Part shown: positions 1 through 64,000 of the stretch, piece after piece
Layout: each line of letters opens with the position of its first letter
Numbering within the stretch: position 1 is the first letter of the stretch
Assembly (NCBI GenBank): GCA_964417965.1
Contig: CAYQJX010000004.1
Coordinates: forward strand, 52,405-116,404
Length of the DNA: 64,000 bases
Source: an uncultured Elusimicrobiaceae bacterium
Lineage (GTDB): Bacteria; Elusimicrobiota; Elusimicrobia; Elusimicrobiales; UBA9959
Direction: 5' to 3'
Notes under the pieces: model-generated
Told to the model about the DNA's origin: nothing
What the model saw: the letters and a program-made list of their open reading frames with translations, nothing else
Database searches by the model: none
Position numbers and translations under genes: made by a program

Positions 1-1
1 C

Positions 2-397
2 CTGGACGCCTTCCCCAAGGACCGCTACGAGGGCCGGGTGCTGGCCATCTCGCATGAATCCTCCCTGAAGGACGGCGTCATAGTTTACGAGGTCAAGCTC
101 CTGCCCGTCCGCCATATCCCCGTGCTGCGCTCCGGCATGACCGCCGATGTGCTGATCATCACCGGCAGCAAGCCCAACGTCATGACCATCCCCAGGAGAT
201 CGGTGAAATACCGCGACGGCGACGCCCTGGTCTCGGTGAAGGCTTCCGCCGAGGCCAAGCTGACCGAGAAGAAGATCACCGTCGGCGCGACCAACGAGAA
301 CGCCATCGAGGTGCTCTCGGGGCTCGCCGATACGGACACCGTCTATTATTCCACCGGCATCGCCAAGGAACGCTCCGGCTTCAACGTCTCCCACTAA
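2..397 (+). CDS. Membrane-fusion (HlyD/MacA-family) efflux adaptor, C-terminal fragment (5' end outside window)
   Basis: The reading frame is open from the window edge. The stretch ...YEGRVLAISHESS...LRSGMTADVLIITG...TIPRRSV resembles the C-terminal barrel of MacA/HlyD adaptors. Its stop overlaps the downstream macB-like start (TAATG). Confidence 0.6.
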   Translation: MDAFPKDRYEGRVLAISHESSLKDGVIVYEVKLLPVRHIPVLRSGMTADVLIITGSKPNVMTIPRRSVKYRDGDALVSVKASAEAKLTEKKITVGATNENAIEVLSGLADTDTVYYSTGIAKERSGFNVSH

Positions 398-2355
398 TGG
401 CGCCCCTCATAGATATCAGGAAGGTCTCCAAGACCTACACCACCGGGTCTTTCCGCGTGGAGGCCCTCAAAGAGGTCTCCCTGCAGATCAACGCCGGAGA
501 ACTGGTGTCGCTGGTGGGGCCGTCCGGCTCCGGAAAATCCACGCTGCTGCATATCATGGGCTTCCTCGACCGGGTCGACGGCGGCGAGTATTATTTCGCC
601 GGCCACCCCACGGCCAGCCTGGGCGAGGGCCGCCTGGCCGCCATCCGCAGCCGCATGATCGGCTTTATCTTCCAGTCCTTCCACCTTTTAAAGCGCACCA
701 CCGCCAGGGACAACGTGCTGCTGCCCATGGTCTATACGGGCCTGGGCACCAATTCAAAAAAAGCCCTCGACTGCCTGGCGCTGGTGGGCCTGTCGGACCG
801 GGTTAAACATAAGTCCAACGAACTTTCCGGCGGGCAATGCCAGCGGGTGGCCATAGCGCGCGCGCTGGTGAACGACCCGCTGGTGGTGATCGCGGATGAG
901 CCGACCGGCAACCTGGACGCCGTAAGCCGCCAGGAAGTGATGCAGGTCATAAAGGACCTCAACGCGCGCGGCCTCACCGTGGTGATCGTGACGCACGACG
1001 ACGAGATCTCCGCGATGACCGACCGGGTCATCCGCATGAAGGACGGGCAGATAGTTTCCGACGAGAGCCGCAGGCGCGCGGGGCCGGCGCCCGAAGCCGC
1101 CAGGACGGACCTCCCCCCGGCGCGCCTGAGCTTTTCCCCTTCCGAATTCTTCGAACAGCTGAAGGTGGCCTTCAAGGCCATCTGGAGCCATAAGATGCGC
1201 AGCGCGCTGACCATCCTGGGCATCTTCATCGGCGTGGGCGCGATCATCTCGCTGATGACGATAAGCGAGGGGTTCATGAAGAGCCTGCTCTCCGGGGCCA
1301 GCGAGGACGACGCCAAGAAGGTCTGGGTGATCCCTTACCGCCAGCACGGCAGGCCGCACCGGCGCTTTACCATGAACGACGTGGACGCCATCAAGGCCAA
1401 AGCCCCGCTGGCCGAGAAGATCACCCCTATCCTGGCGCGCGACCTGCAGATTTCCGCCGGCGACAGGCACGTGGACTCCAGCGTACAGAGCCGGGAGGGC
1501 TACACGCTCGAGGAGCAGGCGCCCCGCGACAAATTCTTCGAGAACCGCAAACTGACCGGGCGCTTTTTCACGAAAGCCGAGAACCGGGACAAAGCCCGCG
1601 TCGTGGTGATCAACCAGACCCTGTCCAAAAAACTCTTCGACTCCGAGGACGCCGTCAATAACGACATCAGGATCAACGGCATAAATTTCAACGTGGTGGG
1701 CGTGGCCGAGGACCACAAGGCCGAGCAGATCTTCGGCGGCAGGCCCACGGCCTATATCCCCCTCAATACCGCGGCCAAGCGCGTCTTCGGCTCCAGCCGC
1801 CTGGATTATATAGAGGTCACGGCGCCCGCGCCCGCGGACGCCCCCGAGACCCGGCGCCAGGTGATCCTGGCCCTGCGGTCGGAACGCGGGGCCCGGGAGG
1901 ACGCCGAGGACGATTTCGATGTGCGCACCTTCGAAGCCCAGATAGAGATGTTCAAGAGCACCATGGGCAAGCTGTCGCTGGTGGTCTACAGCATCGCGGG
2001 GATCTCGCTCCTGGTGGGCGGCATCGGCATCATGAACATCATGCTGGTCTCCGTGACGGAGCGTACGCGCGAGATCGGCCTGCGCAAGGCCCTCGGCGCG
2101 CGCAACTCGGATATTTTAAGCCAGTTCCTGATAGAGGCGGTGGTGCTCTGCCTGATAGGCGGGGCGCTGGGGGTGGGGCTGGGCTTCGGGCTGGGCTGGG
2201 CGGCCTATTTCTTCACCAAGGTGCCGCCGACGCTGGGGGCGGGGACGGTGACTTTCGCTTTTGGTTTTTCTACGCTGATAGGCGTGGGCTTCGGCTTCTG
2301 GCCGGCCCTGCGCGCCGCCATGCTGGACCCCATAGAAGCCCTCCGCTACGAGTAA
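397..2355 (+). CDS. macB: MacB-type ABC transporter, fused ATPase + FtsX-like permease
   Basis: Walker A GPSGSGKST, ABC signature LSGGQCQRVAIARAL and Walker B VVIADEPTGNLD are present. A large periplasmic region and FtsX-type TM helices follow. It sits next to an adaptor gene. Confidence 0.85.
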   Translation: MAPLIDIRKVSKTYTTGSFRVEALKEVSLQINAGELVSLVGPSGSGKSTLLHIMGFLDRVDGGEYYFAGHPTASLGEGRLAAIRSRMIGFIFQSFHLLKRTTARDNVLLPMVYTGLGTNSKKALDCLALVGLSDRVKHKSNELSGGQCQRVAIARALVNDPLVVIADEPTGNLDAVSRQEVMQVIKDLNARGLTVVIVTHDDEISAMTDRVIRMKDGQIVSDESRRRAGPAPEAARTDLPPARLSFSPSEFFEQLKVAFKAIWSHKMRSALTILGIFIGVGAIISLMTISEGFMKSLLSGASEDDAKKVWVIPYRQHGRPHRRFTMNDVDAIKAKAPLAEKITPILARDLQISAGDRHVDSSVQSREGYTLEEQAPRDKFFENRKLTGRFFTKAENRDKARVVVINQTLSKKLFDSEDAVNNDIRINGINFNVVGVAEDHKAEQIFGGRPTAYIPLNTAAKRVFGSSRLDYIEVTAPAPADAPETRRQVILALRSERGAREDAEDDFDVRTFEAQIEMFKSTMGKLSLVVYSIAGISLLVGGIGIMNIMLVSVTERTREIGLRKALGARNSDILSQFLIEAVVLCLIGGALGVGLGFGLGWAAYFFTKVPPTLGAGTVTFAFGFSTLIGVGFGFWPALRAAMLDPIEALRYE

Positions 2356-2517
2356 CACAAAGCTACGGCCGGCCTGTCACCGGGCCCGGAACGCAAAAAC
2401 GGCGTCGCGCACACCGTGCGCGCGCCTGCCGCTCTCGGCCTCGGCGCTTACGCAAGCCTCGGCCTCCGAGAGGCTTTTGCTAACCCGGGCCCGGCGCCAG
2501 ACCTGATTGCCTCAAAT

Positions 2518-3948
2518 CTAATACGCGTTGTAAAGCTCGAGCAGGAGTTCCTCGTGCATTTTGTCGGCGGCGGCGCCGGGCATGGAGTAGTTGTTGAGGA
2601 TGGAGGTGAAGACCAGGGTCTTGCCCTTTTTTGTTTTGAGATAGCCCGTGTAGGAGCGCACGCCGTTGAGCGAGCCCGACTTCAGCCGCAGCCCCTTCTC
2701 CAGCGGCGTCCCCTTGCCCAGCCCCCTGACGTGCCCGGTAGCCTCCGGGTCCCCGGGGTATACCAGCGAGTCGTAAAAAACCGGAAAATAGTTTTTCTTA
2801 GACACCGCGGCCAGCAGGTCCGTGAAGGTTTCCGCCTTCGTCATGTTGCGCCAGGACAGGCCGCAGGCGTCAACCAGCTTCAGCTCGGAAACATCCGCCC
2901 CGTTGACCGCCAGAAAATCCTTTACGGCCGCCAGGCCGGCCTCGGCCTTGCCGCCGCCCAGCTGCCGCAGCAGCAGCTCGGCGTACAGGTTGAAGCTGCG
3001 CTTATTGGTGACCCGCACCGCGTCCTTAAGCGGCCTGGAAACCGTTTCGGCTATGAGCTCGAGCTTCGCCCCCTGCGCCGGCGCCCCCCTGAAAGGCTTT
3101 TTATTGGAGTTAACCCCCGCCCGGGTAAGATAGGCGCCAAAACTCTGCGCCGCGAACAGGGCGGGGTCCGGCAGGGCGCCCTTGATGGCGAATTCCGCGG
3201 CGCCTTGGGGGATGCTGCCGCGCAGCACCGCGGTCGTCTGGCCGGGGAAGGCGTAGATGTAGCCGTTATCGCCCGAGCCGGCGGGACCGGTCTTCATATA
3301 GTTCTCGAACTTAAGCCCCTCCACGAACGGCTCGGTGCGCAGCACCGCCGCTTCGCCGCCCACCCCGGCGGCGGGCTTAAGATAGAGCTTGTAGAGCCCG
3401 TCGTTAGAGGTCAGGGCTGAAGGCTGGGCCGCGTAATAGTTGCCGATGTCCTCCCAGGCCCAGGAGCCAGGCTGCACGCTCTCGAAGGCAGAATCGTCTC
3501 CGACCACGGAACCGTTGACGACGTTTATCCCGGCGGCCTTCACGGCCGCGGCCCACTCTTTAAAAACTTCCTCCAGCGGGCGCGCGTCCTTTATCAGCTG
3601 CGAGCCCAGCGACGGGTCCCCGCTCCCTTTGAGATACAGGTTCCCGTTGAGGAAGCCGTTGACCACGGCGCCGTCGCGGTAGAGCCTGGTGGTGAAGGTT
3701 TTCTCTGGCCCGAGTTTTTCCAGCGCGGCGGCGGCGACGAAAACTTTCAGGATGCTGGCCGGGGTAAGGTTCAGCTCCGGGTTCAGCTGCGCCACGGTCC
3801 GGCCGGAGAGGTCTTTTACGCTCAGGCCCCAGGAGGCGTTCTTGACGCCGGGCGCGGCGGCCAGGGCCCGTATCTTCGCTTTAATATCGGCGGCGTCAGA
3901 CGCGGGAACGAGCGCCAGGAAAGCCAGAGAAAAGAGGATCGTCTTCAT
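2518..3948 (-). CDS. dacB: D-alanyl-D-alanine carboxypeptidase/endopeptidase (PBP4, peptidase S13)
   Basis: N-terminal signal peptide and SxxK motif (ASILK). The length (476 aa) and overall sequence are typical of PBP4. Confidence 0.8.
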   Translation of the reverse strand: MKTILFSLAFLALVPASDAADIKAKIRALAAAPGVKNASWGLSVKDLSGRTVAQLNPELNLTPASILKVFVAAAALEKLGPEKTFTTRLYRDGAVVNGFLNGNLYLKGSGDPSLGSQLIKDARPLEEVFKEWAAAVKAAGINVVNGSVVGDDSAFESVQPGSWAWEDIGNYYAAQPSALTSNDGLYKLYLKPAAGVGGEAAVLRTEPFVEGLKFENYMKTGPAGSGDNGYIYAFPGQTTAVLRGSIPQGAAEFAIKGALPDPALFAAQSFGAYLTRAGVNSNKKPFRGAPAQGAKLELIAETVSRPLKDAVRVTNKRSFNLYAELLLRQLGGGKAEAGLAAVKDFLAVNGADVSELKLVDACGLSWRNMTKAETFTDLLAAVSKKNYFPVFYDSLVYPGDPEATGHVRGLGKGTPLEKGLRLKSGSLNGVRSYTGYLKTKKGKTLVFTSILNNYSMPGAAADKMHEELLLELYNAY

Positions 3949-3991
3949 AGGTGAAAGTATATCAAATCAAAAAATGATAAATTATCCGTCT

Positions 3992-4912
3992 ATGAAACTG
4001 CTGCTCGCCTGTGCCCTCGCCCTGGCCCCCTCCCTGACGCGCGCGGAAGAACCCGCGGAAAAGCGCACCACCCTGGAGATAGAACTTGACCCGTATTACT
4101 CCGCCATAGGCGTCTACAACAGCCTGACCGGCAAGCCCATCCCCCACCTGGAGGTGGAGTCGGAGCTGGAGATCTACCGGGAGCTTATAACCAAATTCTA
4201 CCATCCCCGCACGCTTATCGTAGAAGCGAGCTTAAACCCTATGCCCTACGCCGGCACGCTGATAAAGAGGCACGAGCCCGGCTTTTACAAGGGCATGCAG
4301 TTCGGGGATAATTTCAACGCGGTACAGGCGGCCACGGCCGGCTTCGAAGAGCCGTGGGCGCTCTCCTTCTTCCTCGGCAACGTGGTCTCCTTCGATACCA
4401 TCAACAAGTCCCTGCAGGGCAAGCGCAACGGCTATTCCGGGCTGCTCATAGACCTGGGCACGCACCATATCAAGGACAACGTGCTGATAAGGGAGGGTTG
4501 GATGCAGATGGAGGGCAAGCTGAAAGGCGAGCAGATCCTGGCCGACCGCAGCCTGCGCTGGAGCTTCCGCGGCGGGGCCAAGTTCCACGAGAGCCGCTAC
4601 ATCGCGGATTCTTTCTTCGTGGGCTTCCGGCGCAGCCGCACCGATTTCAAGGAGAAAGGCAGCTTCTGGCTGCTCAACAGCGGTTTCGAATACACCTCGG
4701 ACTTCTCCCAGAAGAAGCTGGAGCCCATACGGCATTACCTGGTGGTGGATAAAAAATTCCCGATGAAGAAGTCCCGCATGGCCTTCACGCTGGGGCTGGG
4801 CTTCGTCTGGACGGCGGACAAAAAATATTCCGGCCCGCTGTCCAACAGCGCCGCCGGAACCAAAGCCCCCAACAGTTTTCAGTTCATCCTAAGGCCCAAC
4901 CTGGAATTCTAG
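3992..4912 (+). CDS. Hypothetical secreted / outer-membrane protein
   Basis: The start was moved to the internal ATG that gives signal peptide MKLLLACALALAPSLTRA. The upstream part of the track ORF is antisense to dacB. The C-terminus ...LRPNLEF ends in Phe, as in OM beta-barrel proteins. I recognise no family. Confidence 0.5.
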   Translation: MKLLLACALALAPSLTRAEEPAEKRTTLEIELDPYYSAIGVYNSLTGKPIPHLEVESELEIYRELITKFYHPRTLIVEASLNPMPYAGTLIKRHEPGFYKGMQFGDNFNAVQAATAGFEEPWALSFFLGNVVSFDTINKSLQGKRNGYSGLLIDLGTHHIKDNVLIREGWMQMEGKLKGEQILADRSLRWSFRGGAKFHESRYIADSFFVGFRRSRTDFKEKGSFWLLNSGFEYTSDFSQKKLEPIRHYLVVDKKFPMKKSRMAFTLGLGFVWTADKKYSGPLSNSAAGTKAPNSFQFILRPNLEF

Positions 4913-4960
4913 AAACCCATCGACGGCATCCCTGGCACACTGCGGGGATCCGGGCGGACC

Positions 4961-5875
4961 CTATTTCCTGCTGTAGCGGCCGCTCTTCATGGCGTCGAAA
5001 TAGGCGACTTCCCCCGGGGTGAGGAACCTCGGGGTGAGACCCGCGGCTTTTATACAGTCCAGTATGTAGAAAAGGGCGGTAAGCACTTCATTTACGGCTT
5101 GCCCGGCCCCCCCCCCCAGCGCCTCGGGGGAACAGTAGAGCGCCTGGTCCGGGGAAAGAACGTTGGCCAGCAGGTAGTCCCTGCCGTAACGGGCCAGCGA
5201 CGCCGCATTGTGGGGAGTTAAGCCCCGCGCCGGCGGCGCAGCAGGATAGGCCGGCAGGACTAGCCGGCGCTTTATGGTCTCATTGACCCTGTCGTTGAGC
5301 TCCAGGGCGCCCTCCACCCCGGAGTGGGAGACCACCAGGCCGTGGTTGGCGAGGAAAAAAACCTGCGGCCCGCGCGGCAAGGCCCTCTCGCCCACGGCGG
5401 TGCAGAGCTGCGGGCCCGGCGACCGGTAAGGGAGGAACTCGGCGTTCGGGAACAGCCGGCGGCCGAGGCTATGGCCTTCGGCGCTCATGTTGAGGATATT
5501 GGCGTAGACCGAGTGGGTGTGGACGACCACCGTGTTGAGCAGCGCGTGAAAACCGGTCTCGATAGAAGGTTTGGCGCCAGGCACCCCCTTCACCTCCAGG
5601 GCCTGCGCGCAGATATAGTCGGAGAACGCCCCTTCCTCCCCGGGCCCGGCGGCGATGCGGCGCTTGATGTTGCCGTAGTTCACCAGGGCGTAGCCGGAGG
5701 CGGACGTCACGTCCTTAAGCTGCACGCCCGAGGCCTTTACCAGCATCCGCTCCGGGCCGATCTTGACGGAAACGTTGCCGCCGCCGCCCTGGGTCAGGTC
5801 GGGGCGCGAGCCCGCAGCCCTGGCCGCCTTTGCCAGCAGTTCGGGGCCGTTGTCCAGAGACGGGTCGAAAGGCAT
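4961..5875 (-). CDS. Class II aldolase/adducin-domain protein
   Basis: The N-terminal region (GGGGNVSVK...MLVKASG...VVHTHS) is typical of the class II aldolase/adducin fold. Its start overlaps the xerC stop. Confidence 0.65.
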   Translation of the reverse strand: MPFDPSLDNGPELLAKAARAAGSRPDLTQGGGGNVSVKIGPERMLVKASGVQLKDVTSASGYALVNYGNIKRRIAAGPGEEGAFSDYICAQALEVKGVPGAKPSIETGFHALLNTVVVHTHSVYANILNMSAEGHSLGRRLFPNAEFLPYRSPGPQLCTAVGERALPRGPQVFFLANHGLVVSHSGVEGALELNDRVNETIKRRLVLPAYPAAPPARGLTPHNAASLARYGRDYLLANVLSPDQALYCSPEALGGGAGQAVNEVLTALFYILDCIKAAGLTPRFLTPGEVAYFDAMKSGRYSRK

Positions 5876-6780
5876 TATTTCTTGGCCCTCGGGTGCGCCT
5901 TGTCGTAGACCTCTTTCAGGCGCTCCAGGGAAACGTGCGTGTAGATCTCGGTGGTCTGCAGGTTCTTGTGGCCCAGCATCTCCTGCACGGACTTCAGGTC
6001 GCAGCCGTGGTCGAGCATATGGGTGGCGAAGGAATGGCGCACGGAATGCGGATTCATGGGCCTGGCGAAACGGGCGCGCTTCGCCATTTTTTTAAAGATA
6101 AGCGCGATCCCGGCCCCGCTCAGGCGGGTGTTCTTGTGATTGAGGAAAAGCGGGTTGCCGTGGGCCAGCGGCTTCGGGCGGGTCTCCAGGTACTCGCGTA
6201 TCGCGAGGACGGCCTTATCCCCGACGGGCACCAGGCGCTCGCGCGATCCCTTGCCCATCACCCGGGCGAAGCCCGAGTAAAGGTCCAGGTCCCCGATATT
6301 CAGGCCCGCGGCCTCCGAGCGCCGCAGGCCGCTGGAATAGACCAATTCGAAAAGCGCGTAGTCGCGCAGCGCGGAGTAATAGCCCTTCTCCCTCGCGTTC
6401 ACCTCTTCCGGGCGGTTGTAATCCTGCAGCTTGCCCACTTCCCCCTCGGTCAGGAAGCGCGGCAGGCGCTTTTCTTTTTTGGGGATGGTGATCAGGTCGA
6501 AAGGGTCCGTCTCCAGCTGCCCGGTCTCCAGCAGGTACTGCACGAAAGAGCGCACCGCCGAGATCTTGCGGAGCAGGGTGTTGCGGGAAACCTTCCTGTC
6601 GCTTATGGAGGCGATGTAGCCGCGCATCAGCAGGCGGTCCAGGCCCGCCGGGGAGGCGGCCTTGCCGGCGGCGTAGGCGAGGAACTCCCCCAGGTCGAAC
6701 TGGTAGGCTTTTATAGTGTTCCTGGCGAAATTGCGCTGCGCCCTCAGGTGCAGCAGGAACTGGTCCACGAGCAGCTTCAT
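5875..6780 (-). CDS. xerC: Tyrosine site-specific recombinase XerC/XerD
   Basis: N-terminal SAM-like domain (TIKAYQFDLGEFL) and catalytic residues in LRRSEAAGL, HSVRHSFATHML and TEIYTHV. The chromosomal dprA-topA-xerC context fits. Confidence 0.85.
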   Translation of the reverse strand: MKLLVDQFLLHLRAQRNFARNTIKAYQFDLGEFLAYAAGKAASPAGLDRLLMRGYIASISDRKVSRNTLLRKISAVRSFVQYLLETGQLETDPFDLITIPKKEKRLPRFLTEGEVGKLQDYNRPEEVNAREKGYYSALRDYALFELVYSSGLRRSEAAGLNIGDLDLYSGFARVMGKGSRERLVPVGDKAVLAIREYLETRPKPLAHGNPLFLNHKNTRLSGAGIALIFKKMAKRARFARPMNPHSVRHSFATHMLDHGCDLKSVQEMLGHKNLQTTEIYTHVSLERLKEVYDKAHPRAKK

Positions 6781-6796
6781 AAGTAAATTCTAGCAG

Positions 6797-6831
6797 AAAA
6801 AAAACAGGACGGCGGGCTTTACCCGCCGTCC
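6797..6831 (-). terminator. Rho-independent terminator downstream of topA
   Basis: Perfect 10-bp GC stem GGACGGCGGG / CCCGCCGTCC (6807-6816 / 6822-6831) with a 5-nt loop. On the minus strand it is followed by an 8-nt U run (A run 6797-6804 on plus). Confidence 0.75.
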
Positions 6832-6852
6832 TTATCGCAGCGCCGCCAGGCT

Positions 6853-9030
6853 TCAGGCGGGCTTGTTCTTCAGGTTCAGCAGCCGCTCCACCTCTTCGGG
6901 CGTGGGCTGCTCTATGTTGCGGCATTTGGGGAAGCCCGAGCAGGCCAGGAAGTAGCCCCGCGCGCTCTTGCGCAGCAGCATCGCGTTCTTGCTGCACTTC
7001 GCGCAGATCTTCTCGGTCTTGATCGGGGAGAAGTACTCCTGCTTGTTGCCTTCCTTGTCCAGCGGCACCTTGCCCTTGCACTTGGGAAAGCGCGAGCAGG
7101 ACAGGTACTTGCCGAAGCGGCTCTCGCGCTGCACCATGGGGCTGAGGCACAGCGGGCACTTCTCGTCGGTCTTGATAACGTTCGGGCGGGACTTGGTCAT
7201 GTCCTTTTCCGCCGTGGCGAGCTCTATGGCGAACGGGCCGTAGAACTCCTTCATGAACTTCACCCAGTCCATGGTGCCGTCGGCGATATCGTCCAGCTTG
7301 TCCTCGATGGAGGCCGTATAGGAGATCTCCATGATGTCCTTGAAGAAATCCTTGAGCTTCTCGGTCACCAGGGCGCCCAGTTCGGTGATCAGGAGCTTGC
7401 GGTCCTTTTCCTTGTTGATATAGCCGCGGTCCACCACGTTCTTGATGATCACGGCGTAAGTAGAAGGGCGGCCGATGCCGTGCTTCTCCAGCGTCTTGAT
7501 GATGCTGGCCTCGTTGTAATTGGGCGGGGAGCTGGTCTTGTGCGCCTTGGTGGAGACGTCCTTGAGGACGACGACGTCGCCCTCCTTGAGCGGCGGGAGC
7601 GCCATCGAGCCTTCCTCGTCCTCGCCGGCCACTTCCTCTTCCTTCTCCTCCATGTAGATCTTCAGGTAGCCTTCGAACTTGATGGTGCGCCCGCTCGTGC
7701 GCAGCACGGCGCGCCCCTTGTCGTCGGAGAACTCCACGGAGAGCGAGTCGAAGATCGCCTCTTCCATCTGGCTGGCCATGAAGCGGCGCCAGATCAGGTC
7801 ATAGAGCTTGGCCTGGTCGGGGTTCAGGAACTGGCCGACCTCCTCGGGCCGCTTGTAGGCCGAGGTGGGGTGGATGGCTTCATGCGCTTCCTGCGCGCCT
7901 TTGACCTTCTTAAGATACGTCGGCGGCTTGGCCGGGCAGAAATCCTTGCCGTAGATTTCGGCGATGAACTTGGCCGCTTCCTTCTGCATGTCGACCGACA
8001 CGTTGAAAGAGTCGGTACGCATGTAGGTGATGAGGCCGGAGCGCTCGCCGCCCATCTCCACGCCTTCGTAGAGGCTCTGGGCCACCTTCATCGTGCGGTC
8101 CGAAGAGAAGCCCAGCTTGTTGTAAGCGTCCTGCTGCAGCGTGCTGGTGATGAACGGCGGCTTGGGCTTCTGGCGCACGGCCTTGGCGTCCACCTTGGAC
8201 ACGGTAAGCTTGGAATTGCGCAGGTGGGTGCCGGCCTCCACGGTGTCCTCGAGCTTCTTGAAGACGGAGGTCTTGTAGCGGTAGTCCTCGGCGAAGAGCT
8301 TGAGCAGGATAGTCTGCTCCACGGCGGCGCCGCCCCAGCGCACCAGCTTGGAGTCGAAGTCCTTGTAGCCGCTCTTGTCGCCCTCGGGCATCACCTTGGC
8401 GAGCCTGGTGTAAAGCGTGTAATAGTCCTCTTCCTTGAAGGCGGCTATCTCCTTGGCGCGCTCGGCGATCAGGCGCACGGTCACGCTCTGCACGCGCCCG
8501 GCGGACAGGCCGCTCTTTATCTTGCTCCACAGGAGCGGGGAAAGCTTGTAGCCCACGATGCGGTCTATGATGCGCCGGCTCTGCTGGGCGTTGACCAGCG
8601 CCATGTCCAGGTCGCGCGGGCTCTTGAGGGATTCCTCGATGGCGCTCTTGGTGATCTCGTGGAAGCTGATGCGCTTGAACGGCACGTCCGCCTTGATCGC
8701 TTCCCGGAGGTGCCAGCTGATGGCCTCCCCTTCGCGGTCAGGGTCGGTGGCCAGGTAGATCACGTCGGCGTTCTTGGCGATCGTGTTGAGCTCGGCGATG
8801 ATCTTCTTGGCCCGCTCCACGAGCACGTATTTGGGAGTGAACTCGCCGGCGGTATCTACGCCCAGTTCGTCCTTGGGCAGGTCGCGCACGTGCCCGAAAG
8901 AGCTGCGCACGACATAATTGGCGTCCAGAAAGCGGCTTATCGTCTTTTCCTTGGTAGGAGACTCGACAATGACAAGGTGCCGCTTGGCGGATTTCGAAGG
9001 TTTGTTAGGTTTCTCAGTTTTTTCAGCCAT
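6853..9030 (-). CDS. topA: DNA topoisomerase I
   Basis: TOPRIM start (LVIVESPTKEKTI), active-site region GLITYMRTDS and C-terminal CxxC zinc ribbons. 725 aa. Confidence 0.95.
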   Translation of the reverse strand: MAEKTEKPNKPSKSAKRHLVIVESPTKEKTISRFLDANYVVRSSFGHVRDLPKDELGVDTAGEFTPKYVLVERAKKIIAELNTIAKNADVIYLATDPDREGEAISWHLREAIKADVPFKRISFHEITKSAIEESLKSPRDLDMALVNAQQSRRIIDRIVGYKLSPLLWSKIKSGLSAGRVQSVTVRLIAERAKEIAAFKEEDYYTLYTRLAKVMPEGDKSGYKDFDSKLVRWGGAAVEQTILLKLFAEDYRYKTSVFKKLEDTVEAGTHLRNSKLTVSKVDAKAVRQKPKPPFITSTLQQDAYNKLGFSSDRTMKVAQSLYEGVEMGGERSGLITYMRTDSFNVSVDMQKEAAKFIAEIYGKDFCPAKPPTYLKKVKGAQEAHEAIHPTSAYKRPEEVGQFLNPDQAKLYDLIWRRFMASQMEEAIFDSLSVEFSDDKGRAVLRTSGRTIKFEGYLKIYMEEKEEEVAGEDEEGSMALPPLKEGDVVVLKDVSTKAHKTSSPPNYNEASIIKTLEKHGIGRPSTYAVIIKNVVDRGYINKEKDRKLLITELGALVTEKLKDFFKDIMEISYTASIEDKLDDIADGTMDWVKFMKEFYGPFAIELATAEKDMTKSRPNVIKTDEKCPLCLSPMVQRESRFGKYLSCSRFPKCKGKVPLDKEGNKQEYFSPIKTEKICAKCSKNAMLLRKSARGYFLACSGFPKCRNIEQPTPEEVERLLNLKNKPA

Positions 9031-9120
9031 AAATTAGATATCTATAATATTATATTTTATCCTTATAAGGCAAAGTGTAAGGCTGATTTCCGCCGGATTT
9101 AGCTGTGGGATGGACTCGGA

Positions 9121-9249
9121 GGGGCGGCCGGGGGGATTACCCCGAGCACCCGTTGGGGAAGGGAGGCTCAACCGGTTCCTCCGGTTGAGGGGAACCGCGC
9201 AACGGTTCCCTGCAGTCCGGGTGAGCGGGGTAATCCCCCCGGCTGCCCC
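9121..9249. ncRNA. Candidate structured RNA or MITE-like inverted-repeat element (class unknown) in the dprA-topA spacer
   Basis: A 24-bp closing helix pairs 9121-9144 with 9226-9249 (18 perfect bp plus one G.U on the plus strand). Tandem A.G/G.A sits at 9145-46 / 9224-25. A 6-bp helix pairs 9147-52 with 9218-23. Two adjacent hairpins lie at 9167-9189 (9 bp, loop TTCCT) and 9190-9210 (8 bp, loop CGCAA). A 14-nt purine-rich joiner spans 9153-9166. Confidence 0.4.
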
Positions 9250-9289
9250 AGGAGACATGTTACCGCACCTGCATTGCGCGAAATCAGAA

Positions 9290-10414
9290 CTACACCGCGC
9301 GGCAGTAGCGGCCGTTGCGCGACACCAGCAGCGGCGAAGTCTCCAGCTCGAACAGCGCCGCCGCCGCCCGCTGCACCGGCCAGCCCAGCCGCCCCGTCAC
9401 CTCGTCCGCGCTCAGCCCTTCCTCCGAGGCCGCTATCGCGGTGTAGGCCTCCAGCCCGTCGGGCGAAAGCGCCCGCAGCGCTCCCTCCGAGGGCCCGCCC
9501 GCCGCCGGGCGGAGCCGCAGGCCGAACAACCGCTCCGGCGGGAAACAGGCTATCACGTCCTCGCCGGTCTCCGCCGGGTAAGCCCCGTTCTTGATGAAAT
9601 AATTAGGCCCCCGGCTCACCGGGGAATCCACCGGCCCCGGCACCGCCAGCACCTCGCGGCCCTGCTCCAGGGCGAAGCGCGCCGTTATAAGCGCGCCCGA
9701 CTCGAAGCCCCCCTCCACCACCACCGTGGCCAGCGACAGCCCGGAGATGACGCGGTTGCGCCGCGGGAAATTGGCCGGGAGCGGCCCTTTGTCCAGCGGG
9801 AATTCCGAGACCAGGGCGCCGCCGGAAGCCGCTATCTTATCGGCCAGCCGCCGGTTCTCCTCCGGGTAGATCCTGTTCAGGCCTGTCCCGAGCGCAGCCC
9901 AGGTCACCCCGCCGCTCTCTACCGCCGCCCGGTGGGCCGCCGTATCCACCCCGCGGGCCAGCCCGCTGACCACCGCCACCCCGGCGCCGGCCAATTCCGC
10001 CGCCAGGCGGGCCGCGGTGCGCAGGCCGTAAGGCGTAGCCCGGCGCGTGCCCACTATCGCGGCGGCGGGCAGCGGTTTAAATTCCCCCCGCAGGTACAGC
10101 ACAAGCGGCGGGTCATAGATCTCTTTTAAAAGTTCGGGATAGCCCTCGTCGAGGGCCGTAAGGACGCAAACGCCGCAGCGCTCGGCCGCGCGCAGCTCTT
10201 TCTCCGGGTCGGCCGCCGCCGTCTGGGCGGCCAGGCGATCGGCCGTCTCTCCCATCACGCCGCCTTCCGCCGCTATTTCAGCGGCCGGCCTTTTAAGCAG
10301 CTCTGCCGCGCCCCCGTACAGCCCCATAAGGCGCAGCAGCCAGTCGCTCTTGTGACAGGCGAAGAAGTTAAGGCGCACCCGCGCCAACCGCTCCTCCCCG
10401 GCGCAAACCCCCAT
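9290..10414 (-). CDS. dprA: DNA processing/protecting protein DprA (Smf)
   Basis: Rossmann-like DprA core with GLARGVDTAAHRAAV and VVVEGGFESGALITA. The conserved position upstream of topA fits. Confidence 0.9.
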   Translation of the reverse strand: MGVCAGEERLARVRLNFFACHKSDWLLRLMGLYGGAAELLKRPAAEIAAEGGVMGETADRLAAQTAAADPEKELRAAERCGVCVLTALDEGYPELLKEIYDPPLVLYLRGEFKPLPAAAIVGTRRATPYGLRTAARLAAELAGAGVAVVSGLARGVDTAAHRAAVESGGVTWAALGTGLNRIYPEENRRLADKIAASGGALVSEFPLDKGPLPANFPRRNRVISGLSLATVVVEGGFESGALITARFALEQGREVLAVPGPVDSPVSRGPNYFIKNGAYPAETGEDVIACFPPERLFGLRLRPAAGGPSEGALRALSPDGLEAYTAIAASEEGLSADEVTGRLGWPVQRAAAALFELETSPLLVSRNGRYCRAV

Positions 10415-10436
10415 CGCAGCCCCCCCAGGGCCAGGC

Positions 10437-11450
10437 TTACTTCTTCTTGACTATGTAGCCCTTGGAAATAGACGTGACCGCGTCGATTATGACCGCCTTC
10501 ACTTCCGAACCTTCGGCGCTGACCACCTCAGCCATGCCGGCGTACTGGATCTCAAGGCCGATCTTCTTGCCCGCCTTGTCGAGGGCGTCGGCGCCTTTCA
10601 TATACACGGCCAGGTAATCGCCGGCGGCGGCCAGGCCAGCTTTAGTCATGGAAATAGAGACCAGCTCCCCGCCCATGGTCAGGCTCTCTTCCATCGCGTC
10701 GCCTTTACCCTTCTCCTTGGCGGTTATTACGCCGTCCTCGCGCCAGGCGGAGGGAACGACGCTCACCCCGCCGGACCATTCTTTCTGGTGTTCGGGCATC
10801 TCTTCGGAAAGGTCCGAGAGAGCAAAACCTTTAAGGGTCTCGCCGACGGCCGGGGGCGGGACCTTGGCGCGCGCGCTCCTGGCCTGGGCCGGCGCGGGCG
10901 CGGGTTTTTCGGCTTCGACGGCCGCTTCTTCCGGCTGGGCCACGTCGGAGCTGGACAACTCGGCTTCCTTCGCCGTATCCACGCCGGTCACTTCCGCGGC
11001 CTTATGTTCGGGCCTGACCTCTTCCGTGATGTCGGGTATCACCAGCTCTTCCCTGGGATAGATCCTGTCAGGGTTCTCCACCGTGGACAGGTTGGCGTTG
11101 TAGATCTTGCCCCACTTGTAGGGGTCCTTGTAGTACCTGGTGGAAAGGTCCCACAGCGTGTCTCCGCCGTCCACCACGTGCTTTTTGCCTACGGAAAAAC
11201 CGGCGCCGGGCCCCGTGAGCTCTTTGACCGGTTCCAGGACGGCCGCTTCCTTCACCGGAGCGGTCCGCGCCGCCGGCTTTTTGGCCGGAGCCGTTTTAAC
11301 CGCGGACGAAGGCTTGGGCGGTTCTGGCGGCGCTTTTACCGCGGCTTTGGCCGCGGGCTCTTTAAGTTCCGTCTCCACCAGTTTCGCCTGCTGGGCGAAA
11401 AGCCCGGCCGGGAAGAGGCAAAGTACCGCTGTTAATATCGTTCTTTTCAT
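10437..11450 (-). CDS. LysM domain-containing secreted protein
   Basis: Signal peptide, a Pro/Ala/Lys-rich linker, and a LysM motif (HVVDGGDTLWDLSTRYYKDPYKWGKIYNAN...IYPREELVIP). Confidence 0.75.
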   Translation of the reverse strand: MKRTILTAVLCLFPAGLFAQQAKLVETELKEPAAKAAVKAPPEPPKPSSAVKTAPAKKPAARTAPVKEAAVLEPVKELTGPGAGFSVGKKHVVDGGDTLWDLSTRYYKDPYKWGKIYNANLSTVENPDRIYPREELVIPDITEEVRPEHKAAEVTGVDTAKEAELSSSDVAQPEEAAVEAEKPAPAPAQARSARAKVPPPAVGETLKGFALSDLSEEMPEHQKEWSGGVSVVPSAWREDGVITAKEKGKGDAMEESLTMGGELVSISMTKAGLAAAGDYLAVYMKGADALDKAGKKIGLEIQYAGMAEVVSAEGSEVKAVIIDAVTSISKGYIVKKK

Positions 11451-11472
11451 ATTCCTCCAATACCAGATCCGT

Positions 11473-13032
11473 TCAAGCTACACCCGCCGGCACCGCCGCC
11501 TTATCCAGCATACGGTACTGTACCGCTTCTATAATATGCTCCCTCTTTATAGCCGCGCTGCGGTCCAGGTCGGCTATGGTGCGGGAGATCCTGAGTATCT
11601 TGTCGAGCGAACGCGCGGAAAAGCCGAGCTTGTTCATGGCCGTCTCCAGCACGGAGGAGGCGCCTTCCGGCAGCGCGCAATGGCGCCGCAGCTCGGCCCC
11701 GGACATAAAAGCGTTGGCCTTGGCCCGGCCGCCCGCGAAACGCGCCCGCTGTATCTCCAGCGCCGCCGCCACCCTGGCGGCGATCAGCACCGAAGGCTCA
11801 CCCCTGGGCGCGGCCTCCCAATCCTGATAACGCACAGGGGACAGCTGCACCTGCAGGTCTATCCTGTCGAGGATGGGCCCGGAAACCTTGGACCGGTATT
11901 TAGCCACCTGCACCGGCGTGCAGGAGCAGTCCCGCACCGGGTGTCCGAGGTAGCCGCAAGGGCAGGGGTTCATGGCCGCCACCAGGAGGAACCGGGCCGG
12001 GTAGGCCACGCTCTCCTTCACGCGCGCCACCGTCACGCGGCAGGCCTCCAGGGGCTCGCGCAGGGCCTCTATCGCCGGGCGCGAGAATTCCGGAAATTCG
12101 TCGAGGAACAGTACGCCGTTATGCGCCAGGGAGACCTCTCCCGGGCGGGGGCTGGAGCCGCCGCCTATCAGCGCGGCGTCGGAAATGGTGTGGTGCGGCT
12201 CCCGGAAAGGGCGGTCGGAGATCAGCCGCCCGGCCTGGACCAGGCCGCTGACCGAATAAAGCTTGGTGGTTTCCAGCGACTCGTCGGAACTCATCGGCGG
12301 CAACAGGGCCCCGAAGCGGCGCGCCAGCATGCTCTTGCCGGTGCCGGGAGGCCCTACCAGGATTATGTTGTGAAAGCCGGCGGCGGCTATCTCCATGGCC
12401 CGCTTGGCGAAAGCCTGGCCTTTAACCTCCGAAAAATCCGTCCCTGGCGCCGCGGAGGCGACACGGCCGGCGGGAGCGGCACAGGGAGGAAGTTCCTCCC
12501 CGCCCGTAAGCCAGGCCGCCACCTCCTTCAGGCTGGAGGCTGAAAAACATTTAATACCGGACACCGCGGCTTCCGCGGCGTTGCCGGCCGGAACCACGGC
12601 TGTCTTGCCCCGGCCCTTAAGCGCCAGCAGCATGGGCAGCACCCCCGCTACCGGCCGGACCGAGCCGTCGAGAGCCAGTTCCCCTATAAAGAAAGTATCC
12701 TCCAGAGCGGCGGGCAGTTTCTTGCCCAGCCGGCCCGCGGCGGCCAGTACCCCCAGCGCTATGGGCAGGTCGAAATGCGTGCCGGCTTTTTTTATCTCGG
12801 CGGGGGCGAGGTTGACGGTAATGCGTTTGGAAGGAAAGTCGAAGCCGGAGTTGCGCACGGCGGCCACCACCCGGTCCTTGGCCTCCTTCACGGCGGCGTC
12901 GGGCAGGCCTACCACGGTATAGGCGGGCAGGCCCGAGGCGATGTAAACCTCGGCGTTCACCTCCCGTCCGTCTATGCCTTTAAGGCACAATGTGCGCAGC
13001 TTCGACAGCATAAATCCAGTATAGCAGGCCAT
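11473..13032 (-). CDS. comM: Mg-chelatase-like AAA+ protein YifB/ComM
   Basis: Lon-like N-domain, Walker A GPPGTGKS, Walker B LFLDEFPEF, and a C-terminal ChlI-type domain. Confidence 0.9.
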   Translation of the reverse strand: MACYTGFMLSKLRTLCLKGIDGREVNAEVYIASGLPAYTVVGLPDAAVKEAKDRVVAAVRNSGFDFPSKRITVNLAPAEIKKAGTHFDLPIALGVLAAAGRLGKKLPAALEDTFFIGELALDGSVRPVAGVLPMLLALKGRGKTAVVPAGNAAEAAVSGIKCFSASSLKEVAAWLTGGEELPPCAAPAGRVASAAPGTDFSEVKGQAFAKRAMEIAAAGFHNIILVGPPGTGKSMLARRFGALLPPMSSDESLETTKLYSVSGLVQAGRLISDRPFREPHHTISDAALIGGGSSPRPGEVSLAHNGVLFLDEFPEFSRPAIEALREPLEACRVTVARVKESVAYPARFLLVAAMNPCPCGYLGHPVRDCSCTPVQVAKYRSKVSGPILDRIDLQVQLSPVRYQDWEAAPRGEPSVLIAARVAAALEIQRARFAGGRAKANAFMSGAELRRHCALPEGASSVLETAMNKLGFSARSLDKILRISRTIADLDRSAAIKREHIIEAVQYRMLDKAAVPAGVA

Positions 13033-13068
13033 CCCGACAGCGTACTGTCGGGTTGCGGGCCGCGAATT

Positions 13069-14004
13069 TTATCTGACCAGGCGGCAGATGTCCCGGGCCC
13101 GGGCAGAGGCGCCCCCGGCCTTGGTGACGCGGGCCACGGCGCAGTCGCCGCCCTCGCCGCAATAGCGCTCTACTTCCACCCGGCCTATGTATTCTTCCCG
13201 GTGGCCGATGACCAGGTTGGAGCGGGGATCGCGGATCTCGGCGCCCTGGCGGTAGCAGTCCAGCTTCAGGCCCGGCTCCACGCCGGAATCCTGCCCGGCG
13301 TTCAGATAGAGTTCCTCGCCGGCCGCGTCGGCGACCATGCAGGACCAGGCTTTCTTGTTGAGCTGGCTGGAGATATTGGTGACGAACTGCACCAGCGCGG
13401 CGCGCAGGGCCTCCCCCTCGAGGGTTTCGTCGTAGCCGCCCTTGGTGCCCATGCCCAGGAACGAGGCCTTGGTGGACTTGGCCATGCCTTTGCCGGAGTC
13501 GGCCAGGATCACCTGGCCGCTAGCCACGTCGATAAGCCTCAGGTCCACGGTCACGTCGGCCACCTGGCGCTTGGACTGCGTCAGCAGGTAGTCGGACCCT
13601 TCTTTCTTGACCCCGAACTGCGAAACGGAGCCTACCACTATGGCCTCGAGGCCCAGCACCTGGCCGATCTTCACGGCGGTGGCCGAGTCTATCATGCCCT
13701 GGCCCTGGAACTTCTGCTCTTCCATGATCTTGCTCAGCCGGTCCCTTTCCACCACTATAAATTTGCCGGACTTCACCAGCTCGGTCACCAGGATGTCCGA
13801 GGCGGCGCCGCCGAGGCGGCCCTGCCCGTAGGCGGACTTGTTCTCGAACTCCACCACGCCCACCCGGCGCTTGGGGCCCGTCAGGTCGGATTTGACCTTC
13901 TCGGTCACGTCCACGCTTTGCGCCTGCTGGGTCTTTACCGTTTTGGAAGGCGCGCAGGCCGCTCCCAGGAAAAGAACCGCCACCAGAAAATTAGTTTTAC
14001 TCAT
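13069..14004 (-). CDS. CsgG-family outer-membrane lipoprotein (curli-type secretion channel homologue)
   Basis: Lipobox-like signal (LGAACAP). The CsgG core reads RRVGVVEFENKSAYGQ...ASDILVTELVKSGKFIVVERDRL..IMEEQ. A 4-nt overlap joins it to the upstream gene. Confidence 0.8.
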   Translation of the reverse strand: MSKTNFLVAVLFLGAACAPSKTVKTQQAQSVDVTEKVKSDLTGPKRRVGVVEFENKSAYGQGRLGGAASDILVTELVKSGKFIVVERDRLSKIMEEQKFQGQGMIDSATAVKIGQVLGLEAIVVGSVSQFGVKKEGSDYLLTQSKRQVADVTVDLRLIDVASGQVILADSGKGMAKSTKASFLGMGTKGGYDETLEGEALRAALVQFVTNISSQLNKKAWSCMVADAAGEELYLNAGQDSGVEPGLKLDCYRQGAEIRDPRSNLVIGHREEYIGRVEVERYCGEGGDCAVARVTKAGGASARARDICRLVR

Positions 14005-14642
14005 TTTGCCTCCTCGTTATTCAGCTGCCTGCGGGGCAGGCCGTCCAGGGCTTTCCAGGCCGCCGCCTCCGCTTCTTTCTTGAGCGGCGTCTTAAGCAGG
14101 TTCTGCACCAGTTTAAGCGCCAGCTGCTCCACGAAGGCCGCCTTGGCCTCGTCCTTGTCCGTGTAGAACTTCAGATCCTTGCCCGACCCGCTGGCCTCGT
14201 AGAGAACTTCTCCGCTGGCGGCCGAGAGCAGCCTCACGCTCAGGCCCACGTTCTTGCGCACCACGAAACCCAGGTTCTGGAAGGTGAAGTCTTCCACGTC
14301 CCCGTAGCACAGCAGGTCCGCTCCCAGCGCCTTGCCCAGTTCCTCCGGTTTTACGGAGGGCAGCTGCCCCCCCTCGGAGATGCCCAGGCCGGAAAGCTTG
14401 TTGTCCACCTCTTCGAAAGGCAGGGGCTGGTAGCCCCGCTTTGCGAACCCCTCCGCCGCCAGTTTACGCATGATGTCCGGAGCGCTCATGTCGGTACTCT
14501 GGTTGTCGAACGGCAGCACCGCCACCCGCGCGTCCGGCCAGGTCCGCAGCGCCGGCGCTACGGTCAGCACCGACTTGCCCGCGCAGCCGCAGGCCGAAGC
14601 CAGCAGGGCGGCGCAGACCAGGGTTCGCGCTTCAGGAGACAT
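14001..14642 (-). CDS. Lipoprotein resembling the DUF799/GNA1162 family (CsgG-associated)
   Basis: Cys-containing signal peptide (LLASACGCAG). The LPFDNQS...APDIMRKLAAEGFAKRGY pattern recalls DUF799 lipoproteins, which co-occur with CsgG-like genes. Both ends overlap neighbouring genes. Confidence 0.55.
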   Translation of the reverse strand: MSPEARTLVCAALLASACGCAGKSVLTVAPALRTWPDARVAVLPFDNQSTDMSAPDIMRKLAAEGFAKRGYQPLPFEEVDNKLSGLGISEGGQLPSVKPEELGKALGADLLCYGDVEDFTFQNLGFVVRKNVGLSVRLLSAASGEVLYEASGSGKDLKFYTDKDEAKAAFVEQLALKLVQNLLKTPLKKEAEAAAWKALDGLPRRQLNNEEAK

Positions 14643-15745
14643 CAGCGCGGCAGGGAGAAAATTATCTCCTGCGGGCCGGCGCCTTCCAGCTCCAGGCCGA
14701 AAGCGTCGCCGCGCAGCACGGCGCTGGCCAGCTCCTGCGCGTCCGAACTCTGGGGCACGGTGATGAAAACAGCCGTCCCGGCGGAATATTTTTCAAGGCT
14801 GATGCTTTTCAGGGCCACCCGCTGCAGCTGCGCCTTCAGCTTTTCCAGGGAGTCTAGGCCCTGGATGCCGAGGACCTTGAGCCGTATCACCGCATCGGGC
14901 TTAAGCATGCGGGCGGACCGGGCGGCGGCCTCCTGGCCCAGCAGCTCGCCGGCCGAGGCCAGGGCTTTGGAAAAAGAGACGGCCTCGGAAGAATCCACGG
15001 CGCTGGCCTGCATGGACAATTCCAGCAGGACCCGGCCGGTCGACACTTCGTAAACTGAAGCCGAAGCGTCGGCGCGGGACGGGTAAAAGCCCGTGTTCAT
15101 GCCGGAACCGGCCGCCGAGGCCGCGGCGGAGGCGTGGATCAGCAGGTCCGCCCCGGCGGCGGAGGCGGCGGCGAGCAGGGGTTCCACGGGGCCGGAGGCG
15201 AGCGCCCCGTCGGCGGCGAAAGGGAAATCCTTTATGACCGCGGCCGACCTGCGGGAGAAGGCGTCGCGGAAACCTTTGGCGAAGGGCTGCGACGGGGCGC
15301 CTTTCTGGGCGAAGGCCGCTATGGAACCGCCGGCCTGGCCGCCGGTCAGGTTAAGGACGCGCAGGGCCGAGGCCAGGCGGTCGTGATAGACCCAGACCTT
15401 GACGCCGGCGCGGTAAACCGCGCCGTCGGGGCCTTCCGACACCACCTTGTGCCTGGCCACGTACGCCTGCGGCGTTTTAAGGGGCCCGTTCTCCAGCGCG
15501 GCGTAATTCTCCGCCTTCGCGGCGTCGTCCATGTACAGCTCGGCGGCCCGCCTCACGGCGGAGCGCTGCGCGTCGAGCACCGCCCTGGAACGGGAGGCGC
15601 CCAGGTCGGACGGATTAAAATCGGCGGAGCCTTCGGCCAGGAGCACTTCCGGGTCGGCCTTGAAGGAACCGGGGGCCGGGGCCGTGGCGCAGGCGGCGGC
15701 CGCAGCCAGCAGGGCCGGCGCTAATAATTTCGCTAAAGTTCTCAT
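14642..15745 (-). CDS. Putative lipoprotein, N-terminal LPP20/FlgT-N-like region
   Basis: Signal peptide with Cys (LAAAAACAT). The N-terminal region LAEGSADFN...SRAVLDAQRSAVRRAAELY resembles LPP20-type domains (family recalled from memory, not searched). Its stop overlaps the next gene's start. Confidence 0.45.
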   Translation of the reverse strand: MRTLAKLLAPALLAAAAACATAPAPGSFKADPEVLLAEGSADFNPSDLGASRSRAVLDAQRSAVRRAAELYMDDAAKAENYAALENGPLKTPQAYVARHKVVSEGPDGAVYRAGVKVWVYHDRLASALRVLNLTGGQAGGSIAAFAQKGAPSQPFAKGFRDAFSRRSAAVIKDFPFAADGALASGPVEPLLAAASAAGADLLIHASAAASAAGSGMNTGFYPSRADASASVYEVSTGRVLLELSMQASAVDSSEAVSFSKALASAGELLGQEAAARSARMLKPDAVIRLKVLGIQGLDSLEKLKAQLQRVALKSISLEKYSAGTAVFITVPQSSDAQELASAVLRGDAFGLELEGAGPQEIIFSLPR

Positions 15746-15757
15746 GTAAGCCCCCTT

Positions 15758-17680
15758 CTATTTTTTCGCTACGGGCAGGGCGAAGCAGAACCTGGAGCCC
15801 TTGCCCACCTTGGACTCCACCCAGATCTTGCCGCCGTGTTTCTCCACCACGGACTTGGAGATCGCCAGCCCCAGGCCCGTGCCGGGCACCTGGTTGGCGC
15901 TGCTCCTGCCGCGGTAGAACTTCTCAAAAACCATCTTCTGTTCCTCCGGCGGGATGCCGGGGCCGTTGTCCTCCACGCAGATCACCACGGCCTCGCCTTT
16001 GTCCGTGCCGCTGACCGTGATGTTAGCGCCGGAGCCGGCGTACTTTATGGCGTTGATAATGAGGTTGTCTATCACCTGCGTCATCCACCTGGTGTCGGCC
16101 TGCACCTGGGGCAGGCCCTTGGCAGTGTTGGACAGGTTGACCTTGCTTTCCCTGGCCTTGAGCAGCATGGTGGAGACGGAACTGCGGATCAGCTCCGCGA
16201 GGTCCACTTTCTGGAACTCCAGCTCCACCTTGCCGTTGAGGCGCGACAGGTCCAGCAGGTTAGTGATCAGCTGGTTCAGGCGGTTGACCGACTGGTCGGT
16301 GACCGACAGGAAATTATGCTGCTGCTCGTTGAGGGGGCCGACCTCGCCGCTCAGGATCACGGAGACGAAGCCTTTGATCGTGGTGAGCGGGGTCTTTAGC
16401 TCGTGGCTGACGGTGGCGAGGAACTCGTCCTTGATCTTGTTGAGCTGGGCCAGTTCCTGCGCGGTCTTGGAAAGGTTGCCGTAGAGGGTCACCATCTCTA
16501 TGATGATGGCCAGTTCGTCGGCGATGATGGAGAGGAACTCCAGCTGGTCCGGGGTGAAAAAATCCTTGCGGCGGCTGCCCACGCGCATGACGCCGATGAT
16601 GCGGTCGTGCAGCGAGATCGGCACTATCATCAGGGAGTGGATCTCCCAGAGCTTGGCGTAGCGGGTCAGCACGTCCGGGTCGTTCTGGGCGTCGGGCGTG
16701 ATGAAAGGCTTGCGGGAAAGGAAGGTGCGCACGGAAGCGGAAGCGTGGTTGCTGAGCGGGATGCTGTAGAGCATGCGCTCTTCTTCGGGGATGCCGAAGG
16801 AGCCGGGGCTGACCACCAGCTCGCCTTTGGCCTCGTCGAACAGCAGGCAGGCCACCACGTCGGCCTCCACCATCTTGGCGACGATGTTCAGGATGGCGGC
16901 GCAGCCGCCCTGCGGGTCCTTTTCCGGGCCGGTCACCTTGGTGACCACCTCGTAGAGGGCCTTGCGCTCCTTGGCGCGCTGGATCAGCCGCGAGCCGGCC
17001 ACGTCCAGCTCCTTGACCACGGCGTTGACCTCTTCCTTGAGGTGGTCGGTCTCTTTCTTCAGCGCGAAGACCTTGTCGGAAACCTTGGAGATGGAGGTCA
17101 GCTGGGACGCCACGAAGCGCAGATACGGCTGGGCGGCGTCGAACATGGCGGGGGAGCCCGCGCCGAAGACTATCAGCCGCTCGGGGGCGCCGGCGGCGGG
17201 CCTGAAAGGGCACATCAGCACGGACCGGACCTCGAAGACGGAGAACAGCTCGGCCACGCCCTGGTAGTCCCCGGCCTTCACGTCGTCGAAGCGGAGCATT
17301 TCCCCCTCGGCGGAACTGCGGTCGAAAGCGCTCCACTTGTAGGAGGTCAGCAGCTTGGGCTCCACCTTGAAATGCTTCAGGTAGTTCACCAGGCGCCACT
17401 GGCCCTCGCCTTTTTCGAAGAGCAGCATGGAGCTGTCGGGGAAGGCTTTGTGGAACTTGATCAGGTAGTAATTGGTGATGTCGCCGTAATGCTCGGCCTG
17501 CTCCGGGGCGTAGGCGCGCTCCATGGTCTCGCGCGTGAAAGAGGTGAAATCCTGGAAAGCCTTGCGCGAGGAGCGCAGCGAACCTTCGGCCGGCAGCACG
17601 TGCCGGAATTTAAGGTACCAGTAGGCCCCGAAAGCGCCCGCGGCGCCTACGACGCCCGCTCCTATAAGTTCATTGAGCAT
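15758..17680 (-). CDS. Sensor histidine kinase with N-terminal TM helix and GAF domain
   Basis: H-box [17 protein letters not shown]. HATPase_c N/G boxes ([28 protein letters not shown]). A GAF-like region lies upstream. No adjacent response regulator. Confidence 0.85.
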
Positions 17681-17683
17681 CTT

Positions 17684-19507
17684 CTATACCAGGTCCATCA
17701 GCGTCTTGGCGTAGGCGGCCTTGGACTTCAGCCTGTCCTGCGGCAGCCACGCGCTCTTTATCAGGAAACTGTCGAGTATCTTGAAGGCGATGTGGCGGAA
17801 TTCCGCCTCCTGCGCGCCCAGCGCCGAGGTAGGCTGGGGGCCTATCACTATGGCCCCGTTCACGCCCTTCTCCGCCGCGTAGTTGCCGATCCGGAAAGGG
17901 ATGCCGTAAAGCTCGTCGGAGTTGTACTCCTCCGTGAAGACCTGGCACCACTCGGTGTTCATGCCGAGCTCCTTGACGCGCTCATGCAGCGAATAAAGGG
18001 CGAAATCCGCCTCGCGCTTCATGCCCTTGGGGTAGAACAGGCCCCACTTGAACCAGGAGTCCTTGGAGGAAGGCTGCCAGGAGGAGGCCTTGCCCAGGTC
18101 GTCCTCGCCGGGAGGGCCGCCGGCCGCGCTTTCGCCCACGCCCGTCAGCATGTCGATAAGCTGCGAGTGCGTGGAGTTGTTCATGGAGTTGACGATGAAC
18201 TTCTCCAGCTTCTTCATGGCTTCCAGCGTCTTGGTCACGTCGCCGAAAGGCACCAGGTTGGAGGCGAAGAAATTGTTCATCTCCTCGTCGGAAAGCTTTA
18301 CGTCTACGCCCTGCAGCAGCTGGGTGAGGATGGCCTTGTAGGCCTGGGCCGTGGGCGGCTTCAGGTCCACCATCCAGCCCTGGGTGAACTGGAAACCCAC
18401 CGCGTCCTCGAGCCCGGCCAGCGACTTCGGCGGGAAGACGGAAGTGACCACGACCTGCTTGTTCTGCGTGACGAAGTCGTTGAGCCACTTGGACAGGTAT
18501 TTCTTATTGGCCTCCGACACCATCAGCAGGTGCACGTCGTCGATGATGAGCACCTTCACCTTGCCCAGCAGCTCTTCCAGCTTGGCGATGGCGCCGTCCT
18601 TGACGGCCAGTTCTATCCCCTTGGAGAGCTTTATCCCGTCGGTGACGAAGATGTTGCTCTGCCCTATCGAGGCCGAGAGGCCGTAGGAGATGGAGTTCAC
18701 GAAATGCGTCTTGCCTGTGCCGGGGTTGCCGAACACCAGCAGCGGGTTATAGATGACTCCGGGGTTCTCCAGCACGGCCATCGCGGCCGCGTGGGCGAAC
18801 CGGTTGTGGGAACCGGCGATCAGGGTCTGGAAGCTGTAGGTCGGGATGAGCGGCAGCTCCATGGACCAGCGGGCCTTTATGCGCGAGGAGACGGACGGTC
18901 CGCCCGCCGGTGCGGCCGCGGCCGCCGCGGGCACAGGAGCGGGAGCCGGGGCCTGGGCGGGCTCTTCCCTCCTCATGCGGTTGGAGATGGACGGTACGCC
19001 CATGCCGGGCCTGCCGGCCTGGGGCTGCGCCGGCGCCGGCTGTTCGGCCGGTTTCGGGGCGGGAGCGGGAGCGGGCGCGGGGGCGGGCGCGGGGGCCGGC
19101 TTAGGCTGCTCTATGGGTTTGGGCGCAGGAGCAGGAGCGGGAGCGGGCTGTTGCACAGGGGCCGGTTTCGGCTGCTCCGCCGGTTTGGGGGCCGGTTCGG
19201 GCGCAAGCTTCAGCTTGGGCTTCGGCACGTCGAAAGGCGCCGGTTCCCCGAAAGCCTCCTCGGGCTCGGGGGCCGCGGTGCTGAGCTCGGAGGTGACGGC
19301 CTTCAGTTTCACCATCGTATCCATCTCCAGCTTGGAGAGGTAGATGATGAAGTCGAAATCGCCCGCGGTTTTTTCTGGACGCGAGCAGACGCTGCCCAGC
19401 TTCTTGACGATCAGGAAGATGTCTTTCATCTCCCCCTTGATCTGGAGCTTGTGGCGGCCGGGGTTCTTTTCGTTCGGGGCCGGGGCGACGTCCCACTTTT
19501 TTATCAT
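17684..19507 (-). CDS. DnaA/Hda-like AAA+ ATPase with Pro/Ala-rich linker and unknown N- and C-terminal domains (no DnaA domain IV)
   Basis: The region FQTLIAGSHNRFAHAAAMAVLENPGVIYNPLLVFGNPGTGKTHF...LIIDDVHLL...QVVVTSVFPP follows the DnaA domain III pattern. The start is taken at MIKKWDV (ATG 19505-19507). No HTH/domain IV is recognisable. Confidence 0.7.
   Translation of the reverse strand: MIKKWDVAPAPNEKNPGRHKLQIKGEMKDIFLIVKKLGSVCSRPEKTAGDFDFIIYLSKLEMDTMVKLKAVTSELSTAAPEPEEAFGEPAPFDVPKPKLKLAPEPAPKPAEQPKPAPVQQPAPAPAPAPKPIEQPKPAPAPAPAPAPAPAPKPAEQPAPAQPQAGRPGMGVPSISNRMRREEPAQAPAPAPVPAAAAAAPAGGPSVSSRIKARWSMELPLIPTYSFQTLIAGSHNRFAHAAAMAVLENPGVIYNPLLVFGNPGTGKTHFVNSISYGLSASIGQSNIFVTDGIKLSKGIELAVKDGAIAKLEELLGKVKVLIIDDVHLLMVSEANKKYLSKWLNDFVTQNKQVVVTSVFPPKSLAGLEDAVGFQFTQGWMVDLKPPTAQAYKAILTQLLQGVDVKLSDEEMNNFFASNLVPFGDVTKTLEAMKKLEKFIVNSMNNSTHSQLIDMLTGVGESAAGGPPGEDDLGKASSWQPSSKDSWFKWGLFYPKGMKREADFALYSLHERVKELGMNTEWCQVFTEEYNSDELYGIPFRIGNYAAEKGVNGAIVIGPQPTSALGAQEAEFRHIAFKILDSFLIKSAWLPQDRLKSKAAYAKTLMDLV
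19056..19148 (-). repeat. Imperfect hexanucleotide (GGNGCN)n tracts encoding (Pro-Ala)n
   Basis: The tracts ggggcgggagcgggagcgggcgcgggggcgggcgcgggggccgg and gggcgcaggagcaggagcgggagcgggc encode PAPAPAPAPAPAPAP and APAPAPAP inside the AAA+ gene. Confidence 0.6.
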
Positions 19508-19514
19508 AGTTGTA

Positions 19515-21536
19515 TTAGCGCAGTATAAGGTCCGACACCAGGTCCAGAGCGGCCGTGTGGTTGAAGCTGGACGAATCATAATGCCTGAAGAAGCCGCTGG
19601 CGCCGGAGAAAGTGTTCTCCATCTCGTAGACCTTCTCCTGCGGCACGGCGCCGACGCAGACCAGGCCGATGGCGCCGGTATCGGTCACCATCTGCAGCGC
19701 GACGTTGGCGTTCAGGTCGGCCTCGCATTCGCGCACCGAGGAGCGCTTTACGAACATCGGCTTGGAGGCGGACTTGAGGCAGATGGCGTCCAGTTCGGCC
19801 ATGACGGTGGCGCACAGGGCTTTATCCTCGGGAGCGTAAAGGAAGACCAGCCCCTTGACGCGCTCGGCGGGGATGCCCTCCGGGACGGGCCTTTCGGAAA
19901 GGCCGGCCAGGTCTCCCGCCTGCGAGCGGGAAGTTACGCCGGGGATCTGCCCGGCCTGGAAGATAACGGTTTTCTCTTCGTCCCCGGAAGACCCGGAGGG
20001 AGGAGCGATCACAAGCGTTTCGTCGCCGGACGGCTCCGGAACGGCGGCCGCCGGCTGGCCGGAGAACATGGCGCTGGCGGGTTCAAGCTCTATGCCCTGC
20101 GGCGCGGAAGGCCCGGCGGGCGCCTGGAACTGCTGCGTGCTGTCGCCCTGGCTGCCGACGGTAAGCTCCGCGCCCCCGTCCTGGAGGGCTGGCTCGGCCG
20201 GAGAGCCGAGGGAAATACCGGCGCCGGTCTCGATGGCCGGCTCGGCCGGAGCCTGCACCTGAAGGGTTTCCCCGGCCTGGTCAGGCTGGATACCGAGAGA
20301 AAGTTCCTCTATACCGGGAATGGAGGGCTCGACCGCAGGCTGCGCCTGCAGGGTCTCCACAGCCTGGTCGGGCTGGGCTCCGAGAGAGATTTCCTCTGCG
20401 CCGGCTATAGCCGGTTCCGGCTGCTGGGGTTCGGCCTGCAAGGCTTCCGGAGCCGGCTCCAGACGGAGCGTCTCGCCGGCGTCCTGGGCCGGGGCGGTCT
20501 CCCCGGTGGACGGTTCTATGGTAAAGGCTTCAAAGCCGGTGGGTTCAGGGGTCGCCGGCTCTATGATAAAAGCCTCGGGACCGGCCGCCGGCGCCTGCTG
20601 CGCCTCGGCCTGGAGAGGAATCTCTTCTTTCTTTTCTTCTTCCTGATCGTTGTTCTGCACGATATCCCCCTGCTGCGGCGCTGCCGCTTTAAGCTGTTTT
20701 TCAAATTCCGCGAGTTCGTCTCCGGTGGGCACCGGTTCGCCAGGGTCCGCCGCCGGAGCCAGCGAAGCCTGCGCCAGGGGCGCCTCCGCCTGTTCCGTCT
20801 CCGGGGCTGCCGAAGGCTGTCCTGATTCGGAAAGCTGCAGAAGGGCGTCTATATCCGGGATGCCGAAATCCCTGGTGGTGTCATACTGCCTGGAAGAAGG
20901 CTCTCCCTCCGGCAGGCCGAGCGGGGCCAATTTTATGGGGTCGGCCGATTCGGCCGGGAGGCCGGAAAAAAACGACTCGGGACCGGGCTTCTGCGTCTCG
21001 GCCTCCGGAACGAATTCCTGGCTTAGTTCCTCGGCGGGGGTAAACCCGGCCGGAGCCGGAGCTTCCTCCGGCTGCGGGACGGCGGGGCTTTCGGCAGGGG
21101 GCTGTTGGTTGTTTTGCTCGGCCCCGGCCCCGAACATGAAGTCCCCGAGGCTCTGCAGCTCCATTTTTTCCGCCGCGGGGGGAGCGGGCTGCTCTTCGGC
21201 TTTAGCCTCCGGGGAGGCGGCGCCTTCGGGAAGGCCGGAGAAGGACTGCAGCACTACGGTCTTTTCAGCGTCGAAATTTTGGGCGGCGGGTTCGGGAGCG
21301 GGTGAGCCTTCCTGCAGACCGGAAAAAGGCGGCAGGACTACGGTCTTATCCGCGTCAGCGGAAGGAGGCGGGAGCTTGACCTCGTCCCTGGCCGGCTCGG
21401 GCGCGCGTTCCGCCGGCTGCGGTTCGGGCATCTTTATGCCGTCAAGGATGGACGGCATCTTGTTGAGCAGGCCGTTGAGGTCCGAGAGGATGTCGTCTAT
21501 TGATTCTTTTTTCTTTTTTCCGTCTCTGCTGTCCAT
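19515..21536 (-). CDS. Acidic Pro/Glu/Ala-rich repeat protein (predicted largely disordered) with structured C-terminal domain
   Basis: 673 aa. N-terminal amphipathic segment ESIDDILSDLNGLLNKM, several internal peptide repeats, and a C-terminal region of about 115 aa with normal composition. It lies 7 nt upstream of the AAA+ gene. Confidence 0.6.
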   Translation of the reverse strand: MDSRDGKKKKESIDDILSDLNGLLNKMPSILDGIKMPEPQPAERAPEPARDEVKLPPPSADADKTVVLPPFSGLQEGSPAPEPAAQNFDAEKTVVLQSFSGLPEGAASPEAKAEEQPAPPAAEKMELQSLGDFMFGAGAEQNNQQPPAESPAVPQPEEAPAPAGFTPAEELSQEFVPEAETQKPGPESFFSGLPAESADPIKLAPLGLPEGEPSSRQYDTTRDFGIPDIDALLQLSESGQPSAAPETEQAEAPLAQASLAPAADPGEPVPTGDELAEFEKQLKAAAPQQGDIVQNNDQEEEKKEEIPLQAEAQQAPAAGPEAFIIEPATPEPTGFEAFTIEPSTGETAPAQDAGETLRLEPAPEALQAEPQQPEPAIAGAEEISLGAQPDQAVETLQAQPAVEPSIPGIEELSLGIQPDQAGETLQVQAPAEPAIETGAGISLGSPAEPALQDGGAELTVGSQGDSTQQFQAPAGPSAPQGIELEPASAMFSGQPAAAVPEPSGDETLVIAPPSGSSGDEEKTVIFQAGQIPGVTSRSQAGDLAGLSERPVPEGIPAERVKGLVFLYAPEDKALCATVMAELDAICLKSASKPMFVKRSSVRECEADLNANVALQMVTDTGAIGLVCVGAVPQEKVYEMENTFSGASGFFRHYDSSSFNHTAALDLVSDLILR
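20181..20399 (-). repeat. Tandem coding repeat, 87-bp (29-aa) period
   Basis: Two and a half copies: AEEISLGAQPDQAVETLQAQPAVEP / IEELSLGIQPDQAGETLQVQAPAEP / GAGISLGSPAEPALQDGG. DNA copies are visible at about 20279-20310 and 20366-20397. Confidence 0.7.
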
Positions 21537-21575
21537 ATAATGCCGCCCCCGTGCCTATAATTATATAAACGCGTG

Positions 21576-22514
21576 TTACTTTTTAATTATAGCAAGTTGT
21601 TTGCGCAACATTAACGTCCTTTTTGCGCCCTCCGCCAGTTCTCCTCCCCCCTTCCCGGCCAGGGCGGCCAGGTAGGCGGGCGTCTCGGCGGCGGAGGAAT
21701 AGGCCAGGCATTCGAAAGCCCTGGAGCGGAACTCCGGGTCAACCCCGGCTATCAACCCCGCCAGGTAGCTGTGGCCCTCCGGCCGGTTCAGGCGGGCGAG
21801 CGAGCAGGCGGCGTAAAATTTATCCTCGCGGGACGGATCGTACAGCAGGGTCTTCTCCATCGCCCCGCTGAAGTCCTCCAGGCCGCCCATGGAGGCCAGG
21901 AAATAACCGGCGTTGACCAGCCCCGCGTCGCCGGCGGCGATAAGGCCCGCGGAGACCTCGCGGATCTCCCCGGCGTACGGGGCTGTGTCGAGGCCGCGGC
22001 CAGCGGCGTAGCCGGCGGCCAGCGCCGACTGCCGGCGCGCGGCCGGCAGGGCGGAGCGGGCCCCTTTGAGCAGGGCTTCGAACCAGAGTCGCCGGTCCGC
22101 GGCCAGGGCGTCCTCCCGGGCCCATTCCCCGAGGGTCGCGGCGGCGGCCAGCGCCACGCGTTCCTCGCGGCTGAGCAGCAGCGGCGGGACGCGCAGCTTG
22201 TCTGCCCCGGGCAGAAAGCGCAGCCCCCGCATTTTCTCCAGGGAGTAGACCACCCCGTCGTAATTATTAAAGGAGTCCTCGCCGGCGGCGGCGTCCACCA
22301 CTTCGGCAGGCTCCCCGGAGCTGCGCGGAAAATTCTGGTAAAGGAAGAAGAAGAGCCCGCAGAACAGCACCAGCAGGCAGGCGCCCAGCATAAGGCCGGA
22401 GTCTTTTTCTTCAAGCGGAGGGAGCCGCACGGGGACCGCGGCGAGATCGCGCCCGCAGATGGCGCATTTAAGGGCGGCGGCGTTGCCGTAGCCGCAGGAA
22501 GGGCAGACCCTCAT
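21576..22514 (-). CDS. Zinc-ribbon / single-TM / HEAT-like repeat protein
   Basis: N-terminal CPSCGYG...CAICGRDL (CxxC...CxxC) and TM helix LMLGACLLVLFCGLFFFLY, followed by Ala-rich helical repeats. The start MRVCPSC gives an ATGA overlap with the mtaB stop. Confidence 0.55.
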   Translation of the reverse strand: MRVCPSCGYGNAAALKCAICGRDLAAVPVRLPPLEEKDSGLMLGACLLVLFCGLFFFLYQNFPRSSGEPAEVVDAAAGEDSFNNYDGVVYSLEKMRGLRFLPGADKLRVPPLLLSREERVALAAAATLGEWAREDALAADRRLWFEALLKGARSALPAARRQSALAAGYAAGRGLDTAPYAGEIREVSAGLIAAGDAGLVNAGYFLASMGGLEDFSGAMEKTLLYDPSREDKFYAACSLARLNRPEGHSYLAGLIAGVDPEFRSRAFECLAYSSAAETPAYLAALAGKGGGELAEGAKRTLMLRKQLAIIKK

Positions 22515-23749
22515 ACCGCCCCCGAACATTCCCCGCCGCGCGCGGCCGTGATCACGCAGTCCACCAGCGCGCCCGGCGCCAGCTGCCCGGGAAGTTCTAC
22601 GTTTACAAAATTGGGGGCCAGGGCCAGGGCGCGGCCTTCCTTGTTCTTAAGGACGAGGACGGTGAACCTCTTGCCCAGCATGGAGGCGGCGAAAGCCGCC
22701 CTCAGTTCCTTGTCCAGGGCGCGCAGCGCGGCGGAGCGGGCGGCGACGGCCGCAGGCGGCAGCGGCTTCAGGGCCGCGGCGCGGGTGCCCGGCCGCGCGG
22801 AGAAACTGAACACGTGCAGCCCGGAGAGCCCCAGCTCCCGGACATAGGCCAGCGCCGCCGCGAAATCCTCTTCGGTCTCGGTTGGGTAGCCGGCGATGAT
22901 ATCCGCGTAGATCCCGACGCCGGGGAAAACGGAGCGCAGATCCTCGACCCTGACCTTGTAGCCGGCGGTGTCGTACAGGCGGCCCATGGCCCTGAGCACA
23001 GGGTCGGCGCCGGCCTGCAGCGGCAAATGGAAATAGCGGCAAAACTTGTCGCCGCCGGCTTTGAGGACCTTCAAAAGTTCAGGGGTAAGCTCCTGCGATT
23101 CCACGGACGAGAAGCGCAGGCGGAAGTTGCCTTCCAGCGCGAACAGGCGCTCCATCAGCGCGGCGAGGTCGGCCCCGGTCTCAGGGCACCTGTAGATGCC
23201 GAGGCGGGTGCCGCAGAGCACGATCTCGGCGAAACCGGAGCGGACCAGTTTTTCCACCTCGGCTGCGGCGGCGGCGAGGGGCTTGGACTTCAATTCGCTG
23301 CGGGCCAGGTTGACCAGGCAGTAGGCGCACTTGAGGTTGCAGCCGTCCTGCACTTTTATGAAGGCCCGCGCCTTGCCGTGAAATTTAGAGACGGAGAAGA
23401 AGTCGTCCGAAGGAGGCGCGCCGCAGAGCAGGGCGGGGATAGACTCTTTGTCCTTGTTGGAGAACAGCGTGGCGCCGGGGGCGGCCGCCAGTATTTTTCC
23501 GGGCTCCAGCGTGGCCAGGCAGCCGGTCACCGCTATGGCGGCCCCCGGGTTGGCGGCGGCCGTCCGGCGCAGGAAGGCTACGCAGTCGCGGTCGGCCTTG
23601 GCGGTGACGGAGCAGGTGTTGACCACCACGAGGTCGGCGGTTTCGGGATCGGCGGAAACGGAATGACCGAGAGCCAGGAATTTTTCGCGCAGGCTCTCGG
23701 TCTCCACCTGGTTGACCCGGCACCCGACGGTCTTGAAATAGATCTTCAC
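22511..23749 (-). CDS. mtaB: Radical-SAM methylthiotransferase (MtaB/MiaB family)
   Basis: UPF0004 N-domain (KTVGCRVNQVETE), radical-SAM motif CNLKCAYC, and a C-terminal TRAM-like region. Confidence 0.85.
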   Translation of the reverse strand: MKIYFKTVGCRVNQVETESLREKFLALGHSVSADPETADLVVVNTCSVTAKADRDCVAFLRRTAAANPGAAIAVTGCLATLEPGKILAAAPGATLFSNKDKESIPALLCGAPPSDDFFSVSKFHGKARAFIKVQDGCNLKCAYCLVNLARSELKSKPLAAAAAEVEKLVRSGFAEIVLCGTRLGIYRCPETGADLAALMERLFALEGNFRLRFSSVESQELTPELLKVLKAGGDKFCRYFHLPLQAGADPVLRAMGRLYDTAGYKVRVEDLRSVFPGVGIYADIIAGYPTETEEDFAAALAYVRELGLSGLHVFSFSARPGTRAAALKPLPPAAVAARSAALRALDKELRAAFAASMLGKRFTVLVLKNKEGRALALAPNFVNVELPGQLAPGALVDCVITAARGGECSGAV

Positions 23750-23880
23750 TTGCCTATTTTACAATTTTAGGGACTGCTTCGTGTAACTCACCCGGCTCCC
23801 CGCGCCGGACAGCAGACCGCCCCGGCACAGGAGTGGCGGGGCGGGTTTAAGCCGGGGGCCCGGTCAGGGACGCGGGGCGG

Positions 23881-24189
23881 TTATTTTTTCGGGGACTGCT
23901 GTATCAGGACGCCGGTCTTTTTTATCTCTTTGCGGAAACTGACCCCGGTGGCGCCCCAGTCTATGGTCTCCACGCGGAAAGGTAGGCCGGCGGCCTTGAA
24001 TTCGGTCGCCAGCTTCTCCAGCCGCGCCGGCACCAGCGGCTTGTCGGACATCACCACGATGTCGAGATAGGAATAGGTTTTGGCGGTGCCGTCGGCGCGC
24101 GAGCCGTACACCAGCACGTCGTATTCCGGCACGTTGCCGGAAAGGATCTTCTTTACTTTTTTGAGGTATGCGGGTTTAAGGTCTATCAT
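23881..24189 (-). CDS. Nucleotidyltransferase-domain (Pol-beta/MNT-like) protein, no HEPN partner
   Basis: YGSRADGTAKTYSYLDIVV fits hG[GS]x(9-13)Dh..., but the second acidic residue is Val. The start is taken at MIDLKPA. No HEPN-like ORF is adjacent. Confidence 0.6.
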   Translation of the reverse strand: MIDLKPAYLKKVKKILSGNVPEYDVLVYGSRADGTAKTYSYLDIVVMSDKPLVPARLEKLATEFKAAGLPFRVETIDWGATGVSFRKEIKKTGVLIQQSPKK

Positions 24190-24293
24190 AGGGGTTCTCC
24201 TAGCGGGCGCCATACTATCTTCTACCATTTGCCGGCCCCCGCGGGCAAGCCCGCAGGTCCTCGCAACATTGATACCTCTTAACGGAAATCAAT

Positions 24294-24321
24294 TTGCAAC
24301 AGGGATAAATTATGATATATT
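24294..24321 (+). promoter_or_regulatory. Putative sigma70-type promoter of the response-regulator gene
   Basis: TTGCAA (24294-24299), 16-nt spacer, TATATT (24316-24321). An AGGGGA Shine-Dalgarno lies upstream of ATG 24352. Confidence 0.35.
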
Positions 24322-24351
24322 CGAGTTTTAGGGTTATTAGGGGATTAACAT

Positions 24352-24771
24352 ATGCACAAGATATTAGTGGTAGACGACGAAAAGTCGATCCTGGAGATGC
24401 TCAAGTATTGCCTTGAGCACGAAGGCTATATGGTGCTGACGGCCGAGACCGGCGAGATGGCACAGAACTGGATAAAAGAGGTCAAGCTGGACCTGGCCAT
24501 AGTGGACCTGGGCCTCCCGGACATCAGCGGGCTGCAGGTCTGCGAATTTCTCAAGGAAGACCCCAAGACCCGCGCCACGCCGATAATAATCCTCACCGGC
24601 AACACCACTAACGACGCCAGGATAAAAGGCAACTGCTGCGCCAACGCGGAGCTGTTCCTGAACAAGCCGATAGAGATAGAAGACCTGCGCAAGGCCGTGG
24701 CTTCGATCCTGGAAAAATCAGAGAAGAAGAAACTGCTGCTGAGGAATTCTTTCAAGGCGCGGCTGGATTGA
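24352..24771 (+). CDS. Stand-alone response-regulator receiver (CheY-like)
   Basis: ILVVDDE, phospho-acceptor context DLAIVDLGLPDISG, ILTG and NKP. There is no output domain. GC content is visibly lower than in the surroundings. Confidence 0.85.
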   Translation: MHKILVVDDEKSILEMLKYCLEHEGYMVLTAETGEMAQNWIKEVKLDLAIVDLGLPDISGLQVCEFLKEDPKTRATPIIILTGNTTNDARIKGNCCANAELFLNKPIEIEDLRKAVASILEKSEKKKLLLRNSFKARLD

Positions 24772-24774
24772 AGA

Positions 24775-25485
24775 CTAGCCGAGCCGCGTAAGCAGGGCGG
24801 ACGCGGCCGCCAGGCAGGCGGACTCCGCCCTTAAAGTATACAGGCCCAGGTTCATGAAGGCGGCGCCCCGGCCGCGCGCGAACTCCATTTCCCCTTTCGT
24901 AAAGCCCCCCTCCGGTCCTACAAAAAGCTTTATCCCGGAAACGCCGGCCAGCCCCTTGGCCGCCTCGTCCGCGGAGAGTCCTCCGGCCGCCGCGAACACG
25001 GCCGCCCCGCCCGCGGCAAGCAGGTCGTCGAGCTTTTCCGGCTTGCGCACTTCCGGCAGCACGCCGCGGCCGCACTGCTTGGCGGCGGAGAGCACCACCT
25101 GGTTCAGGCGGCCGGCCCTGCGCTCCCAGTCGCTGAACAGGTCGAACTGCACCCTGGAGGCCATTACGGGCTGGAATACGTCCACCCCCGCCTCGGTGCA
25201 GTGCTCCAGGATGGCCTCCAGCGCGGGCCTGGCCACCACCGCAAAGCACAGCGTCAGCCGGGTCTTGTAGGCCGGGCTGGGCAGCCGTTCCCCCAGCGTT
25301 CCGGACACCAGGTCCCCCGAGAGGGACTTGATCACGGCCTTGTAGCGCGCGCCTTTGCCGTCGAAGATCTCGATCTCGTCGCCGGCCCTGGCCCGCGCCG
25401 CCCTGGCTATATGGTTGGATTCGTCCGGCCCGGCGAAAAACTCGCCGTTGCGGATATTCTCGGACGGGATGAAATATTGAGGCAT
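24775..25485 (-). CDS. rsmE: 16S rRNA (uracil1498-N3)-methyltransferase RsmE
   Basis: The start is taken at [11 protein letters not shown]... (ATGA overlap with the dnaJ stop). PUA-like N-domain plus SPOUT C-domain (LFVGPEGGFTKGE). The upstream 103 codons of the track ORF are Arg/Pro-rich junk. Confidence 0.85.
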   Translation of the reverse strand: MPQYFIPSENIRNGEFFAGPDESNHIARAARARAGDEIEIFDGKGARYKAVIKSLSGDLVSGTLGERLPSPAYKTRLTLCFAVVARPALEAILEHCTEAGVDVFQPVMASRVQFDLFSDWERRAGRLNQVVLSAAKQCGRGVLPEVRKPEKLDDLLAAGGAAVFAAAGGLSADEAAKGLAGVSGIKLFVGPEGGFTKGEMEFARGRGAAFMNLGLYTLRAESACLAAASALLTRLG

Positions 25486-26609
25486 CAGCCCAGGATCTTC
25501 TTGAAGAAGCCGTCCTTTTCTTCGGCCGCCGGCGGCTCGTGGCCGGCCAGCAGGGAAAGTTCCCCGAACAGTTCGCGCTGCCGCGGGGTGAGCTCGTGCG
25601 GGACCTCTAGCTTGATCTTCACCAGCAGGTCGCCGCGGTTCTTCCCGGCGTTGATGGGCATGCCTTTCTCGTGCACGCGGAACACCTTGCCGTGCTGGGT
25701 GCCCTGCGGGATCTTGATCTTCATGCGCCCGCCCTCTATCACCGGCACCTCGGTCTCGCCGCCGAGCGCGGCCTGCCAGACCTGGACCGGGCACTCGTAC
25801 ACCAGGTCCCGGCCCTGCCGTTCGAAATGAGAGTGGTGCTTAAGGGCCACCTGGATATAGAGGTCCCCGGAGTCGCCGCCCTTGAGGCCGGCGTCGCCGC
25901 CGCCGGAAACGCGCAGCACCGCGCCCTCTTCCACGCCGGCGGGGATCTTGATATTGATGTTGGCGCTCTTCTTCTGGCGGCCGGCGCCGTTGCAGGCCTT
26001 GCACGGGCTGGAGATCACCTCGCCCTGGCCGCCGCAGTCGGGGCAGGCCTGGCTGAAGGCGAAAAAGCCCTGTGAGTACTGCACGCGCCCCGCGCCGTGG
26101 CAGGTGGGGCATTTTTTTATGCCGGTCTTGCCGCGCGCGCCGGTGCCGTCGCATTCCTGGCAGACCTCGGTGCGCTCGAAATTGATGGGGACCTTAACGC
26201 CGGTGAAAGCTTCCTCCAGGGTTATCGCGGCCTCGTACTTCAGGTCGGCGCCGCGGCGGGAGCGCGGCCGGCCGCGGCCCCCGCCCTGCCCCTGCGCGAA
26301 CAGGTTCTCGAACAGGTCCCCGAACATGTCGCCGAGGTCCGCGCCCTGGAAACCGCCGAAGCCGCCGCGGCCGCCGGCGCCGGCCTTGAGGCCTTCGGCG
26401 CCGTACTGGTCGTAGACCTGGCGCTTCTCCGGGGTGGAGAGCACTTCGTACGCCTCGTTTATCTCTTTAAAGACGGATTCCGACTCGGTGTTGCCCTGGT
26501 TGCGGTCCGGGTGGTGCTTCATGGCCAGCTTGCGGTACGCTGACTTTATCTCGTCGGGACCGGCGTTGCGGGCCACGCCCAGGGTGCGGTAATAATCGTT
26601 GGATGCCAT
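25485..26609 (-). CDS. dnaJ: Molecular chaperone DnaJ
   Basis: J-domain with HPDRN, a G/F region, and four CxxCxGxG zinc-finger repeats. Confidence 0.95.
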
Positions 26610-26660
26610 AGGGTATTAAGTAAATTCTACCAAAAGCGGGGGCACGGCCTATAAACCGAC

Positions 26661-26696
26661 GGCGGATAACGGAAGTTTTAGCTTCCGCTATCCGCC
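26661..26696 (-). other. Intercistronic hairpin between dnaK and dnaJ
   Basis: ggcggataacggaag / cttccgctatccgcc forms a 15-bp stem with one mismatch and a 6-nt loop. No clear U tract follows. Confidence 0.4.
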
Positions 26697-26713
26697 AGAC
26701 GGCCGCTGCCAGT

Positions 26714-28582
<1,869 letters not shown>

Positions 28583-28614
28583 ATTAGTTTCCTCCAAAAT
28601 AAGTTACTGAAAAT

Positions 28615-29229
28615 TCACTGTCCTTCTGCCGACGGCTTTTCTTCCTGCTCCGGGGCCGGTTCCGGCGCCGGCGCCGCCTTCTTCTTGGCTATCTTCACCC
28701 TGGCCGGCCTCAGGATCTTCTCGCCGTAGTAGAAGCCCTTCTGCAGCTCCTCCGTCACCAGGCCGTCGTTCTCGTCCGTGCCTTCCACTATCCCCAGGAT
28801 CTCCGACGCCATCGGGTCGTAGGGCTTGCCCACCGGCTCCATCGGGCGCAGCCCCTCGGCCTCGAACACCTTGGAAAATTCCTTAAAGATCATCTCCAGG
28901 CCCTTCAGCACGTCGTCGCTGCCGCCGCCTTCCCTGGCGCTGTTGATGTGGTTGTGCGCCGACAACAGCAGGTCGTAGAGGGGCAGCAGGCGGATGAGGA
29001 TGTCGGCCTTGCCGTATTTTATCAGCTCCGGTTTCTCCTTCTCCATGCGCTTGCGGTAGTTCTCGAAGTCGGCCTGCAGGCGCAGCAGCTGGCCGTAATA
29101 ATCTTCCGCCTGCTTCTTCTGCTTCTCCAGTTCCCCCGCCGCGGCTTCCGCCTGCGTCTCCGGGCCGGGAACGCACTCCGGCGCCCCGGCGGATTTCACT
29201 TTCTTCTCTTCGGACTTATGGTTTTTCAT
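28615..29229 (-). CDS. grpE: Nucleotide exchange factor GrpE
   Basis: Coiled-coil region (LRLQADFENYRKR) and a C-terminal beta domain. It sits between hrcA and dnaK. Confidence 0.9.
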   Translation of the reverse strand: MKNHKSEEKKVKSAGAPECVPGPETQAEAAAGELEKQKKQAEDYYGQLLRLQADFENYRKRMEKEKPELIKYGKADILIRLLPLYDLLLSAHNHINSAREGGGSDDVLKGLEMIFKEFSKVFEAEGLRPMEPVGKPYDPMASEILGIVEGTDENDGLVTEELQKGFYYGEKILRPARVKIAKKKAAPAPEPAPEQEEKPSAEGQ

Positions 29230-29234
29230 AGGCC

Positions 29235-30344
29235 TTACTCTTCAAAATCCACTTTTTCCCACTCGCCCAGCATGTTCTCCATCATCGAGCTGACGGTATC
29301 CACCAGCGAGATCATGCGGGGGTACTCCATGCGCTTGTAGCCCAGGATCCCCACCAGCCCCACCGCCTTGTCGTTCATGCAGTAGGAGCTCGACACCAGG
29401 CTGAAATTCTTGAATTCCTTTATGCTGTTCTCTGAACCGATGGTCACGTCCACGATGTGGCGCTTGCCCGGCTCGCCCAGGGCCTTGGTCTTGAGCGCGC
29501 AGTCGCGCAGGCGCTCGCGCAGCAGGCCGGAGAAGCGCTCCTTCTCTTCGAGCAGGCGGGCTATGCTGCGCATATCCTCCACGCTCCCCCCCTCCAGGTT
29601 TGAGAAGATGCGGCTGAGGCCCTCGAGATAAAGGGCGTCCTCGCTCTTCGAGAGGCCTTTAAAATACTCCACAAGTTTTTTAAGCAGCTCTTCCAGCCCC
29701 TTATCCTTCTCGCGGGCCAGGAACTCCTTGAAGATCACCTGCGGCAGGTCGGCGATGGGCAGGTCCTTCAGGCGCCTGTTGAGGCGCACCGAGAGGGATT
29801 TGACCGCGGCTTTGTCGGTGGCGTGCTCCAGCGAAAAAGCGGCGTGCTTGATCAGGCCGGAATGCGCGAACATCACGGAGAGCACGCTCTTGGGGCCCAT
29901 GGCGAGCAGGTCCAGGCGCTTGACGCTGTCGAGGTCCATGTCGGCGCTCATCACGAAGCCCGCCCATTTGGACATATCGGCGAGCATCCGGGAGGTGTGC
30001 TTCAGGAAGCCGTCGAGCTGCTCCACGCGGCGGTCGTATTCGTTCTCCAGGCGCTCTTTCTCAGAGGCCGCCATCAACTGCATCCGCTGTATATTGTTCA
30101 CGTAGGCCCGGTAGCCTTTGTCAGAGGGAATACGGCCGCCGGAGGTGTGGGGCTGGAAAAGGTAGCCCTCGGTCTCCAGCTCCTTTAGGATGTTCCTGAT
30201 GGTGGCGCTGGAAACGTTGAAGCGGCCTTCCTCGGCGATCAGCTCGGAGCTCACCGGGCGGCCGGTGCTGACATAGTTGTAGATAACCCAGTTAAGGATC
30301 TTCTCTTTCCTGTCCTGCGCCACTTCCGGTTTAAGAACCCTCAT
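29235..30344 (-). CDS. hrcA: Heat-inducible transcription repressor HrcA
   Basis: Winged-helix N-terminus (VSSELIAEEGRFNVSSATIRNILKELE..GYL.QPHTSGGRIP). First gene of hrcA-grpE-dnaK-dnaJ. Confidence 0.9.
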   Translation of the reverse strand: MRVLKPEVAQDRKEKILNWVIYNYVSTGRPVSSELIAEEGRFNVSSATIRNILKELETEGYLFQPHTSGGRIPSDKGYRAYVNNIQRMQLMAASEKERLENEYDRRVEQLDGFLKHTSRMLADMSKWAGFVMSADMDLDSVKRLDLLAMGPKSVLSVMFAHSGLIKHAAFSLEHATDKAAVKSLSVRLNRRLKDLPIADLPQVIFKEFLAREKDKGLEELLKKLVEYFKGLSKSEDALYLEGLSRIFSNLEGGSVEDMRSIARLLEEKERFSGLLRERLRDCALKTKALGEPGKRHIVDVTIGSENSIKEFKNFSLVSSSYCMNDKAVGLVGILGYKRMEYPRMISLVDTVSSMMENMLGEWEKVDFEE

Positions 30345-30362
30345 ATACCTTTCCCTTTTTAA

Positions 30363-30389
30363 TTAGCACTCGGATTGCCTGTCTGCCAA
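30363..30389 (-). promoter_or_regulatory. CIRCE-like operator (HrcA binding site), one half degenerate
   Basis: TTAGCACTC-N9-GTCTGCCAA. The first half is a perfect CIRCE half-site and the second matches 6/9 of GAGTGCTAA. It lies between the promoter and the hrcA start. Confidence 0.7.
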
Positions 30390-30393
30390 AAAT

Positions 30394-30422
30394 ATTATAC
30401 ACCTTGCCGGAATAATTGTCAA
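30394..30422 (-). promoter_or_regulatory. Consensus sigma70 promoter of the hrcA operon
   Basis: On the minus strand: TTGACA (30417-30422), exactly 17 nt, then TATAAT (30394-30399). It sits immediately upstream of CIRCE. Confidence 0.65.
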
Positions 30423-30541
30423 TACCACTCATAGACTGCTAAAAATGGCGCAACCCACACCATGACCATCGTCAAAGGAGGTAAGAGGGCTTCTTTGATA
30501 CACTATCCTCGGTCAGGGAATGTTTGGGAGGGAAAGCAATA

Positions 30542-31147
30542 ATGAAAATTTCAGTCTCAGCGTCAGCGTTAGCCGCACTTTTTTCCGCAGTCCCCGCCTT
30601 CTCGGGTAATTGGGCCCCCGAAGTAAACCTTGCGACTCTTTCCGCGATAGAGATCCCCGCGCCGGCCATGGCCGTAAAAGCCGGCCCCCGCGACGGCCAG
30701 AACTATTCCGGCGCCGAGGAACTGCTCATAAAAGAATTCGGCGTCGACGAGATCGGCATGGACGTCCCCGAAGCCGAAGTGATGCGCCAGACCACCTACT
30801 ACGCCAACAGTTTCTGTTTCGAGCACGCGCTGCGCCAGGCCCTGACGGCCCTGCTGGAAGATTATGGCAACCCCACCAGCCCGCTGGCCAAAGAACTCGC
30901 CAAGATCGGCGCGATGTCCGTGCCCTCCAAGTCCGAACTGAAGAAAGCCCGCCAGCGGCTGCTGGAAGCCCTGAACCGGCGCGAAGCCTTCATCTCTATC
31001 GTCAGCCCCTACAAGCAGTACCAGCCCCAGAACGGCGAAACGGTGGACAAGAACTGGATCTTCTTCCTGCGCCTGGACGGCGTCGCCTACTGGGCCATCG
31101 TGGACCGCTCCGGGGAAAAAGCCCCCTACGTCTACGGCATGAACTAA
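30542..31147 (+). CDS. Hypothetical secreted protein
   Basis: Signal peptide MKISVSASALAALFSAVPAFSG and a GGGAGGGAAAG Shine-Dalgarno region. I recognise no family. Confidence 0.5.
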   Translation: MKISVSASALAALFSAVPAFSGNWAPEVNLATLSAIEIPAPAMAVKAGPRDGQNYSGAEELLIKEFGVDEIGMDVPEAEVMRQTTYYANSFCFEHALRQALTALLEDYGNPTSPLAKELAKIGAMSVPSKSELKKARQRLLEALNRREAFISIVSPYKQYQPQNGETVDKNWIFFLRLDGVAYWAIVDRSGEKAPYVYGMN

Positions 31148-31163
31148 AGCGGGCAGGCCCCGC

Positions 31164-31192
31164 AAAAAACCCCGGCTCTCCGGGGTTTTTTT
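31164..31192. terminator. Bidirectional rho-independent terminator
   Basis: AAAAAA-CCCCGG-CTCT-CCGGGG-TTTTTTT between convergent genes. Confidence 0.75.
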
Positions 31193-31195
31193 ATT

Positions 31196-32014
31196 TTAAA
31201 CTTTCAAGGCGCGCCTTATGCCCCAGTCCAGAACGGCGTCCGGCAGCAGCCATTTCAGGAAAAGAATACCCCGGGCCGAGAAGGGCACGGGATAGCGCGC
31301 CGCCGGGCCGGACGAACGCAGGGCCTTAAGGATGACGGCGGCCACCGCCTCCGGGCCGGGCGCGCCCGCGCGGTAGCCGGCGCGGAATTTTTCCGTGATG
31401 TTCTTCACCAGCGGGGCGTAAACTCCGGAGCCGGAATACTTCTCCAGGTTCACCAGGGCCGTGTTATCCCATTCAGTCCTGATGGGGCCGGGCTCTATCA
31501 GCACCACCTTTATCCCGAACTGGGCGACCTCCAGGCGCAGCGCGTCGGAGTAGGCCTCCAGGGCGTGCTTGCTGGCGTGGTACCAGCCGCCGGTGGGCAT
31601 GGTTACCTTGCCGGCTATAGAGGAGATATTAATTATAGTCCCCCCGCCCGCGCCCCGCATCTGCGGCAGCGCCAGCTGGGTCAACCGCGCCAGGCTGAAA
31701 AGATTAACTTCGAACTGCCGCCGGGCCTCGTCCAGCGGCACGTCCTCCACCGCCCCGTGGGCGCCGTAGCCGGCGTTATTTATAAGGATGTCCAGGCGCC
31801 CGCCGTCCTTAAGCACCTCGGCCAGCGCGGCCTTCAGGGAAAGTTCGTCGGTCACGTCCAGGCGGAACGTGCGGGCCCCCAGGGCCTCCAGGCCGCGCAT
31901 CTTCTCCACGCGGCGGGCCCCGGCGAAGACCTTATAGCCGCTCTTCAGCAGCAGCTCGGCCGTCGCGTAACCTATGCCGGCGGAGGCGCCGGTGACCAGT
32001 ACGGTTTTATTCAT
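31196..32014 (-). CDS. Short-chain dehydrogenase/reductase (SDR)
   Basis: TGASAGIGYATA (TGxxxGxG), NNAG, and YHASKHAL (YxxxK). Confidence 0.85.
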   Translation of the reverse strand: MNKTVLVTGASAGIGYATAELLLKSGYKVFAGARRVEKMRGLEALGARTFRLDVTDELSLKAALAEVLKDGGRLDILINNAGYGAHGAVEDVPLDEARRQFEVNLFSLARLTQLALPQMRGAGGGTIINISSIAGKVTMPTGGWYHASKHALEAYSDALRLEVAQFGIKVVLIEPGPIRTEWDNTALVNLEKYSGSGVYAPLVKNITEKFRAGYRAGAPGPEAVAAVILKALRSSGPAARYPVPFSARGILFLKWLLPDAVLDWGIRRALKV

Positions 32015-32100
32015 GTTTTAATCTTACTAAAACGCAGGGAGGATAAAAAGCCCGGCCCGCGCGTATACGCGGGCCGCGCCGTTTTGCTAACATTTCACCC

Positions 32101-32517
32101 ATGGACCCTGAGAAGCGGGACTTTTACCTCCCCCCCGGCTCCCTCGAAGAGAAGTTCGTGAGGAGCGGCGGGCACGGAGGCCAGAACGTCAACAAGGTGG
32201 CCACCACCGTGCAGCTCCGGTTTTTCCCGGCGCTGGCCGGGCTGCCCTACGCCGTGCTGTCCCGGCTCAGGGCCCTGGCCGGCTCCAAGCTTACCGACGA
32301 AGGCGACGTCCTGATAGTCGCCAGCGAATACCGCACGCAGGAGCAGAACCGCCAGGCGGCCCGCGCCAGGCTGCAGGAACTCCTCGCCCGGGCCTTCCGC
32401 CCCCCCCGGCCGCGGCACGCCACCAGGCCCACCCGCGGCTCCAAACAACGCCGCCTGGAAAGCAAAAAGCGCCGGTCCGACGTAAAGAAGGACCGGCGCG
32501 GCACTGGCGACTTTTAA
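32101..32517 (+). CDS. arfB: Alternative ribosome-rescue factor ArfB (peptidyl-tRNA hydrolase, GGQ)
   Basis: 138 aa with GGHGGQNVNKVATTVQLRF and a basic C-terminal tail (KKRRSDVKKDRR). Confidence 0.85.
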   Translation: MDPEKRDFYLPPGSLEEKFVRSGGHGGQNVNKVATTVQLRFFPALAGLPYAVLSRLRALAGSKLTDEGDVLIVASEYRTQEQNRQAARARLQELLARAFRPPRPRHATRPTRGSKQRRLESKKRRSDVKKDRRGTGDF

Positions 32518-32518
32518 A

Positions 32519-33610
32519 CTACTGCAGGATGAACAGGTCTTTCGTGACCGTATACCGGCCCGAGAGCCAGTCCGTTATCTCGCGGGCGGCGGCCGCCGTG
32601 TCGTTCTCCCTGGCTTCCAGAAATTCCGAATAGTCGTTCTTCAGCGACTCCTTCTCCCCGTCCGTCAGGACGTCGAGCCCCTTGTCCATGAACGCCGGCA
32701 GGTCCCGCTCCAGCAGCTCCGCCATGTCGTGACAGGTCACCATACCGGCGGCCTTGCGGAAAGCTTTAACCGGATCGTAGGCGGCCCCCTTCTCGTACGA
32801 GGCCTTCAGGGTCAGCAGCACTATCTTGGACAGCGCGGCCTGGTTCATCGGGTTCACCGCGTGGGCGGCCAGCTGCCCGGCCATCTCGGCGGGGCGGCCG
32901 GTGAAGGGCCGCAGGTGAAGGAACTTGCACATGCGGGGCCCGTCGTTGACGGGGTAATTATCCCAGAGGAAAGGCTTGCGGCCCAGCTGCTGCGCGGCGG
33001 CGGCGAGGCTCTCCGGGGTGTAGGATTTGGAACAGACCTGTTCCCCCGTCCAGAACATGCTCACCCTGGGGGCCAGGGCCTTCCCCAGCTGGTCGAAATA
33101 GCCGGCCGGCATCTTGCCGAAGAGCTTCTCCAGGACCGGGTCCAGGGAATAATAGGTGGGGCAGAAGACCAGCTGGCGGGCCTTGGAGCGCTCGGCTATC
33201 CAGTTGACGATCTCTATCTGGCGCTCCGCCAGAGCAGGCAGGTCGCCCTTCATGTCGTCCATCAGGATGCCCAGTTTGTCCACGCCTATGCGGTTGAAGG
33301 CGTCTATCTTATGCTGCAGCAGCTTCTTGGCTTCGGCATCGAAAGGCGTGAGGTAGATCTCGTAAGGGCTGAAGCCGACGCCGAACTCTATGCCGGCGGA
33401 ATGGCACTGCCCGGCCAGTTTGGTCAGCTTCTCCTCGTGCACCTTCGGGAAAGGTTCGCGCCACTTCTTGCGCAGGTAGGGGTCGCCCTTGGGGGCGTAG
33501 ATATAGAACGAGAACCCGTGCTTGCGCAGGAAATTGGCGTAATCGGCGCGTTCGCCCCAGCTCCAGGGCTCTCCGTAAAAACCTTCTATTATTCCGGTAG
33601 TGGTGTTCAT
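32519..33610 (-). CDS. GH84-like beta-N-acetylglucosaminidase (O-GlcNAcase family catalytic domain)
   Basis: GIIEGFYGEPWSW...FYIYAPKGDPYLR... and a DD pair in LGILMDDMKG, typical of the GH84 TIM barrel. Confidence 0.7.
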   Translation of the reverse strand: MNTTTGIIEGFYGEPWSWGERADYANFLRKHGFSFYIYAPKGDPYLRKKWREPFPKVHEEKLTKLAGQCHSAGIEFGVGFSPYEIYLTPFDAEAKKLLQHKIDAFNRIGVDKLGILMDDMKGDLPALAERQIEIVNWIAERSKARQLVFCPTYYSLDPVLEKLFGKMPAGYFDQLGKALAPRVSMFWTGEQVCSKSYTPESLAAAAQQLGRKPFLWDNYPVNDGPRMCKFLHLRPFTGRPAEMAGQLAAHAVNPMNQAALSKIVLLTLKASYEKGAAYDPVKAFRKAAGMVTCHDMAELLERDLPAFMDKGLDVLTDGEKESLKNDYSEFLEARENDTAAAAREITDWLSGRYTVTKDLFILQ

Positions 33611-33612
33611 AA

Positions 33613-34986
33613 TTATTTAGCCAGCAGGCCGTCTATGCGCTTCTGGGCCTTCTTGGCCAGCGGGTCTTCGGAATACTTGCCGGCCACCGTAGAGTAATAC
33701 TCCCGGGCCTTTTCGTAATCCTTGGCCTTCTCAAAGGCCTCCCCGGCGGCGAAGAGCGCCCTGGGCGCCTGCGGGTCGGCCGGGTATTCGGCCACTATCC
33801 TGTCGTAGAGCGGGATCTCGGCGGCCAGGTCCTTGAGGTCCTTGCGCGCTATCTCGGCGGCGAGGAAAAGGCCCTCTATGGCCCGTTCGCCCTTATACTT
33901 GTCGGCCAGGCGGCCCAGCACGGCGATGGCCCCGGCCGGGTTCTTGAGTTCCTCGCGCAGCACGCGGGCCTCGGCCTTGAAGGAAGCGTAGGCCTCCTCG
34001 CGGTCCGGGTAAAGCGCGATTATTTTTTCATGGATCTCCACGGCCAGCGCGAACTTGTCCTGGCGCTCGGTCAGGGCCGGCAGCCGGGCGTAGGCGGTCC
34101 AGGCCTCCTCGGTACCAGGGAACGCGGCGGCAATGTCCTGGTAGGCGGCTATCGCCCCGTCGTACTCCTTCAGGTTGTCCGCCAGCGTGGCGGCCAGGGA
34201 AGTCTTGGTCCTGGCTATCAGCGGGCTCGCGGGATAAAGCTCTATCGTCTTCTCGTAGGCCAGCCGGGCGGCCAGGTATTCGCCGTTGGCGCGGTGCAGG
34301 TCGGCCAGGGCGAGGTTGATCATATCCCCGCCGGAGAAACCGGGGTAGCGCCGGAAGAAAGCGCGGTACTCCTTGAGCAGGGGCTCGTAGAGGAACTGCC
34401 CCGCCTGGGCGGATACCTTCTGCAGCATCATGGCCAGTCTGGCAGGCTTATCGCCGGTTTCGGAAACCGTTCCCAGCTCCAGCAGGACGGGCTTGAGCTT
34501 CTTGTCCGCTTTTTTCTCCACCGTCTCCTGGAAAAGTTTTTGGGCCAGTTCGGCGGAGGAGGCGCCGGGATATTCGTAGAAATGCCGGAGCAGGTCGGTC
34601 ATCGCCCCTTTAGGGTCGCCCAGCTTGGCGCGCAGGGCGGCTTTCAGGTACTGCCCTTCCGCGGCCCCGTCGTTTTCGGGATTGGTGGCCACCCAGTCTC
34701 CCAGCCCTTCCAGCAGCATCTCCAGCACGTCCTCGTCCACGGAGCTGGCCCGGGACGTCAGGAACTGCCATTCGGCTGAGATCACGGACGGAGGGTCGGC
34801 TTTGACCGCTTTGTGCTCCTTGGGAGCGGGAGCCATGCCCGGCAGGGCTGAAGCGTTTTCGGGGCTGACGGCCGAGGAGGCAGCGGTAAGCGTCTGCTCC
34901 GGGGCCGCGGGGGCTTCTTGCTGCGCGGCGGCGGGCGAGGCCAGCAACAGCCCGGATATGACAAACATCGATATGGACTTGTTCAT
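33613..34986 (-). CDS. Secreted tetratricopeptide-repeat protein
   Basis: Signal peptide followed by repeated TPR-like A..Y..A / YPxS..A helical pairs throughout. Confidence 0.7.
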   Translation of the reverse strand: MNKSISMFVISGLLLASPAAAQQEAPAAPEQTLTAASSAVSPENASALPGMAPAPKEHKAVKADPPSVISAEWQFLTSRASSVDEDVLEMLLEGLGDWVATNPENDGAAEGQYLKAALRAKLGDPKGAMTDLLRHFYEYPGASSAELAQKLFQETVEKKADKKLKPVLLELGTVSETGDKPARLAMMLQKVSAQAGQFLYEPLLKEYRAFFRRYPGFSGGDMINLALADLHRANGEYLAARLAYEKTIELYPASPLIARTKTSLAATLADNLKEYDGAIAAYQDIAAAFPGTEEAWTAYARLPALTERQDKFALAVEIHEKIIALYPDREEAYASFKAEARVLREELKNPAGAIAVLGRLADKYKGERAIEGLFLAAEIARKDLKDLAAEIPLYDRIVAEYPADPQAPRALFAAGEAFEKAKDYEKAREYYSTVAGKYSEDPLAKKAQKRIDGLLAK

Positions 34987-35031
34987 AGCTCTGATAGTTC
35001 TCCTGAAATAATGCTGCCGGGCCGTCCCGGT

Positions 35032-35277
35032 TCACTGCCTGACTATTTTTACACCGTTGTACTCGATCCAATCCAGCGAAAGCGGGCTTAAGATGGCGTT
35101 AGCCGGGACCGTTACTGTCCTGTCTCCCGGCCGGCACAGCCGGCGCAGCTCCCAATCGCTCAGGAAGACCTTTTTTACCGGCGCGCCGGCCTTTTTCCGC
35201 GCGGGCGCGGCGCCTGCCCCCTCGTTCCGGGAAAGGTGCTCAGCGATAAGGTCTTCTACCGCGCCCTTGGTAAACAT
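35032..35277 (-). CDS. Small BMC-associated protein (encapsulation-peptide-like N-terminus + short C-terminal domain)
   Basis: 81 aa. Amphipathic GAVEDLIAEHLSR, then an Ala/Pro/Lys linker, then FLSDWELRRL...VTVPANAILSPLSLDWIEYNGVKIV. The last part resembles the short N-terminal module seen on some BMC-locus enzymes (recollection). It fills an otherwise empty same-strand gap. Confidence 0.5.
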   Translation of the reverse strand: MFTKGAVEDLIAEHLSRNEGAGAAPARKKAGAPVKKVFLSDWELRRLCRPGDRTVTVPANAILSPLSLDWIEYNGVKIVRQ

Positions 35278-35307
35278 TCGCTGCCGTCCGGCCGGGGGCC
35301 GGGGCTA

Positions 35308-35604
35308 TTAAGAGACCTTTACCGAGATCCTGGCCAGGTACTTGTCCAGGTCGTCGGCGGGGCGCGGTATCACGTGCATCCCGCACAGCTCCCCGACCTT
35401 CTGGGCGGCGGCGGCGCCGGCTTCCACGGCGGCGCGCACGGCGCCGACTTCGCCCACGCACAGCGTGGTCACGTAGCCGGAGCCTATCTTCTCGTAGCCG
35501 AGCAGGCGCACCTTGGCGGCCTTGCTCATGGCGTCAGAGGCTTCGATCATACCGATGAAACCCTTAGTCTCTATCATTCCCAGCGCTTCTTTCGGTTCGG
35601 ACAT
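35308..35604 (-). CDS. BMC-H shell protein (PduA/EutM/CcmK family, Pfam00936)
   Basis: [57 protein letters not shown]...HVIPRP. Confidence 0.9.
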
Positions 35605-35627
35605 AGTAGCTCCTTGTTATCGCTAAA

Positions 35628-36608
35628 TTAGTACTGCCCTTTGGCGGCCTCGCCGCCGGAAACTATGGCTATGCTGGCGCTCGTGCCGAGGCGCGTGGCG
35701 CCGGCCTTGATCATGGCCGCGGCCACTTCGGCGTTCTTGATGCCGCCGGAGGCCTTCACGCCCATCTCGGGGCCCACGGTCTCGCGCATCAGGGCGATGT
35801 CCTCGGGAGTGGCGCCTCCGGAGCCGAAGCCGGTGGAGGTCTTCACGAAGTCGGCCTGCGCGGCTTTTGACATTTTGCAGGCGCGGATCTTCTCGTCCTT
35901 GGTAAGATAGGAAGTCTCCAGGATCACCTTGAGCGTTTTGCCGCGCGTGGCGTCGCGCACCGCTTTTATGTCGTCCTGCACCAGCTGGTCGTTGCCGCTC
36001 TTGAGCGCGCCGATATTGATGACCATGTCTATCTCGTCGGCGCCGTTGGCTATGGCGTCACGGGCCTCTATGGCCTTCACGGTCGGGGTCGTAGAGCCAA
36101 GCGGGAAACCGATGACGGTGCAGACCATCACATTGGAGCCGCGCAGCAGGCGGGACGACAGCGCCACGTAGCCGGGGTTAACGCAGACGGAGGCGAAGCG
36201 GTACTTGCGGGCCTCCTCGCAGAGCTTGCCGATCTCTTCCTGCGTGGCGTTGGCCTTGAGCAGGGTATGGTCGATCATGCCGGCGATGGAAGAGCTGGAT
36301 TCGTTGGGGTTGCAGAAAGTCACGCGGTCGGCGGTAGCCTTTATCTGCTGCGGGGTGTATTTATTGAGCGGGTTGCAGCTCTGGCAGGAGGAGGAGCAGG
36401 TGTTCTCTTCGAGCCGGCAATCGCCCTGGCCGGAGCAGGCCTTCTTCTCGGCGGCGCCGGGCTTGTTGACCAGCGGGTGCTGGAACACCTTGCCGGACGA
36501 GCCTATGCTCACATTGTCGCCGAGGGTCTGCCTCGGGGCGGGAGACCCGCCGGCCTTCATGATCCTGGCCACCTCGGCCGCGATTTTCTTTATATCTTCG
36601 TCGTTCAT
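35628..36608 (-). CDS. deoC: Deoxyribose-phosphate aldolase (DERA/DeoC) with ~105-aa N-terminal extension
   Basis: The DERA core begins at [15 protein letters not shown] and includes FASVCVNP and the Schiff-base region DFVKTSTGF. The N-terminal extension carries an EP-like helix and a Cys cluster. Confidence 0.85.
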
Positions 36609-36609
36609 A

Positions 36610-36888
36610 TTAGCCTCGCTTGTCGATGTGAACTTTATCCACTATGCCGGCTACCACGGTGCGCACCGGCGCCTTGGAGTTCTTTAAAATTTTCCGGGCG
36701 GAACCGCCCTCGTCCACTATCAGCACGGTGTCGCCCACGCCCGCGCCCTGGTTGTCTATCACCAGCTGGGCCTCGCCCGCGAACTCGCCGTCGGCGCCCA
36801 GCGGCCTGGCCAGCAGCATGGTGGCGTTCTTCAGCCCCGGGTGCCGGCGCGTTGCCCAGACGTTTCCAATGACTTTAGCTACGAACAT
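36610..36888 (-). CDS. BMC-P vertex protein (EutN/CcmL/PduN family, Pfam03319)
   Basis: [30 protein letters not shown]...[23 protein letters not shown]...[12 protein letters not shown]. Confidence 0.9.
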
Positions 36889-36892
36889 AAAA

Positions 36893-37189
36893 TTAGTTGA
36901 ACTTCTTCCCGTCTATTATTCCCACTATCGCAGCGTCCACCGGCGGCGGGGCCGCCTTCACGGCGGTTTCCCCTTCCCAGCCTTCGAAAGCCAGGATGGC
37001 CTCGCGCGAGGCGACGAAGAAAACCGTTTCCCCCGCCCCGGCGCCTACGGTGTCGCCGGCTACCAGCGGGTCGCCCGACGGCTTGTCGGTCTCCCAGTCG
37101 AGCGGCTGTATCAAAAGCAGGGTCTTCGACTCCATGCCGCAGCACTGGCGGGAGCAGAAAACCCTTCCTATGACCTTGGCCTGTTTCAT
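36893..37189 (-). CDS. BMC-P vertex protein paralogue (divergent, with insertion)
   Basis: MKQAKVIGRVFCSRQCCGMESKTLLLIQPLD...VAGDTVGAGAGETVFFVAS...VDAAIVGIIDG. It has an extra FEGWEGETAVKAAPPP segment. Confidence 0.85.
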   Translation of the reverse strand: MKQAKVIGRVFCSRQCCGMESKTLLLIQPLDWETDKPSGDPLVAGDTVGAGAGETVFFVASREAILAFEGWEGETAVKAAPPPVDAAIVGIIDGKKFN

Positions 37190-37190
37190 T

Positions 37191-37637
37191 TCAATAGCAC
37201 TTCTGTTCTATCGCGGTGATCTTGTCGAGGCGCTTCTGGTACTTGCCGCCTTCGAAAGGGGTATTGAGCCAGACCTTGATCATCTCCTCGAGGGCCAGCT
37301 CGCCGTGCGTCTTGCCGCCGAGGCAGAGCACGTTGCAGTCCTCGTGCGCCGCGGCGAAGCGGGCCGAGATGGTGTCATAGGCGGCCACGGCGCGGATGCC
37401 GTGCACCTTGTTGGCGGCCAGCGGCATGGCCCCGTTGAAGCCGTCCACCAGCACGGCCTTGTCGAATTCCTTGCGGCGCACGGCCTCGCTGACGAGCAGG
37501 GCGATGTCCGGGAAATCCACCGGCTCCACGGAGTAACAGCCAAAGTCGGTAACGTCGTGGCCGAGCTTCTGCAGGAACTTCTTAAGCCGCTCCTTAGCCT
37601 CGAAACCAGCGTGATCCGCGCCTATGACGATCCTCAT
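37191..37637 (-). CDS. rpiB: Ribose-5-phosphate isomerase B (RpiB/LacAB family)
   Basis: MRIVIGADHAGFEAKE...GCYS...VDFPD...NKVHGIRAA...HEDCNVLCLGG. Confidence 0.9.
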   Translation of the reverse strand: MRIVIGADHAGFEAKERLKKFLQKLGHDVTDFGCYSVEPVDFPDIALLVSEAVRRKEFDKAVLVDGFNGAMPLAANKVHGIRAVAAYDTISARFAAAHEDCNVLCLGGKTHGELALEEMIKVWLNTPFEGGKYQKRLDKITAIEQKCY

Positions 37638-37647
37638 AAATTCTCTC

Positions 37648-38196
37648 CTATATGGCCGCGCCGAGATGTTCGTGCGCGTTGGGTATCACTATGCGGCTCA
37701 CTACCGCGTCCTCGCCTATGGCCTTAACGCCGGCGGCCACCGCGGTGCGCACGGCGCCGGGCTCGCCCACGACGGTGAAGTAGCCTTTGCCGCCAATGCC
37801 CTTGCCGGTGTTCACTTCGGCCACGTGCACGAAGGCGGCCTTGGCGGCCGCGTCGGCCGCGAACAGCGCCGGCAGGGCCTCCTTGGTCTCCACTATGCCC
37901 ACGGCCTCTATGCTGGCGGGCTTAACTTTCTTGTTGAGCGCGGCCAGCGCGCCGGCGTGGACGTTGCGGATGATGTGGCGCGCTATGAGCGTGTTGCCCG
38001 CTATCTCGGCGCCTTTGGCCAGCGAGGATTCCACCTCGCCGACGGGGCCGGAGAGCACTATTATGTATTTCCCCTTGGAGATCGCCTGGTGCACCTCGGG
38101 CTTTACGCCCGCGGCCTTGCACATGGCGTCCAGCGTCTCTATGCCCTTGGCTATCGAGGAAAGTTCCATCAAACCTATGGCAATGTTGGCCTGCAT
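37648..38196 (-). CDS. BMC-T shell protein (tandem Pfam00936, PduT-like; Ser at the PduT Cys38 position)
   Basis: Two BMC domains, IAIGLMELSSIAKGIETLDAM... and IEAVGIVETKEALPALFAADAAAKAA.... The start is taken at MQANIAIG. The ISKGKY motif stands where PduT has ICPGKF. Confidence 0.85.
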   Translation of the reverse strand: MQANIAIGLMELSSIAKGIETLDAMCKAAGVKPEVHQAISKGKYIIVLSGPVGEVESSLAKGAEIAGNTLIARHIIRNVHAGALAALNKKVKPASIEAVGIVETKEALPALFAADAAAKAAFVHVAEVNTGKGIGGKGYFTVVGEPGAVRTAVAAGVKAIGEDAVVSRIVIPNAHEHLGAAI

Positions 38197-38207
38197 ATAA
38201 ATTCTCC

Positions 38208-39620
38208 TTAAGCTATCCTGAGGTCGCCGACTACGCTGCACTGCAGCGGGCGCACGAAATGGCTGGTCTTGGTGATGCCGTCTCCCGTCGGGGTGCCGAT
38301 GGACATGGAGGCGTAGCCCTCGCCGAGGCCGAGGCCGTGCAGCGTGCAGCCGTTCTTGACGAAGATGGAGCAGGCCATGCGGCGGCCCATCTTGGTCATG
38401 TTCCTGATATTGGTGGAATACATCCCGGCCGAGTGGTGGTTCTCCCCCTCGGCGAAACGCGCCAGTTCTATGGCCGCGTCCACGTCCCTGGCTACCGTGA
38501 CCGGCAGCACCGGCATCAGCTGCTCGCTGACCACGAAGGGGTGGTCGTTCGGGACTTCCGCCCAGAGCACCCGGATCTCGTCGGACAGGGTCAGGCCGAT
38601 GGCCTTGGCGATAACGGACGGGTTCTTGCCGATGAAAGAGCGGTTCACCTTGGGCTCGCGGCCGGGTTCCAGTATTGCCAGCTTGGTCAGCTGGTCCATC
38701 TGGGGGCCGGTCAGCTCATAGGCGCGGGCGTCGGAGCGCATGGCTTCCAGGAAGCGGGAGCGCGCGGCCTCGGTCACTATCACTTCCTTCTCGGCGATGC
38801 AGAGCACGTTGTTGTCGAAGCCGCAGCCGTAAATTATTTCCTTCGCGCAATCCGGGAAGACCGCGGTCTCGTCCACCACTATCGGCGGGTTGCCGGGCCC
38901 GGCGGCTATGGTCTTGCAGGGCTTGCCGGAGGTCATGGCCACTTTTACTATGGCCGGGCCGCCGGTGACTATGTTCATATGGGTGTTCGGATGGGACAGC
39001 AGCTGCTTGGTGGCTTCCTGGGTCGGGTTGGCTATGGTGGTGACCAGGTTGGCCGGGCCGCCGGCGGCGACGATGGCGGAATTGAGGACGCGCACGGCGT
39101 CGGCCACACAGCCCTTGGCGGCGGGATGAGGAGAGAAGACGACGGCGTTGCCGGCGGCGAGGATGCCGATGGCGTTAGAGATGATGGTGGCCACGGCGTT
39201 AGTAGACGGCGTAATGGCCGCCACCACGCCGAAAGGGGCGTATTCCACCAGGGTAAGGCCCTTGTCGCCGGTATAGGACACGGCGCGCAGGTCTTCCACG
39301 CCCGGGGTCCCGTCGATGCAGACCATGTTCTTGAGGACCTTGTCCTCCACCCGGCCCATGCCGGTCTCGGCCACGGCCAGCTCGGCCCAGCGGCGGGCGT
39401 TGGCGCGGGAGACTTCGCGCATGGCGGCTATGATCTTTTCGCGCGCCACCAGGCCCAGGTCCTGGAAGCCGGGCTGCGCGGCGTTGGCGGCGGCTACCGC
39501 CTGGTCGACGGTGTCGAACACGGGGCCGCCGGCGGCGGCCGGGGACGGGGCGTCCGCGGCGCCGAGGCTGCGCACCACCTCGGTCACTATCTTTTTAAGG
39601 TCTTCTTCGCTTATGGGCAT
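38208..39620 (-). CDS. CoA-acylating aldehyde dehydrogenase (PduP/EutE-like) with N-terminal encapsulation peptide
   Basis: ALDH fold with catalytic-Cys context FDNNVLCIAEKE. The N-terminus MPISEEDLKKIVTEVVRSL is followed by an Ala/Pro/Gly linker. Confidence 0.85.
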   Translation of the reverse strand: MPISEEDLKKIVTEVVRSLGAADAPSPAAAGGPVFDTVDQAVAAANAAQPGFQDLGLVAREKIIAAMREVSRANARRWAELAVAETGMGRVEDKVLKNMVCIDGTPGVEDLRAVSYTGDKGLTLVEYAPFGVVAAITPSTNAVATIISNAIGILAAGNAVVFSPHPAAKGCVADAVRVLNSAIVAAGGPANLVTTIANPTQEATKQLLSHPNTHMNIVTGGPAIVKVAMTSGKPCKTIAAGPGNPPIVVDETAVFPDCAKEIIYGCGFDNNVLCIAEKEVIVTEAARSRFLEAMRSDARAYELTGPQMDQLTKLAILEPGREPKVNRSFIGKNPSVIAKAIGLTLSDEIRVLWAEVPNDHPFVVSEQLMPVLPVTVARDVDAAIELARFAEGENHHSAGMYSTNIRNMTKMGRRMACSIFVKNGCTLHGLGLGEGYASMSIGTPTGDGITKTSHFVRPLQCSVVGDLRIA

Positions 39621-39628
39621 AAGAGAGA

Positions 39629-39937
39629 CTAATCCTGGAATTTGTCGGCCGACTTCTTGAACACCACCTTGCCGTCCTTCTCTATGGTGTCGACTATCGC
39701 GAAGACGGTGCAGTCCACCGGCGTATTCTCGGTCTTTGAAGTCTGGCGGGCGCTGGAGCCCTGCACCAGCAGCACCAGTTCCCCGGTGCCGGCGCCCACG
39801 GCGTCTATAGCGACGAGCGTATTGCCGCGCGGCTTATCATCCAGGCCCACCGGCTGCACCATCAGCAGCTTGGTGCCGACGAGCTTGTCGTCCTTGCGGG
39901 TACAGACCACGTTGCCCACTACTCGTGCGAATAGCAT
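39629..39937 (-). CDS. BMC-P vertex protein (third paralogue)
   Basis: MLFARVVGNVVCTRKDDKLVGTKLLMVQPV...VAIDAVGAGTGELVLLVQGSSAR...DCTVFAIVD. Confidence 0.9.
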   Translation of the reverse strand: MLFARVVGNVVCTRKDDKLVGTKLLMVQPVGLDDKPRGNTLVAIDAVGAGTGELVLLVQGSSARQTSKTENTPVDCTVFAIVDTIEKDGKVVFKKSADKFQD

Positions 39938-39957
39938 GAATCCTCCGTCAGGGAATG

Positions 39958-39985
39958 GGCGCGGGGGCTTGAAGCCCCCTGCGCC
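39958..39985 (-). other. GC-rich intercistronic hairpin between BMC-H and BMC-P genes
   Basis: On the minus strand ggcgcagggggc-ttcaa-gcccccgcgcc gives 5+6 bp with one bulged A. No U tract follows. It is followed by a GGAGG Shine-Dalgarno and the BMC-P ATG. Confidence 0.45.
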
Positions 39986-39998
39986 GCGTTAAGCCCTT

Positions 39999-40283
39999 TT
40001 ACTTCTTTTTGGCTTCGCTTATCGGCAGTTTGCCTTCCAGGTCGCCGTGAGGCTGCGGGATCACGTGCACGCTCACCAGCTCGCCCACTTTCTGGGCGGC
40101 GGCGGCGCCGGAGTCGCAGGCGGCGCGGCAGGCGGCCACTTCGCCGCGGAAAAGGATGGTCACGAGGCCGGAGCCGATCTTTTCGTAGCCGACTATCTTC
40201 ACGTTGGCGGCTTTCACCGCGGCGTCGGCCGCTTCCACACAGGCCACGAGGCCCTTGGTTTCTATCATTCCGAGTGCGTCCAT
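39999..40283 (-). CDS. BMC-H shell protein (PduA/EutM family)
   Basis: [59 protein letters not shown]...HVIPQP. Confidence 0.9.
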
Positions 40284-40319
40284 ATTCCCTCCAGTGTAAC
40301 TAGACTAAAATACCGAAAA

Positions 40320-40952
40320 TCAGACTATGTAGGCCGGGTCGCAGTTCTTCAGGCCGGCGGCGTTGGCCTCTTCCACGTCCAGGTGCAGCTCCAGCGAGTA
40401 GGCGTCGGAGACGCGGCACAGCACCCGCTCGTAAATGGTCTCCCGGTCGGTGCCCCGGCCGCAGAGCACGCGCACTTCCTGGCCGTCGCGCACCTTGTAA
40501 GCCGCGCCTTCCTTCACGTTGAAATGGATATGCCGCTTGGACAGGATCAAGCCCTGCGGAATCGTGACGGAGCCTTTAGGCCCGACCAGTTTTACGCCCG
40601 GGGAATTGGCCAGCTTGCCGGAGTCGCGGATAGGCGGTTCCACGCCGAGGCGGCGCGCGTCGCCCAGCGACACCTCCACCTGGCTGTACTTCCGGTACGG
40701 CCCTATCATCCGGACGTCCTTGAGGGCGCCTTTGGGGCCCTCCACCGTCACCCGCTCGTTGCAGGCGTACTGGCCCGGCTGCTTTACCGGCTTGAGCTGC
40801 GTGTCGTCGCAGTCGGTCCCGAAGAGGGTCTTAAAATCTTCCTTCGTCAGGTGCACGTGCCGGTTGGAGACGCCTACGGGGATGGGCAGGGCAGAACGCT
40901 CCTGCCTGAGCTGCAGGTCCTGGAGTATTTCGCCGAGTAGCTTTTCGTTCAT
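40320..40952 (-). CDS. pduL: Phosphate acyltransferase PduL (PTAC) with EP-like N-terminus
   Basis: IPVGVSNRHVHLTKEDF..., a second half KRHIHFNVKEG, and GPYRKYSQVEVSLGDARRLG. N-terminal helix MNEKLLGEILQDLQL. Confidence 0.85.
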   Translation of the reverse strand: MNEKLLGEILQDLQLRQERSALPIPVGVSNRHVHLTKEDFKTLFGTDCDDTQLKPVKQPGQYACNERVTVEGPKGALKDVRMIGPYRKYSQVEVSLGDARRLGVEPPIRDSGKLANSPGVKLVGPKGSVTIPQGLILSKRHIHFNVKEGAAYKVRDGQEVRVLCGRGTDRETIYERVLCRVSDAYSLELHLDVEEANAAGLKNCDPAYIV

Positions 40953-40961
40953 TTTAATTTT

Positions 40962-41741
40962 TTACCGGCTCAGCGCCTGCTGGAAATGTATCACGCGCAG
41001 GAACTTGTCGGCCTTGAGGCTCTCTCCGCCCACCAGCGCGCCGTCGATATCGCCCTGGGCCATCAGCTCGTCGATGTTGTCGGCCTTCACCGAGCCGCCG
41101 TAGAGGATGCGCACGGCTTCGGCGTAATCCTTGCCGTAGATGCGCTCCATCTGCTTACGCACAAAAACGTGGGCGTCCTGCGCCTGGTCGGGGGTGGCGG
41201 TCTTGCCGGTGCCTATGGCCCAGACGGGTTCGTAGGCTATTACCACCTTCGCGGCTTCTGCGGCCGTAATGCCGGCGAAGGCGCCGGTCAGCTGGGTCTC
41301 CAGCACGCGGTAGGTTTTCTGGCTCTCGCGCTCTTCCAGCGTCTCGCCGATGCAGAGCACGGGCACGATATTGGCCTTTATGGCGGCTTTCATCTTCTTG
41401 TTGACGACCTCGTCGGTCTCGAGGAAGATCTTGCGGCGCTCGGAATGCCCGATGAGGGCGTGGGTGCAGCCCGCGTCTATGATCTGCGACGGGGACACCG
41501 CGCCGGTGAAGGCGCCCTTTTCCTCCCAGGCTACGTCCTGGGAAGAGAGGAAGATCTTCGAGCCGGCGATGGCGGCTTTTACCGCGTGCAGGTTGGTGAA
41601 AGAGGGGGCGAGCAGCACCTCGTGCTTGAGGTCCGGGTCCAGGCCTTTCTTCATGGCGGCGGCCAGGTCGGCGGCCTCCTTGGAAGTCAGGTGCATCTTC
41701 CAGTTGCCGGCTATCATCGGGATTCTTTTGTGGGAAGCCAT
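40962..41741 (-). CDS. tpiA: Triosephosphate isomerase
   Basis: IAGNWKMH, GHSERR and AYEPVWAIGTG. Confidence 0.92.
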   Translation of the reverse strand: MASHKRIPMIAGNWKMHLTSKEAADLAAAMKKGLDPDLKHEVLLAPSFTNLHAVKAAIAGSKIFLSSQDVAWEEKGAFTGAVSPSQIIDAGCTHALIGHSERRKIFLETDEVVNKKMKAAIKANIVPVLCIGETLEERESQKTYRVLETQLTGAFAGITAAEAAKVVIAYEPVWAIGTGKTATPDQAQDAHVFVRKQMERIYGKDYAEAVRILYGGSVKADNIDELMAQGDIDGALVGGESLKADKFLRVIHFQQALSR

Positions 41742-41788
41742 TTTCGGGTCTCCTTATAATTAATCAAAAAGATTATACAAATAATGGG

Positions 41789-42337
41789 CTAAATTATTTC
41801 CCGCAGCAGCTCCTGCCTGGGCTGGGGAATGACCACCTTCTCCACCAGCAGGCCTTTTTTGCCGGCTACGGCGGCGCCGGCGGCCACGGCGGTTTCAACA
41901 GCGGCGACGCTGCCGGTCATAGTGACGAAAGCTTTGCCGCCCAGCGCCATGGCCAGGCGTATCTCCAGGAGTTTCACATTGCCGGCTTTTACCGCCGCGT
42001 CGGCGGCCTCTATCAGGGCCGCGACCGAAAAAGCTTCTATAATGCCCAGGGACTCAAGACCGTCCACCACGGTGGTGCCTTCTATGGCCGGGAAAACCTC
42101 CGGATGTATGTTGGGGATAACAAAGCTGTCCACCAGGGAATGCGCCGCCTTTGCGGAGCCGGCTTCAACGGCGGCGTTAACGGCGCCGACATCGCCCGCG
42201 ATAAGCGCGATGTATTTGCCCGCGCAGATGGACCGCGAAAGTATCAATTTGATATCCGCGGTTTTCAGCATGGCGTCGGCCGCCTCCATGCCCTTGGCCA
42301 CACTGGAAAGTTCAACACCGCCTATTGCGTTTAGCAT
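41789..42337 (-). CDS. pduT: BMC-T shell protein, PduT-like with conserved Cys38
   Basis: Tandem BMC domains. LILSRSICAGKYIALIAGDVGAV aligns with Salmonella PduT [20 protein letters not shown], whose Cys38 is the 4Fe-4S ligand. Confidence 0.85.
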   Translation of the reverse strand: MLNAIGGVELSSVAKGMEAADAMLKTADIKLILSRSICAGKYIALIAGDVGAVNAAVEAGSAKAAHSLVDSFVIPNIHPEVFPAIEGTTVVDGLESLGIIEAFSVAALIEAADAAVKAGNVKLLEIRLAMALGGKAFVTMTGSVAAVETAVAAGAAVAGKKGLLVEKVVIPQPRQELLREII

Positions 42338-42344
42338 AAAGACC

Positions 42345-43688
42345 TTAAGCGATTATCTCCACATAGCGTTCGTTTACCTTGCCGACGGTGCCGGAGATGC
42401 TGGCGTGCACCGGGCAGCCCAGTTTGTCGGCCGGGACGTCCCCCACCACGGCGCCCTTCTCCACCCGCTGCCCCTCTTTGACGGAGGGCACGCAGGGAAC
42501 GCCGATATGCTGGCTCATTAAAATTTTCACCTTGCCCGGCTTATAAACGGCGTCGCTCCACGGCGCGGCCTTGTTGTAATCGTCCAGGCCCAGGCGCCGC
42601 ACCAGTTTTGAAACAGGCACCTTGCGGAAATCCCTGACAGGGTGCACTTCCGGCTTAACCCCGGTGTTAAGCTGCGAATTCTTGAAGCCCATCTTCTGCT
42701 CCCGCAGGTCGCTCTTGGCCGCGACGCAGGCCTCGCGCGGGTGCAGGCCCTCGGGACAGGAGTAGAGCGAGCACAGGGAGCACTCGCAGCACAGCAGGCC
42801 GTACTGGCTGTGCAGTTTATGTTCCGGCCCGCCGGCAAAAAGCATGGTGCGCATCACGCGGTGCGGCTGCACGTTGTGGCCCAGCAGGTAGCGCGGGCAG
42901 AACTCGGTGCAGAAAGAGCACTGGTCGCAGGCGGAGCGGCCGACGCGGGTGAAAACGGGGCGGCTCTGCGCCTTTTTGACTATCAGCGGATGGCTTTTCG
43001 GCAGCACTATGATGCCGGAGGAGGCCTTCATCACCGGCAGGTCGAAATCGGTCTGCACCTTGCCCATCATCGGGCCGCCGTCTATATAAGCGGGGTCCTT
43101 AACGGTGAAGCCCCCGCAGAGTTCCACGGCCTCCCGCCAGGTTATCCCTACCGGCACGCGGAAGGTGGCGGGTTTCTTTACCCCGCCGTTGACGGTTATG
43201 AAAGTTTCGGTGACCGGGCGCGGCGCGAGGGCGGCGTTATAGAGCGTCTCCACGTTGACCACCACGCAGCCCACTTCCAGCGGGAGGCCGCCGGGCGGCA
43301 CTATCCGGCCGGTGGCCTCGTAGACCAGGCACTGCTCGTCGCCGGCGGGGTAGTAATCGCCCATTTCAAGGACGGAAATGTTTTTGCGGGACTTCGCTAT
43401 TTCTTTAAGGCGCGGGATGATCTTTTCGTGTTTCTTTTTGATACCGACCACGCCTTTGGACGCGCCCACGGCGCCCATCAGCAGCTCCAGCCCGTCGAAG
43501 ACCTGCTCCGGAAAATATTCCAGGATCTTCTGGTCCTTCTTGAGCAGCGGCTCGCATTCGGCGGCGTTGACCAGCGCGAACTCGGCCGTCCCCTGCGCTT
43601 TCACGTAGGAGGGAAAGCCCGCGCCGCCGGCTCCAACAACGCCGGCGGCACGAAGGTTTCTGCTGAATTCAGCTGAGGTTTGGGACAT
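42345..43688 (-). CDS. RnfC/PduS-like flavo-iron-sulfur oxidoreductase
   Basis: GVVGAGGAGFPSYVK (51K-type NAD/FMN site), an SLBB-like region, and two ferredoxin motifs CDQCSFCTEFCP and CCECSLCSLYSCP. The C-terminal segment is RnfC_N-like (HIGVPCVPSVKEGQRVEKG...VHASISGTV). Confidence 0.8.
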   Translation of the reverse strand: MSQTSAEFSRNLRAAGVVGAGGAGFPSYVKAQGTAEFALVNAAECEPLLKKDQKILEYFPEQVFDGLELLMGAVGASKGVVGIKKKHEKIIPRLKEIAKSRKNISVLEMGDYYPAGDEQCLVYEATGRIVPPGGLPLEVGCVVVNVETLYNAALAPRPVTETFITVNGGVKKPATFRVPVGITWREAVELCGGFTVKDPAYIDGGPMMGKVQTDFDLPVMKASSGIIVLPKSHPLIVKKAQSRPVFTRVGRSACDQCSFCTEFCPRYLLGHNVQPHRVMRTMLFAGGPEHKLHSQYGLLCCECSLCSLYSCPEGLHPREACVAAKSDLREQKMGFKNSQLNTGVKPEVHPVRDFRKVPVSKLVRRLGLDDYNKAAPWSDAVYKPGKVKILMSQHIGVPCVPSVKEGQRVEKGAVVGDVPADKLGCPVHASISGTVGKVNERYVEIIA

Positions 43689-43699
43689 TCAGTAGTTGT

Positions 43700-44929
43700 T
43701 TATTTTGAGGTCACCAGGCGCTTCTTGACCGCGGCGGCGAGACGCTTTATGCCCTCGTCTATCTTTTCCGGGCTGGCGAACGAGAAGTTCAGGCGCATGG
43801 TGTTCTTGCCGGAGCCGTCGGAGTGGAAAGCCGAGCCTATCACATAGGCCACGTTCTCCTTGAGCGCGTCCTGGAACATGTCGTCGGCGCTCATCTGCTC
43901 GGGCAGGCGCACCCACAGGAACAGGCCGCCCTCGGGGTTGGTCCAGGTAACGCCTTCCGGCATATACTTCTCCAGGGCTTCGATCATGGTATTCTTCTTG
44001 ATCCGGTAGTCTTTCTTGACCACCTCGATGTGTTTCTCGAAGAAGCCGGAGCGCAGGAACTCGGCGGCTATCAGCTGGTTGAGGCTGGAGGTGCAGAGGT
44101 CGAGCGACTGCTTGAGGATCTCCATCTTTTTAATGATCTGCTCGTGGCCCAGGATGATCCCGAGGCGCAGGCCCGGGGCGAAGGTTTTGGAGAAGGTAAA
44201 CAGCGAGATGATGTTGTCGGTCTTCTTGGTCTCTTTGTCCAGGCGGTAGAGCATCTTGGGCTCTTTGCCCTCGAAGCGGATCTGGCGGTAGGGAGAATCC
44301 TCGATCACGGCGACGTTATATTTATCGGACAGCTCGATGATCTTCCGGCGCTTCTCCTCGGACAGGGTGACGCCGCTGGGGTTCTGGAAATCCGGGACCA
44401 GGTAGAGGAACTTGTAATGCTCGTCCTGGGCGTGCAGCCACTCGAGCTTTTCCTGCAGCTCGTCGGTGCTGATGCCGTCGTCCTCCAGCTTGACGCCGAT
44501 GAACTCCGCGCCGTAGGAGCGGAACACCTGCAGCGCGCCCATGTAGCTGGGCTTCTCCACGATGACCGGGTCGGAGGCGTCGATGAACAGGCGGCCCACC
44601 ATGTCCAGCGCCTGCTGGCTGGCGGTGGTGATGATGAGGTTCTCGGGCTTGGCGTCTATGTTCTCGTACTTCTTGAGGAACTTTATAAACTCTTCTTTCA
44701 GCTCCGGCAGGCCGTCGGTCGGGCCGTACTGCAGCGCCACCCGGCCTTTCTTGGCCATGATCTCCTTGACGGTATCGGCCACGAAATCGTAAGGGAAATG
44801 TTCGGGGGCGGGCAGGCCGCCGGCGAAGGAGATGATGCCGGGCTGGTTGGTGGTCTTGAGGAGTTCCCGGATCACGGAAGCTTTGGTGCGCCGCGGGGTG
44901 GTGGCGATATTCTTAGCGATGTCGATCAT
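43700..44929 (-). CDS. PLP-dependent aminotransferase, class I/II
   Basis: FAGGLPAPE, a fold-type I pattern, and the PLP-Lys context FTFSKTFAPGLRLG. It lies 11 nt upstream of the RnfC-like gene on the same strand. Confidence 0.8.
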   Translation of the reverse strand: MIDIAKNIATTPRRTKASVIRELLKTTNQPGIISFAGGLPAPEHFPYDFVADTVKEIMAKKGRVALQYGPTDGLPELKEEFIKFLKKYENIDAKPENLIITTASQQALDMVGRLFIDASDPVIVEKPSYMGALQVFRSYGAEFIGVKLEDDGISTDELQEKLEWLHAQDEHYKFLYLVPDFQNPSGVTLSEEKRRKIIELSDKYNVAVIEDSPYRQIRFEGKEPKMLYRLDKETKKTDNIISLFTFSKTFAPGLRLGIILGHEQIIKKMEILKQSLDLCTSSLNQLIAAEFLRSGFFEKHIEVVKKDYRIKKNTMIEALEKYMPEGVTWTNPEGGLFLWVRLPEQMSADDMFQDALKENVAYVIGSAFHSDGSGKNTMRLNFSFASPEKIDEGIKRLAAAVKKRLVTSK

Positions 44930-44969
44930 AAGTTCCTCCGCTGGACTTGTAGTTGGTACGCCTGCATCT

Positions 44970-44998
44970 AATCTACTTAATTAAAGATACGGTTTCAA
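44970..44998 (-). promoter_or_regulatory. Putative promoter upstream of aminotransferase/BMC gene string
   Basis: On the minus strand: TTGAAA (44993-44998), 17 nt, TAGATT (44970-44975). It lies in an AT-rich 89-nt gap. A GGAGGA Shine-Dalgarno precedes the ATG. Confidence 0.3.
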
Positions 44999-45018
44999 GA
45001 AAAAAGATAAAGGGGGCG

Positions 45019-46287
45019 TCAATCCTGCGGCGAGCCGGCCCCGGCGGCGAAGAAATCCAGGTTCTCCTTGTAGTAGTCCTTCCTGGCCGGGTCCTTCTCT
45101 TCCGAATATTTCGCGGCGTAAAATGCCATGGCTTTAGGGTAGTTTTTTCCGCGCAGCGGCCCCAGGTCCTCCGGGAAAGGGCGGCCGGTGGCGGCGCAGG
45201 CCTTCTCCAGCGATTTAAGGTGCTGGGCCAGGATCTCCACGCTCATTTTTTTATGGGTGTCCCTGACAAAAGAAGCCGCCTCCAGTATGGCCAGCGCGCC
45301 CTTGGTCTTGAGGGAATTCAGGGTCTCCGGCGCCAGCCCGTAGCGGCCGGCGTTGGCGTCGGCCACGGCCAGGCAGTCCAGCGCCATGGGGTAATTCTTC
45401 TCCTCCAGGGCCGCGGTGCCGATGAACAGCAGGGCGTCGGAGCTGAAGGCCGGCCAGTGCGTCCCGTAAAAATTCTCCAGGAATTCGGCGTATTCCGCCT
45501 TCTCCCGCTGCAGCCTGGCCAGGGAGGTGTTATCCTTCACGTATTCCCCCACCTGGCCGGAGGCGTAGGCCAGGATCTTGGAGTCGGCCATCCCCGCCTG
45601 GCGCCGCTCGGCGGCATCTTCCATGCTGAGATAGCCAAGCTGCTCCTCGTAGTAGCGGCGGATCTTCTCCCTGTATTTTTCCGGGTCCAGGGACAGCGTG
45701 AAATAACTGCCGAACGTGGTGGCCGTATAGATATCGGTATAGCTGCCGCGGATGAAGTCGCGCAGCAGCGCCGGGTCGGCCTTCATGCGCTCGTGCACGT
45801 ACATATCCTCGGTGAGGTAGGCCTCGTACTCGAACTCCAGCGGGTTGCCGCCCGCGTCCTGCCGGTATTCGGGGTAAAGGTAGCACTGCGCGGCGTGCAC
45901 GAGCTCGTGCAGGTAGATCGGGTGCGCGTATTTAACCAGCTCGGCGCGCACCTTTTTGTTGCTCCAGAGCACCTCCACCACCTGCGCCCCGCTGAACCCT
46001 TTGGCGTCGAAGAACCGGAGGATGAACCGGGAATTAAAATAGACCGCGTTCGCCTCCGGCTCGAACCAGGCGAAGGCCTCCCCCTTGTCCCGCCGCACCA
46101 GCACCCGGAGCGACTTGAACCGTTCGGTCTTCTCCAGCCGCGCGTAGAGGTCGCGGCCTGCGGCCGTGGAACTGAGCTGGACCGCGAATTCCTTCTTAAG
46201 CCTGGCGCTCAACGCCCCGTCGTGCGGATAGGCCCCGGCCAGGGCCGGCAGCAGCAGCAGCAAAAGCGAAGTCAGCACCCGTTTCAT
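45019..46287 (-). CDS. Secreted protein with HExxH motif (putative zinc metallopeptidase-like)
   Basis: Signal peptide MKRVLTSLLLLLLPALAGA and an IYLHELVHAAQ motif. I recognise no family. Confidence 0.5.
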   Translation of the reverse strand: MKRVLTSLLLLLLPALAGAYPHDGALSARLKKEFAVQLSSTAAGRDLYARLEKTERFKSLRVLVRRDKGEAFAWFEPEANAVYFNSRFILRFFDAKGFSGAQVVEVLWSNKKVRAELVKYAHPIYLHELVHAAQCYLYPEYRQDAGGNPLEFEYEAYLTEDMYVHERMKADPALLRDFIRGSYTDIYTATTFGSYFTLSLDPEKYREKIRRYYEEQLGYLSMEDAAERRQAGMADSKILAYASGQVGEYVKDNTSLARLQREKAEYAEFLENFYGTHWPAFSSDALLFIGTAALEEKNYPMALDCLAVADANAGRYGLAPETLNSLKTKGALAILEAASFVRDTHKKMSVEILAQHLKSLEKACAATGRPFPEDLGPLRGKNYPKAMAFYAAKYSEEKDPARKDYYKENLDFFAAGAGSPQD

Positions 46288-46305
46288 ATGTGGCTATTAT
46301 ATTGT

Positions 46306-46334
46306 TTGACAAAGGCCGCGGCAATGTATAATAT
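46306..46334 (+). promoter_or_regulatory. Putative sigma70 promoter of the ytxH-like gene
   Basis: TTGACA (46306-46311), then TATAAT at 15 nt or TAATAT at 17 nt. A GGAGGA Shine-Dalgarno lies 5 nt before the ATG. Confidence 0.4.
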
Positions 46335-46369
46335 TAGGTAAGACTTACCGAATTTATCTGGAGGATACC

Positions 46370-46594
46370 ATGTCAGAAAACAGAGGCGGAGAAATAATCG
46401 GCGCGTTCGTTCTGGGCGGCCTCATAGGCGCGGCCCTCGGAGTCCTGTTCGCCCCCAAGGCCGGCAAGGAAACCCGCGAGCAGCTCAACACCTGGATGGA
46501 CGAGACCAAGGAAAAAGCCAAGGAAAAGCTCGAGAAGCTCGAAGAAGAAATAAAAAAGCGCAAAGAGCAGCTGCTCAAGCACGCCAACAACTAG
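46370..46594 (+). CDS. YtxH-domain small membrane-associated protein
   Basis: GAFVLGGLIGAALGVLFAPKAGKETRE followed by a charged coiled tail. Confidence 0.75.
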   Translation: MSENRGGEIIGAFVLGGLIGAALGVLFAPKAGKETREQLNTWMDETKEKAKEKLEKLEEEIKKRKEQLLKHANN

Positions 46595-46612
46595 TCGGCC
46601 CCCGCTTGAACG

Positions 46613-46647
46613 AAAACCCCGCGCCCAAACCGCGGGGTTTTTATTTT
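46613..46647. terminator. Bidirectional rho-independent terminator
   Basis: AAAA-CCCCGCG-(7 nt)-CGCGGGG-TTTTTATTTT. Confidence 0.75.
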
Positions 46648-46672
46648 GCGTCCATCAAGGTGTAATAAATCT

Positions 46673-46807
46673 GGCGGAGACCGTGCGGGCAGGATAAGCA
46701 AAACCGTCGTTGAGCCCGCCGCTTGCATAAGCGCGGCGGGCGAATACCGAGCGAGGGCACGGTGTGCCCGAGCGTGTTTTGCGTTCCTGCCTGCACGGTA
46801 TGCCGCC
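46673..46807. ncRNA. Candidate structured RNA element (class unknown) between the ytxH terminator and the symporter 3' end
   Basis: Nested helices: 5 bp (46673-77 / 46803-07); 13 bp (46681-93 / 46786-98, with G.U at 46687/46792 on the plus strand); and 7 bp (46698-704 / 46776-82). They enclose hairpins at 46714-41 (9 bp) and 46755-69 (6 bp). Confidence 0.35.
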
Positions 46808-46823
46808 CAAAGTGAGGGCGCCG

Positions 46824-48302
46824 CTATTTATTGAACCTGGCCTCCAGCGGGGCGAGGAGCCAGCCAAGGGTGAAGGTGGAGACGGTGCCGATCACGATGA
46901 CCCAGCTCCAGCCGATAGGGGCCAGGCCTTTCTCCGAAAGATAGAGCACCAGCCCCGCCAGCCCCGCGCTGAACAGCATAGCCACCACGTTGGAGCGGTT
47001 AGCCGCGCGCTTGGTCATCAGGCCCAGCAGGAACACGCCCAGCAGACTCCCCGCCGTAACCCCGTTGATCTTGAAAGCCAGCCACAACATGCGCCCCGAG
47101 CCCGCCGCGCACAGCCACGCTATCCCCGCCAGCAGCAGCCCGAAGCAGGCCACGCTGACGCGCGACACCAGCAGGTAATGCCGCTCGGCGGCGTCCTGCC
47201 GGATGAGCGGCCGGTAGATATCCGTGACGAAGGACGACGACAGCGAGGAGAGCGGCGAGTCTATGCTCGCCAGCACCACCGCCGCCAGCACCAGCCCCTT
47301 CAGGCCCGCGGGCAGCACGTGCACGGTGAAATGCGACAGGATCTTGTCGGCGTTCTCCGGCAGCGGCAGCCCCGGGTTCTGCCCGTAGAAGGCGAACAGC
47401 AGCGTCCCGAGGGCCAGGTACAGCCAGGTCACCGGGAAGCTGGTAAAGATGGTGAGGATCAGCGTCTTCTGGCTCTCGCGGCGCGTCTCCAGCGTCAGCA
47501 GGCGCTGCATCAGCTCCTGGTCCGTGCCGAAGGCCGCCATCGAGCCGAACACGCCGTTGAGCACCGCCGCCCACAGCAGGTTCGGGTCCTTCATCCCCCA
47601 GCCTATGTTGAACACCGACAGCTTGCCGGCTTCCGACGCCAGCTGCCAGGCGCCCGCCAGGCCGCCGTCGATATGCAGCACCAGGTAGCCCGCCACCGCG
47701 GCGCCGGCCACGTAGAAGATCACCGTCTCGAAAGCGCCGGTCCACATGACGGCCTTGATGCCGCCGAAGCCGATAAAGACGATACTGACCAGCGTAAAGA
47801 ACGCTATGGTATAGCCGAGCTGCCAGCCCATGATCACCGACACCGCCAGGGACGCCGCATACAGCCGCACGCCGGAGGCGAACAACCGCGTGACGAAGAA
47901 GAAGGCCGAGCCCGCGTACTGCGTCTGGGGCCCGAAGCGGTGCTTGAGGAACTCGTAGATGGTGGTGCAGTTGAACTTGTAGAAAGCCGGGATGAAGAAG
48001 AAGGCGATCAGCACGCGCGCCGACGCCGAGCCGATGAAGAACTGCAGGTACTGCCAGTTCTCGGTGTAGCCGATGGGCGGGATGCCCACTATGGTCATGG
48101 CGCTTATCTCGGTGGCCACAAAGGAGAGCGTTCCCACCCAGACCGGCGTCTTGCGGTTGCCCAGGAAATAGTCCTTCGTGTCCTTTTCCCCCCGCCCTTT
48201 CACGAAGGCGATGACGAACAGGGCTATGACGGCGGCCCCGAGTATGCCGTAATCCAGCGGGGCCAGCCCGGTTATCTGCTGCAAGGATGCGATCTCGTTC
48301 AT
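46824..48302 (-). CDS. Sodium:solute symporter (SSS) family transporter
   Basis: 492 aa with about 13 hydrophobic helices and SSS-like motifs (GRKTPVWVGTLSFVATEISAMT...). ATGA overlap with the upstream GH3 gene. Confidence 0.85.
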   Translation of the reverse strand: MNEIASLQQITGLAPLDYGILGAAVIALFVIAFVKGRGEKDTKDYFLGNRKTPVWVGTLSFVATEISAMTIVGIPPIGYTENWQYLQFFIGSASARVLIAFFFIPAFYKFNCTTIYEFLKHRFGPQTQYAGSAFFFVTRLFASGVRLYAASLAVSVIMGWQLGYTIAFFTLVSIVFIGFGGIKAVMWTGAFETVIFYVAGAAVAGYLVLHIDGGLAGAWQLASEAGKLSVFNIGWGMKDPNLLWAAVLNGVFGSMAAFGTDQELMQRLLTLETRRESQKTLILTIFTSFPVTWLYLALGTLLFAFYGQNPGLPLPENADKILSHFTVHVLPAGLKGLVLAAVVLASIDSPLSSLSSSFVTDIYRPLIRQDAAERHYLLVSRVSVACFGLLLAGIAWLCAAGSGRMLWLAFKINGVTAGSLLGVFLLGLMTKRAANRSNVVAMLFSAGLAGLVLYLSEKGLAPIGWSWVIVIGTVSTFTLGWLLAPLEARFNK

Positions 48303-49831
48303 TTTATCTCCGTAGCTGAAAGTTCCACAGGTACCCGCCCCTTAGCCTCACCGGTCCCGGCGAGGACCCGCGCCGCGGCCTCCTGGAATTCCTTGAGGGC
48401 GCAGAAAGCGCAGAGCCCGGCCGCGGGCGCGGGTGAAAGCCCGGCCAGGACGAAAGGGCTGCCGAAAGCCGCGATCACGGAACCGGCCGAACCGGCCACC
48501 GCCGCCTCCAGAGCGTACCTTTCTTCCGGCGAAAGATTTATGGCGCCGCTTCCCGCCCTCGGGCGCGAGAAGACCCCGGCGGCCAGGCGCATGCCGCAGC
48601 CGGGCCGGTAAGGTTCCACCCTGACGCCGAGGCGCAGCAGCTCGTCGGCGAAGGCGCGGCCCCGCCAGGCCTCCGGCCTGGTGAGCGGCTCGAAATAACC
48701 TACGGTGTCCCCGGCCTTTACCCTGAAATTTTTTTCACCCCAGGCCCAGGCCAGGCAGGCCGGCGCGGCTTCGGCGTTGAAGGCGCGGTGCTCGCGGCAG
48801 CCGGCCGTAGAGAAAGGCGGCGGCGCGGCGCGGAAGGGCGAAAGCTTGCGGACCAGCAGGTCCTGGCGGGCCAGCGCCAGCTCCACGGCGGCCCCGGCAA
48901 TCAGCCCGTCGTTGGCCGCCCCGGCCAGCGCCTCATGCAGGGCGAAAGGGTCCTCGGGATAGAGCAGCACGTCCGCCCCGGAGAGGAAGGCCTTCACCCC
49001 GGCCCGGCCCTCGTCCGAGATGGCCTTCATGTTCAGCGCGTCCGTCAGCACCAGCCCGGCGTAGCGCAGCCGCCCGCGCAGCAGGTTCCCTATGATCTCT
49101 TTCGAGAACGAGGCGGGCGCGGCGGCGTCCACGCCGGGGAAGGACAAGTGCCCGACCATTATGGAGTCGGCCTGCGCCGACAGGGCAGCGAACGGGCGCA
49201 GGTCTTTTTCTTCCAGGTCGTTCAGGCTGCCTTCCAGCACCGGCAATTCAAGGTGGGAATCGGCCGAGGTACTCCCGTGGCCCGGGAAATGTTTAAGGCA
49301 GGCCAGCGCGCCCTGGGAGCGCATACCGGAAAGGTAAGCCCCGGCCAGGCGCGAGACCAGCGCCGGGTCAGCTCCGAAAGCGCGCACGTTGACGATAGGG
49401 TTATCGGGGCGGGAAGCAAGGTCCACCACCGGGGCTAACACCCAGTCCACGCCAAGTGCTTTGGCCTCGAGGGCCGTTATCTCCCCTTTGCGGCGGGCCA
49501 GCGCCTCGGAACCCGAGGCGCCTATGGCCATATTGGACGGCAGTTCGGTGGCGCCGGCCACCCACTGGCCGGGCCCGTTCTCGTAATCGGAAGCGATGAG
49601 CAGGGGCGTTTCGGAGGCGGCCTTCAGCGCGCGCGAGGCCTCCAGCACCTCCCCGGCCTTCCCGCCGTAAAAACAGAAACCGCCTACGCCGAGCTCCACC
49701 AGCTTCAGGGCGTAGTCCGGGTCGGTGACGCCGAACCTGTATTCAGGATAGATCAGCCGGGCCAGCTTCCGCGGGTTCAAGCCTTCTTCCCCCGCGCCCG
49801 GGCCTTCTCCGCCTTCTTTATTTTTTTCCAC
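48299..49831 (-). CDS. nagZ: Glycoside hydrolase family 3 (NagZ-like beta-N-acetylhexosaminidase) with C-terminal extension
   Basis: The GH3 N-domain contains KHFPGHG and VGHL. The ATG at 49831 overlaps mazG by 55 nt, so the true start may be an internal TTG near 49777. Confidence 0.75.
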   Translation of the reverse strand: MEKNKEGGEGPGAGEEGLNPRKLARLIYPEYRFGVTDPDYALKLVELGVGGFCFYGGKAGEVLEASRALKAASETPLLIASDYENGPGQWVAGATELPSNMAIGASGSEALARRKGEITALEAKALGVDWVLAPVVDLASRPDNPIVNVRAFGADPALVSRLAGAYLSGMRSQGALACLKHFPGHGSTSADSHLELPVLEGSLNDLEEKDLRPFAALSAQADSIMVGHLSFPGVDAAAPASFSKEIIGNLLRGRLRYAGLVLTDALNMKAISDEGRAGVKAFLSGADVLLYPEDPFALHEALAGAANDGLIAGAAVELALARQDLLVRKLSPFRAAPPPFSTAGCREHRAFNAEAAPACLAWAWGEKNFRVKAGDTVGYFEPLTRPEAWRGRAFADELLRLGVRVEPYRPGCGMRLAAGVFSRPRAGSGAINLSPEERYALEAAVAGSAGSVIAAFGSPFVLAGLSPAPAAGLCAFCALKEFQEAAARVLAGTGEAKGRVPVELSATEIK

Positions 49832-50220
49832 TCGCGCAGCACCTGCGCCGGCGTCTTCAGCTTTCCCGCCAGCTTTTCACCTCCGAAAACGTGCGGGTGG
49901 CGGCGGACCAGCTTGGCGTTCACCGTCCGGATCACGTCGGCCAGCTTAAAGCGGCCGTCCCGCTGAGCCAGCGCGCTGTGGAACACCACCTGCAGCAGCA
50001 CGTCGCCAAGTTCCTCTTTCAGGTTGGCCCAGTCCTTCCTGCGGACGGCGCGGGAAACCTCCCCCGACTCTTCGCGCAGGTATTTGAGCAGCGTGGAGTG
50101 GGTCTGCCGGCGGTCCCAGGGGCAGCCGCCGGGCGAAAGCAGTATTTTCATGATCTCAGCGAGGGACGCCAGGCTGGAGCTGCGCGCCAGCCGAGCGCCC
50201 TTTCTTTTCATTTTTTTCAT
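49777..50220 (-). CDS. mazG: MazG-family nucleoside triphosphate pyrophosphohydrolase
   Basis: CPWDRRQTHSTLLKYLREESGEV...ELGDVLLQVVFH...VRRHPHVF. Confidence 0.85.
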   Translation of the reverse strand: MKKMKRKGARLARSSSLASLAEIMKILLSPGGCPWDRRQTHSTLLKYLREESGEVSRAVRRKDWANLKEELGDVLLQVVFHSALAQRDGRFKLADVIRTVNAKLVRRHPHVFGGEKLAGKLKTPAQVLREWKKIKKAEKARARGKKA

Positions 50221-50245
50221 AAGTCCCGGTTCGCCGCTTTTAATA

Positions 50246-50261
50246 ATACTTTTAAAAGTAT
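50246..50261. promoter_or_regulatory. Perfect 16-bp palindrome in the mazG/thyX divergent promoter region
   Basis: ATACTTTTAAAAGTAT. It abuts and overlaps a TATAAT hexamer (50261-50266) oriented toward thyX. Confidence 0.3.
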
Positions 50262-50301
50262 ATAATTTTGTACAGATATTCCAAAAATCCGCGGAGGGCG
50301 C

Positions 50302-51000
50302 ATGCCGGAAACATCAACTCAGCCTGGACAGGGCCTCAACAAGGTCCTGGATAACGGTTTCATAAAACTCATCGCTTTCATGGGCGGCGACCAGAACGCC
50401 GTGGACTCCGCCCGGGTCTCCTTCGGCTCGGTCTCCAAGGGCGAGGCCGCCGACCGGAAGCTCATTGAGTACCTGCTCGAGCACGGCCACTTCAGCCCGT
50501 TCGAGCACTCGGTGTTCCAGTTCCACGTGAAGTGCCCCATCTTCGTGGCGCGGCAGTGGATGCGCCACCGCATCGCCTCCTACAACGAGATCTCCGCGCG
50601 CTACACCGAGGTGCACGACGAGTTCTATTTCCCGGCCGAATTCCGGGCGCAGGACAGGAGCAACCGCCAGGGTTCGCTGCCCTCGGCGTCCCTGGACCAG
50701 CCCAAAATGAAGGCCATCTACGAAAAAGCCATAAAAGCCTCCTACGCCGCCTACAAGGAACTTATCGACGCCGGCGCGGCCAGGGAGATGGCGCGCCTGG
50801 TGCTGCCGGTAGCGCAGTACACGCAGTTCCACTGGACCATCAACGCCAGGAGCCTGCTGAACTTCATAGCCCTGCGCGCCGACGCGCACGCCCAGTACGA
50901 GATCCGCCAGTACGCCGACGCCATCCAGGGGATGTTCAGGGAAAAGATGCCCTGGACCTGGGAAGCCTACGCCAAACTCAATGAAAAAAAGACTTCTTAA
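50302..51000 (+). CDS. thyX: Flavin-dependent thymidylate synthase ThyX
   Basis: ThyX signature RHRIASYNEISARY (RHRxxSxxxxSxRY). Confidence 0.92.
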   Translation: MPETSTQPGQGLNKVLDNGFIKLIAFMGGDQNAVDSARVSFGSVSKGEAADRKLIEYLLEHGHFSPFEHSVFQFHVKCPIFVARQWMRHRIASYNEISARYTEVHDEFYFPAEFRAQDRSNRQGSLPSASLDQPKMKAIYEKAIKASYAAYKELIDAGAAREMARLVLPVAQYTQFHWTINARSLLNFIALRADAHAQYEIRQYADAIQGMFREKMPWTWEAYAKLNEKKTS

Positions 51001-51910
51001 CGCCGCCGCGGCCCTGCTGCTGGCCGCGCAGGCCGGGGCCGCCGGCCCGGCCGCGCCGGCAAAAGCCAAAACCGCCCCGCCGGCAGGCAAGCCCGCCGCG
51101 CAGGAGGCCCGCCCGCTGGCCGGCCCCGTGCAGCACAGCATAAAGATAGGCGACATCGCGGTGTATACCCCGGTCACCGGCATCTCCACGGCGCAGGACA
51201 CCTACGACGTGTTCGCCCCTTTCGACGGCCGGGTAGAGGCGCTGCAGGCCGAGCTGTTCGACTTTGTCACGGTCAAGAGCGTGCTGGCCCGCATGGTCTC
51301 CACCGAGATGGCCGCGCTGCTGGACTCCTCCACCCCGGAGTCGCGCAAGCAGACGGAGCGGCGCTGGCAGGACGTCTACAGCTACACCGACATCACCCCC
51401 GAGACGCAGGGCGTCATCACCAACATCTACATCCAGCCCAGGACCACGGTCACCAAGGGCGACAGGCTCTTCACCGTGGCCAGGAAGGTTTTCATCATCG
51501 GCCGGAACACCGAACCCCTGTACTCCGCCCTCACTACGGGGATGGCGGCGGAGGTAGGCCATGTGCGCAACCCGGACGACACCTTCCAGACAAAACTGAC
51601 CGGCTTCATCCGCCTCAAAGATTCCCCGCTGCTCAACCGCGTGTGGCTGGAAGTCCAGGACCTGAAGACCGGCATAAAGATAGGCGAGCAGTTCAACGGC
51701 GTGCTGACCATAGGCAAAAGCTCGGGCGCCATGCTGGTGCCCCGCACCCACATCATCAATTCAGGCGGCAAGCGGTTCCTGATCACGGAGATCACCACCG
51801 GCCTGGAGACGGCCGAAGAGACGGAGATCCTGGGGCACACCTCGGTCTACCTTGAGCCCGACTACCCCGCGGCGGAGGCCAAAGATGGAAAAAACAAAAA
51901 AGTCCGCTAA
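50981..51910 (+). CDS. Secreted protein with HlyD/membrane-fusion-like barrel-sandwich features
   Basis: Signal peptide, a lipoyl-like hairpin (GVITNIYIQPRTTVTKGDRLFTV) and beta-barrel-like segments. No transporter partner is adjacent. It overlaps both neighbouring genes. Confidence 0.45.
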   Translation: MKKRLLNAAAALLLAAQAGAAGPAAPAKAKTAPPAGKPAAQEARPLAGPVQHSIKIGDIAVYTPVTGISTAQDTYDVFAPFDGRVEALQAELFDFVTVKSVLARMVSTEMAALLDSSTPESRKQTERRWQDVYSYTDITPETQGVITNIYIQPRTTVTKGDRLFTVARKVFIIGRNTEPLYSALTTGMAAEVGHVRNPDDTFQTKLTGFIRLKDSPLLNRVWLEVQDLKTGIKIGEQFNGVLTIGKSSGAMLVPRTHIINSGGKRFLITEITTGLETAEETEILGHTSVYLEPDYPAAEAKDGKNKKVR

Positions 51911-52583
51911 CATTTATTCCAGCTTCATGTTCATGAAGCTGCAGCCGGAGTTCCGGCGGCTCATCTCCAACGAGAAGATCGCCGCCAAGCAGGAATTCGA
52001 GAACATGGTGGGCGCCGCGCAGGAGAAGCTGTTCCTGCGCACCTACCTGGTCTCCGGCCTGCGCTCCGACGCGGACATCCTGATCTGGCGCATGTCCGAC
52101 GACATCGCCTACCTGCAGGAGATAGGCGCGCGCACCTTCTCCGCCGGCGCGGGCCGCTACTTCACGCCGACCTACTGCTACCTCGGCGTGCACCCGGGCG
52201 CGGACCCGGCGCTGCAGAAGAAGGACCTGGAGTTCGGCTTCCTGCCCAAGGACACCTTCGGCAGGCACCGCTTCATGCTGCTGCACCCGGTGGTGAAGTC
52301 GCATAACTGGTACGAGCTGTCCGAGACCGAGCGGGCCAAGCTGACCGCCGAGCGGGCGCAGGTGGTAGCGCGCTACGGCGGCATCCAGGAGAACATCTTC
52401 ACCTCCTGCGGCCTGGACGAGCCGGACATGATAGTCTGCCGCGAGGCCAAGGCCCTGGAAGACCTGACGGCGGCCACGCACGAGCTGCGCCTGCAGCGCA
52501 TCAAGCATTACACTTTCGACGACAAGCCGGTGTTCCTGTGCCTCGGCCGGGACCTGCGCGAGATAATGGACGCGATAAGCTGA
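51885..52583 (+). CDS. Chlorite-dismutase-family protein (HemQ/ChdC-like)
   Basis: The start is taken at MEKTKKSANIYSSFMFMKL. The length (232 aa) and pattern (WYELSETERAKL...) are typical of the Cld/HemQ family. Confidence 0.7.
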   Translation: MEKTKKSANIYSSFMFMKLQPEFRRLISNEKIAAKQEFENMVGAAQEKLFLRTYLVSGLRSDADILIWRMSDDIAYLQEIGARTFSAGAGRYFTPTYCYLGVHPGADPALQKKDLEFGFLPKDTFGRHRFMLLHPVVKSHNWYELSETERAKLTAERAQVVARYGGIQENIFTSCGLDEPDMIVCREAKALEDLTAATHELRLQRIKHYTFDDKPVFLCLGRDLREIMDAIS

Positions 52584-52611
52584 ACTTAGCCGTAATTTAA
52601 AAGGGGTTAAC

Positions 52612-53820
52612 ATGAAAACTATAGGCATCATCATGGCCGGCGGCAAGGGCGAGCGGCTCTACCCGCTCACCAAGGAGCGGTCCAAGCCGGCCGTGCCGTT
52701 CGGGGGCAAATACCGCATCATAGACTTCGTGCTCTCCAACTTCATCAACTCGGGCATCTACTCCAACTACGTGCTGGTGCAGTACATGTCCCAGTCGCTC
52801 ATCGAGTACCTGCGCTCCACCTGGAACCTCGGCGGCATCACCAAGGAGCACTTCATCACCGTCGTGCCCCCGCAGATGCGCCTGGGCGAGATGTGGTACC
52901 GCGGCACCGCCGACGCCGTGAAACAGAACCTCAACCTGATCAACGACTACAAACCCGACCTGGTGGCCATCTTCGGCGCCGACCATATCTACCGCATGGA
53001 CATCAGGCAGATGATAGATTTCCACGTGGCCAGCAAGGCCGACGTGACCGTTTCCGCCCTGACCGTCCCCCTCAAGCAGGCCTCGCGCTTCGGCACCATA
53101 GTGGTGGACGGGAAGAACCGCATCACCGCCTTCGAGGAGAAGCCCAAGAACCCCAAGCCGATGCCGGGCAACCCCAACGCCGTGCTGGCCTCCATGGGCA
53201 ACTACATCTTCAGCTACGACGCCCTGGTAAAAGTGCTCCACGAGGAATCCGGGGACGCCGCCGCGCTGGACTTCGGCAAGACCATCCTGCCCAACATCCT
53301 CAAGCGCTACCGCGTGTTCGGCTACAACTACGCCGAGCAGGTGCTGCCGGGCAGCAAGCCCTTCGAGGAAAAGAACTACTGGCGCGACGTGGGCACGCTC
53401 GAGGCCTTCTGGCAGGCCAACATGGACCTGCTGGGCGCCAAGCCCAAGATGGACCTTAACAACAAGCTCTGGCCCATCCAGGATTCCAAGCACACCGCCG
53501 GGCCCTCCAAGGTGATAGAATCCAACCTGCAGGACTGCATGCTGTCCGACGGCTGCATGATAACGCAGTCGTCGCTGAAGCGCTGCATCCTCGCCCACGA
53601 CGTGATCGTGCACGAGAAATGCCAGCTCGAAGACTGCATTATCATGGACGCCTGCGAGATCAAGGCCGGCTGCCGCCTCAAGAAGGTCATCATGGACCGC
53701 TACAACACCATCGAGGCCAAGACCACCATCGGCTACAACTCCGACCAGGACGCGCAGCATTACTATATCGACCCGGACGGCCTGATAGTCATACCGCGCG
53801 GTATCTCCAAGTGGCAATAA
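52612..53820 (+). CDS. glgC: Glucose-1-phosphate adenylyltransferase
   Basis: AGGKGERLYPLTKERSKPAVPFGGKYRIIDFVLSN and a C-terminal left-handed beta-helix. Confidence 0.92.
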   Translation: MKTIGIIMAGGKGERLYPLTKERSKPAVPFGGKYRIIDFVLSNFINSGIYSNYVLVQYMSQSLIEYLRSTWNLGGITKEHFITVVPPQMRLGEMWYRGTADAVKQNLNLINDYKPDLVAIFGADHIYRMDIRQMIDFHVASKADVTVSALTVPLKQASRFGTIVVDGKNRITAFEEKPKNPKPMPGNPNAVLASMGNYIFSYDALVKVLHEESGDAAALDFGKTILPNILKRYRVFGYNYAEQVLPGSKPFEEKNYWRDVGTLEAFWQANMDLLGAKPKMDLNNKLWPIQDSKHTAGPSKVIESNLQDCMLSDGCMITQSSLKRCILAHDVIVHEKCQLEDCIIMDACEIKAGCRLKKVIMDRYNTIEAKTTIGYNSDQDAQHYYIDPDGLIVIPRGISKWQ

Positions 53821-54761
53821 ACGGCAAGAAATTCCGCCTGAAGAACCGCGAGGAGATCCTCCTGCTCCTCGGCGCGCAGGACGAGGACCTCAAGGAGCTC
53901 GAGAAGACCCTGAAGGTGCGGGTCTTCGTGCGCCACAACCCGGAGACGGAAAGCGCGGAACTGACGGTGACCGGCAAGCCGGTGGCCGTGGACAAGGCCC
54001 TGCTGCGCCTGCGGCAGACCCTGGAAGAATTCTACGACGCGCGCCTGGCCCCCGCCGAAGCCAAGCCGGAGGAGACCCCCGCCCTGCCCGACGGCGCGCT
54101 GTACAAGACCTCTTACGGCGAGCTCCTGCGCCCCCGGGGCGAGAACCAGAAAAAATACGTGGAGGCCATCCTTGCCGGCGACCTGACCGTGGGCATCGGC
54201 CCGGCCGGCACCGGCAAGACCTACCTGGCCGCGGTCTGCGCCCTGCGCGCCCTGCGCGCCGGGGAAGTAAAACGCATCATCCTCACCCGCCCCATAGTCG
54301 AGGCCGGAGAGAAACTGGGCTACCTGCCCGGCGACATCTCCGAGAAAGTACACCCGTACCTGCGCCCCCTTTACGACGCTTTCCACGCGCTGCTCGGCCC
54401 TGACAAGTTCAGAGCGCTGCGCGCCGACGAAGTGATAGAGACCGTGCCGCTGGCCTATATGCGCGGCCGGACGCTGGAGAACGCCTTTATCATCCTCGAC
54501 GAGGCGCAGAACACGCTGCCGGAACAGATGAAGATGTTCCTGACCCGCATGGGCATGTATTCCAAGGTAGTGGTCACCGGCGACGTGACCCAGATAGATA
54601 TCAAGGAAAAGGACCGCTCCGGCCTGGTGCTGATCAAGGATATCCTGAAAAAGACGAACGGCGTAAAGTTCGTCTCCTTCTCGGCCAGGGACGTGGTGCG
54701 CCACCCGCTGGTAAAGGACATTCTCGCCGCCTACGAGGCCTGGGAAAAGGAGAACGGCTGA
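53811..54761 (+). CDS. phoH: PhoH-like ATPase
   Basis: GPAGTGKTYLA and ILDEAQN. A GTG start at 53811 overlaps the glgC stop. The upstream part of the track ORF lies inside glgC. Confidence 0.88.
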   Translation: MAINGKKFRLKNREEILLLLGAQDEDLKELEKTLKVRVFVRHNPETESAELTVTGKPVAVDKALLRLRQTLEEFYDARLAPAEAKPEETPALPDGALYKTSYGELLRPRGENQKKYVEAILAGDLTVGIGPAGTGKTYLAAVCALRALRAGEVKRIILTRPIVEAGEKLGYLPGDISEKVHPYLRPLYDAFHALLGPDKFRALRADEVIETVPLAYMRGRTLENAFIILDEAQNTLPEQMKMFLTRMGMYSKVVVTGDVTQIDIKEKDRSGLVLIKDILKKTNGVKFVSFSARDVVRHPLVKDILAAYEAWEKENG

Positions 54762-55189
54762 TGGCCGTCTCCGTTTTCTTCGAACCCGCCGCCGGGAAAG
54801 AAGCCCCGGCCAACAGGCGCCTGCTGGCCAGGGCGGCGGCGCTGGGCCTGGGCCGCCACGCGGCAAAACCCGTCAACCTGGTCTACACCGGCGGGCCCGG
54901 CATAAAGGCGCTCAACCGCCGCTTCCTCGGGCGTGACCGCCTCACCGACGTGATAGCCTTCAACCTCCCCCCCGCGCCCGTGCCCGGCTCGCCCTGGGGC
55001 GAGATCTATATCTGCGCGCCGGTGGCCGCCAGGCAGGCCCGCCGCATGGGACACTCCCTGCTCACGGAACTGCTGGTGCTGACCGTCCACGGCGCGCTGC
55101 ACCTGGCCGGCATGGACGACGCCACCCCGGCCCTGCGGCGCCGCATGAACGAGCGCACGGCCCGCCTGCTCAGGCGGCTGATCGCCTGA
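54761..55189 (+). CDS. ybeY: rRNA maturation endoribonuclease YbeY
   Basis: HGALHLAGMDD zinc-binding motif. phoH-ybeY synteny and an ATGA-type overlap. Confidence 0.88.
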   Translation: MAVSVFFEPAAGKEAPANRRLLARAAALGLGRHAAKPVNLVYTGGPGIKALNRRFLGRDRLTDVIAFNLPPAPVPGSPWGEIYICAPVAARQARRMGHSLLTELLVLTVHGALHLAGMDDATPALRRRMNERTARLLRRLIA

Positions 55190-55216
55190 CGCGGGCCCCC
55201 GCCCTTATTTGATAAA

Positions 55217-55888
55217 ATGTATATAAATATGCGCCATTTACTGATGCTCGCCCTGCTCCTGGCCCCCTTCTCCGACGCTCGCGCGGAGGGGCAGGCCGAC
55301 CCCGCCATAGACGCCGAACAGCTCAGCCAGGACATGATAAAGAACATAGACAACTTGATCGGCCAGGTGAACAACAAGATCCAGTCCGACAAGCCGGTGA
55401 CCGACCAGGATTTCGATTCCTTCTTCGGGGAATCTTTCTTTGCCGGCTCGCAGGACCCGATCCAAGGGCTGGAGCTGGCCCAGAAGCGCATCAACGACAA
55501 GCTGGGCGCGCACCAGCAGGTCAACGACAAGTACGGCAAATGGATGGAAAAGAAGCTCTCCGCCGCCGACCTCAAGCCCGAGGTGGTGCCGGACGACGAG
55601 CATATCACCGTGAACCTCAAGACCCCGGAGAACGCGGAAGACTCGATGAAGATAAACATCGAAAAAAGCCGCATCAAGCTCAACTACGCCCAGGTGGAGA
55701 CCCGCCAGGAGCTGAAATCGGACGGCACGGTGGAGGCCTCTTCCTTTACCCGCCGGCGCTCCCGCGTGCTGGCCGTGCCCAAAGGCGCCAACCCGGCCAA
55801 GTACAAGGTCAGTTCCTACAAGGGCGGCGTCAGCATAATTTTCGACAGGCTGAAGAAGGGCAAGAAACGCACGGAGGCTTCCAAGTGA
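55217..55888 (+). CDS. Hypothetical secreted protein
   Basis: Signal peptide [20 protein letters not shown] recognise no family. Its stop overlaps the leuS GTG start. Confidence 0.5.
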
Positions 55889-58401
55889 ATACCGAGACCA
55901 TCGCCCGCACTTTCCAGGAGATAGACGTCCGCCAGCAGGCGCGCTGGAAGGAACTGAACGCTTTCAAGACGGCCCGGCTGCCCGGCAAGCCCAAGTTCTA
56001 CTGCCTCGACATGTTCCCCTACCCTTCAGGCGACGGCCTGCACGTCGGCCACCCCGAGGGCTATACCGCCACCGACATACTCTGCCGCTACAAGCGGATG
56101 AAAGGTTTTGAAGTGCTGCACCCGATGGGCTGGGACGCCTTCGGCCTGCCCGCCGAGAACTACGCTATCTCCACCGGCGTGCACCCGCGCGTCACCACGG
56201 AAAAGAACTGCTCCACTTTCAAGCGCCAGATAGACTCGCTGGGCTTCAGCTACGACTGGGAACGCGAGATAAACACCACCGACCCCGCTTATTACAAGTG
56301 GACGCAGTGGATCTTCCTGCAGCTGTTCAAGAAAGGCCTGGCCTACGAGACCACCAGCCCGATAAACTGGTGCCCCAAGTGCAAGACCGGCCTGGCCAAC
56401 GAGGAAGTGTTCCAGGGCAAGTGCGACCGCTGCGAGACTCCCATAGAGAAAAAGAACCTCAGGCAGTGGATGCTCAAGATCACCGCCTACGGCGACCGCC
56501 TGCTCTCGGACCTGGCCGGCACCGACTGGCCCCACTCCACCCGGCTGATGCAGGAGAACTGGATAGGCCGCTCCGAAGGCGCCGAAGTGGACTTTGCCCT
56601 GCCCGACGGGAGCAAGCTGACCGTTTTCACCACCCGCCCCGACACCCTTTACGGCGCCACCTACATGGTGCTGGCCCCCGAACACCCGCTTACGCTGAAA
56701 CTGGCCTCGCCTGAGCAGCGGGCGGCCGTGGAGGCCTACGTGGCCGCCGCCGGCAACAAGTCGGACCTCGAGCGCACGGAACTGGCCAAGGACAAGACCG
56801 GCGTGTTCACCGGCGCCTGGGCCGTGAACCCCGTCAACGGCGAGAAACTCCCCATCTGGACGGCCGACTACGTACTCACCACCTACGGCACCGGCGCCAT
56901 CATGGCCGTGCCCGCCCACGACGACCGCGACCACGAGTTCGCGGTAAAGTTCGGCCTGAAGATCATTGAAGTGCTGAAAGCCCCCGCGGACTGGAAAGGC
57001 GAGGGCGCCTTCTGCGGCGACGGCACCGCCATAAATTCCGGCATCATAGACGGCCTGCCCACCCCGGAGGCCAAGAAGAAGATAACCAGGTGGCTGGGCG
57101 AGAAGGGCATAGGCCGCGCCAAGGTGAATTTCAAGCTGCGCGACTGGATCTTCTCCCGCCAGCGCTACTGGGGCGAGCCGATACCGCTGGTACATTGCCC
57201 CAAGTGCGGCACCGTACCGGTGCCTGAAAGCGAGCTGCCGGTACTGCTGCCCGAAGTAGAGAAATACCAGCCCACCGGCACCGGGGAATCCCCCCTGGCC
57301 GCGATAGACTCCTGGGTGAACACCTCGTGCCCGTCCTGCGGCGGCCCCGGCAAACGCGAGACCAACACCATGCCCCAGTGGGGCGGTTCCTGCTGGTACT
57401 ACCTGCGCTACATAGACCCGAAGAACGCTTCGGTCTTCGTGGATAAAGAGCTGGAGAAGGCCTGGATGCCGGTGGACCTCTACATCGGCGGCACCGAGCA
57501 CGCCGTGCTGCACCTGCTCTACGCCCGGTTCTGGCACAAGGTACTGTTCGACCTGGGGCAGGTCTCCACTACCGAACCCTTCAAGAAACTCGTGCACCAG
57601 GGCATGATACTCTCCTACGCCTACCGCGACGGGAAAGGCGCCTACCGCCCCTATAACGAGCTCGACATCGCCGAAGACGGCGGAGCGGTCACCTCCGAAG
57701 GCGAGAAGCTCAAGCCGATGGTGGAGAAGATGTCCAAGTCAAAGAAGAACGTGATCAACCCCGACGAAGTGGTAGGGCGCTACGGGGCCGACGCGTTCCG
57801 CCTGTACGAGATGTTCATGGGCCCGCTCGAAGATTCCAAGCCCTGGAATATCCGCGGCATAGAGGGCGTGTACCGCTTCCTGAGGCGCGCCTACGCCTGG
57901 GGGCTGGAGCACGGAGGCTCCCTGACGGACGCCAAGGCCTCCGGGCCGGACCTGATCCTGCGCCACCAGACCATAGACAAGGTGGGCGCAGATATAGAGG
58001 CGCTCAAGTTCAACACCGCCATCTCCGCGCTGATGATCTACCTGAACAGCCTCACTGAAAAGAAAGAAGCCTCGCGGGAGGACTACGAGACCTTTATCAC
58101 CCTGCTGCACCCTTTCGCGCCGCACATAGCCGACGAGATGTGGGAGCTGGCCGGCGGCAAGGGCACGCTGATGTCCCGCGCCTGGCCCGAGGCGGACAAG
58201 GCCGTCATCGCCTCGCGCGACATAGAGATCCCGGTGCAGGTGAACGGCAAGGTGAAAGAGCGCCTGAGCGTGAAGGAAACCACGCCGCAGGACGAGATCA
58301 AGCGCCTGGCCCTGGAGGCCGCGGCGCCGCATACGGCCGGCAAGACCATCGTTAAAACGATAATCGTGCCCGGCCGCCTGGTAAGCATTGTGGTGAAATG
58401 A
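55885..58401 (+). CDS. leuS: Leucine--tRNA ligase
   Basis: HVGHPEGY (HIGH) and KMSKSK motifs. The GTG start gives [14 protein letters not shown].... The upstream part of the track ORF is out-of-context Arg/Gly-rich sequence. Confidence 0.95.
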
Positions 58402-58412
58402 CAGGGGGCAAT

Positions 58413-59006
58413 ATGAAGAAACTCTTACTCTTGGCCGCGGCGTTGGGGCTGGCGGCCTGCGGCGGGTCTTCGGACATCATCTACAAGCCGGCGGCCCAGA
58501 AGCTGCCGCAGCACATCAAGAAGATCGCCGTACGGCCTTTCTCCAACAAGACCCAGCAGTTCGGCCTTGAAGAGAAGCTGACGCTGAAAGTGATAGACGA
58601 GTTCCTTAAGAACGGGGAATACACGGTCTCGCCGGAAAGCGCCGCGCAGGGCGTGCTGGTGGGCGAGATCAACCACTATATCCTGACCCCCATACAGTAC
58701 GACGTGAACCTGGTCCCCACGGTCTACAAGCTCAACGTCATAGCCGCCGTGCGCCTGCTGGACAAGGAGCAGAACCGCTACCTCTGGGAGGAGCCGGCCC
58801 TGCAGGTCACCAAGATGTACTCCGCCGCCAACCTGCCCGGGGGCTTTACCGAAGAGCAGGCCAGGGAAAGCCTGTGGGAGATCCTGGCCAAGGACGTGGT
58901 GCTGCGCACCGTGGAGGGCTTCGGCTCGGTCTCTAGCACCTCGCAGAAAAGGCTGCCCGGCAACCAGGACAAGCAGCCCGAAGGCACGACGAACCCCAAC
59001 CCCTGA
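58413..59006 (+). CDS. lptE: LPS-assembly lipoprotein LptE-like
   Basis: Lipobox LGLAAC, about 195 aa, in the conserved leuS-lptE-holA order. A GGGGG Shine-Dalgarno precedes ATG 58413. Confidence 0.6.
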   Translation: MKKLLLLAAALGLAACGGSSDIIYKPAAQKLPQHIKKIAVRPFSNKTQQFGLEEKLTLKVIDEFLKNGEYTVSPESAAQGVLVGEINHYILTPIQYDVNLVPTVYKLNVIAAVRLLDKEQNRYLWEEPALQVTKMYSAANLPGGFTEEQARESLWEILAKDVVLRTVEGFGSVSSTSQKRLPGNQDKQPEGTTNPNP

Positions 59007-60007
59007 TGCAGACCCTGACCCCCAAAGCGCTGGCCGACGAATGGGCCAAAAATAAAACCCGCACGGTCTACTACCTGGCGGGCGAAGAGGTCGCGGCCAA
59101 GGAAGCCGCGCTGAAGCGGCTCGAGGGGATCTTCAAACCGGAATCTTTTAATTTTTCCGTGCGCGACGCCGAGACCGGCGACATGGACCAGGCGCTCGAC
59201 GAAGCGCGCACCGCGCCCATGCTGGCCGAGGTGCGCTTCGTGGCGCTCAAGCACGTGGAGAAGCTCAAGAAGGAGCCGCTGAAGGCCCTGCTGGCCTACC
59301 TGGCCGACCCCTGCCCCAGCGCCTGCCTGCTCCTGCTGGCGGACTGGCCCCGCGAGAAGCAGGACCCCCTGCCCGGCGCCTTGGGCGCCGACGCCGCCCT
59401 GGTGGACTTCGCCCCGATGTCGGACCGGCAGGCCATAGAGCACCTCAACACGGTGCTGCTGGGCAAAGGGGTAAAGACCGACGGCCAGGCCCTGGAGCTC
59501 CTGGTGGAACTGCTGGGCACCGACTCCGTGACGCTCGACGGCGAAGCGGAAAAGATCATCCTCTTCATGCACGGTTCCAGCCGGGTGTTCGGCCCCGACG
59601 ACGCGCTGGCGCTGGCCGGCTTCGCCAGGACCGGCAACCCCTTCGAACTCTCCAACGCCGTCTGCGCCAGGCAGCCGGCGCAGGCCGCGCAGGCCGCCGC
59701 GCGGATGCTGGCCTCCGGCGCGGAACCGCTGGCCCTGCTGTCGCAGGCCTCGAGGGCGGTAGAAAGATTATTAAAGGTAAAGCGCCTGTCGGCGGCCGGG
59801 GAAGGCCCCGGAGCCTGCTACCAGGCCGGGCTGTCCCCCGGCCAGTACCACGCCCTCCTGAAGGACGCCTCTTCCTATACCGAGGAGAAACTGCTCAGGA
59901 GCCTGCGGCGCTGCCTGGAGGCCGAGGAGCTGCTCAAATCCTCCTCCAAGCGCGACCCCGGCCTGGTAGTGCGGCAGCTGATCTACGAGATCACGGGAAC
60001 AAAATAG
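59006..60007 (+). CDS. holA: DNA polymerase III delta subunit
   Basis: Size and pattern (VYYLAGEE...LFMHGSS...) fit, as does synteny after lptE. Confidence 0.8.
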   Translation: MQTLTPKALADEWAKNKTRTVYYLAGEEVAAKEAALKRLEGIFKPESFNFSVRDAETGDMDQALDEARTAPMLAEVRFVALKHVEKLKKEPLKALLAYLADPCPSACLLLLADWPREKQDPLPGALGADAALVDFAPMSDRQAIEHLNTVLLGKGVKTDGQALELLVELLGTDSVTLDGEAEKIILFMHGSSRVFGPDDALALAGFARTGNPFELSNAVCARQPAQAAQAAARMLASGAEPLALLSQASRAVERLLKVKRLSAAGEGPGACYQAGLSPGQYHALLKDASSYTEEKLLRSLRRCLEAEELLKSSSKRDPGLVVRQLIYEITGTK

Positions 60008-60011
60008 CGAA

Positions 60012-60034
60012 ACCCCGGCTTACAGCTCCGGGGT
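60012..60034. terminator. Weak hairpin between convergent holA and rpsT
   Basis: ACCCCGG-(9 nt)-CCGGGGT forms a 7-bp stem. The U tracts are poor. Confidence 0.3.
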
Positions 60035-60057
60035 CCGCTCTTTCAATTAAATGAAAG

Positions 60058-60363
60058 TTATTTTACGGAAGGGTTCTGCGCGATCGACTTGATGCGCGCG
60101 GACAGGCGGGACTTCTTGCGAGCCGCGTTCTTCCAGTGAATAGTACCGGACTTAGCGGCTTTGTCGAGCAGCGCGTAAGCTTTCGGCAGCATCTTCTGAG
60201 CGTTTTCCATGTCCTTCTTGGCGACGAGCGCGCCGAATTCTTTGGAAGCGTCGTGAATACGGGTTTTTACGCCCCTGTTCTTAGAGGCCAGTTTTTCTGA
60301 TTTGCGCCAGGCTTTAATAGCGCTGGTATGCCTTCCGGTCTTGAGTTTTGCCATAATGGACAT
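60058..60363 (-). CDS. rpsT: 30S ribosomal protein S20
   Basis: MAKLKTGRHTSAIKAWRKSEK...AARKKSRL. The start is either ATG 60363 (MSIMAKL) or 60354 (MAKL). Confidence 0.9.
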   Translation of the reverse strand: MSIMAKLKTGRHTSAIKAWRKSEKLASKNRGVKTRIHDASKEFGALVAKKDMENAQKMLPKAYALLDKAAKSGTIHWKNAARKKSRLSARIKSIAQNPSVK

Positions 60364-60436
60364 AGTTTATCATTCTGCGGCAGAAAAAGCAAATTCCCCC
60401 TCGGCGGCGGGCGGCGGCAGGGCCTTTACCCGCGGC

Positions 60437-61948
60437 ATGGCGGGCATGGCCGGGGCCGGGTTGATAACCAAGGCGCTGGGCTACCTGCGGGACGCCATGC
60501 TGGTGGCTTTTTTCGGCGGCGGGGCCCTGGCCGACGCCTATTACGCGGCCTTCCGCCTGGTAAACGTTTTCAGGCGCACCGTAGGGGAAGGGGCGCTCAA
60601 CGCGGTCTTCATCCCGATGTTCGAGCGGGAGAAGGCCAAGCCGGAGCCGGCGGCGCGGCGTTTTTTTGCCTCGGCCTGGACCGTGATCTTCTGCCTTTCG
60701 GCGCTGGCGGCCGCGGCCGGTATACTCTTCAGGCGGGAGCTGGTGACGCTGGCCGCCTGGGGGTTCCGCTCCGACCCGGGCCAGCTGGAACTGACGGCCC
60801 TGCTTACGGCCGTGCTGATGCCCCACCTGCTCTTCGTGAACGTCTCGGCGTTCTTCACGGCCGCGCTCAATTCCGCCCGGCGCTTCTTCATGCCGGCCCT
60901 GGCCCCTGCGGCCTTCTCCCTGTCCGTCATCGCCCTGCTGCTGGCTTTCTATTACGGCGTCTTCACGGCGCTGGACCCACGGGGCAAGATAATACTGCTG
61001 GCGGCCGTGGCCTCGGCCTCCGGGCTGCTGCAGCTCCTTGCGCTGCTGCCGTTCCTTAAGAAGGAAGGCTACGCGCTCTCTTTCTCCAACCCGTTCAGGG
61101 ACCTCTCCGCCGCCCCGGCGCTGCTGGTCGCGGTCCCCGCCGCCCTTACCCTGGCGCAGGACCAGGTCTCGATGCTGATCAACACCCTTTTCGCCAGCTT
61201 CCTCCCCCCCGGCTCCATAACCGCCATCTACAACTCGGCCCGCCTGGTGCAGTTCCCCGTCTCTCTGTTCGCGGCGACGGCGGCCGCCGTTTCCCTGCCG
61301 GAGCTGGCGGCCAGGAGCGCGGCCGGCGACCGCGAAGGCTTCAGGGCGCAGCTCAAGCCGGCCCTGGCCTCCTCGTGGCTCATCATGCTGCCGGCCGCAG
61401 CCGGCATAGCCGTCATGGCGCTGCCGGTCTGCCGGGCCCTGTTCGAACACGGGCTGTTCTCGCCGGAGCAGAGCCGGCTCACCGCTTCTGCCCTGTTCTG
61501 GCTGGCTCTCGGCCTGCCGGCCTACGGCTTCAACAAGGTGGCGGCCTCCTCGCTTTACGCGTTAGGCCGCCAGGGCGAACCGCTGGCCATAATCACCGCC
61601 CAGCTGGCGCTCAACGCCGCCTTGTGCCTGCCGCTGATGGGCCGGCTGGGGGCCGGCGGCCTGATGCTCGCCACGTCCATCAGTTCCTGGGCCGCCGCGG
61701 CCGCTTTCGCGCTGGCCCTGCGCGCGCGCTCCGGCGCCAATCCGCTGGCCGGCCTCCCCGTGTTCCGCCCGGCGCTGGCCGCCCTGGCGGCCGCGCTGAC
61801 CGCCCTGCTGCTCCGGGAGACCCTGGCCGGGGCCGGGCCGACAGCGGTGACCGCGGCGGGCGTGCCGGCGGCCGTGATCGTTTATTTTATCGCGCTGAGG
61901 CTGCTGCGGGTGGAAGAGCGGGCCGTCATAACGGGAGGGAGGTTCTGA
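60437..61948 (+). CDS. murJ: Lipid II flippase MurJ (MviN)
   Basis: ITKALGYLRDAMLVAFFGGGALADAYYAAFRLVNVFRR..GEGALNAVFIPMF. The start is uncertain (60437/60446, or 60356, which would overlap rpsT). Confidence 0.85.
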   Translation: MAGMAGAGLITKALGYLRDAMLVAFFGGGALADAYYAAFRLVNVFRRTVGEGALNAVFIPMFEREKAKPEPAARRFFASAWTVIFCLSALAAAAGILFRRELVTLAAWGFRSDPGQLELTALLTAVLMPHLLFVNVSAFFTAALNSARRFFMPALAPAAFSLSVIALLLAFYYGVFTALDPRGKIILLAAVASASGLLQLLALLPFLKKEGYALSFSNPFRDLSAAPALLVAVPAALTLAQDQVSMLINTLFASFLPPGSITAIYNSARLVQFPVSLFAATAAAVSLPELAARSAAGDREGFRAQLKPALASSWLIMLPAAAGIAVMALPVCRALFEHGLFSPEQSRLTASALFWLALGLPAYGFNKVAASSLYALGRQGEPLAIITAQLALNAALCLPLMGRLGAGGLMLATSISSWAAAAAFALALRARSGANPLAGLPVFRPALAALAAALTALLLRETLAGAGPTAVTAAGVPAAVIVYFIALRLLRVEERAVITGGRF

Positions 61949-63252
61949 TGGACCTTTCGCATCTCCCCGACGGCCCCGGCGTCTACCTGATGCGCGACGC
62001 CGCGGGGGCGGTGCTCTACGTCGGCAAGGCCAAGAGCCTGCGCGCGCGGGTAGGCCAGTATTTCCAGAAGAACCCCGCCGACACACGCGGCAAGATCCCC
62101 AACCTGGTGGCGCTGATACGGCGCATAGATTACATCGCCTCGGCCAGCGAGCGGGAGGCCCTGCTGACCGAACGCCAGCTCATACAGAAACTGCAGCCCT
62201 TCTTCAACGCCATGTGGAAGGACTCCAAGTCCTACCCGTACCTGGAGATAACCCGGGAGGATTTCCCGCGCCTCCTCTTCACCCGGCGCAAGACGCGCGA
62301 CGGCGGGCTTTATTTCGGCCCCTACCCCAAGGTGGAACCTCTCAAGAAACTTATCGCCCACCTGTGGCGGATAAAATTCGTGAACCTGCGGCGCTGCCGC
62401 TGGGACTTTTCCCTGGAGAAACCGCTGGACGAAAAGAAGATAAAGGCCTGCCTCTACTTCCACACAGGGCAGTGCACCGCGCCCTGCGCCGGAAAGATCT
62501 CCCGCTCCGCCTACGGGGCGCTGGCCGCGCGCGTGGCCGATTTCCTTAAAGGCGATTTCAGTAAACTTCGCCGGTCCTTCGAAAAAAAGATGGGGGATGC
62601 GGCGGCCGGCCTGGCCTACGAGCAGGCCGGGATGTACCGGGATTTTCTCAACGCCTTCGACCACATGGCGGAACGGGTGCTGGTGGGCAAACTGGAGCCG
62701 GACTTCATGGAGCGGGCCGTGGGCCGCACCGGCGCGGTGACGGCGCTGAAGGAAGCGCTGGGCCTGGCGCGGCCGCCGGCGCATATAGAGTGTTTCGACA
62801 CCTCCAGCCTCTTCGGCCGGCAGGCGGTAGGCTCCTCGGTCTGCTTTGTTAACGGCGAAAAAAACACTCCGCATTACCGGCGCTACAGGATCAAGTTCGA
62901 GAACAAGCCCGGCGGCTCGGACGATTTCGCGATGATAGAGGAAATAGTGGGGCGGCGCCTGGCGCAGCTAAAGAAGGCCGGGGAAAGTTTCCCCGACCTG
63001 CTGGTGATAGACGGCGGACCAGGCCAGCTGGCGGCCGCGATGAAGGCCCTGGCGGCGGCTAAAGTAAAGCTGCCGCTGATAAGCCTGGCCAAGCGGCTCG
63101 AGGAGATCTACTCCCCGCTGCGCTCCCGGCCGCTGCTGCTGGACCGCGCGCACCCGGGCCTGCGCCTCCTCCAGGCCCTGCGCGACGAAGCCCACCGCTT
63201 CGGCATCACGTACCACCGGAAGCTGCGCGGCAAATCGGAACTAGAAGGCTGA
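61948..63252 (+). CDS. uvrC: Excinuclease ABC subunit C, short form lacking C-terminal (HhH)2
   Basis: GIY-YIG (GVYLMRDAAGAVLYVGKAKSLRARV), a UVR motif (LAYEQAGMYRDFLNAF) and an RNase-H-like endonuclease domain (LLVIDGGPGQL...RDEAHRF). It ends at 434 aa. TGATG overlap with murJ. Confidence 0.85.
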   Translation: MDLSHLPDGPGVYLMRDAAGAVLYVGKAKSLRARVGQYFQKNPADTRGKIPNLVALIRRIDYIASASEREALLTERQLIQKLQPFFNAMWKDSKSYPYLEITREDFPRLLFTRRKTRDGGLYFGPYPKVEPLKKLIAHLWRIKFVNLRRCRWDFSLEKPLDEKKIKACLYFHTGQCTAPCAGKISRSAYGALAARVADFLKGDFSKLRRSFEKKMGDAAAGLAYEQAGMYRDFLNAFDHMAERVLVGKLEPDFMERAVGRTGAVTALKEALGLARPPAHIECFDTSSLFGRQAVGSSVCFVNGEKNTPHYRRYRIKFENKPGGSDDFAMIEEIVGRRLAQLKKAGESFPDLLVIDGGPGQLAAAMKALAAAKVKLPLISLAKRLEEIYSPLRSRPLLLDRAHPGLRLLQALRDEAHRFGITYHRKLRGKSELEG

Positions 63253-63253
63253 T

Positions 63254-63550
63254 ATGACCAAACAAGAAGTCCTGGCCGGGATGAAGAAATATACGCCGTT
63301 TCAGCGGGCGGTGTGGCGGGCCTGCATGAGCATTCCGGAGGGGCAGACGCGCAGCTACAAGTGGATAGCCGGGCGGATAGGCAAGCCCGGCGCGGCGCGC
63401 GCCGTGGGCTCGGCTCTCGGCAAGAACCCTTTCGCGCCCGTGGTGCCCTGCCACAGGGTGATAAAGGCCGACGGCACCCTGGGCGGCTTCTCCGCCCCCG
63501 GCGGCCTCAAGGCCAAGCTGGCCCTGCTAAAAAAGGAAAAAGCCCTGTAA
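63254..63550 (+). CDS. ogt: Methylated-DNA--protein-cysteine methyltransferase, C-terminal domain only
   Basis: 98 aa with active site VPCHRVI and the SYKWIAGRIG helix. Confidence 0.85.
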   Translation: MTKQEVLAGMKKYTPFQRAVWRACMSIPEGQTRSYKWIAGRIGKPGAARAVGSALGKNPFAPVVPCHRVIKADGTLGGFSAPGGLKAKLALLKKEKAL

Positions 63551-63569
63551 GCCCCGCAGTCGCCAAAGG

Positions 63570-63604
63570 AAAAAGCCCGGGAAGTCCCGGGCTTTTTCTT
63601 TTTT
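63570..63604. terminator. Bidirectional rho-independent terminator
   Basis: AAAA-AGCCCGGG-AAGT-CCCGGGCT-TTTTCTTTTTT between convergent ogt and pilC. Confidence 0.75.
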
Positions 63605-63615
63605 AAAGAACGGTT

Positions 63616-64000
63616 TTAGCCGACCATTTCGCCCATGCTGAACATGGGCATGAACATGGCGATGACGATGGTGCCGATGACGACGCCCAGCACGATCATG
63701 ATGAGCGGCTCGATCATGGAGGTAAGGCCCTTCACGGCGGTGTCGACTTCCGTGTCGTAGAAGTCGGCGATCTTGTTCAACATGTTGTCGAGGCCGCCGG
63801 TCTCCTCGCCCACGCTGATCATCTGGATGACCATGGGCGGGAAGATGTTGGCTTTCTTGAGCGGATCCGAGATGCGGCCGCCTTCCTTGATGGAATCGCG
63901 GCTGCTGGCTATGGCCCTCTCTATGACCTTGTTGCCGGCGGTCTTGGCCACGGTCTCAAGCCCCTGCAGGATCGGCACGCCGGACTTTATCAGGGTGCCG
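63616..64000 (-). CDS. pilC: Type II secretion / type IV pilus platform protein (GspF/PilC), C-terminal part (5' end outside window)
   Basis: The GspF-domain tail FPPMVIQMISVGEETGGLDNML..IADFYD is followed by the last TM helix. Confidence 0.8.
   Translation of the reverse strand, partial: GTLIKSGVPILQGLETVAKTAGNKVIERAIASSRDSIKEGGRISDPLKKANIFPPMVIQMISVGEETGGLDNMLNKIADFYDTEVDTAVKGLTSMIEPLIMIVLGVVIGTIVIAMFMPMFSMGEMVG

Follow-up and report, generated by a model that had tools for sequence, protein, structure and literature searches.

The described systems closest to the element analysed here are the REP/REPIN, Correia and ERIC repeats, the elements derived from IS200/IS605 insertion sequences, and the orphan motifs revealed by comparative genomics and classed in Rfam as "Gene; sRNA". 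REPINs are extragenic, lie mostly at the 3′ ends of genes in either orientation and produce no target-site duplication (PMC3116915, PMC3337134, bioRxiv 10.1101/2021.07.10.451892). Their hairpins show stem-preserving compensatory changes, they persist for long periods at orthologous sites, form mosaics of types and are recognised in a single-strand-specific manner (same references). RAYT proteins, which are Y1 HUH transposases, mobilise them. The hairpins of Correia elements are bound by RNase III, which either cuts or protects them (PMC2649163). Both the Correia elements of Neisseria (CREE/NEMIS) and the ERIC/IRU elements of enterobacteria are intergenic, measure 100-160 bp, form long RNA hairpins and are co-transcribed with their neighbours in either orientation. 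ERIC copies, furthermore, carry internal insertions at fixed sites. Strict strand specificity and a single-stranded DNA intermediate characterise IS608 and ISDra2.

The element at positions 9121-9249 of the window, which is the whole 64-kb stretch of DNA analysed, belongs to a previously undescribed family of structured, non-coding intergenic repeats, called family 1 below, that occurs in a groundwater clade of Elusimicrobiales. It is the window's longest inverted repeat and the top outlier of a sliding-window fold scan across all 64 kb. Its minimum free energy reaches −102.1 kcal/mol for the + strand (z-score −8.35) and −96.0 kcal/mol for the − strand (z-score −8.50), and none of 200 shuffles was as stable. 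The anatomy proposed in an earlier note made from the letters alone was verified in each of its structural statements, by sequence and by folds: a closing helix P1, which in this copy has 24 bp and includes the perfect 18-mer GCCGGGGGGATTACCCCG and its complement, a 2x2 loop, a second helix P2, a purine run and two hairpins, P3 and P4 (Table 1). The neighbouring genes, dprA and topA, are also as stated there. The initial UUG of the purine-rich junction strand may in addition pair with CAG at 9213-9215 and so lengthen P2 (P2a). A pseudoknot between GGAA of the purine run and UUCC of the P3 loop, suggested by the same note, found no general support: it is not conserved because the P3 loop that it requires varies among copies (UUCCU, UCCG, GCUA, GUUA and GGCA, as well as 12-nt loops), and complementarity to the purine run exists in some copies only. 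A 74-aa open reading frame at 9034-9258 was rejected as coding, since a 1-nt deletion in each arm of the ortholog puts the interior, which is otherwise identical, out of frame.

Table 1. Position of the element, its parts and the related or neighbouring features in the window.
Feature	Position	Strand	Remark
P1 5′ arm GGGGCGGCCGGGGGGATTACCCCG	9121..9144	+	closing helix with 9226-9249
AG of the 2x2 purine internal loop, symmetric AG/AG	9145..9146	+	partner AG 9224-9225
P2 5′ arm CACCCG	9147..9152	+	partner CGGGTG 9218-9223
Purine-rich junction strand TTGGGGAAGGGAGG	9153..9166	+	
P3 hairpin CTCAACCGG-TTCCT-CCGGTTGAG	9167..9189	+	from the fold
P4 hairpin GGGAACCG-CGCAA-CGGTTCCC	9190..9210	+	directly abuts P3; invariant hallmark of the family
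Junction strand TGCAGTC, from P4 to the P2 3′ arm	9211..9217	+	from the fold
3′ side: P2 arm 9218-9223, AG 9224-9225, P1 arm 9226-9249	9218..9249	+	
dprA	10414..9290	−	Pfam DNA_processg_A, 2e-73; stop codon 40 nt from the element
topA	9030..6853	−	Pfam Toprim, Topoisom_bac, Zn_ribbon_Top1
topA promoter and short leader TTTGCCTTATAAGGATAAAATATAATATTATAGATATCTAATTT-ATG, AT-rich	9031..9085	−	context, outside the element
Family-2 copy, loop CUUGCGUAAGCG, hairpin GCACGGUGUGC	2368..2506	−	between convergent genes; covariance model R2, 139.9 bits
Second family-2 copy	46670..46807	+	between convergent genes, by a canonical terminator; covariance model R2, 125.6 bits
Empty site, 23-nt deoC-to-BMC spacer	35605..35630	−	in SKS1.bin104 (L066) the spacer has 188 nt and holds a family-1 copy

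A genome scan with a 20-mer of the core, followed by a search with a covariance model (CM), revealed ten independent copies of family 1 at unrelated intergenic sites in eight Elusimicrobia genomes, one MAG holding two. The 20-mer matched GWB2_63_22 (the ortholog of the window copy), AM-2014_bin-1840, GWD2_63_28, SKS1.bin104 and, on separate contigs, two copies in GWA2_62_23; the CM added four copies, in L067, L068 and L070 (two copies). The units are about 120-175 nt long, are all intergenic and downstream of at least one gene in either orientation, and usually lie 2-40 nt past a stop codon. Elsewhere they adjoin nifS, rtcB, typA, a BMC shell gene and an H+-PPase gene. L065 has the remnant of half a copy next to a complete one, and in L067 copies cluster in tandem. 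When the 18-mer arm was used as a query against the window, with up to three mismatches permitted, only the element's own two arms matched and no second copy.

The window holds a second family of the same architecture with an unrelated core, and its three strongest folds are the family-1 element and two copies of this family 2. An attempt to treat both as one family was abandoned, MAFFT having failed to align the cores; moreover, covariance model R1 misses family 2 and R2 misses family 1. The two are therefore regarded here as separate families of like architecture.

No flanking direct repeat that would mark a target-site duplication was found at 11 family-1 or 10 family-2 copies, and family-1 copies have no conserved termini, the P1 arms differing at nearly every position while pairing alone is kept. 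In 8 of 11 family-1 copies, A is the base immediately 5′ of the unit (position −1), with no fixed tetranucleotide; this weak preference could reflect insertion 3′ of a short target. We also considered that P1 might be borrowed from a hairpin already present in the host and discarded this idea: since the empty deoC-BMC site has no hairpin and another genome has, at an unrelated site, a remnant resembling the P1 arm of the window copy, P1 travels with the element. Dispersed copies, which the earlier note had named, together with target-site duplications, as the sign of a mobile element, exist, and occupancy varies among relatives. Its alternative of a MITE accordingly holds for dispersal and for presence/absence polymorphism (GWA2_62_23, deoC-BMC and dprA-topA) and fails for target-site duplications, which are absent, and for the supposed terminal inverted repeats, whose sequence, unlike that of a classical MITE derived from a DDE transposon, is not conserved.

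Analysis of the ten copies revealed that 95.9% of the cells in the alignment are paired and that 28 of 49 pairs carry double changes, values reached by none of 500 shuffles; slid controls were paired at 37-52%. P1 measures 20-26 bp across the family and differs in sequence in every copy with pairing retained; together, P1 and P2 show double changes in 22 of 32 pairs, and the P2 variants CACCCG, AACCG, AACCCG and CGCCCG are each matched by their 3′ arm. The 2x2 loop between them (AG/AG, GA/GA, AA/GG or AG/CA) recurs in all canonical copies but one, six out of seven, the exception being L061 with a 1x2 loop (A/GA). In P3, all cells are paired, six of nine pairs covary, and the loop varies in length and sequence. 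The centre is fixed: all eight pairs of P4 are identical in 10/10 copies (consensus GGGAACCG-CGCAA-CGGUUCCC), and the junction strand TTGGGGAAGGGAGG is identical in all seven canonical copies, an invariance that is partly by construction because the scan pattern covered this strand. In subtypes recovered independently by the CM it reads UUUGGGGAAGGGGG or UUUGGGGAGGGGAGG. The second junction strand is replaced in L061 by CCGCGGGC, with three substitutions that all preserve the predicted P2a pairs (G.U/G-C, U-A/U.G). Finally, L066 and L067 carry a 46-nt structured extension within the P4 loop, in which GCGC/GCGC is compensated as GAGC/GCUC; such internal compensation in an optional domain is typical of functional structured RNAs. 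The covariation called for in the earlier note is abundant. The functional-RNA reading proved half right, since covariation supports it while the copies are dispersed and variably present.

The strand that folds was identified from wobble pairs. In P1 and P2 of six independent copies, 15 G.U pairs stand against two A.C mismatches (binomial p ~0.001), which designates the + strand of the window as the folding strand. In agreement with this excess, the same strand folds better by 2-17 kcal/mol in 7/7 canonical copies without added flanks, and in 10 of 11 sequences with 12-nt flanks, the exception being L060, the ortholog of the window copy. The bias is seen in copies antisense to neighbouring genes, as at four or more family-1 loci, and in sense copies alike. 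The fold of the plus strand, first claimed from the window copy, is thereby upheld, and this strand is the one selected to fold regardless of the orientation of neighbouring genes. A link between orientation and replication was also considered and dropped, GC skew being uninformative and family 2 occupying one and the same PeptS13-MacB spacer in both orientations.

This asymmetry has no meaning in duplex DNA and makes it highly improbable that the element acts there, either as a cruciform-prone palindrome or through protein operators of the form AACCG-N5-CGGTT, present twice and 22 bp apart. Canonical P3 and P4 do share AACCG/CGGTT half-sites spaced by two helical turns, and the long inverted repeat adjoins a supercoiling-sensitive gene. 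However, in other subtypes covariation turns P3 into CCCCGCC and CUCAGGCC with P4 fixed, and both half-sites change together in GWA2_62_23.

What the dprA-topA spacer contains differs among relatives. Family 1 occupies it in the window, L002, L054, L068 and L070, and family 2 in L003, L071 and L073. Of an arm, L007, L011 and L013 retain a 17-nt remnant, and L049, L067 and L072 have neither family; no insertion boundary is common to the relatives at this site. The topA promoter and leader, with promoter-like hexamers on the − strand at 9081..9044, are nearly invariant in close relatives whichever of these the spacer contains. No terminator-like site was detected on either strand between 8800 and 9500. 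The flank of the element reads TCCGAG... for the − strand and AGGAGA... for the + strand, in neither case a U-tract, so that it is not an intrinsic terminator; canonical terminators occur elsewhere in the window, at 46613-46645 and 63565-63602.

Such a distribution leaves very little room for a locus-specific cis-acting element, be it a terminator or 3′-UTR stabiliser of dprA or a regulator of topA exposing the anti-Shine-Dalgarno-like CCUCCC on the minus strand. The short distance to the dprA stop, the stability of the minus-strand hairpin and the lack of an obvious Shine-Dalgarno sequence in topA speak for it. Against it, the same element adjoins unrelated genes elsewhere, so that no link with either dprA or topA is supported, the topA promoter and leader are nearly identical in relatives that lack the element, no U-tract follows, and selection for folding acts on the other strand. 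Since the topA promoter is situated downstream of the element, the latter is probably absent from the topA mRNA, and the anti-Shine-Dalgarno regulation of topA put forward in the earlier note is not supported. Unrelated neighbours, antisense loci and the promoter kept by element-less relatives likewise speak against a cis-regulatory leader or riboswitch of topA. Locally, the element would at most give the 3′ region of dprA a very stable hairpin, of −96 kcal/mol in the sense of the mRNA, which might act as a read-through barrier or an RNase III target rather than as a dedicated regulator. As that first reading illustrates, elements of this kind can be mistaken for locus-specific regulators.

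The resident copy is conserved well past neutral expectation. Between the window and GWB2_63_22, the 81 nt enclosed by the P1 arms show no change; given a divergence of 11-14% at the four-fold degenerate sites of dprA, topA and comM, the probability of this identity is about 6e-5. The three changes in P1 leave the + strand fold intact: a C>T yields a G.U pair, and the two arms carry matching alterations, a substitution together with a 1-nt deletion. To account for the unchanged core, either the element must have a function where it sits or other copies must have converted it. Such conservation would not be seen in an insertion that is purely selfish and decaying.

Purifying selection in place between orthologous copies is what would be expected if the copies were paralogous genes for a small structured + strand RNA, trans-acting or protein-binding, a possibility that we retain as the main rival, though a rather unlikely one. 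P1 would then serve for end protection or RNase III trimming, and the invariant P4 and purine junction would form the functional surface. The strong covariation, the strand-specific G.U pairs, the invariant junction with variable loops and the optional structured domain agree with it, as does a promoter-like site (TTTTCA-17-TATAAT) on the + strand at 9020-9048, upstream of the window element. However, family-1 copies share neither a promoter nor a terminator, five of seven having no forward promoter-like site within 200 nt. Their position is non-syntenic among relatives at ~80% protein identity, the same spacer holding the other family or none. The copies are also dense, with about 13 elements of both families in the ~210 kb examined (about one per 16 kb), form tandems in L067 and leave decayed remnants.

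Searches against known sequences returned no counterpart. Among the 4227 models of Rfam 15, none matched the window at the gathering score, with generic miRNA-hairpin noise only at E>0.02, the best match at E<=10 being a plant miRNA precursor (21.8 bits against a threshold of 77.5). This bears out the earlier note, which could match the element to no riboswitch, SRP, 6S, tmRNA or RNase P consensus, and extends to ribozymes, Y RNA and STAXI. In eight other copy-bearing loci, Rfam detected only tRNAs and a c-di-GMP-I riboswitch elsewhere, L067 giving miRNA noise only. Six-frame peptides of the element, searched against 5.8 billion proteins in order to catch copies miscalled as genes, gave 1942 word candidates and none at E<=10. 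The family-2 two-block pattern and the P4 22-mer had no match in viral contigs, blastn found none in plasmids and phages, and a literature search on Elusimicrobia with structured RNA or MITE retrieved nothing relevant. The rtcB neighbour suggested a bacterial Y RNA; this candidate was rejected, with no TROVE/Rsr gene within 3 kb and no Rfam match.

Hammerhead, twister and HDV-like ribozymes are often carried on mobile units. The three-way-junction core of family 1 could by comparison represent a new class of self-cleaving or catalytic RNA on a mobile unit, since invariant junction strands and one invariant hairpin sit within variable helices, the copies are dispersed, and the closing stem and optional domain vary in length. 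We regard this as quite improbable: no Rfam 15 ribozyme model matches even at E<=10, the hammerhead core (CUGANGA/GAAA) and the motifs of other known classes are absent, and most copies are antisense to local transcription.

Family 1 is new. With a probability of roughly 0.55, we consider it a dispersed, non-coding structured repeat of the REP/ERIC/Correia kind, probably spreading via a single-stranded intermediate. By analogy with REP/REPIN, ERIC, Correia and IS200/IS605-derived elements, it would spread, or would once have spread, as a non-autonomous element through single-stranded DNA or RNA, its conserved core being recognised in trans. First, it resembles REP/REPIN elements in its extragenic position at gene 3′ ends, a hairpin held by compensatory change, persistence at orthologous sites, mixed-type clusters, the absence of target-site duplication and a presumed single-strand specificity of recognition. 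Unlike them, it has no GTAG-type head; REPINs combine conserved arms (the REPs, palindromes of 20-40 nt in inverted doublets) with a variable spacer, whereas family 1 has variable arms and a conserved centre, and its core forms a three-way junction that carries two dissimilar hairpins, P3 and P4 not being inverted copies of each other, instead of two inverted copies of one palindrome. That the core is better conserved than the ends, while classical MITEs and REPINs show the opposite pattern, argues against a simple mobile element, as do the lack of target-site duplications and of conserved termini; nor did the loci covered yield a candidate mobilising enzyme or a RAYT gene.

Secondly, the intergenic location, approximate size and long RNA hairpins described above for Correia and ERIC elements are shared by family 1, which may likewise be co-transcribed in either orientation, and its optional 46-nt P4 domain is comparable to the internal insertions of ERIC. 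However, Correia and ERIC elements have conserved terminal inverted repeats, with a TA duplication in the case of Correia, whereas family 1 has variable termini and no duplication, and there is no sequence similarity between them. To our knowledge, strand-specific selection of G.U pairs has not been reported for either.

Thirdly, family 1 shares with the IS200/IS605-derived palindrome-associated elements (PATEs) the lack of fixed-sequence terminal inverted repeats and of target duplication, conserved internal hairpins and a strand-specific structure. IS200/IS605-type elements insert 3′ of a fixed target of 4-5 nt and have a separate subterminal hairpin at either end; their ends are not paired with each other, whereas those of family 1 form a 20-26 bp helix with the hairpins in the centre. 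Orphan Rfam sRNA motifs, for their part, are defined by covariation within one lineage and, like family 1, have conserved junctions, variable stems and an optional hairpin, but the family-1 copies are non-syntenic and dense, with remnants and tandem clusters.

Taken together, the two families, each covariation-supported, present in at least ten copies and absent from Rfam 15, come from an uncultivated phylum and invert the usual logic of bacterial repeats, with free ends, a fixed centre and a fold selected on one strand whatever the local gene direction. A bolder reading, which we judge doubtful, is that they form a new class of bacterial mobile element defined by a folded single strand, in which a long helix of free sequence closes a conserved three-way-junction core, and moved by an enzyme hitherto unlinked to such substrates, or that the core is a new ribozyme or protein-recruiting RNA module kept by the hosts; strand-specific covariation, purifying selection on resident copies and turnover within the same spacer would then be explained together. 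If mobile, these repeats would point to a structure-reading mobilisation mechanism in Elusimicrobia; if RNAs, to a new orphan class with a modular domain. Such elements also break short-read assemblies, and four contigs end 45 nt inside them.

The 129-nt element in the dprA-topA spacer (9121-9249) bore out, on checking, the anatomy described from the sequence in an earlier note. No inverted repeat in the window is longer, and a sliding fold scan over the full 64 kb ranked it as the strongest outlier. Its folding energies were -102.1 kcal/mol (z -8.35) for the + strand and -96.0 kcal/mol (z -8.50) for the - strand, and 0 of 200 shuffles matched its fold energy. The Rfam scan proposed in that note gave no match at gathering score in the window, just as no riboswitch, SRP, 6S, tmRNA or RNase P consensus had been matched there; relaxing the threshold to E<=10 around the element brought up nothing but generic long-hairpin miRNA models. 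A 74-aa ORF spanning the whole element (9034-9258, - strand) was judged spurious, since compensating 1-nt deletions in both arms of the ortholog shift the frame across an identical interior.

Coordinates and contents of the features described (L-numbers, loci from relatives' genomes or metagenomes; other positions refer to the window)
Feature	Location	Strand	Description
dprA	10414..9290	-	gene flanking the element
topA	9030..6853	-	gene flanking the element
LysM gene and comM-like gene		-	precede dprA/topA
xerC/D-like gene		-	after dprA/topA
P1 outer helix	9121-9144 with 9226-9249		24 bp, 18 bp perfect
Symmetric internal loop			AG/AG, between P1 and P2
P2 helix			6 bp, CACCCG/CGGGTG
Purine run			14 nt, TTGGGGAAGGGAGG
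P3 hairpin	9167-9189		directly adjacent to P4
P4 hairpin	9190-9210		directly adjacent to P3
Family-1 copy	L068 11138-11260		found with covariance model R1
Family-1 copy	L070 11145-11264		found with R1
Family-1 copy	L070 15387-15507		found with R1
Family-1 copy	L067 15503-15677		found with R1
Family-2 copy	2368-2506	-	between convergent genes
Family-2 copy	46670-46807	+	between convergent genes
dprA-topA spacer	window; GWB2_63_22 (L002 = L053 = L060); L054		element present; L054 copy cut by contig end
dprA-topA spacer	L068, L070		diverged family-1 versions
dprA-topA spacer	L003/L055, L071, L073		different structured element (family 2)
dprA-topA spacer	L007, L011, L013		17 nt left, GGGAACTGGCCCCGCGC, matching part of the L068 P1 arm exactly
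dprA-topA spacer	L049, L067, L072		neither family

The element belongs to a dispersed family of structured non-coding elements (family 1) that is restricted to its lineage and unconnected to any gene class. A genome scan with its core 20-mer, CCGTTGGGGAAGGGAGGCTC, returned seven loci, six of them full elements: the ortholog in GWB2_63_22, one copy each in AM-2014_bin-1840, GWD2_63_28 and SKS1.bin104, and two on different contigs of GWA2_62_23. The seventh, in an Acidobacterium coding region, was a chance match. A covariance model built from the scan copies (R1), run on loci fetched for other reasons, added the four copies of the table. Neighboring genes are unrelated (cysteine desulfurase; pseudopilin then rtcB; ABC-F then typA/bipA; deoC then a BMC shell gene; H+-PPase; class II aldolase). 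Every copy occupies an intergenic site and follows at least one gene, in most cases 2-40 nt past the stop codon. Where a copy lies between tandem genes, five lineages have the forward strand antisense to them and two have it sense. On the forward strand, the base directly 5' of P1 (-1) is A in 8/11 copies, often as AA or GGA, with no matching bias in the 3' flank; either a weakly preferred target or base composition could explain this.

Covariation, which the earlier note had proposed as a check, was found in an alignment of 10 copies fitted to the model, a procedure that favors the structure: standard pairs fill 95.9% of cells, two-sided changes occur in 28 of 49 pairs, and neither the pairing nor the covariation was equaled in any of 500 shuffles. 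Sliding the partners by 1-3 columns lowered pairing to 37-52%, and a raw MAFFT/RNAalifold analysis recovered 18 covarying pairs, which argues that the signal is real despite the fitted alignment. The seven-copy set (window and scan copies) gave the same picture. P1 differs in sequence in every copy while its pairing is kept; P2 (CACCCG, AACCG, AACCCG, CGCCCG) and P3 (CUCAACCGG, CUCAAUCGC, CCCCGCC, CUCAGGCC, with loops of 4-12 nt) both covary. P4, GGGAACCG-CGCAA-CGGUUCCC, is identical in 10/10 copies, and the purine junction hardly varies; for the six scan matches this is partly by construction, yet it also applies to the four covariance-model copies. Within the P4 loop, L066 (SKS1.bin104) and L067 share a 46-nt extension with one compensated helix (GAGC/GCUC versus GCGC/GCGC). 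This insertion (L066 4061-4108 and, approximately, L067 15590-15640) contains two small UAU-capped hairpins, and the two family-1 copies that carry it are of different subtypes.

Comparison of spacers related the element of L003 to two window regions, revealing a second family, whose two window copies are, with the element at 9121-9249, the three strongest folds of the window. A second covariance model (R2) brought family 2 to ten copies, with 91.9% of cells paired, 32/49 pairs covarying and 0/500 shuffles equal. The architecture is that of family 1 (long variable P1, internal loop, P2, two hairpins) with an unrelated core: an apical CUUGCGUAAGCG and a hairpin GCACGGUGUGC. One strand is preferred in 9/10 copies. 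Both families together amount to about 13 elements in about 210 kb examined, which, if that sample is representative, extrapolates to an order of magnitude of a hundred or more per genome. In L067 (15329-15677), family 2 (- strand) lies beside family 1 (+ strand) in one convergent spacer, an arrangement recalling BIME-like mosaics. A third kind of long-hairpin insert, a perfect and unrelated 27-bp inverted repeat (GGGGGACGCTGCACAATAACTCAATAAC...), occurs in GWA2_62_23 between fumarase and ankyrin genes (L063 2930-3022), with copies of family 2 and family 1 both no more than 3.2 kb away. Just downstream of dprA, four independent short-read contigs (L001, L054, L056, L058) stop 45-46 nt inside an element of one family or the other. 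De Bruijn assembly seems to fail at the long inverted arms, and MAGs therefore probably understate the number of copies.

The conserved family-1 fold is strand-specific, and the folding strand may be either RNA or single-stranded DNA. Without added flanks, 7/7 canonical copies (window and scan matches) were more stable, by 2-17 kcal/mol, on the strand equivalent to the window + strand; with 12-nt flanks this strand was preferred in 10 of 11 sequences, the exception being the window copy's ortholog (L060). In P1 and P2 of six independent copies, 15 G.U pairs were counted against 2 A.C mismatches, the form that G.U pairs of the opposite strand take here (one-sided binomial p about 0.001), so that the earlier note was right to favor a folded + strand. 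This asymmetry contradicts a duplex-DNA operator or cruciform, which was rejected. The bias is seen in antisense (9:2) and sense (6:0) loci alike and thus follows the element, not local transcription. It is also independent of replication, as family 2 occurs in opposite orientations within one spacer, PeptS13-MacB (L070 versus L071); GC skew, examined for replication orientation, gave no signal.

Relatives' dprA loci were taken from metagenomes and assemblies. The window dprA protein shares 95% identity with that of Elusimicrobia bacterium GWB2_63_22; its remaining relatives are MAGs of Elusimicrobiales recovered from groundwater and sediment. Their dprA-topA spacers measure 56 to about 260 nt, the final ~55 nt being an AT-rich promoter and short leader, TTTGCCTTATAAGGATAAAATATAATATTATAGATATCTAATTT-ATG (window 9031-9085, - strand), nearly invariant in all loci compared, including relatives at only 76-81% dprA identity. 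As spacer content differs while this promoter stays, the element is dispensable for topA expression. Anti-SD regulation of topA, an idea raised in the earlier note, was rejected: some relatives lack the element, which sits upstream of topA's own promoter. A dprA terminator was rejected as well, no U-tract being found after the element; the organism does use such terminators, judging from canonical ones at 46613-46645 and 63530-63604 (G+C stems between A and T runs, apparently bidirectional). topA lacks an SD and could have no leader or only a very short one. A promoter-like site also arises on the + strand (9020-9048) from the near-palindromic TATAAT region of its promoter.

Copies were gained or lost at orthologous sites. 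Three spacers of the syntenic block (dprA-topA, aldolase-305-aa gene and PeptS13-MacB) vary from genome to genome, with family 1, family 2, both families or neither, and the deoC-BMC spacer, 23 nt without a hairpin in the window (35605-35630), spans 188 nt with a full family-1 copy in SKS1.bin104 (L066 3985-4154). At L065, a 33-nt remnant (1537-1570; P2' plus P1' arm) comes directly after a full copy that has a different P1; 28 of the remnant's 33 bases match the P2'/P1' end of the window-type element, which is from another genome and locus. This recurrence of a window-type end at an unrelated locus shows that P1 travels with the element. The window and GWB2_63_22 have the same 81 nt enclosed by the P1 arms, and all three P1 changes keep the + strand fold, whereas four-fold degenerate sites of dprA, topA and comM differ by 11-14% and spacer flanks by about 17-30% (probability of no change in 81 nt, about 6e-5). 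This contrast means that the resident copy is either selected in place or homogenized from other copies.

The strand specificity, independent of transcription and replication, and the finding of neither a shared promoter among family-1 copies nor a U-tract suggest that the fold may serve the element's own propagation through a single-stranded intermediate, as in REP/REPIN-RAYT and IS200/IS605-type elements. After insertion, its effect would be no more than that of a very stable hairpin within read-through transcripts, like ERIC and Correia elements (for Correia elements and RNase III, see PMC2649163). The dispersal of the copies agrees with the MITE alternative of the earlier note; unlike a classical MITE or REPIN, however, family 1 has variable termini around an invariant centre, no target-site duplication, a core conserved in place and an optional structured domain. 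These features keep in play the main rival, a free-standing small-RNA family, which we consider unlikely, and leave room for something new, either a structure-recognized mobile unit or a ribozyme core of a new type. Among known kinds, REP/REPIN, ERIC/Correia, IS200/IS605-derived elements and orphan Rfam motifs come closest. Although the element plausibly works like REP/REPIN, it departs from what defines each of these kinds; we therefore class it as a bacterial structured intergenic repeat, with roughly one chance in four that it is more unusual. What is new is a solid pair of families, not described before, whose pattern of conservation is unusual.

Other features were observed at these loci. 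A DnaA-domain gene lies about 7-9 kb upstream of dprA in all relatives (L053, L067-L073), which may place the dprA block near the replication origin. A second BMC-domain gene near 40026-40280, besides the shell gene adjoining deoC, makes a microcompartment locus likely in the window. L069 (13566-13919) carries part of a group II intron maturase (GIIM) just after topA. A c-di-GMP-I riboswitch occurs in L068 (20734-20824).

Follow-up and report, generated by a model that had tools for sequence, protein, structure and literature searches.

Proteins of the CsgG family are routinely annotated as curli secretion channels. In CsgG itself, the protein of type VIII secretion (PDB 4uv3, 3x2r), two amphipathic transmembrane beta-hairpins (TM1, residues 134-154; TM2, residues 184-204) build a 36-strand barrel, and the constriction loop carries the stacked residues Tyr51, Asn55 and Phe56. 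HfaB, a CsgG relative in Caulobacter, is linked to the secretion of holdfast-anchor proteins. LptE, PelC, CsgG and PqiC have one alpha/beta domain in common, with pore segments only in CsgG, and PelC, which lacks segments that span the membrane, forms a lipid-anchored ring in the periplasm and docks on a porin (PMC13631591). In the Pel exopolysaccharide exporter this lipoprotein ring is dodecameric (5t10, 9h80). Concentric rings of FlgT, FlgP and FlgO are tethered by lipid beneath the outer membrane and lack a pore; FlgP and FlgO are lipoproteins, and FlgT, which with them makes up the H-ring of the Vibrio polar flagellar motor (3w1e, 8z5n), is one chain of N, M and C domains that is not described as lipidated (bioRxiv 10.64898/2025.12.02.691832). 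The SHS2 fold is common to FlgP, Lpp20 and FlgT_N, and an insert between its helix and second strand correlates with ring formation (PMC12222027). TsaP binds peptidoglycan and forms a ring that encircles the secretin of type IV pili (3jc8, 6ve2). Finally, Proteobacteria have CsgG-like/DUF4810/DUF799 operons, for example in Yersinia (L032), in which a GNA1162-like gene, whose namesake is from Neisseria (4hrv), adjoins a short CsgG-family lipoprotein gene. A literature search found no functional study of these operons.

The window analyzed here, that is, the whole stretch of 64,000 nt, comes from an uncultured Elusimicrobiaceae bacterium (Elusimicrobiota; assembly GCA_964417965.1, contig CAYQJX010000004.1, positions 52,405-116,404, forward strand). 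It contains three consecutive lipoprotein genes, referred to as A, B and C, downstream of a histidine-kinase gene:

15758-17680, minus strand: upstream GAF histidine-kinase gene, listed for context only (Pfam GAF, HisKA and HATPase_c)
14642-15745, minus strand: gene A, encoding a 367-residue lipoprotein (open reading frame and ribosome-binding site)
14001-14642, minus strand: gene B, encoding a 213-residue GNA1162-like (DUF799)/PelC-like lipoprotein (open reading frame; Pfam PF05643)
13069-14004, minus strand: gene C, encoding a 311-residue lipoprotein with a CsgG-family alpha/beta domain and a Cys-containing beta domain (open reading frame; Pfam CsgG)
15689-15691, minus strand: codon of the lipobox cysteine of A, Cys19 (LAAAAAC/AT), read from the sequence and invariant in 28 homologues
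14583-14585, minus strand: codon of the lipobox cysteine of B, Cys20 (SACGC/AG), read from the sequence, its column conserved in 15 homologues
13954-13956, minus strand: codon of the lipobox cysteine of C, Cys17 (LGAAC/AP), read from the sequence and invariant in 32 homologues

Homologue searches returned at least 80 relatives of A and 475 of C and, because each of the three has many homologues, they are real genes and not chance reading frames. The start codon of B overlaps the stop codon of A by 1 nt at 14642 (TGATG), and that of C overlaps the stop codon of B by 4 nt at 14001-14004 (ATGA). An earlier note on this DNA had described three overlapping genes, each with a Cys-containing signal peptide, and both the overlaps and the cysteines are borne out. 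Overlapping stop and start codons, together with lipobox cysteines conserved in all three families, are signals suggesting that A, B and C are co-expressed.

The order of the genes is conserved well beyond close relatives. Downstream sequence was sufficient at 14 deep Elusimicrobiota loci: A-B-C was found in 10, A-C in two and A alone in two, and the genes flanking the trio in these loci are unrelated to those in the window. The trio is thus co-conserved despite different flanking genes. CsgG-family and DUF799 genes are adjacent in the window, in 10 deep Elusimicrobia loci and in loci L001 and L005. Outside the phylum, an A-like gene adjoins CsgG-like, LPP20-like and TPR/LpoB-like genes in Natroniella and on one metagenome contig. 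The domain set therefore recurs adjacently in a second phylum, which points to a widespread envelope module. The earlier note's statement that CsgG-like genes have DUF799-type partners elsewhere also agrees with the Yersinia order, CsgG-like - DUF4810 - GNA1162. Like that operon, the trio consists of three clustered lipoprotein genes and includes no curli gene; it differs in order and in that DUF4810 is replaced by a 367-residue, three-domain FlgT_N-type lipoprotein, with no DUF4810 (PF16068) match in A or its neighbors.

Curli and flagellar genes were sought in 17 neighboring genes, in other window proteins, mostly secreted or membrane, and on the gene map. No CsgA, CsgB, CsgE or CsgF family member was present among the scanned window proteins, on the gene map or in the related loci examined, as the earlier note had stated for the window. 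Neither the window nor the related loci examined showed any flagellar gene (flgH, flgI, motX, motY, flgO, flgP).

The protein encoded by gene C consists of two domains:

13342-13875, minus strand: CsgG-family domain, residues 44-221 (alignment with E. coli CsgG, conservation and residue counts)
13072-13341, minus strand: C-terminal FlgT_C/TsaP-like beta domain, residues 222-311 (strand pattern and superposition on FlgT)

Its assignment to the CsgG family is secure. C matches Pfam CsgG (PF03783) at E 6.7e-31 (107.7 bits, cut-off 20.8) over model positions 8-203 of 210, its profile matches CsgG structures in the PDB at 2e-6, and it has both the lipobox and the core alpha/beta domain of CsgG. It is also highly conserved, with 66-96% identity across the listed Elusimicrobia homologues. 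C is not, however, supported as a curli CsgG: it scores only 16.7 bits against the curli CsgG equivalog NF011731 (cut-off 505), it lacks the constriction-loop residues Y51, N55 and F56, and no csgA, csgB, csgE or csgF was seen among the scanned window proteins or in related loci. In an alignment to E. coli CsgG, the reference sequence of which was verified against PDB 3x2r, C and 8 deep Elusimicrobia homologues show a 10-residue gap at the constriction loop; in C this region is even shorter than in the Yersinia CsgG-like protein. The two hairpins of C, FGVKKEGSDYLLTQSKRQ and KGMAKSTKASFLGMGTKGGYDETLEG, are near-invariant, shortened (by 6 residues and by about 8, respectively, relative to CsgG) and charged (6 of 18 and 7 of 25 residues), with fewer aromatics than in CsgG; the contrast with CsgG in hydrophobicity is modest for the first strands. 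Their invariant polar or charged residues include D138, K145 and Q147, with charged ones on both faces. Together these features lean against membrane-spanning hairpins of the CsgG type. The Yersinia protein shares the hairpin motifs FG.K..G and G.G...YD.TL.G and has polar hairpins as well; the beta domain of about 90 residues is an addition in C.

AF2 modeled C with medium confidence (pLDDT 71, low at the hairpin tips), and the model resembles FlgT far more than CsgG. In a Foldseek search it superposed on the middle and C-terminal domains of FlgT 8z5n_0, from the Vibrio LPHT ring, at E 8.7e-16 (TM 0.67, rmsd 3.7 A, 284 columns) and on FlgT 3w1e at TM 0.61, compared with TM of about 0.36 for CsgG. 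C has no N domain, and its match to Pfam FlgT_M is below threshold (17.9 bits, cut-off 31.2). Most deep lineages retain Cys222 and Cys307. Only the first hairpin is built in the model, as two long, protruding strands (121-135 and 146-159); the second is not predicted. A hairpin of this kind could join a barrel of unusual chemistry, which counts against the pore-free ring or scaffold favored below.

These data bear directly on the view of the earlier note, a CsgG-like channel with two partner lipoproteins. Spelled out, C would oligomerize into a genuine outer-membrane pore of the CsgG type and secrete a non-curli substrate, and the lipoproteins B and A would assist or gate it from the periplasm, somewhat as CsgE and CsgF do. 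The strength and extent of the Pfam CsgG match, the matches to CsgG structures, the lipobox and the long protruding hairpin are all consistent with such a pore, and the presence of DUF799 partners beside CsgG-like genes in Proteobacteria, too, suggests a dedicated system; the link of HfaB to secretion points the same way. On the other side, the constriction loop is deleted in C, its hairpins are shortened and bear invariant charges on both faces, the second of them is not predicted, and both the equivalog score and the much better fold match to FlgT point away from CsgG. Moreover, no candidate secreted substrate was found in the operon, the upstream repeat and AAA+ proteins having no N-terminal signal peptide when their translations were inspected by eye, and the homologues of C in Natroniella and at locus L025 lack the hairpin extensions yet keep the A-like partner. 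The word channel is therefore not upheld for C, and we regard a secretory pore as unlikely.

Protein A gave no Pfam or NCBIfam match of its own in profile searches. Its domains were assigned as follows:

15353-15658, minus strand: N-terminal SHS2/FlgT_N-like domain, residues about 30-131 (AF2 beta-alpha-(insert)-beta-beta-alpha; alignments with Natroniella and FlgP)
14900-15328, minus strand: middle LptE/PelC/CsgG/LpoB-type alpha/beta domain, residues about 140-282 (conservation, AF2, Foldseek and profile)
14651-14893, minus strand: C-terminal ferredoxin (HMA)-like beta-alpha-beta-beta-alpha-beta domain, residues about 285-365 (DSSP of the model; weak HMA-type profile matches)

Among 62 distant members of the A family, 24 match FlgT_N and 3 match LPP20, and residues 22-140 of A align at E 2e-19 with a Natroniella homologue over its above-threshold FlgT_N domain. 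The family profile matches, in the PDB, C. jejuni FlgP (9hmf_C, 2.2e-8) and 9yec (4e-3) and, weakly, LpoB, PelC and FlgO through the middle domain and HMA through the C-terminal domain. The AF2 model of A (pLDDT 84) has FlgT 3w1e as its best Foldseek match in the PDB (E 1.4e-10), at a TM of only 0.31 because the domain arrangement differs, and the middle domain matches, after FlgT, the CsgG pre-pore, PelC, LptE and GNA1162. This middle domain carries an invariant loop, GxGxNTGFYPS, in the homologue alignment. The insert between the helix and second strand of the SHS2 domain is comparable in length to the ring-forming hairpin of FlgP and is predicted to be helical in A. The profiles of A and C showed no significant sequence relationship, and the C-terminal domain of A is not FlgT_C-like. 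The label of LPP20/FlgT_N-like that the earlier note gave to A thus lacks a direct Pfam match and holds only indirectly: distant relatives, the family profile and the predicted fold all suggest a FlgT_N/LPP20(FlgP)-like protein.

For protein B the label of DUF799-like proved correct. B matches Pfam GNA1162-like (PF05643, formerly DUF799) at E 3.1e-10 (40.3 bits, cut-off 25.9) and, in the PDB, GNA1162 (4hrv) at E 9e-5 and, marginally, PelC (9h80) at E 0.02, in addition to having the conserved lipobox cysteine.

Taken with the predicted models and the analogies above, these assignments lead us to favor, tentatively and with not quite an even chance of being right, a reading in which the trio is a lipid-anchored periplasmic ring or scaffold, a variant of the CsgG-like/DUF4810/DUF799 operons of Proteobacteria. 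A, B and C would be made together, exported as lipoproteins and probably tethered by their N-terminal lipids to the periplasmic side of the outer membrane; homology and gene order suggest that they would assemble there into an oligomeric complex. Its building blocks would be those of known rings under the outer membrane: the SHS2 domain of FlgP, Lpp20 and FlgT_N (N-terminal in A), the LptE/PelC/GNA1162/CsgG-type alpha/beta domain (the middle of A, B and the N-terminal part of C) and the FlgT_C/TsaP-type beta domain (C-terminal in C). C would then be a lipid-tethered FlgT-like subunit rather than a 36-strand peptide pore of the CsgG type, and the complex may stiffen the envelope or serve some other envelope machine as its collar or vestibule in the periplasm. 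Of the described rings, both C and A match FlgT best in structure, and FlgP and FlgO share the lipoprotein character of the trio. On the other hand, the domains that FlgT carries on one chain are split here over two lipidated proteins, A ends in a ferredoxin-like domain, and the window has no flagellar genes, so the analogy with FlgT is architectural only. PelC resembles B and the middle-type domains of A and C in its PelC/LptE-type fold, but the cluster has no pelB-like porin or polysaccharide synthesis genes.

C represents a large, highly conserved CsgG-family subfamily that resembles a flagellar ring protein and appears to be without pore-defining features. Annotation as a curli secretion channel, which the sources of several homologues used here apply, is therefore probably wrong for the whole phylum. 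All three proteins are concrete targets for cryo-tomography and for genetics in a cultivable Elusimicrobium. In a broader version of the ring reading, which we consider quite unlikely, the trio would be the core of an undescribed non-flagellar ring under the outer membrane, common to Elusimicrobiota and modified in other diderm phyla such as Halanaerobiales, whose SHS2, CsgG/LptE-type and FlgT_C-type modules were later used by complex flagellar motors for the H-ring and basal disk, and which in Elusimicrobia is wired to the GAF kinase and to an unusual DnaA-like AAA+ protein. The domain set may also bear on the origin of the accessory rings of such motors.

Two further readings place the trio in known envelope machines, and both are improbable. 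The first takes it as a collar accessory to a secretin, either of a type IV pilus or type II-like, comparable to FlgT around the flagellar LP-ring or TsaP around PilQ, and acting with a LysM protein encoded two genes downstream (10437-11450). TsaP is the best PDB match of this protein (3jc8, 9.9e-9; 6ve2, 2.7e-7), the beta domain of C weakly resembles those of TsaP (E 0.079 and 0.36), a PilC/GspF-like fragment was identified by eye at the window end, and at locus L005 a PilB-type ATPase gene follows the block. The LysM-DprA-TopA genes form a housekeeping block, however, which is syntenic in close relatives and lost in deep lineages that keep the trio, and no secretin gene was seen adjoining the trio in any locus. 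C itself has no LysM domain, and its resemblance to TsaP is below significance.

In the second, to which we give the same low weight, C is a lipoprotein of the outer membrane that extends to the peptidoglycan layer and, like LpoB, regulates a peptidoglycan synthase or hydrolase, perhaps together with A and B. C does score above the cut-off for Pfam LpoB (E 7.3e-9, 36.1 bits, cut-off 22.3), is conserved at a housekeeping level and is predicted to carry, following its lipid anchor, about 26 residues of disordered linker (pLDDT below 50 across residues 1-42), to which the weak LpoB match of the A-profile middle domain can be added. Yet the LpoB match overlaps the stronger CsgG match, the TolB_N-like fold being common to both, the LpoB equivalog TIGR02722 is missed (33.2 bits, cut-off 110.55), and none of the loci examined has a PBP gene linked to the trio. 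That the three lipoproteins have no functional relation and owe their adjacency solely to inherited gene order, as the 15-kb block from a MiaB-like gene to TopA that is wholly syntenic in close relatives and one lineage with A but neither B nor C might suggest, is scarcely credible given the overlapping reading frames, the same trio order where all flanking genes differ and the A-like/CsgG-like pairing in another phylum.

The synteny of this whole housekeeping block in close relatives also means that the 12-nt gap between the kinase and A (kinase stop codon at 15760-15758, A start at 15745; containing AAGGGGG), from which the earlier note had proposed a functional link to the upstream kinase, AAA+ and repeat-protein genes, says little by itself. 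No promoter-like or terminator-like site was found at the junction, and the kinase gene is probably co-transcribed with the trio, judging from the DNA sequence. A GAF kinase gene lies upstream of the trio, directly or within about 1.5 kb, at loci L001, L005, L011, L009, L012, L022 and L023, that is, in relatives of the window and five deep lineages, and is missing in others. The DnaA-like AAA+ ATPase gene is tracked by A alone, which stays next to it in loci without B, C or the kinase. The proposed link is thus real but partial, and the kinase is a possible regulator of the trio. The occurrence of A without B and C in some lineages suggests that A may also play a separate role.

The three lipoprotein genes form an overlapping series on the minus strand:

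15745-14642, minus strand: gene A, open reading frame of 367 aa, FlgT_N/LPP20-like
14642-14001, minus strand: gene B, open reading frame of 213 aa, GNA1162-like
14004-13069, minus strand: gene C, open reading frame of 311 aa, CsgG-family

A and B overlap by 1 nt (junction TGATG), B and C by 4 nt (ATGA), and A, preceded by AAGGGGG, starts 12 nt after the histidine-kinase stop codon. All three products begin with a hydrophobic signal sequence that ends in a lipobox cysteine: Cys19 of A and Cys17 of C are invariant in 28 and 32 homologues, respectively, and Cys20 of B is conserved in 15. The genes were thus correctly described in the earlier note as three overlapping reading frames, each with a Cys-containing signal peptide. 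A promoter and terminator scan, whose consensus may not suit this phylum, found neither clear operon boundaries nor a promoter-like or terminator-like site at the kinase/A junction. The 36-nt spacer that separates the stop codon of C from the start codon of ComM contains a perfect 8-bp inverted repeat (CCCGACAG-TACG-CTGTCGGG, 13037-13056) without a T-run, which may serve in transcript processing or attenuation.

The earlier family labels for B (DUF799) and C (CsgG) were borne out by Pfam; that for A (LPP20/FlgT_N) has indirect but consistent support. B matched the GNA1162-like family PF05643, formerly DUF799 (E 3.1e-10), and, among PDB sequences, the GNA1162 crystal structure (9e-5) and PelC (0.02). 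A itself had no match in Pfam or NCBIfam. An exhaustive profile search returned 1940 relatives of A, including 336 at <1e-10, and among distant ones FlgT_N was found in 24/62 and LPP20 in 3/62; in the Natroniella relative, an above-threshold FlgT_N domain lies in the stretch aligning with A residues 22-140. The A-family profile also matched FlgP, a basal-disk protein, from both C. jejuni (2.2e-8) and V. cholerae (4e-3), with weak LpoB, PelC and FlgO matches in its middle part and weak HMA-domain matches at its end. The AlphaFold2 (AF2) model of A (pLDDT 84) has three domains, and its best PDB match is FlgT. Orthologues and paralogues in the A family were not resolved by clustering, in which the window protein is about equally distant from all deep groups. 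Because a profile-profile comparison of A and C was not significant (probability 2%, covering only a 19-residue hairpin motif), sequence paralogy between them is not claimed.

For C, the Pfam match to CsgG is strong (E 6.7e-31, residues 44-221), with weaker matches to LpoB, TolB_N and FlgT_M. On family membership, the trio could be a true secretion pore, as the earlier label "channel" implied, but several features make this unlikely. C and eight deep homologues were aligned with E. coli CsgG, whose sequence was checked against PDB 3x2r. Ten residues of the CsgG loop carrying Tyr51, Asn55 and Phe56 are missing from the Elusimicrobia proteins, and the equivalents of TM1 and TM2 are shorter by 6 and about 8 residues. 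In C these segments hold 6 charged residues out of 18 and 7 out of 25, and positions within them, such as D138, K145 and Q147, are invariant in the family, unlike what would be expected of lipid-facing strands. Against the curli CsgG equivalog model, C scored 16.7 bits (cut-off 505). The AF2 model (pLDDT 71) has one long hairpin, a disordered second segment and an added C-terminal beta domain. Its best PDB match is FlgT in the Vibrio LPHT ring (E 8.7e-16, TM 0.67, rmsd 3.7 Å over 284 columns), the FlgT crystal structure is also among the best, and CsgG reaches a TM of only about 0.36. The Natroniella and L025 (unassigned metagenome contig) homologues lack the hairpin extensions and retain an A-like partner. 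We conclude that C, although a member of the CsgG sequence family, probably does not function as a pore of the CsgG type. The polar hairpin motifs recur in the DUF799-associated CsgG-like protein of Yersinia (L032), and polar hairpins may be a general property of this subfamily. As the earlier reading had it, no curli genes lie nearby: neither curli nor flagellar families were found in 17 neighbouring genes or in the other, mostly secreted or membrane, window proteins scanned.

The window was placed in Elusimicrobiota by the source names of its homologues, and an LptE gene (58398-59006) indicates a diderm cell. We tentatively prefer an explanation in which A, B and C would build an outer-membrane-anchored periplasmic ring or scaffold, since all three consist of domains that form lipid-tethered rings beneath the outer membrane in solved systems. 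FlgT, FlgP and FlgO form the H-ring, which has no pore (bioRxiv 10.64898/2025.12.02.691832); FlgP builds the basal disk by means of an insert-bearing SHS2 domain (PMC12222027); and PelC is a dodecameric ring with an alpha/beta core common to LptE, PqiC and CsgG (PMC13631591).

TsaP binds peptidoglycan and forms a ring around the secretin of type IV pili, and a collar for such a secretin, made with a TsaP-like neighbour, is a further, rather improbable reading of the trio. It draws on the LysM protein between ComM and DprA (10437-11450, minus strand), whose best PDB match is TsaP (3jc8, E 9.9e-9; 6ve2, 2.7e-7); the similarity lies mainly in the LysM region and is weak at the C-terminus. The beta domain of C also resembles TsaP beta domains weakly. 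We give an equally low rating to an LpoB-like regulator of wall synthesis, to which the LpoB match of C, weaker than its CsgG match, and the weak one of the A-family profile would point. Chance adjacency of the three genes is very hard to credit given their distribution in other genomes.

In close relatives (L001/L002, L005/L006) the entire block is syntenic, so adjacency there proves little. Deep loci were searched with an 11-sequence alignment of distant A relatives, a 39-sequence alignment being without a conserved stretch. In these lineages A is only about 20–25% identical and the flanking genes are unrelated to those of the window; where the downstream sequence was long enough (14 loci), the A-B-C order is kept in 10, A-C is found in two and A stands alone in two. 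Outside the phylum, Natroniella (L024) and L025 show the order CsgG-like, A-like, LPP20-like, TPR/LpoB-like. Overall, a CsgG-family gene adjoins an A-family gene in 17 of 23 independent informative loci. The three genes, A and C most of all, thus form one functional unit, and their co-conservation is established. One lineage (L003/L004) has ComM directly after A, with B and C absent from the locus. C is far more conserved than A (66–96% identity among the listed relatives; E about 1e-105 even for lineages in which A reaches only about 1e-15), a sequence pattern that suggests C as a core subunit and A as a faster-evolving adaptor. The trio is also present in the magnetotactic Elusimicrobiota bacterium Candidatus Obscuribacterium magneticum (L016), downstream of a 170-aa gene without a Pfam match. 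In assembly GCA_021811405.1 the whole block occurs in two versions, of which L005 includes B and C and L004 does not; block duplication was considered, but a mixed metagenome bin of two related strains is simpler, each copy having its own TopA, DprA and ComM.

The nearest described arrangement is the proteobacterial CsgG-like/DUF4810/DUF799 operon. The Elusimicrobia trio differs from it in gene order, in having a FlgT_N-type lipoprotein of three domains where the operon has DUF4810, and in the FlgT_C-like domain fused to its CsgG-like protein. Literature searches on DUF799, DUF4810 and PF05643 found no functional study, and the Elusimicrobia genome paper is silent on motility and envelope structures in Elusimicrobia themselves. 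Among GNA1162 homologues, Yersinia gave an informative context; the N. gonorrhoeae gene lies at a contig edge and the Pantoea-type protein on a 1-kb contig. In Avibacterium a transposase remnant interrupts the upstream region. The trio corrects a likely mis-annotation across the phylum and exposes a conserved envelope module.

The minus-strand run comprises genes for a MiaB-like protein, a 317-aa protein, a 673-aa acidic repeat protein, a DnaA-like AAA+ protein and a GAF kinase, then A, B and C, followed by ComM, the LysM protein, DprA and TopA. A functional link between the trio and its upstream genes had been proposed, and it holds in part. In the window's relatives and L011 the next gene upstream is the GAF kinase; in L009, L012 and L022 one or two small genes intervene, and L023 also has the kinase upstream. 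On the other hand, it is absent at L016–L019, and in L026–L028 the AAA+ gene is followed by A at loci without kinase, B or C. The link is plausibly co-regulation concerning A more than the CsgG-like gene, with conserved gene order across the phylum as a confounder. Further features upstream, some of them in related loci, are:

17684-19579, minus strand: DnaA-like AAA+ protein
L026 5164-7503, L027 1727-4420 and L028 4639-7986: its orthologues
19515-21536, minus strand: acidic repeat protein of 673 aa, rich in Pro, Ala and Glu and conserved in its C-terminal part
24352-24771, plus strand: stand-alone response-regulator receiver protein, near the head of the gene run
35308-42337, minus strand: bacterial microcompartment locus, recognised by eye in the translations and with the help of Pfam labels at related loci

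The AAA+ gene is kept across Elusimicrobia, usually directly upstream of A or the kinase. In its product (557 to 1115 aa among orthologues), a conserved N-terminal domain is joined to a conserved C-terminal region by a proline-rich, low-complexity linker whose length varies greatly. Orthologues begin at a position matching Met25 (MIKKWDV...), so translation probably starts at 19507; the gene would then no longer overlap the 673-aa gene by the apparent 65 nt. The repeat protein, without Pfam match and, by eye, without signal peptide, keeps its place ahead of the AAA+ gene in relatives; L011 gave a weak match. The receiver protein, similar to genes in L003 and L006, is a candidate partner of the GAF kinase. 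The microcompartment locus encodes BMC shell proteins, an RpiB-type sugar-phosphate isomerase, an aldehyde dehydrogenase-like protein and triose-phosphate isomerase; in other Elusimicrobia (L012, L022, L026 and L028) a locus of this kind immediately precedes the kinase or AAA+ gene found ahead of A.

Related loci carry additional genes. Many deep lineages have a small lipoprotein (145–170 aa), absent from the window, directly upstream of A; its coordinates, with those of CsgG-like genes from outside the phylum, are:

L009 3606-4073, L014 248-688 and L017 9411-9848: small lipoprotein, weakly LPP20-like (E 0.005–0.009, below threshold)
L024 6463-7797 and L025 6352-7797: CsgG-like partners of the A-like protein, outside Elusimicrobia

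Equivalents of the small lipoprotein occur in L012, L015, L016 (no match in a Pfam scan), L018, L019 and L022. C is followed by a second GNA1162-like paralogue and a 194-aa lipoprotein in L009 and L022, and by a 440-aa DUF7379/alpha-beta-hydrolase-like gene in L016, L017 and L019. The CsgG-like proteins of L024 and L025 have an ordinary, non-lipoprotein signal peptide and a Gly/aromatic-rich C-terminal extension of about 150–200 residues, which matches nothing in Pfam and ends in Phe. Judged by its sequence pattern, this extension resembles a small outer-membrane beta-barrel, which could take the place of the lipid anchor.

Follow-up and report, generated by a model that had tools for sequence, protein, structure and literature searches.

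What would a bacterial microcompartment (BMC) process when the aldehyde-generating signature enzyme encoded beside its shell is a deoxyribose-phosphate aldolase (DERA)? This question is raised by a sugar-phosphate utilisation (SPU)-type locus of 15 tightly packed minus-strand genes at positions 35032-44929 of the window, as we call the whole 64-kb stretch of DNA that was analysed. The likely answer is that the locus represents an intact SPU1-type microcompartment operon from an uncultured member of the Elusimicrobia, for which we propose a mechanism that cleaves deoxyribose-5-phosphate (dR5P).

Gene content and conservation of the locus

Seven genes of the locus encode shell proteins (two BMC-H, two tandem BMC-T and three BMC-P); the others encode DERA, an RpiB-like protein, triosephosphate isomerase (TPI), an acylating aldehyde dehydrogenase (AldDH), PduL, a PduS/RnfC-like flavo-FeS protein and two more products. 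From its 5' end, the features are as follows.

44970-44998, minus strand: candidate sigma-70-like promoter, TTGAAA-17-TAGATT (consensus match alone)
43700-44929, minus strand: class I/II PLP aminotransferase, 409 aa (PF00155, E=4.6e-43)
42345-43688, minus strand: MNdh, a PduS/RnfC-like NADH dehydrogenase (PF01512, PF10531, PF13534, and PF13375 at residues 383-443)
41789-42337, minus strand: BMC-T^SE, a PduT-like tandem BMC protein, 182 aa (two PF00936 stretches; TIGR02526 eut_PduT, 1e-36)
40962-41741, minus strand: TPI, 259 aa (PF00121, E=6.8e-93, residues 8-252)
40320-40952, minus strand: PduL-type phosphotransacylase, 210 aa (PF06130, E=1.9e-68; NF011652)
39999-40283, minus strand: BMC-H of the KAAN/PQPH interface type, 94 aa (one PF00936 domain, E=2.2e-28; motifs from translation)
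39629-39937, minus strand: BMC-P paralogue adjoining AldDH, 102 aa (PF03319, E=3.1e-32)
38208-39620, minus strand: CoA-acylating AldDH, 470 aa (PF00171 from residue 37; NF011927, 565 bits)
37648-38196, minus strand: second BMC-T^s, 182 aa (two PF00936 stretches)
37191-37637, minus strand: RpiB-like protein, 148 aa (PF02502, E=5.3e-44)
36893-37189, minus strand: BMC-P, member of an adjacent pair, 98 aa (PF03319, E=4.7e-21)
36610-36888, minus strand: BMC-P, other member of the pair, 92 aa (PF03319, E=3.2e-25)
35628-36608, minus strand: DERA (DeoC), signature enzyme, 326 aa (PF01791; TIGR00126)
35308-35604, minus strand: BMC-H of the KAAK/PRPA interface type, 98 aa (one PF00936 domain, E=2.9e-26; motifs from translation)
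35032-35277, minus strand: orf81, conserved small protein, 81 aa (conservation; no Pfam match)

The sequences themselves show which genes are present and in what order, the state of the catalytic residues, the extensions at protein termini, and the co-conservation of the genes under purifying selection. An earlier note on the window had described an uninterrupted minus-strand string with short gaps, and indeed all genes share that strand and are separated by 1-61 nt. The genes that it named (the seven shell genes, DERA, RpiB, TPI, AldDH, PduL and the RnfC-like protein) were all reproduced with Pfam at E-values of 1e-20 to 1e-93, which excludes chance for these identities; its inventory was nevertheless incomplete, leaving unnamed the 5'-terminal gene (the aminotransferase) and the 3'-terminal one (a conserved ORF of 81 aa). 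A tblastn search of the 64-kb window found no further shell genes, so that their count is exactly seven. Diol dehydratase, EutBC, glycyl-radical enzyme and RuBisCO were not found among the window genes scanned, just as the note had it. The locus encodes no alcohol dehydrogenase, and the window lacks acetate kinase as well as the dR5P-supplying phosphopentomutase, nucleoside phosphorylase and deoxyribokinase. The candidate promoter is the sole promoter-like site upstream of the string; it sits in the AT-rich 89 nt that precede the aminotransferase gene and is followed by a GGAGGA Shine-Dalgarno sequence. The aminotransferase gene is co-oriented with the string, runs to within 11 nt of the MNdh gene and is probably co-transcribed with the other genes.

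The earlier note had proposed comparative genomics as a check, and the shell and enzyme genes turned out to be co-conserved, order included, in at least seven divergent Elusimicrobia loci. The core order TPI-PduL-H-P-AldDH-T-RpiB-P-P-DERA-H-orf81 is kept in the window and in loci L082, L002, L005, L085, L086 and L087, and partly kept in L001 and L003. Relative to L082, all 15 genes have dN/dS values of 0.05-0.24, the seven shell genes 0.05-0.18. The aminotransferase is retained upstream in L082 and absent from L002, L005, L085, L086 and L087. The same five loci lack, within +/-10 kb, the module formed by MNdh and BMC-T^SE, which among the SPU1 loci fetched is part of the main locus in just the window and L082. 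In L002, L005 and L087, a UshA-like 5'-nucleotidase gene closely precedes the core string, separated from TPI by a HAD-IIIB phosphatase gene in the first two and by a 198-aa gene with no recorded Pfam match in L087. As independent gene context, these neighbours would point to a nucleotide-derived substrate.

The string ends with orf81 in the window and in the same six fully conserved loci. Its product consists of an N-terminal helix resembling an encapsulation peptide (EP), a variable A/G/P-rich linker and a C-terminal domain of about 45 aa, related to the C-terminus of TIGR02536 (Eut proteins). Homologues form 94 clusters, every named one from Elusimicrobia, and dN/dS relative to L082 is 0.24. 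It is a genuine conserved gene.

Shell proteins, enzymes and terminal extensions

The two BMC-T proteins differ at the pore. BMC-T^SE has Cys38 within the motif ICAGK (ICPGK in the L082 and L010 orthologues), whereas the second BMC-T^s has a cysteine-free pore (ISKGK). For the latter, the ORF tool listed 37648-38241; the true start is likely the ATG at 38196, and the L082 orthologue is likewise 182 aa long. The gene of the Cys38-bearing, PduT-like protein lies 7 nt from that of MNdh, which combines an FMN/NADH domain (Complex1_51K), an SLBB domain, a 2x[4Fe-4S] domain (Fer4_17) and a C-terminally permuted RnfC_N domain, in the order described in PMC11626177. Among PDB structures, MNdh matches RnfC best (7zc6, E=2.9e-52, residues 7-321).

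The identity of DERA, on which the note's interpretation hinged, is well supported: it scores 295 bits against the TIGR00126 deoC equivalog (cutoff 117), and its intact catalytic residues D194, K256 and K285 align with D102, K167 and K201 of the E. coli enzyme. The DeoC TIM barrel is preceded by an extension (residues 1-105), kept in 48 homologues, that contains, besides an EP-like helix (3-19), a Cys-rich stretch and the conserved motif IGxxGKVF; in the AF2 model the helix is followed by a low-confidence region (21-105) and a barrel with pLDDT above 90. When the protein is read from its full-length start, a strongly amphipathic helix makes up the first 19 residues. According to Sutter et al. 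(2021, PMC8217296), the DERA extensions "do not resemble EPs"; the helix differs from that description and is in line with the 2024 revision (PMC11585597).

An amphipathic N-terminal helix followed by an A/G/P linker is common to DERA and AldDH. In AldDH this encapsulation-peptide helix has a muH of 0.73 for EDLKKIVTEVVRSL; among PDB structures, the enzyme is closest to the BMC aldehyde dehydrogenase 5jfl (E=1.5e-110), and the alignment covers both the catalytic motif FDNNVLCIAEKE and the catalytic Cys. The PTAC domain of PduL (238 bits against NF011652, cutoff 209) starts at residue 25 and is preceded by a short N-terminal helix. Inspection of the TPI termini revealed no extension, the RpiB-like protein has no N-terminal extension, and neither carries an encapsulation peptide; their location inside the shell is therefore an assumption.

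Aligned to C. thermocellum RpiB (3he8), the RpiB-like protein has Asp in place of the catalytic Cys and Phe in place of Thr (VDGFNG), and the "DG" is present in 11/11 BMC-linked orthologues checked. Having lost both residues, it is unlikely to handle sugar phosphates as a normal isomerase, the role assigned to it in the note's alternative reading. Most likely, its role is to partner DERA structurally and not to isomerise ribose-5-phosphate (R5P). It is under strong purifying selection (dN/dS 0.12 relative to L082), a value that also fits some catalytic role.

Proposed function and alternative explanations

For enzyme activities, shell assembly, flux direction and substrate identity, we infer from homologues. 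The shell would be built from the seven proteins, two BMC-H with complementary interfaces, two BMC-T^s and three BMC-P, and cargo would be encapsulated through the N-terminal amphipathic helices of AldDH, DERA, PduL and probably the 81-aa protein. [quoted passage not shown] The acylating AldDH would convert acetaldehyde to acetyl-CoA and NADH, and PduL would turn acetyl-CoA into acetyl-phosphate, so that CoA is recycled in the lumen. Since no alcohol dehydrogenase is encoded, NAD+ would be regenerated by the PduS-like MNdh, with electrons passing through its two [4Fe-4S] clusters to a cluster at the BMC-T^SE pore Cys38 and on to an outside acceptor. TPI would interconvert G3P and DHAP, and the RpiB-like protein, devoid of catalytic Cys and Thr, would serve as the structural DERA partner.

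An unlikely alternative is that dR5P is not the entry metabolite: the RpiB-like protein, using Asp as a base, would isomerise some other or additional (deoxy)sugar phosphate, whose product a DeoC-type aldolase would then cleave. That its gene is universally kept beside DERA under such selection, with an Asp replacement that is invariant rather than degenerate, would suit this explanation, as would the broad specificity and unexplained role of RPI discussed by Dwyer et al. (PMC11585597). However, the catalytic pair of RpiB is gone entirely, whereas the aldolase is far above the deoC cutoff with every DERA catalytic residue in place. Moreover, the SPU6 homologue of the aldolase is active on dR5P while the SPU6 RPI is inactive on R5P, and the 5'-nucleotidase neighbours suggest nucleotide-derived substrates.

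Two further explanations fare considerably worse. DERA is reversible in vitro, and with TPI encoded in the locus to supply G3P, the enzyme might run in the condensing direction, as the note had allowed, joining acetaldehyde and G3P into deoxyribose-5-phosphate or other aldol products. We consider this very improbable, for its companions, the acylating AldDH, PduL and the electron-exporting, NADH-oxidising MNdh/BMC-T^SE, together make up the oxidative core of a metabolosome, and making acetaldehyde from acetyl-CoA needs the NADH that MNdh removes. The 5'-nucleotidase context of related loci likewise indicates catabolism, and the bacterial route to deoxyribose is ribonucleotide reductase, not DERA. 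It is harder still to believe that the locus is a genomic relic, with no organelle expressed and the genes encoding ordinary cytosolic enzymes. There is a precedent for such an arrangement in the shell-less locus L006 of another Elusimicrobium, where the aminotransferase (84% identity) adjoins TPI and an extension-free DERA with no shell genes between. Yet here purifying selection acts on 15/15 ORFs, the seven shell genes among them, and all are intact with little space between them; AldDH and DERA still carry encapsulation extensions, and the gene string is kept across divergent Elusimicrobia. A dR5P-cleaving organelle remains our preferred explanation.

Comparison with known systems

The note's statement that this class had no experimentally characterised member has been overtaken by three studies (PMC11585597, PMC11626177 and PMC12747264). 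Shells of the SPU type from Hodarchaeales (Asgard archaea) assemble and recruit EP-bearing cargo in vitro (bioRxiv 2025 preprint, PMC12747264). That system, acquired from Myxococcota, follows the same logic of DERA, AldDH, MNdh/T^s(CPGK), PTAC and RPI; its DERA-flavoprotein-domain fusion and the DNA-binding disordered tail on one BMC-P are both absent here. With EUT/PDU metabolosomes, the paradigm for dealing with acetaldehyde and propionaldehyde, the locus shares the AldDH and PduL/PTAC core, N-terminal cargo encapsulation peptides and an H/T/P shell, but its signature enzyme is DERA instead of EutBC or PduCDE, it has three BMC-P paralogues rather than one, and it encodes neither B12-related genes nor alcohol dehydrogenase.

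The MNdh/BMC-T^SE (PduS/PduT) pair, characterised from Clostridium botulinum, recycles NAD+ (PNAS 2024, PMC11626177). Here, the same four domains with a C-terminal RnfC_N, the adjoining gene for a PduT-type BMC-T^s whose pore cysteine is residue 38, and co-occurrence with AldDH in a locus lacking alcohol dehydrogenase all agree with that module, the pore motif being CAGK where the canonical one is CP(G/S)K. In SPU6 (Chloroflexi bacterium GWB2_54_36), DERA cleaves dR5P and binds RPI, itself inactive on R5P (Dwyer, Sutter & Kerfeld 2024, Commun Biol, PMC11585597). Both systems feature a DERA that is extended at the N-terminus and keeps the D/K/K catalytic residues, a Cys-to-Asp RPI homologue, an acylating AldDH, a BMC-P triplet and dR5P as the predicted entry metabolite. 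SPU6, however, has no PduS/MNdh, mostly no PTAC, a single BMC-H, a BMC-T^dp, a C-terminal encapsulation peptide on AldDH and an N-terminal one on RPI, whereas our locus has MNdh/BMC-T^SE, PduL, TPI, an extension-free RpiB and no BMC-T^dp.

The closest counterpart is SPU1. Axen et al. (2014, PMC4207490) were the first to note the SPU BMC. In the catalogue of Sutter et al. (2021, Nat Commun, PMC8217296, Supplementary Data 2), the SPU1 subtype counts 62 loci, all of them in Elusimicrobia. The metabolosome recognised in the note, with DERA as the aldehyde-generating signature enzyme and an AldDH and PduL core, matches the published SPU1 description without substantive difference: an Elusimicrobia host; DERA and RpiB beside two BMC-P with a third elsewhere; AldDH, PTAC and TPI; no BMC-T^dp; two BMC-H paralogues with KAAK and KAA(N/D) interfaces (here KAAK and KAAN); and two BMC-T^s, with a pore Cys just in the one next to PduS. 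Minor deviations are PRPA instead of PRPH in one BMC-H and CAGK instead of CPGK in the BMC-T^SE pore. The catalogue text mentions neither the terminal 81-aa gene nor the upstream aminotransferase, the latter lying outside the conserved SPU1 core; the 81-aa protein is the sole uncatalogued detail of the locus. The genome of Elusimicrobia GWF2_62_30 is 99% identical, and its 182-aa PduT-like protein is catalogued as SPU1 (main). With its type already catalogued and a 99%-identical locus known, the locus is a correct but ordinary find rather than a new one.

The gene string and its shell proteins

From 44929 down to 35032, the ORF listing and a GC3-based gene map delineate a single unbroken minus-strand gene string with intergenic gaps of 1-61 nt. 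We identified its genes with Pfam and NCBIfam; they are listed below in transcription order, with BMC-H, BMC-T and BMC-P denoting the shell protein classes of bacterial microcompartments (BMCs).

Genes of the BMC string in transcription order
43700-44929, minus, class I/II aminotransferase (PF00155)
42345-43688, minus, PduS/RnfC-like flavo-FeS protein, the NADH dehydrogenase MNdh (PF01512, PF10531 and PF13534, with PF13375 C-terminal)
41789-42337, minus, tandem BMC-T, the PduT-like BMC-T^SE with a pore Cys (PF00936)
40962-41741, minus, triosephosphate isomerase, TPI (PF00121)
40320-40952, minus, phosphotransacylase PduL, PTAC (PF06130)
39999-40283, minus, BMC-H with KAAN/PQPH interfaces (PF00936)
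39629-39937, minus, BMC-P, third of the triplet (PF03319)
38208-39620, minus, CoA-acylating aldehyde dehydrogenase, AldDH (NF011927, 565 bits)
37648-38196, minus, second tandem BMC-T, pore ISKGK (PF00936)
37191-37637, minus, RpiB-family protein (PF02502)
36893-37189, minus, BMC-P, first of the adjacent pair (PF03319)
36610-36888, minus, BMC-P, second of the adjacent pair (PF03319)
35628-36608, minus, deoxyribose-phosphate aldolase, DeoC/DERA (PF01791, TIGR00126)
35308-35604, minus, BMC-H with KAAK/PRPA interfaces (PF00936)
35032-35277, minus, 81-aa ORF, orf81 (without a Pfam match)

The ORF tool starts the second tandem BMC-T at a GTG (38241); starting from the ATG (38196) yields the 182 aa of the orthologue. 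Four PF00936 and three PF03319 genes lie inside 9 kb. The two adjacent BMC-P genes are separated by 4 nt, and the three BMC-P paralogues share 33-39% pairwise identity. When every shell protein was used as a tblastn query, the 64-kb window yielded no BMC gene beyond these seven. The earlier note had counted two BMC-H, two BMC-T and three BMC-P genes plus six enzymes, and Pfam, NCBIfam and tblastn bear this out. All the genes that it named are present, but it left unnamed the aminotransferase and the 81-aa ORF, both inside the interval that it had delimited.

The base composition and GC3 of the string match those of its flanks, and nothing points to recent transfer. The aminotransferase is probably co-transcribed with the string, since it ends 11 nt before the MNdh gene and the sole promoter-like site lies upstream of it. 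Together with the downstream TPR protein and GH84 enzyme, it is a lineage-specific neighbour outside the system. No convincing intrinsic terminator was found between orf81 and the downstream TPR/GH84 genes, where the count equals that of shuffled sequence. Rfam at gathering thresholds gave no match in the whole window and thus no riboswitch clue to the inducer.

Cargo enzymes, electron export and a metabolic model

The DERA matches TIGR00126 with 295 bits, and its residues D194, K256 and K285 align with D102, K167 and K201 of E. coli DeoC (from MG1655); these catalytic Asp/Lys/Lys residues are invariant in 48 homologues. Residues 1-105 form an extension that is kept in the 48 homologues but is missing from E. 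coli DeoC and from the DERA of a shell-less locus, L006. In the AF2 model the TIM barrel is confident, a helix spans residues 3-19, and residues 21-105 have low confidence. This helix, with a hydrophobic moment (muH) of 0.69, is strongly amphipathic and resembles the AldDH N-terminus, EDLKKIVTEVVRSL (muH 0.73); both lead into linkers rich in A, G and P. This arrangement agrees with the 2024 revision of DERAs from sugar-phosphate-utilisation (SPU) BMCs, which bear extensions like encapsulation peptides (EPs) once the start site is corrected (PMC11585597). By analogy with tested homologues, the DERA is predicted to act on dR5P and the cargo to be enclosed in the shell. Several NCBI models of DERAs from SPU1, the Elusimicrobia subtype, are truncated to 216-236 aa (P0076, P0079, P0080, P0091 and others) and miss the ~100-aa N-terminal extension, which is the start-site problem raised by Dwyer et al. 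2024 (PMC11585597). Residues 58-99 are Cys-rich (C58, C64, C71, C75, C78 and C99); across the 48 homologues C75 and C78 are at least 90% conserved, and C99 and the motif IGxxGKVF are invariant. Metal binding by this stretch is possible, but the claim is not supportable, since it falls within the part of the model (residues 21-105) that lacks a confident fold.

In the PDB the AldDH is closest to 5jfl, an acylating AldDH associated with BMCs (E=1.5e-110), and the two align at the catalytic Cys motif. The alignment of MNdh with RnfC (7zc6) is confined to residues 7-321, and RnfC_N (PF13375) lies at residues 383-443; with RnfC_N C-terminal, the protein has the same circular permutation as the described MNdh (PMC11626177). 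The MNdh and BMC-T^SE genes are 7 nt apart. Their products correspond to the re-characterised PduS/PduT pair, a NADH dehydrogenase whose electrons pass through the shell, regenerating NAD+ for AldDH (PMC11626177). BMC-T^SE keeps Cys38 in a pore motif, ICAGK, in which Pro is replaced with Ala at residue 39; CAGK thus differs from the module consensus CP(G/S)K (PMC11626177), whereas the orthologues in comparison loci L082 and L010 have CPGK. No NAD+ recycler besides this module is encoded in the locus.

In the RpiB-like protein, VDGFNG aligns with iCGTGlG of C. thermocellum RpiB (3he8), so that the catalytic Cys and Thr are both replaced. The same 'DG' is found in 11 of 11 BMC-linked orthologues examined, and the only RpiB-family hit to keep the catalytic Cys is a distant homologue in L004 (32% identity). 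The protein has no terminal extension, and neither it nor TPI has an encapsulation peptide. L082 (GCA_028713125.1) carries the orthologous locus, and against it dN/dS is 0.05-0.24 for each of the 15 genes, with 0.12 for the RpiB-like gene and 0.24 for orf81.

The earlier note knew of no characterised member of the class; three studies now bear on this, among them the MNdh/BMC-T^SE work cited above. Dwyer, Sutter & Kerfeld (2024) purified the SPU6 DERA and RPI from a Chloroflexi bacterium; the DERA cleaves dR5P, a DERA-RPI complex forms, the RPI is essentially inactive on R5P, and the catalytic Cys is changed to Asp in all SPU RPIs (PMC11585597). For Hodarchaeales SPU-type BMCs, shells self-assemble and cargo recruitment is EP-dependent (2025 preprint, PMC12747264). 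Among papers from 2024 onwards that mention microcompartments, deoxyribose and SPU together, only these two works proved relevant, and we came across no account of the isolation or imaging of a native SPU organelle.

The model with the best support follows the published SPU scheme, adapted to the gene set of the window. dR5P would enter the shell and be cleaved by DERA into G3P and acetaldehyde. AldDH would convert acetaldehyde into acetyl-CoA, making NADH, and PduL would make acetyl-phosphate, with CoA recycled. MNdh/BMC-T^SE would export electrons and recycle NAD+, a role assigned to it because no alcohol dehydrogenase is encoded. TPI would equilibrate the triose phosphates, and the RpiB-like protein would be a non-isomerase partner of DERA. 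The sequence itself shows which genes are present and adjacent, which catalytic residues and terminal extensions they keep, and that the set is co-conserved and under selective constraint. For what the enzymes do, how the shell assembles and takes up cargo, which way the flux runs and what the substrate is, the model draws on homologues.

Were the RpiB-like protein an active Asp-type isomerase, it might act with the aldolase on a different sugar phosphate. The gene is indeed constrained, and the SPU6 RPI, which shares the Cys to Asp change, is essentially inactive on R5P; we consider such a pathway unlikely. Far less probable is a DERA running in the condensing direction, which fits poorly with an oxidative core and a NADH-oxidising module. 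That the locus is a non-functional relic seems, if anything, more improbable still, given its intact ORFs and purifying selection. The adapted SPU scheme has weak points of its own: TPI and the RpiB-like protein without EPs, the CAGK pore, and the absence of the electron acceptor and the dR5P source from the window.

Related loci, neighbouring genes and the terminal small protein

Comparison loci were gathered by a genome scan with DERA, tblastn mapping and look-ups via orf81 homologues. Seven of the SPU1 loci compared are full-length and come from divergent Elusimicrobia (the window, L082, L002, L005, L085, L086 and L087), and two are partial (L001 and L003); tblastn DERA identities are as low as 54-55% (L003 and L002). 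The order TPI-PduL-BMC-H-BMC-P-AldDH-BMC-T-RpiB-BMC-P-BMC-P-DERA-BMC-H-orf81 is common to all seven full loci, with occasional extra small ORFs inserted. The co-conservation of shell and enzyme genes, one of the points on which the earlier note had made its reading depend, therefore holds. The block of aminotransferase, MNdh and BMC-T^SE 5' of TPI is found only in the window and L082.

Regions of the comparison loci and of the window flanks
L005:549-3864, 5'-nucleotidase region
L002:2455-4568, 5'-nucleotidase region
L087:957-3030, 5'-nucleotidase region
L085:4940-5796 and 8480-9657, extra ORFs
L005:8576-9160 and 11006-11314, extra ORFs
L087:9296-9622, extra ORF
L006:7816-10684, shell-less aminotransferase, TPI and DERA
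Window 32519-33610, 46824-48302 and 48299-49831, amino-sugar scavenging genes
Window 49777-51000, MazG and ThyX
Window 9290-19579; L085:10392-20255; L087:10286-18725; L005:11920-15932; L086:10351-20354, recurring block

Immediately 5' of the core string, the divergent loci L002, L005 and L087 encode a UshA-like 5'-nucleotidase (PF00149 and PF02872), which in L002 and L005 is separated from TPI by a HAD-IIIB acid phosphatase; the L087 counterpart at this position is a 198-aa gene without a Pfam match on record. The nucleotidase/phosphatase pair is missing from the window lineage. The 5'-nucleotidase neighbours of these related loci provide independent support for a nucleotide-derived substrate. 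Other SPU1 strings also hold extra small ORFs, such as 134- and 144-aa genes after AldDH and, between DERA and the last BMC-H, one of 93-108 aa; the L085 string includes an inositol-monophosphatase-family gene. None of these is present in the window.

L006 (DYLH01000030.1, from the AT-rich Elusimicrobium sp. SulCav) carries an aminotransferase (84% identical to that at 43700-44929), TPI (66%) and DERA (71% over the barrel), with BMC genes missing between them and its DERA lacking the N-terminal extension; the contig ends 117 nt past DERA. It looks like an SPU1 locus before the gain or after the loss of all compartment-specific genes, and hints at how such a locus was gained or lost.

The window flanks hold hrcA-grpE-dnaJ, SDR, GH84, a TPR protein, an SSS transporter, GH3, MazG, ThyX, leuS, murJ, topA, dprA and a comM-like gene; deoA/B/D, deoxyribokinase, nucleoside transporters, acetate kinase and a regulator were not found there. 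Genes for amino-sugar scavenging flank the locus: on its downstream side one for a GH84 beta-N-acetylglucosaminidase, on its upstream side one for an SSS-family symporter and one for a GH3 (NagZ-like) hydrolase, after which come the nucleotide-metabolism genes MazG and ThyX. Class II aldolases serve as cargo in some SPU subtypes. The one encoded ~30 kb from the BMC locus (PF00596, 304 aa, 4961-5875, minus) was rejected as satellite cargo, its C-terminal extension showing no linker-plus-amphipathic-helix signature and no obvious EP.

In several Elusimicrobia a recurring block lies 3' of the SPU1 locus, comprising a PilT-like T2SSE ATPase, a gene of unknown function, a DnaA-ATPase-domain protein (not a canonical DnaA), a GAF histidine kinase, CsgG and a ComM-like Mg-chelatase. 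The window block holds DnaA-like, CsgG, ComM-like, LysM and DprA genes and lies ~15 kb from the BMC locus, with hrcA-grpE-dnaJ, SDR, GH84, TPR and other genes between. Ancestral synteny probably accounts for the block, and to connect it with DNA uptake would be speculation. A suspected ORF-poor stretch or oriC at 19.6-21.5 kb, beside the DnaA-ATPase-like gene, was rejected: a 673-aa ORF spans it and DnaA boxes are not enriched.

The string ends with orf81 in every full locus. Its homologues form 94 clusters at 90% identity, all hypothetical proteins and every organism-named one from Elusimicrobia; a profile built from distant members retrieves 318 clusters. In the alignment the protein divides into an EP-like N-terminal helix that is conserved (MLTKGAVEDLIxEHL; AF2 helix at 4-17), an A/G/P-rich linker that varies, and a C-terminal domain of ~45 aa that is again conserved (VFLSDWELRRL..PG...V.VPANAI.SPLSLDWL.YNG; pLDDT about 85). 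The domain weakly matches the C-terminus of TIGR02536 (E=5.7e-4, below the cutoff), an uncharacterised 'ethanolamine utilization protein' family of Firmicute EUT loci. Moreover, an exhaustive profile search brought up two longer proteins, P0314 and P0321, which clearly belong with TIGR02536 (E=6.8e-37 and 8.4e-15) and end in this domain, and in the metagenomic P0312 (283 aa) an orf81-type domain is N-terminal to a class II aldolase (PF00596). Among solved structures, the PDB sequence profile search gave chance-level hits only (best E=0.73), and Foldseek with the AF2 model found nothing below E=0.3 in the PDB. A Listeria TIGR02536 protein has been proposed to dock onto the EutL shell trimer (2026 structure-prediction atlas). 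These relationships suggest an unnamed BMC-associated domain family without a Pfam model, and orf81 itself may be a small shell-associated adaptor or cargo component. We tentatively entertain the idea, at somewhat less than even chances, that orf81 is an undescribed Elusimicrobia-wide SPU1 accessory, its domain perhaps a general metabolosome module for shell docking or cargo adaptation.

Relationship to known SPU systems

SPU compartments are among the most widespread metabolosomes, and bacteria are thought to use them to live on deoxyribose from environmental DNA with the toxic acetaldehyde kept contained. The class was first defined by Axen et al. 2014 (PMC4207490); in the expanded catalogue of Sutter et al. 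2021 it comprises seven subtypes and more than 280 loci (PMC8217296). [quoted passage not shown]

The window locus agrees with each point of this description. PTAC (PF06130) and TPI (PF00121) are both in the main locus. In the translations, the BMC-H at 35308-35604 has KAAK/PRPA, one residue off PRPH, and that at 39999-40283 has KAAN/PQPH. Of the two BMC-T proteins, the one beside MNdh (41789-42337) has ICAGK and the other (37648-38196) ISKGK; in line with an SPU1 shell without BMC-T^dp, there is no other BMC-domain gene within the 64-kb window. Phylogenetic range agrees too: every organism-named DERA and orf81 homologue at 50% identity or above comes from Elusimicrobia, as do all organism-named members among the hundreds of full-length homologues of the window DERA (59-98% identity). 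Moreover, this DERA is 99% identical to a truncated NCBI model from Elusimicrobia bacterium GWF2_62_30, whose 182-aa PduT-like protein is labelled bestHMM=Ts_asparagus_SPU1-Elusimicrobia and 'bmcType=SPU1 (main)' in the catalogue's BMC-T tree (PMC8217296). The locus type, in practice the window locus itself, is already catalogued.

Since the host is uncultured, the native substrate, the role of the RPI homologue and the electron acceptor are no more open to testing here than in the published model loci. Three small additions emerge: the 5'-nucleotidase neighbours elsewhere, the conserved small protein with an EP-like helix, absent from the catalogue text, and the shell-less arrangement. The orf81 family is the only uncatalogued element of the locus and a modest lead. 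Otherwise the window confirms the published picture, with DERA residues intact and an RpiB homologue constrained despite the loss of key catalytic residues. The earlier assignment to the SPU class was essentially right, and the window matches the SPU1 description throughout. SPU1 is the rule in the phylum Elusimicrobia, and the window provides a clean, complete example of it rather than a new kind of system.
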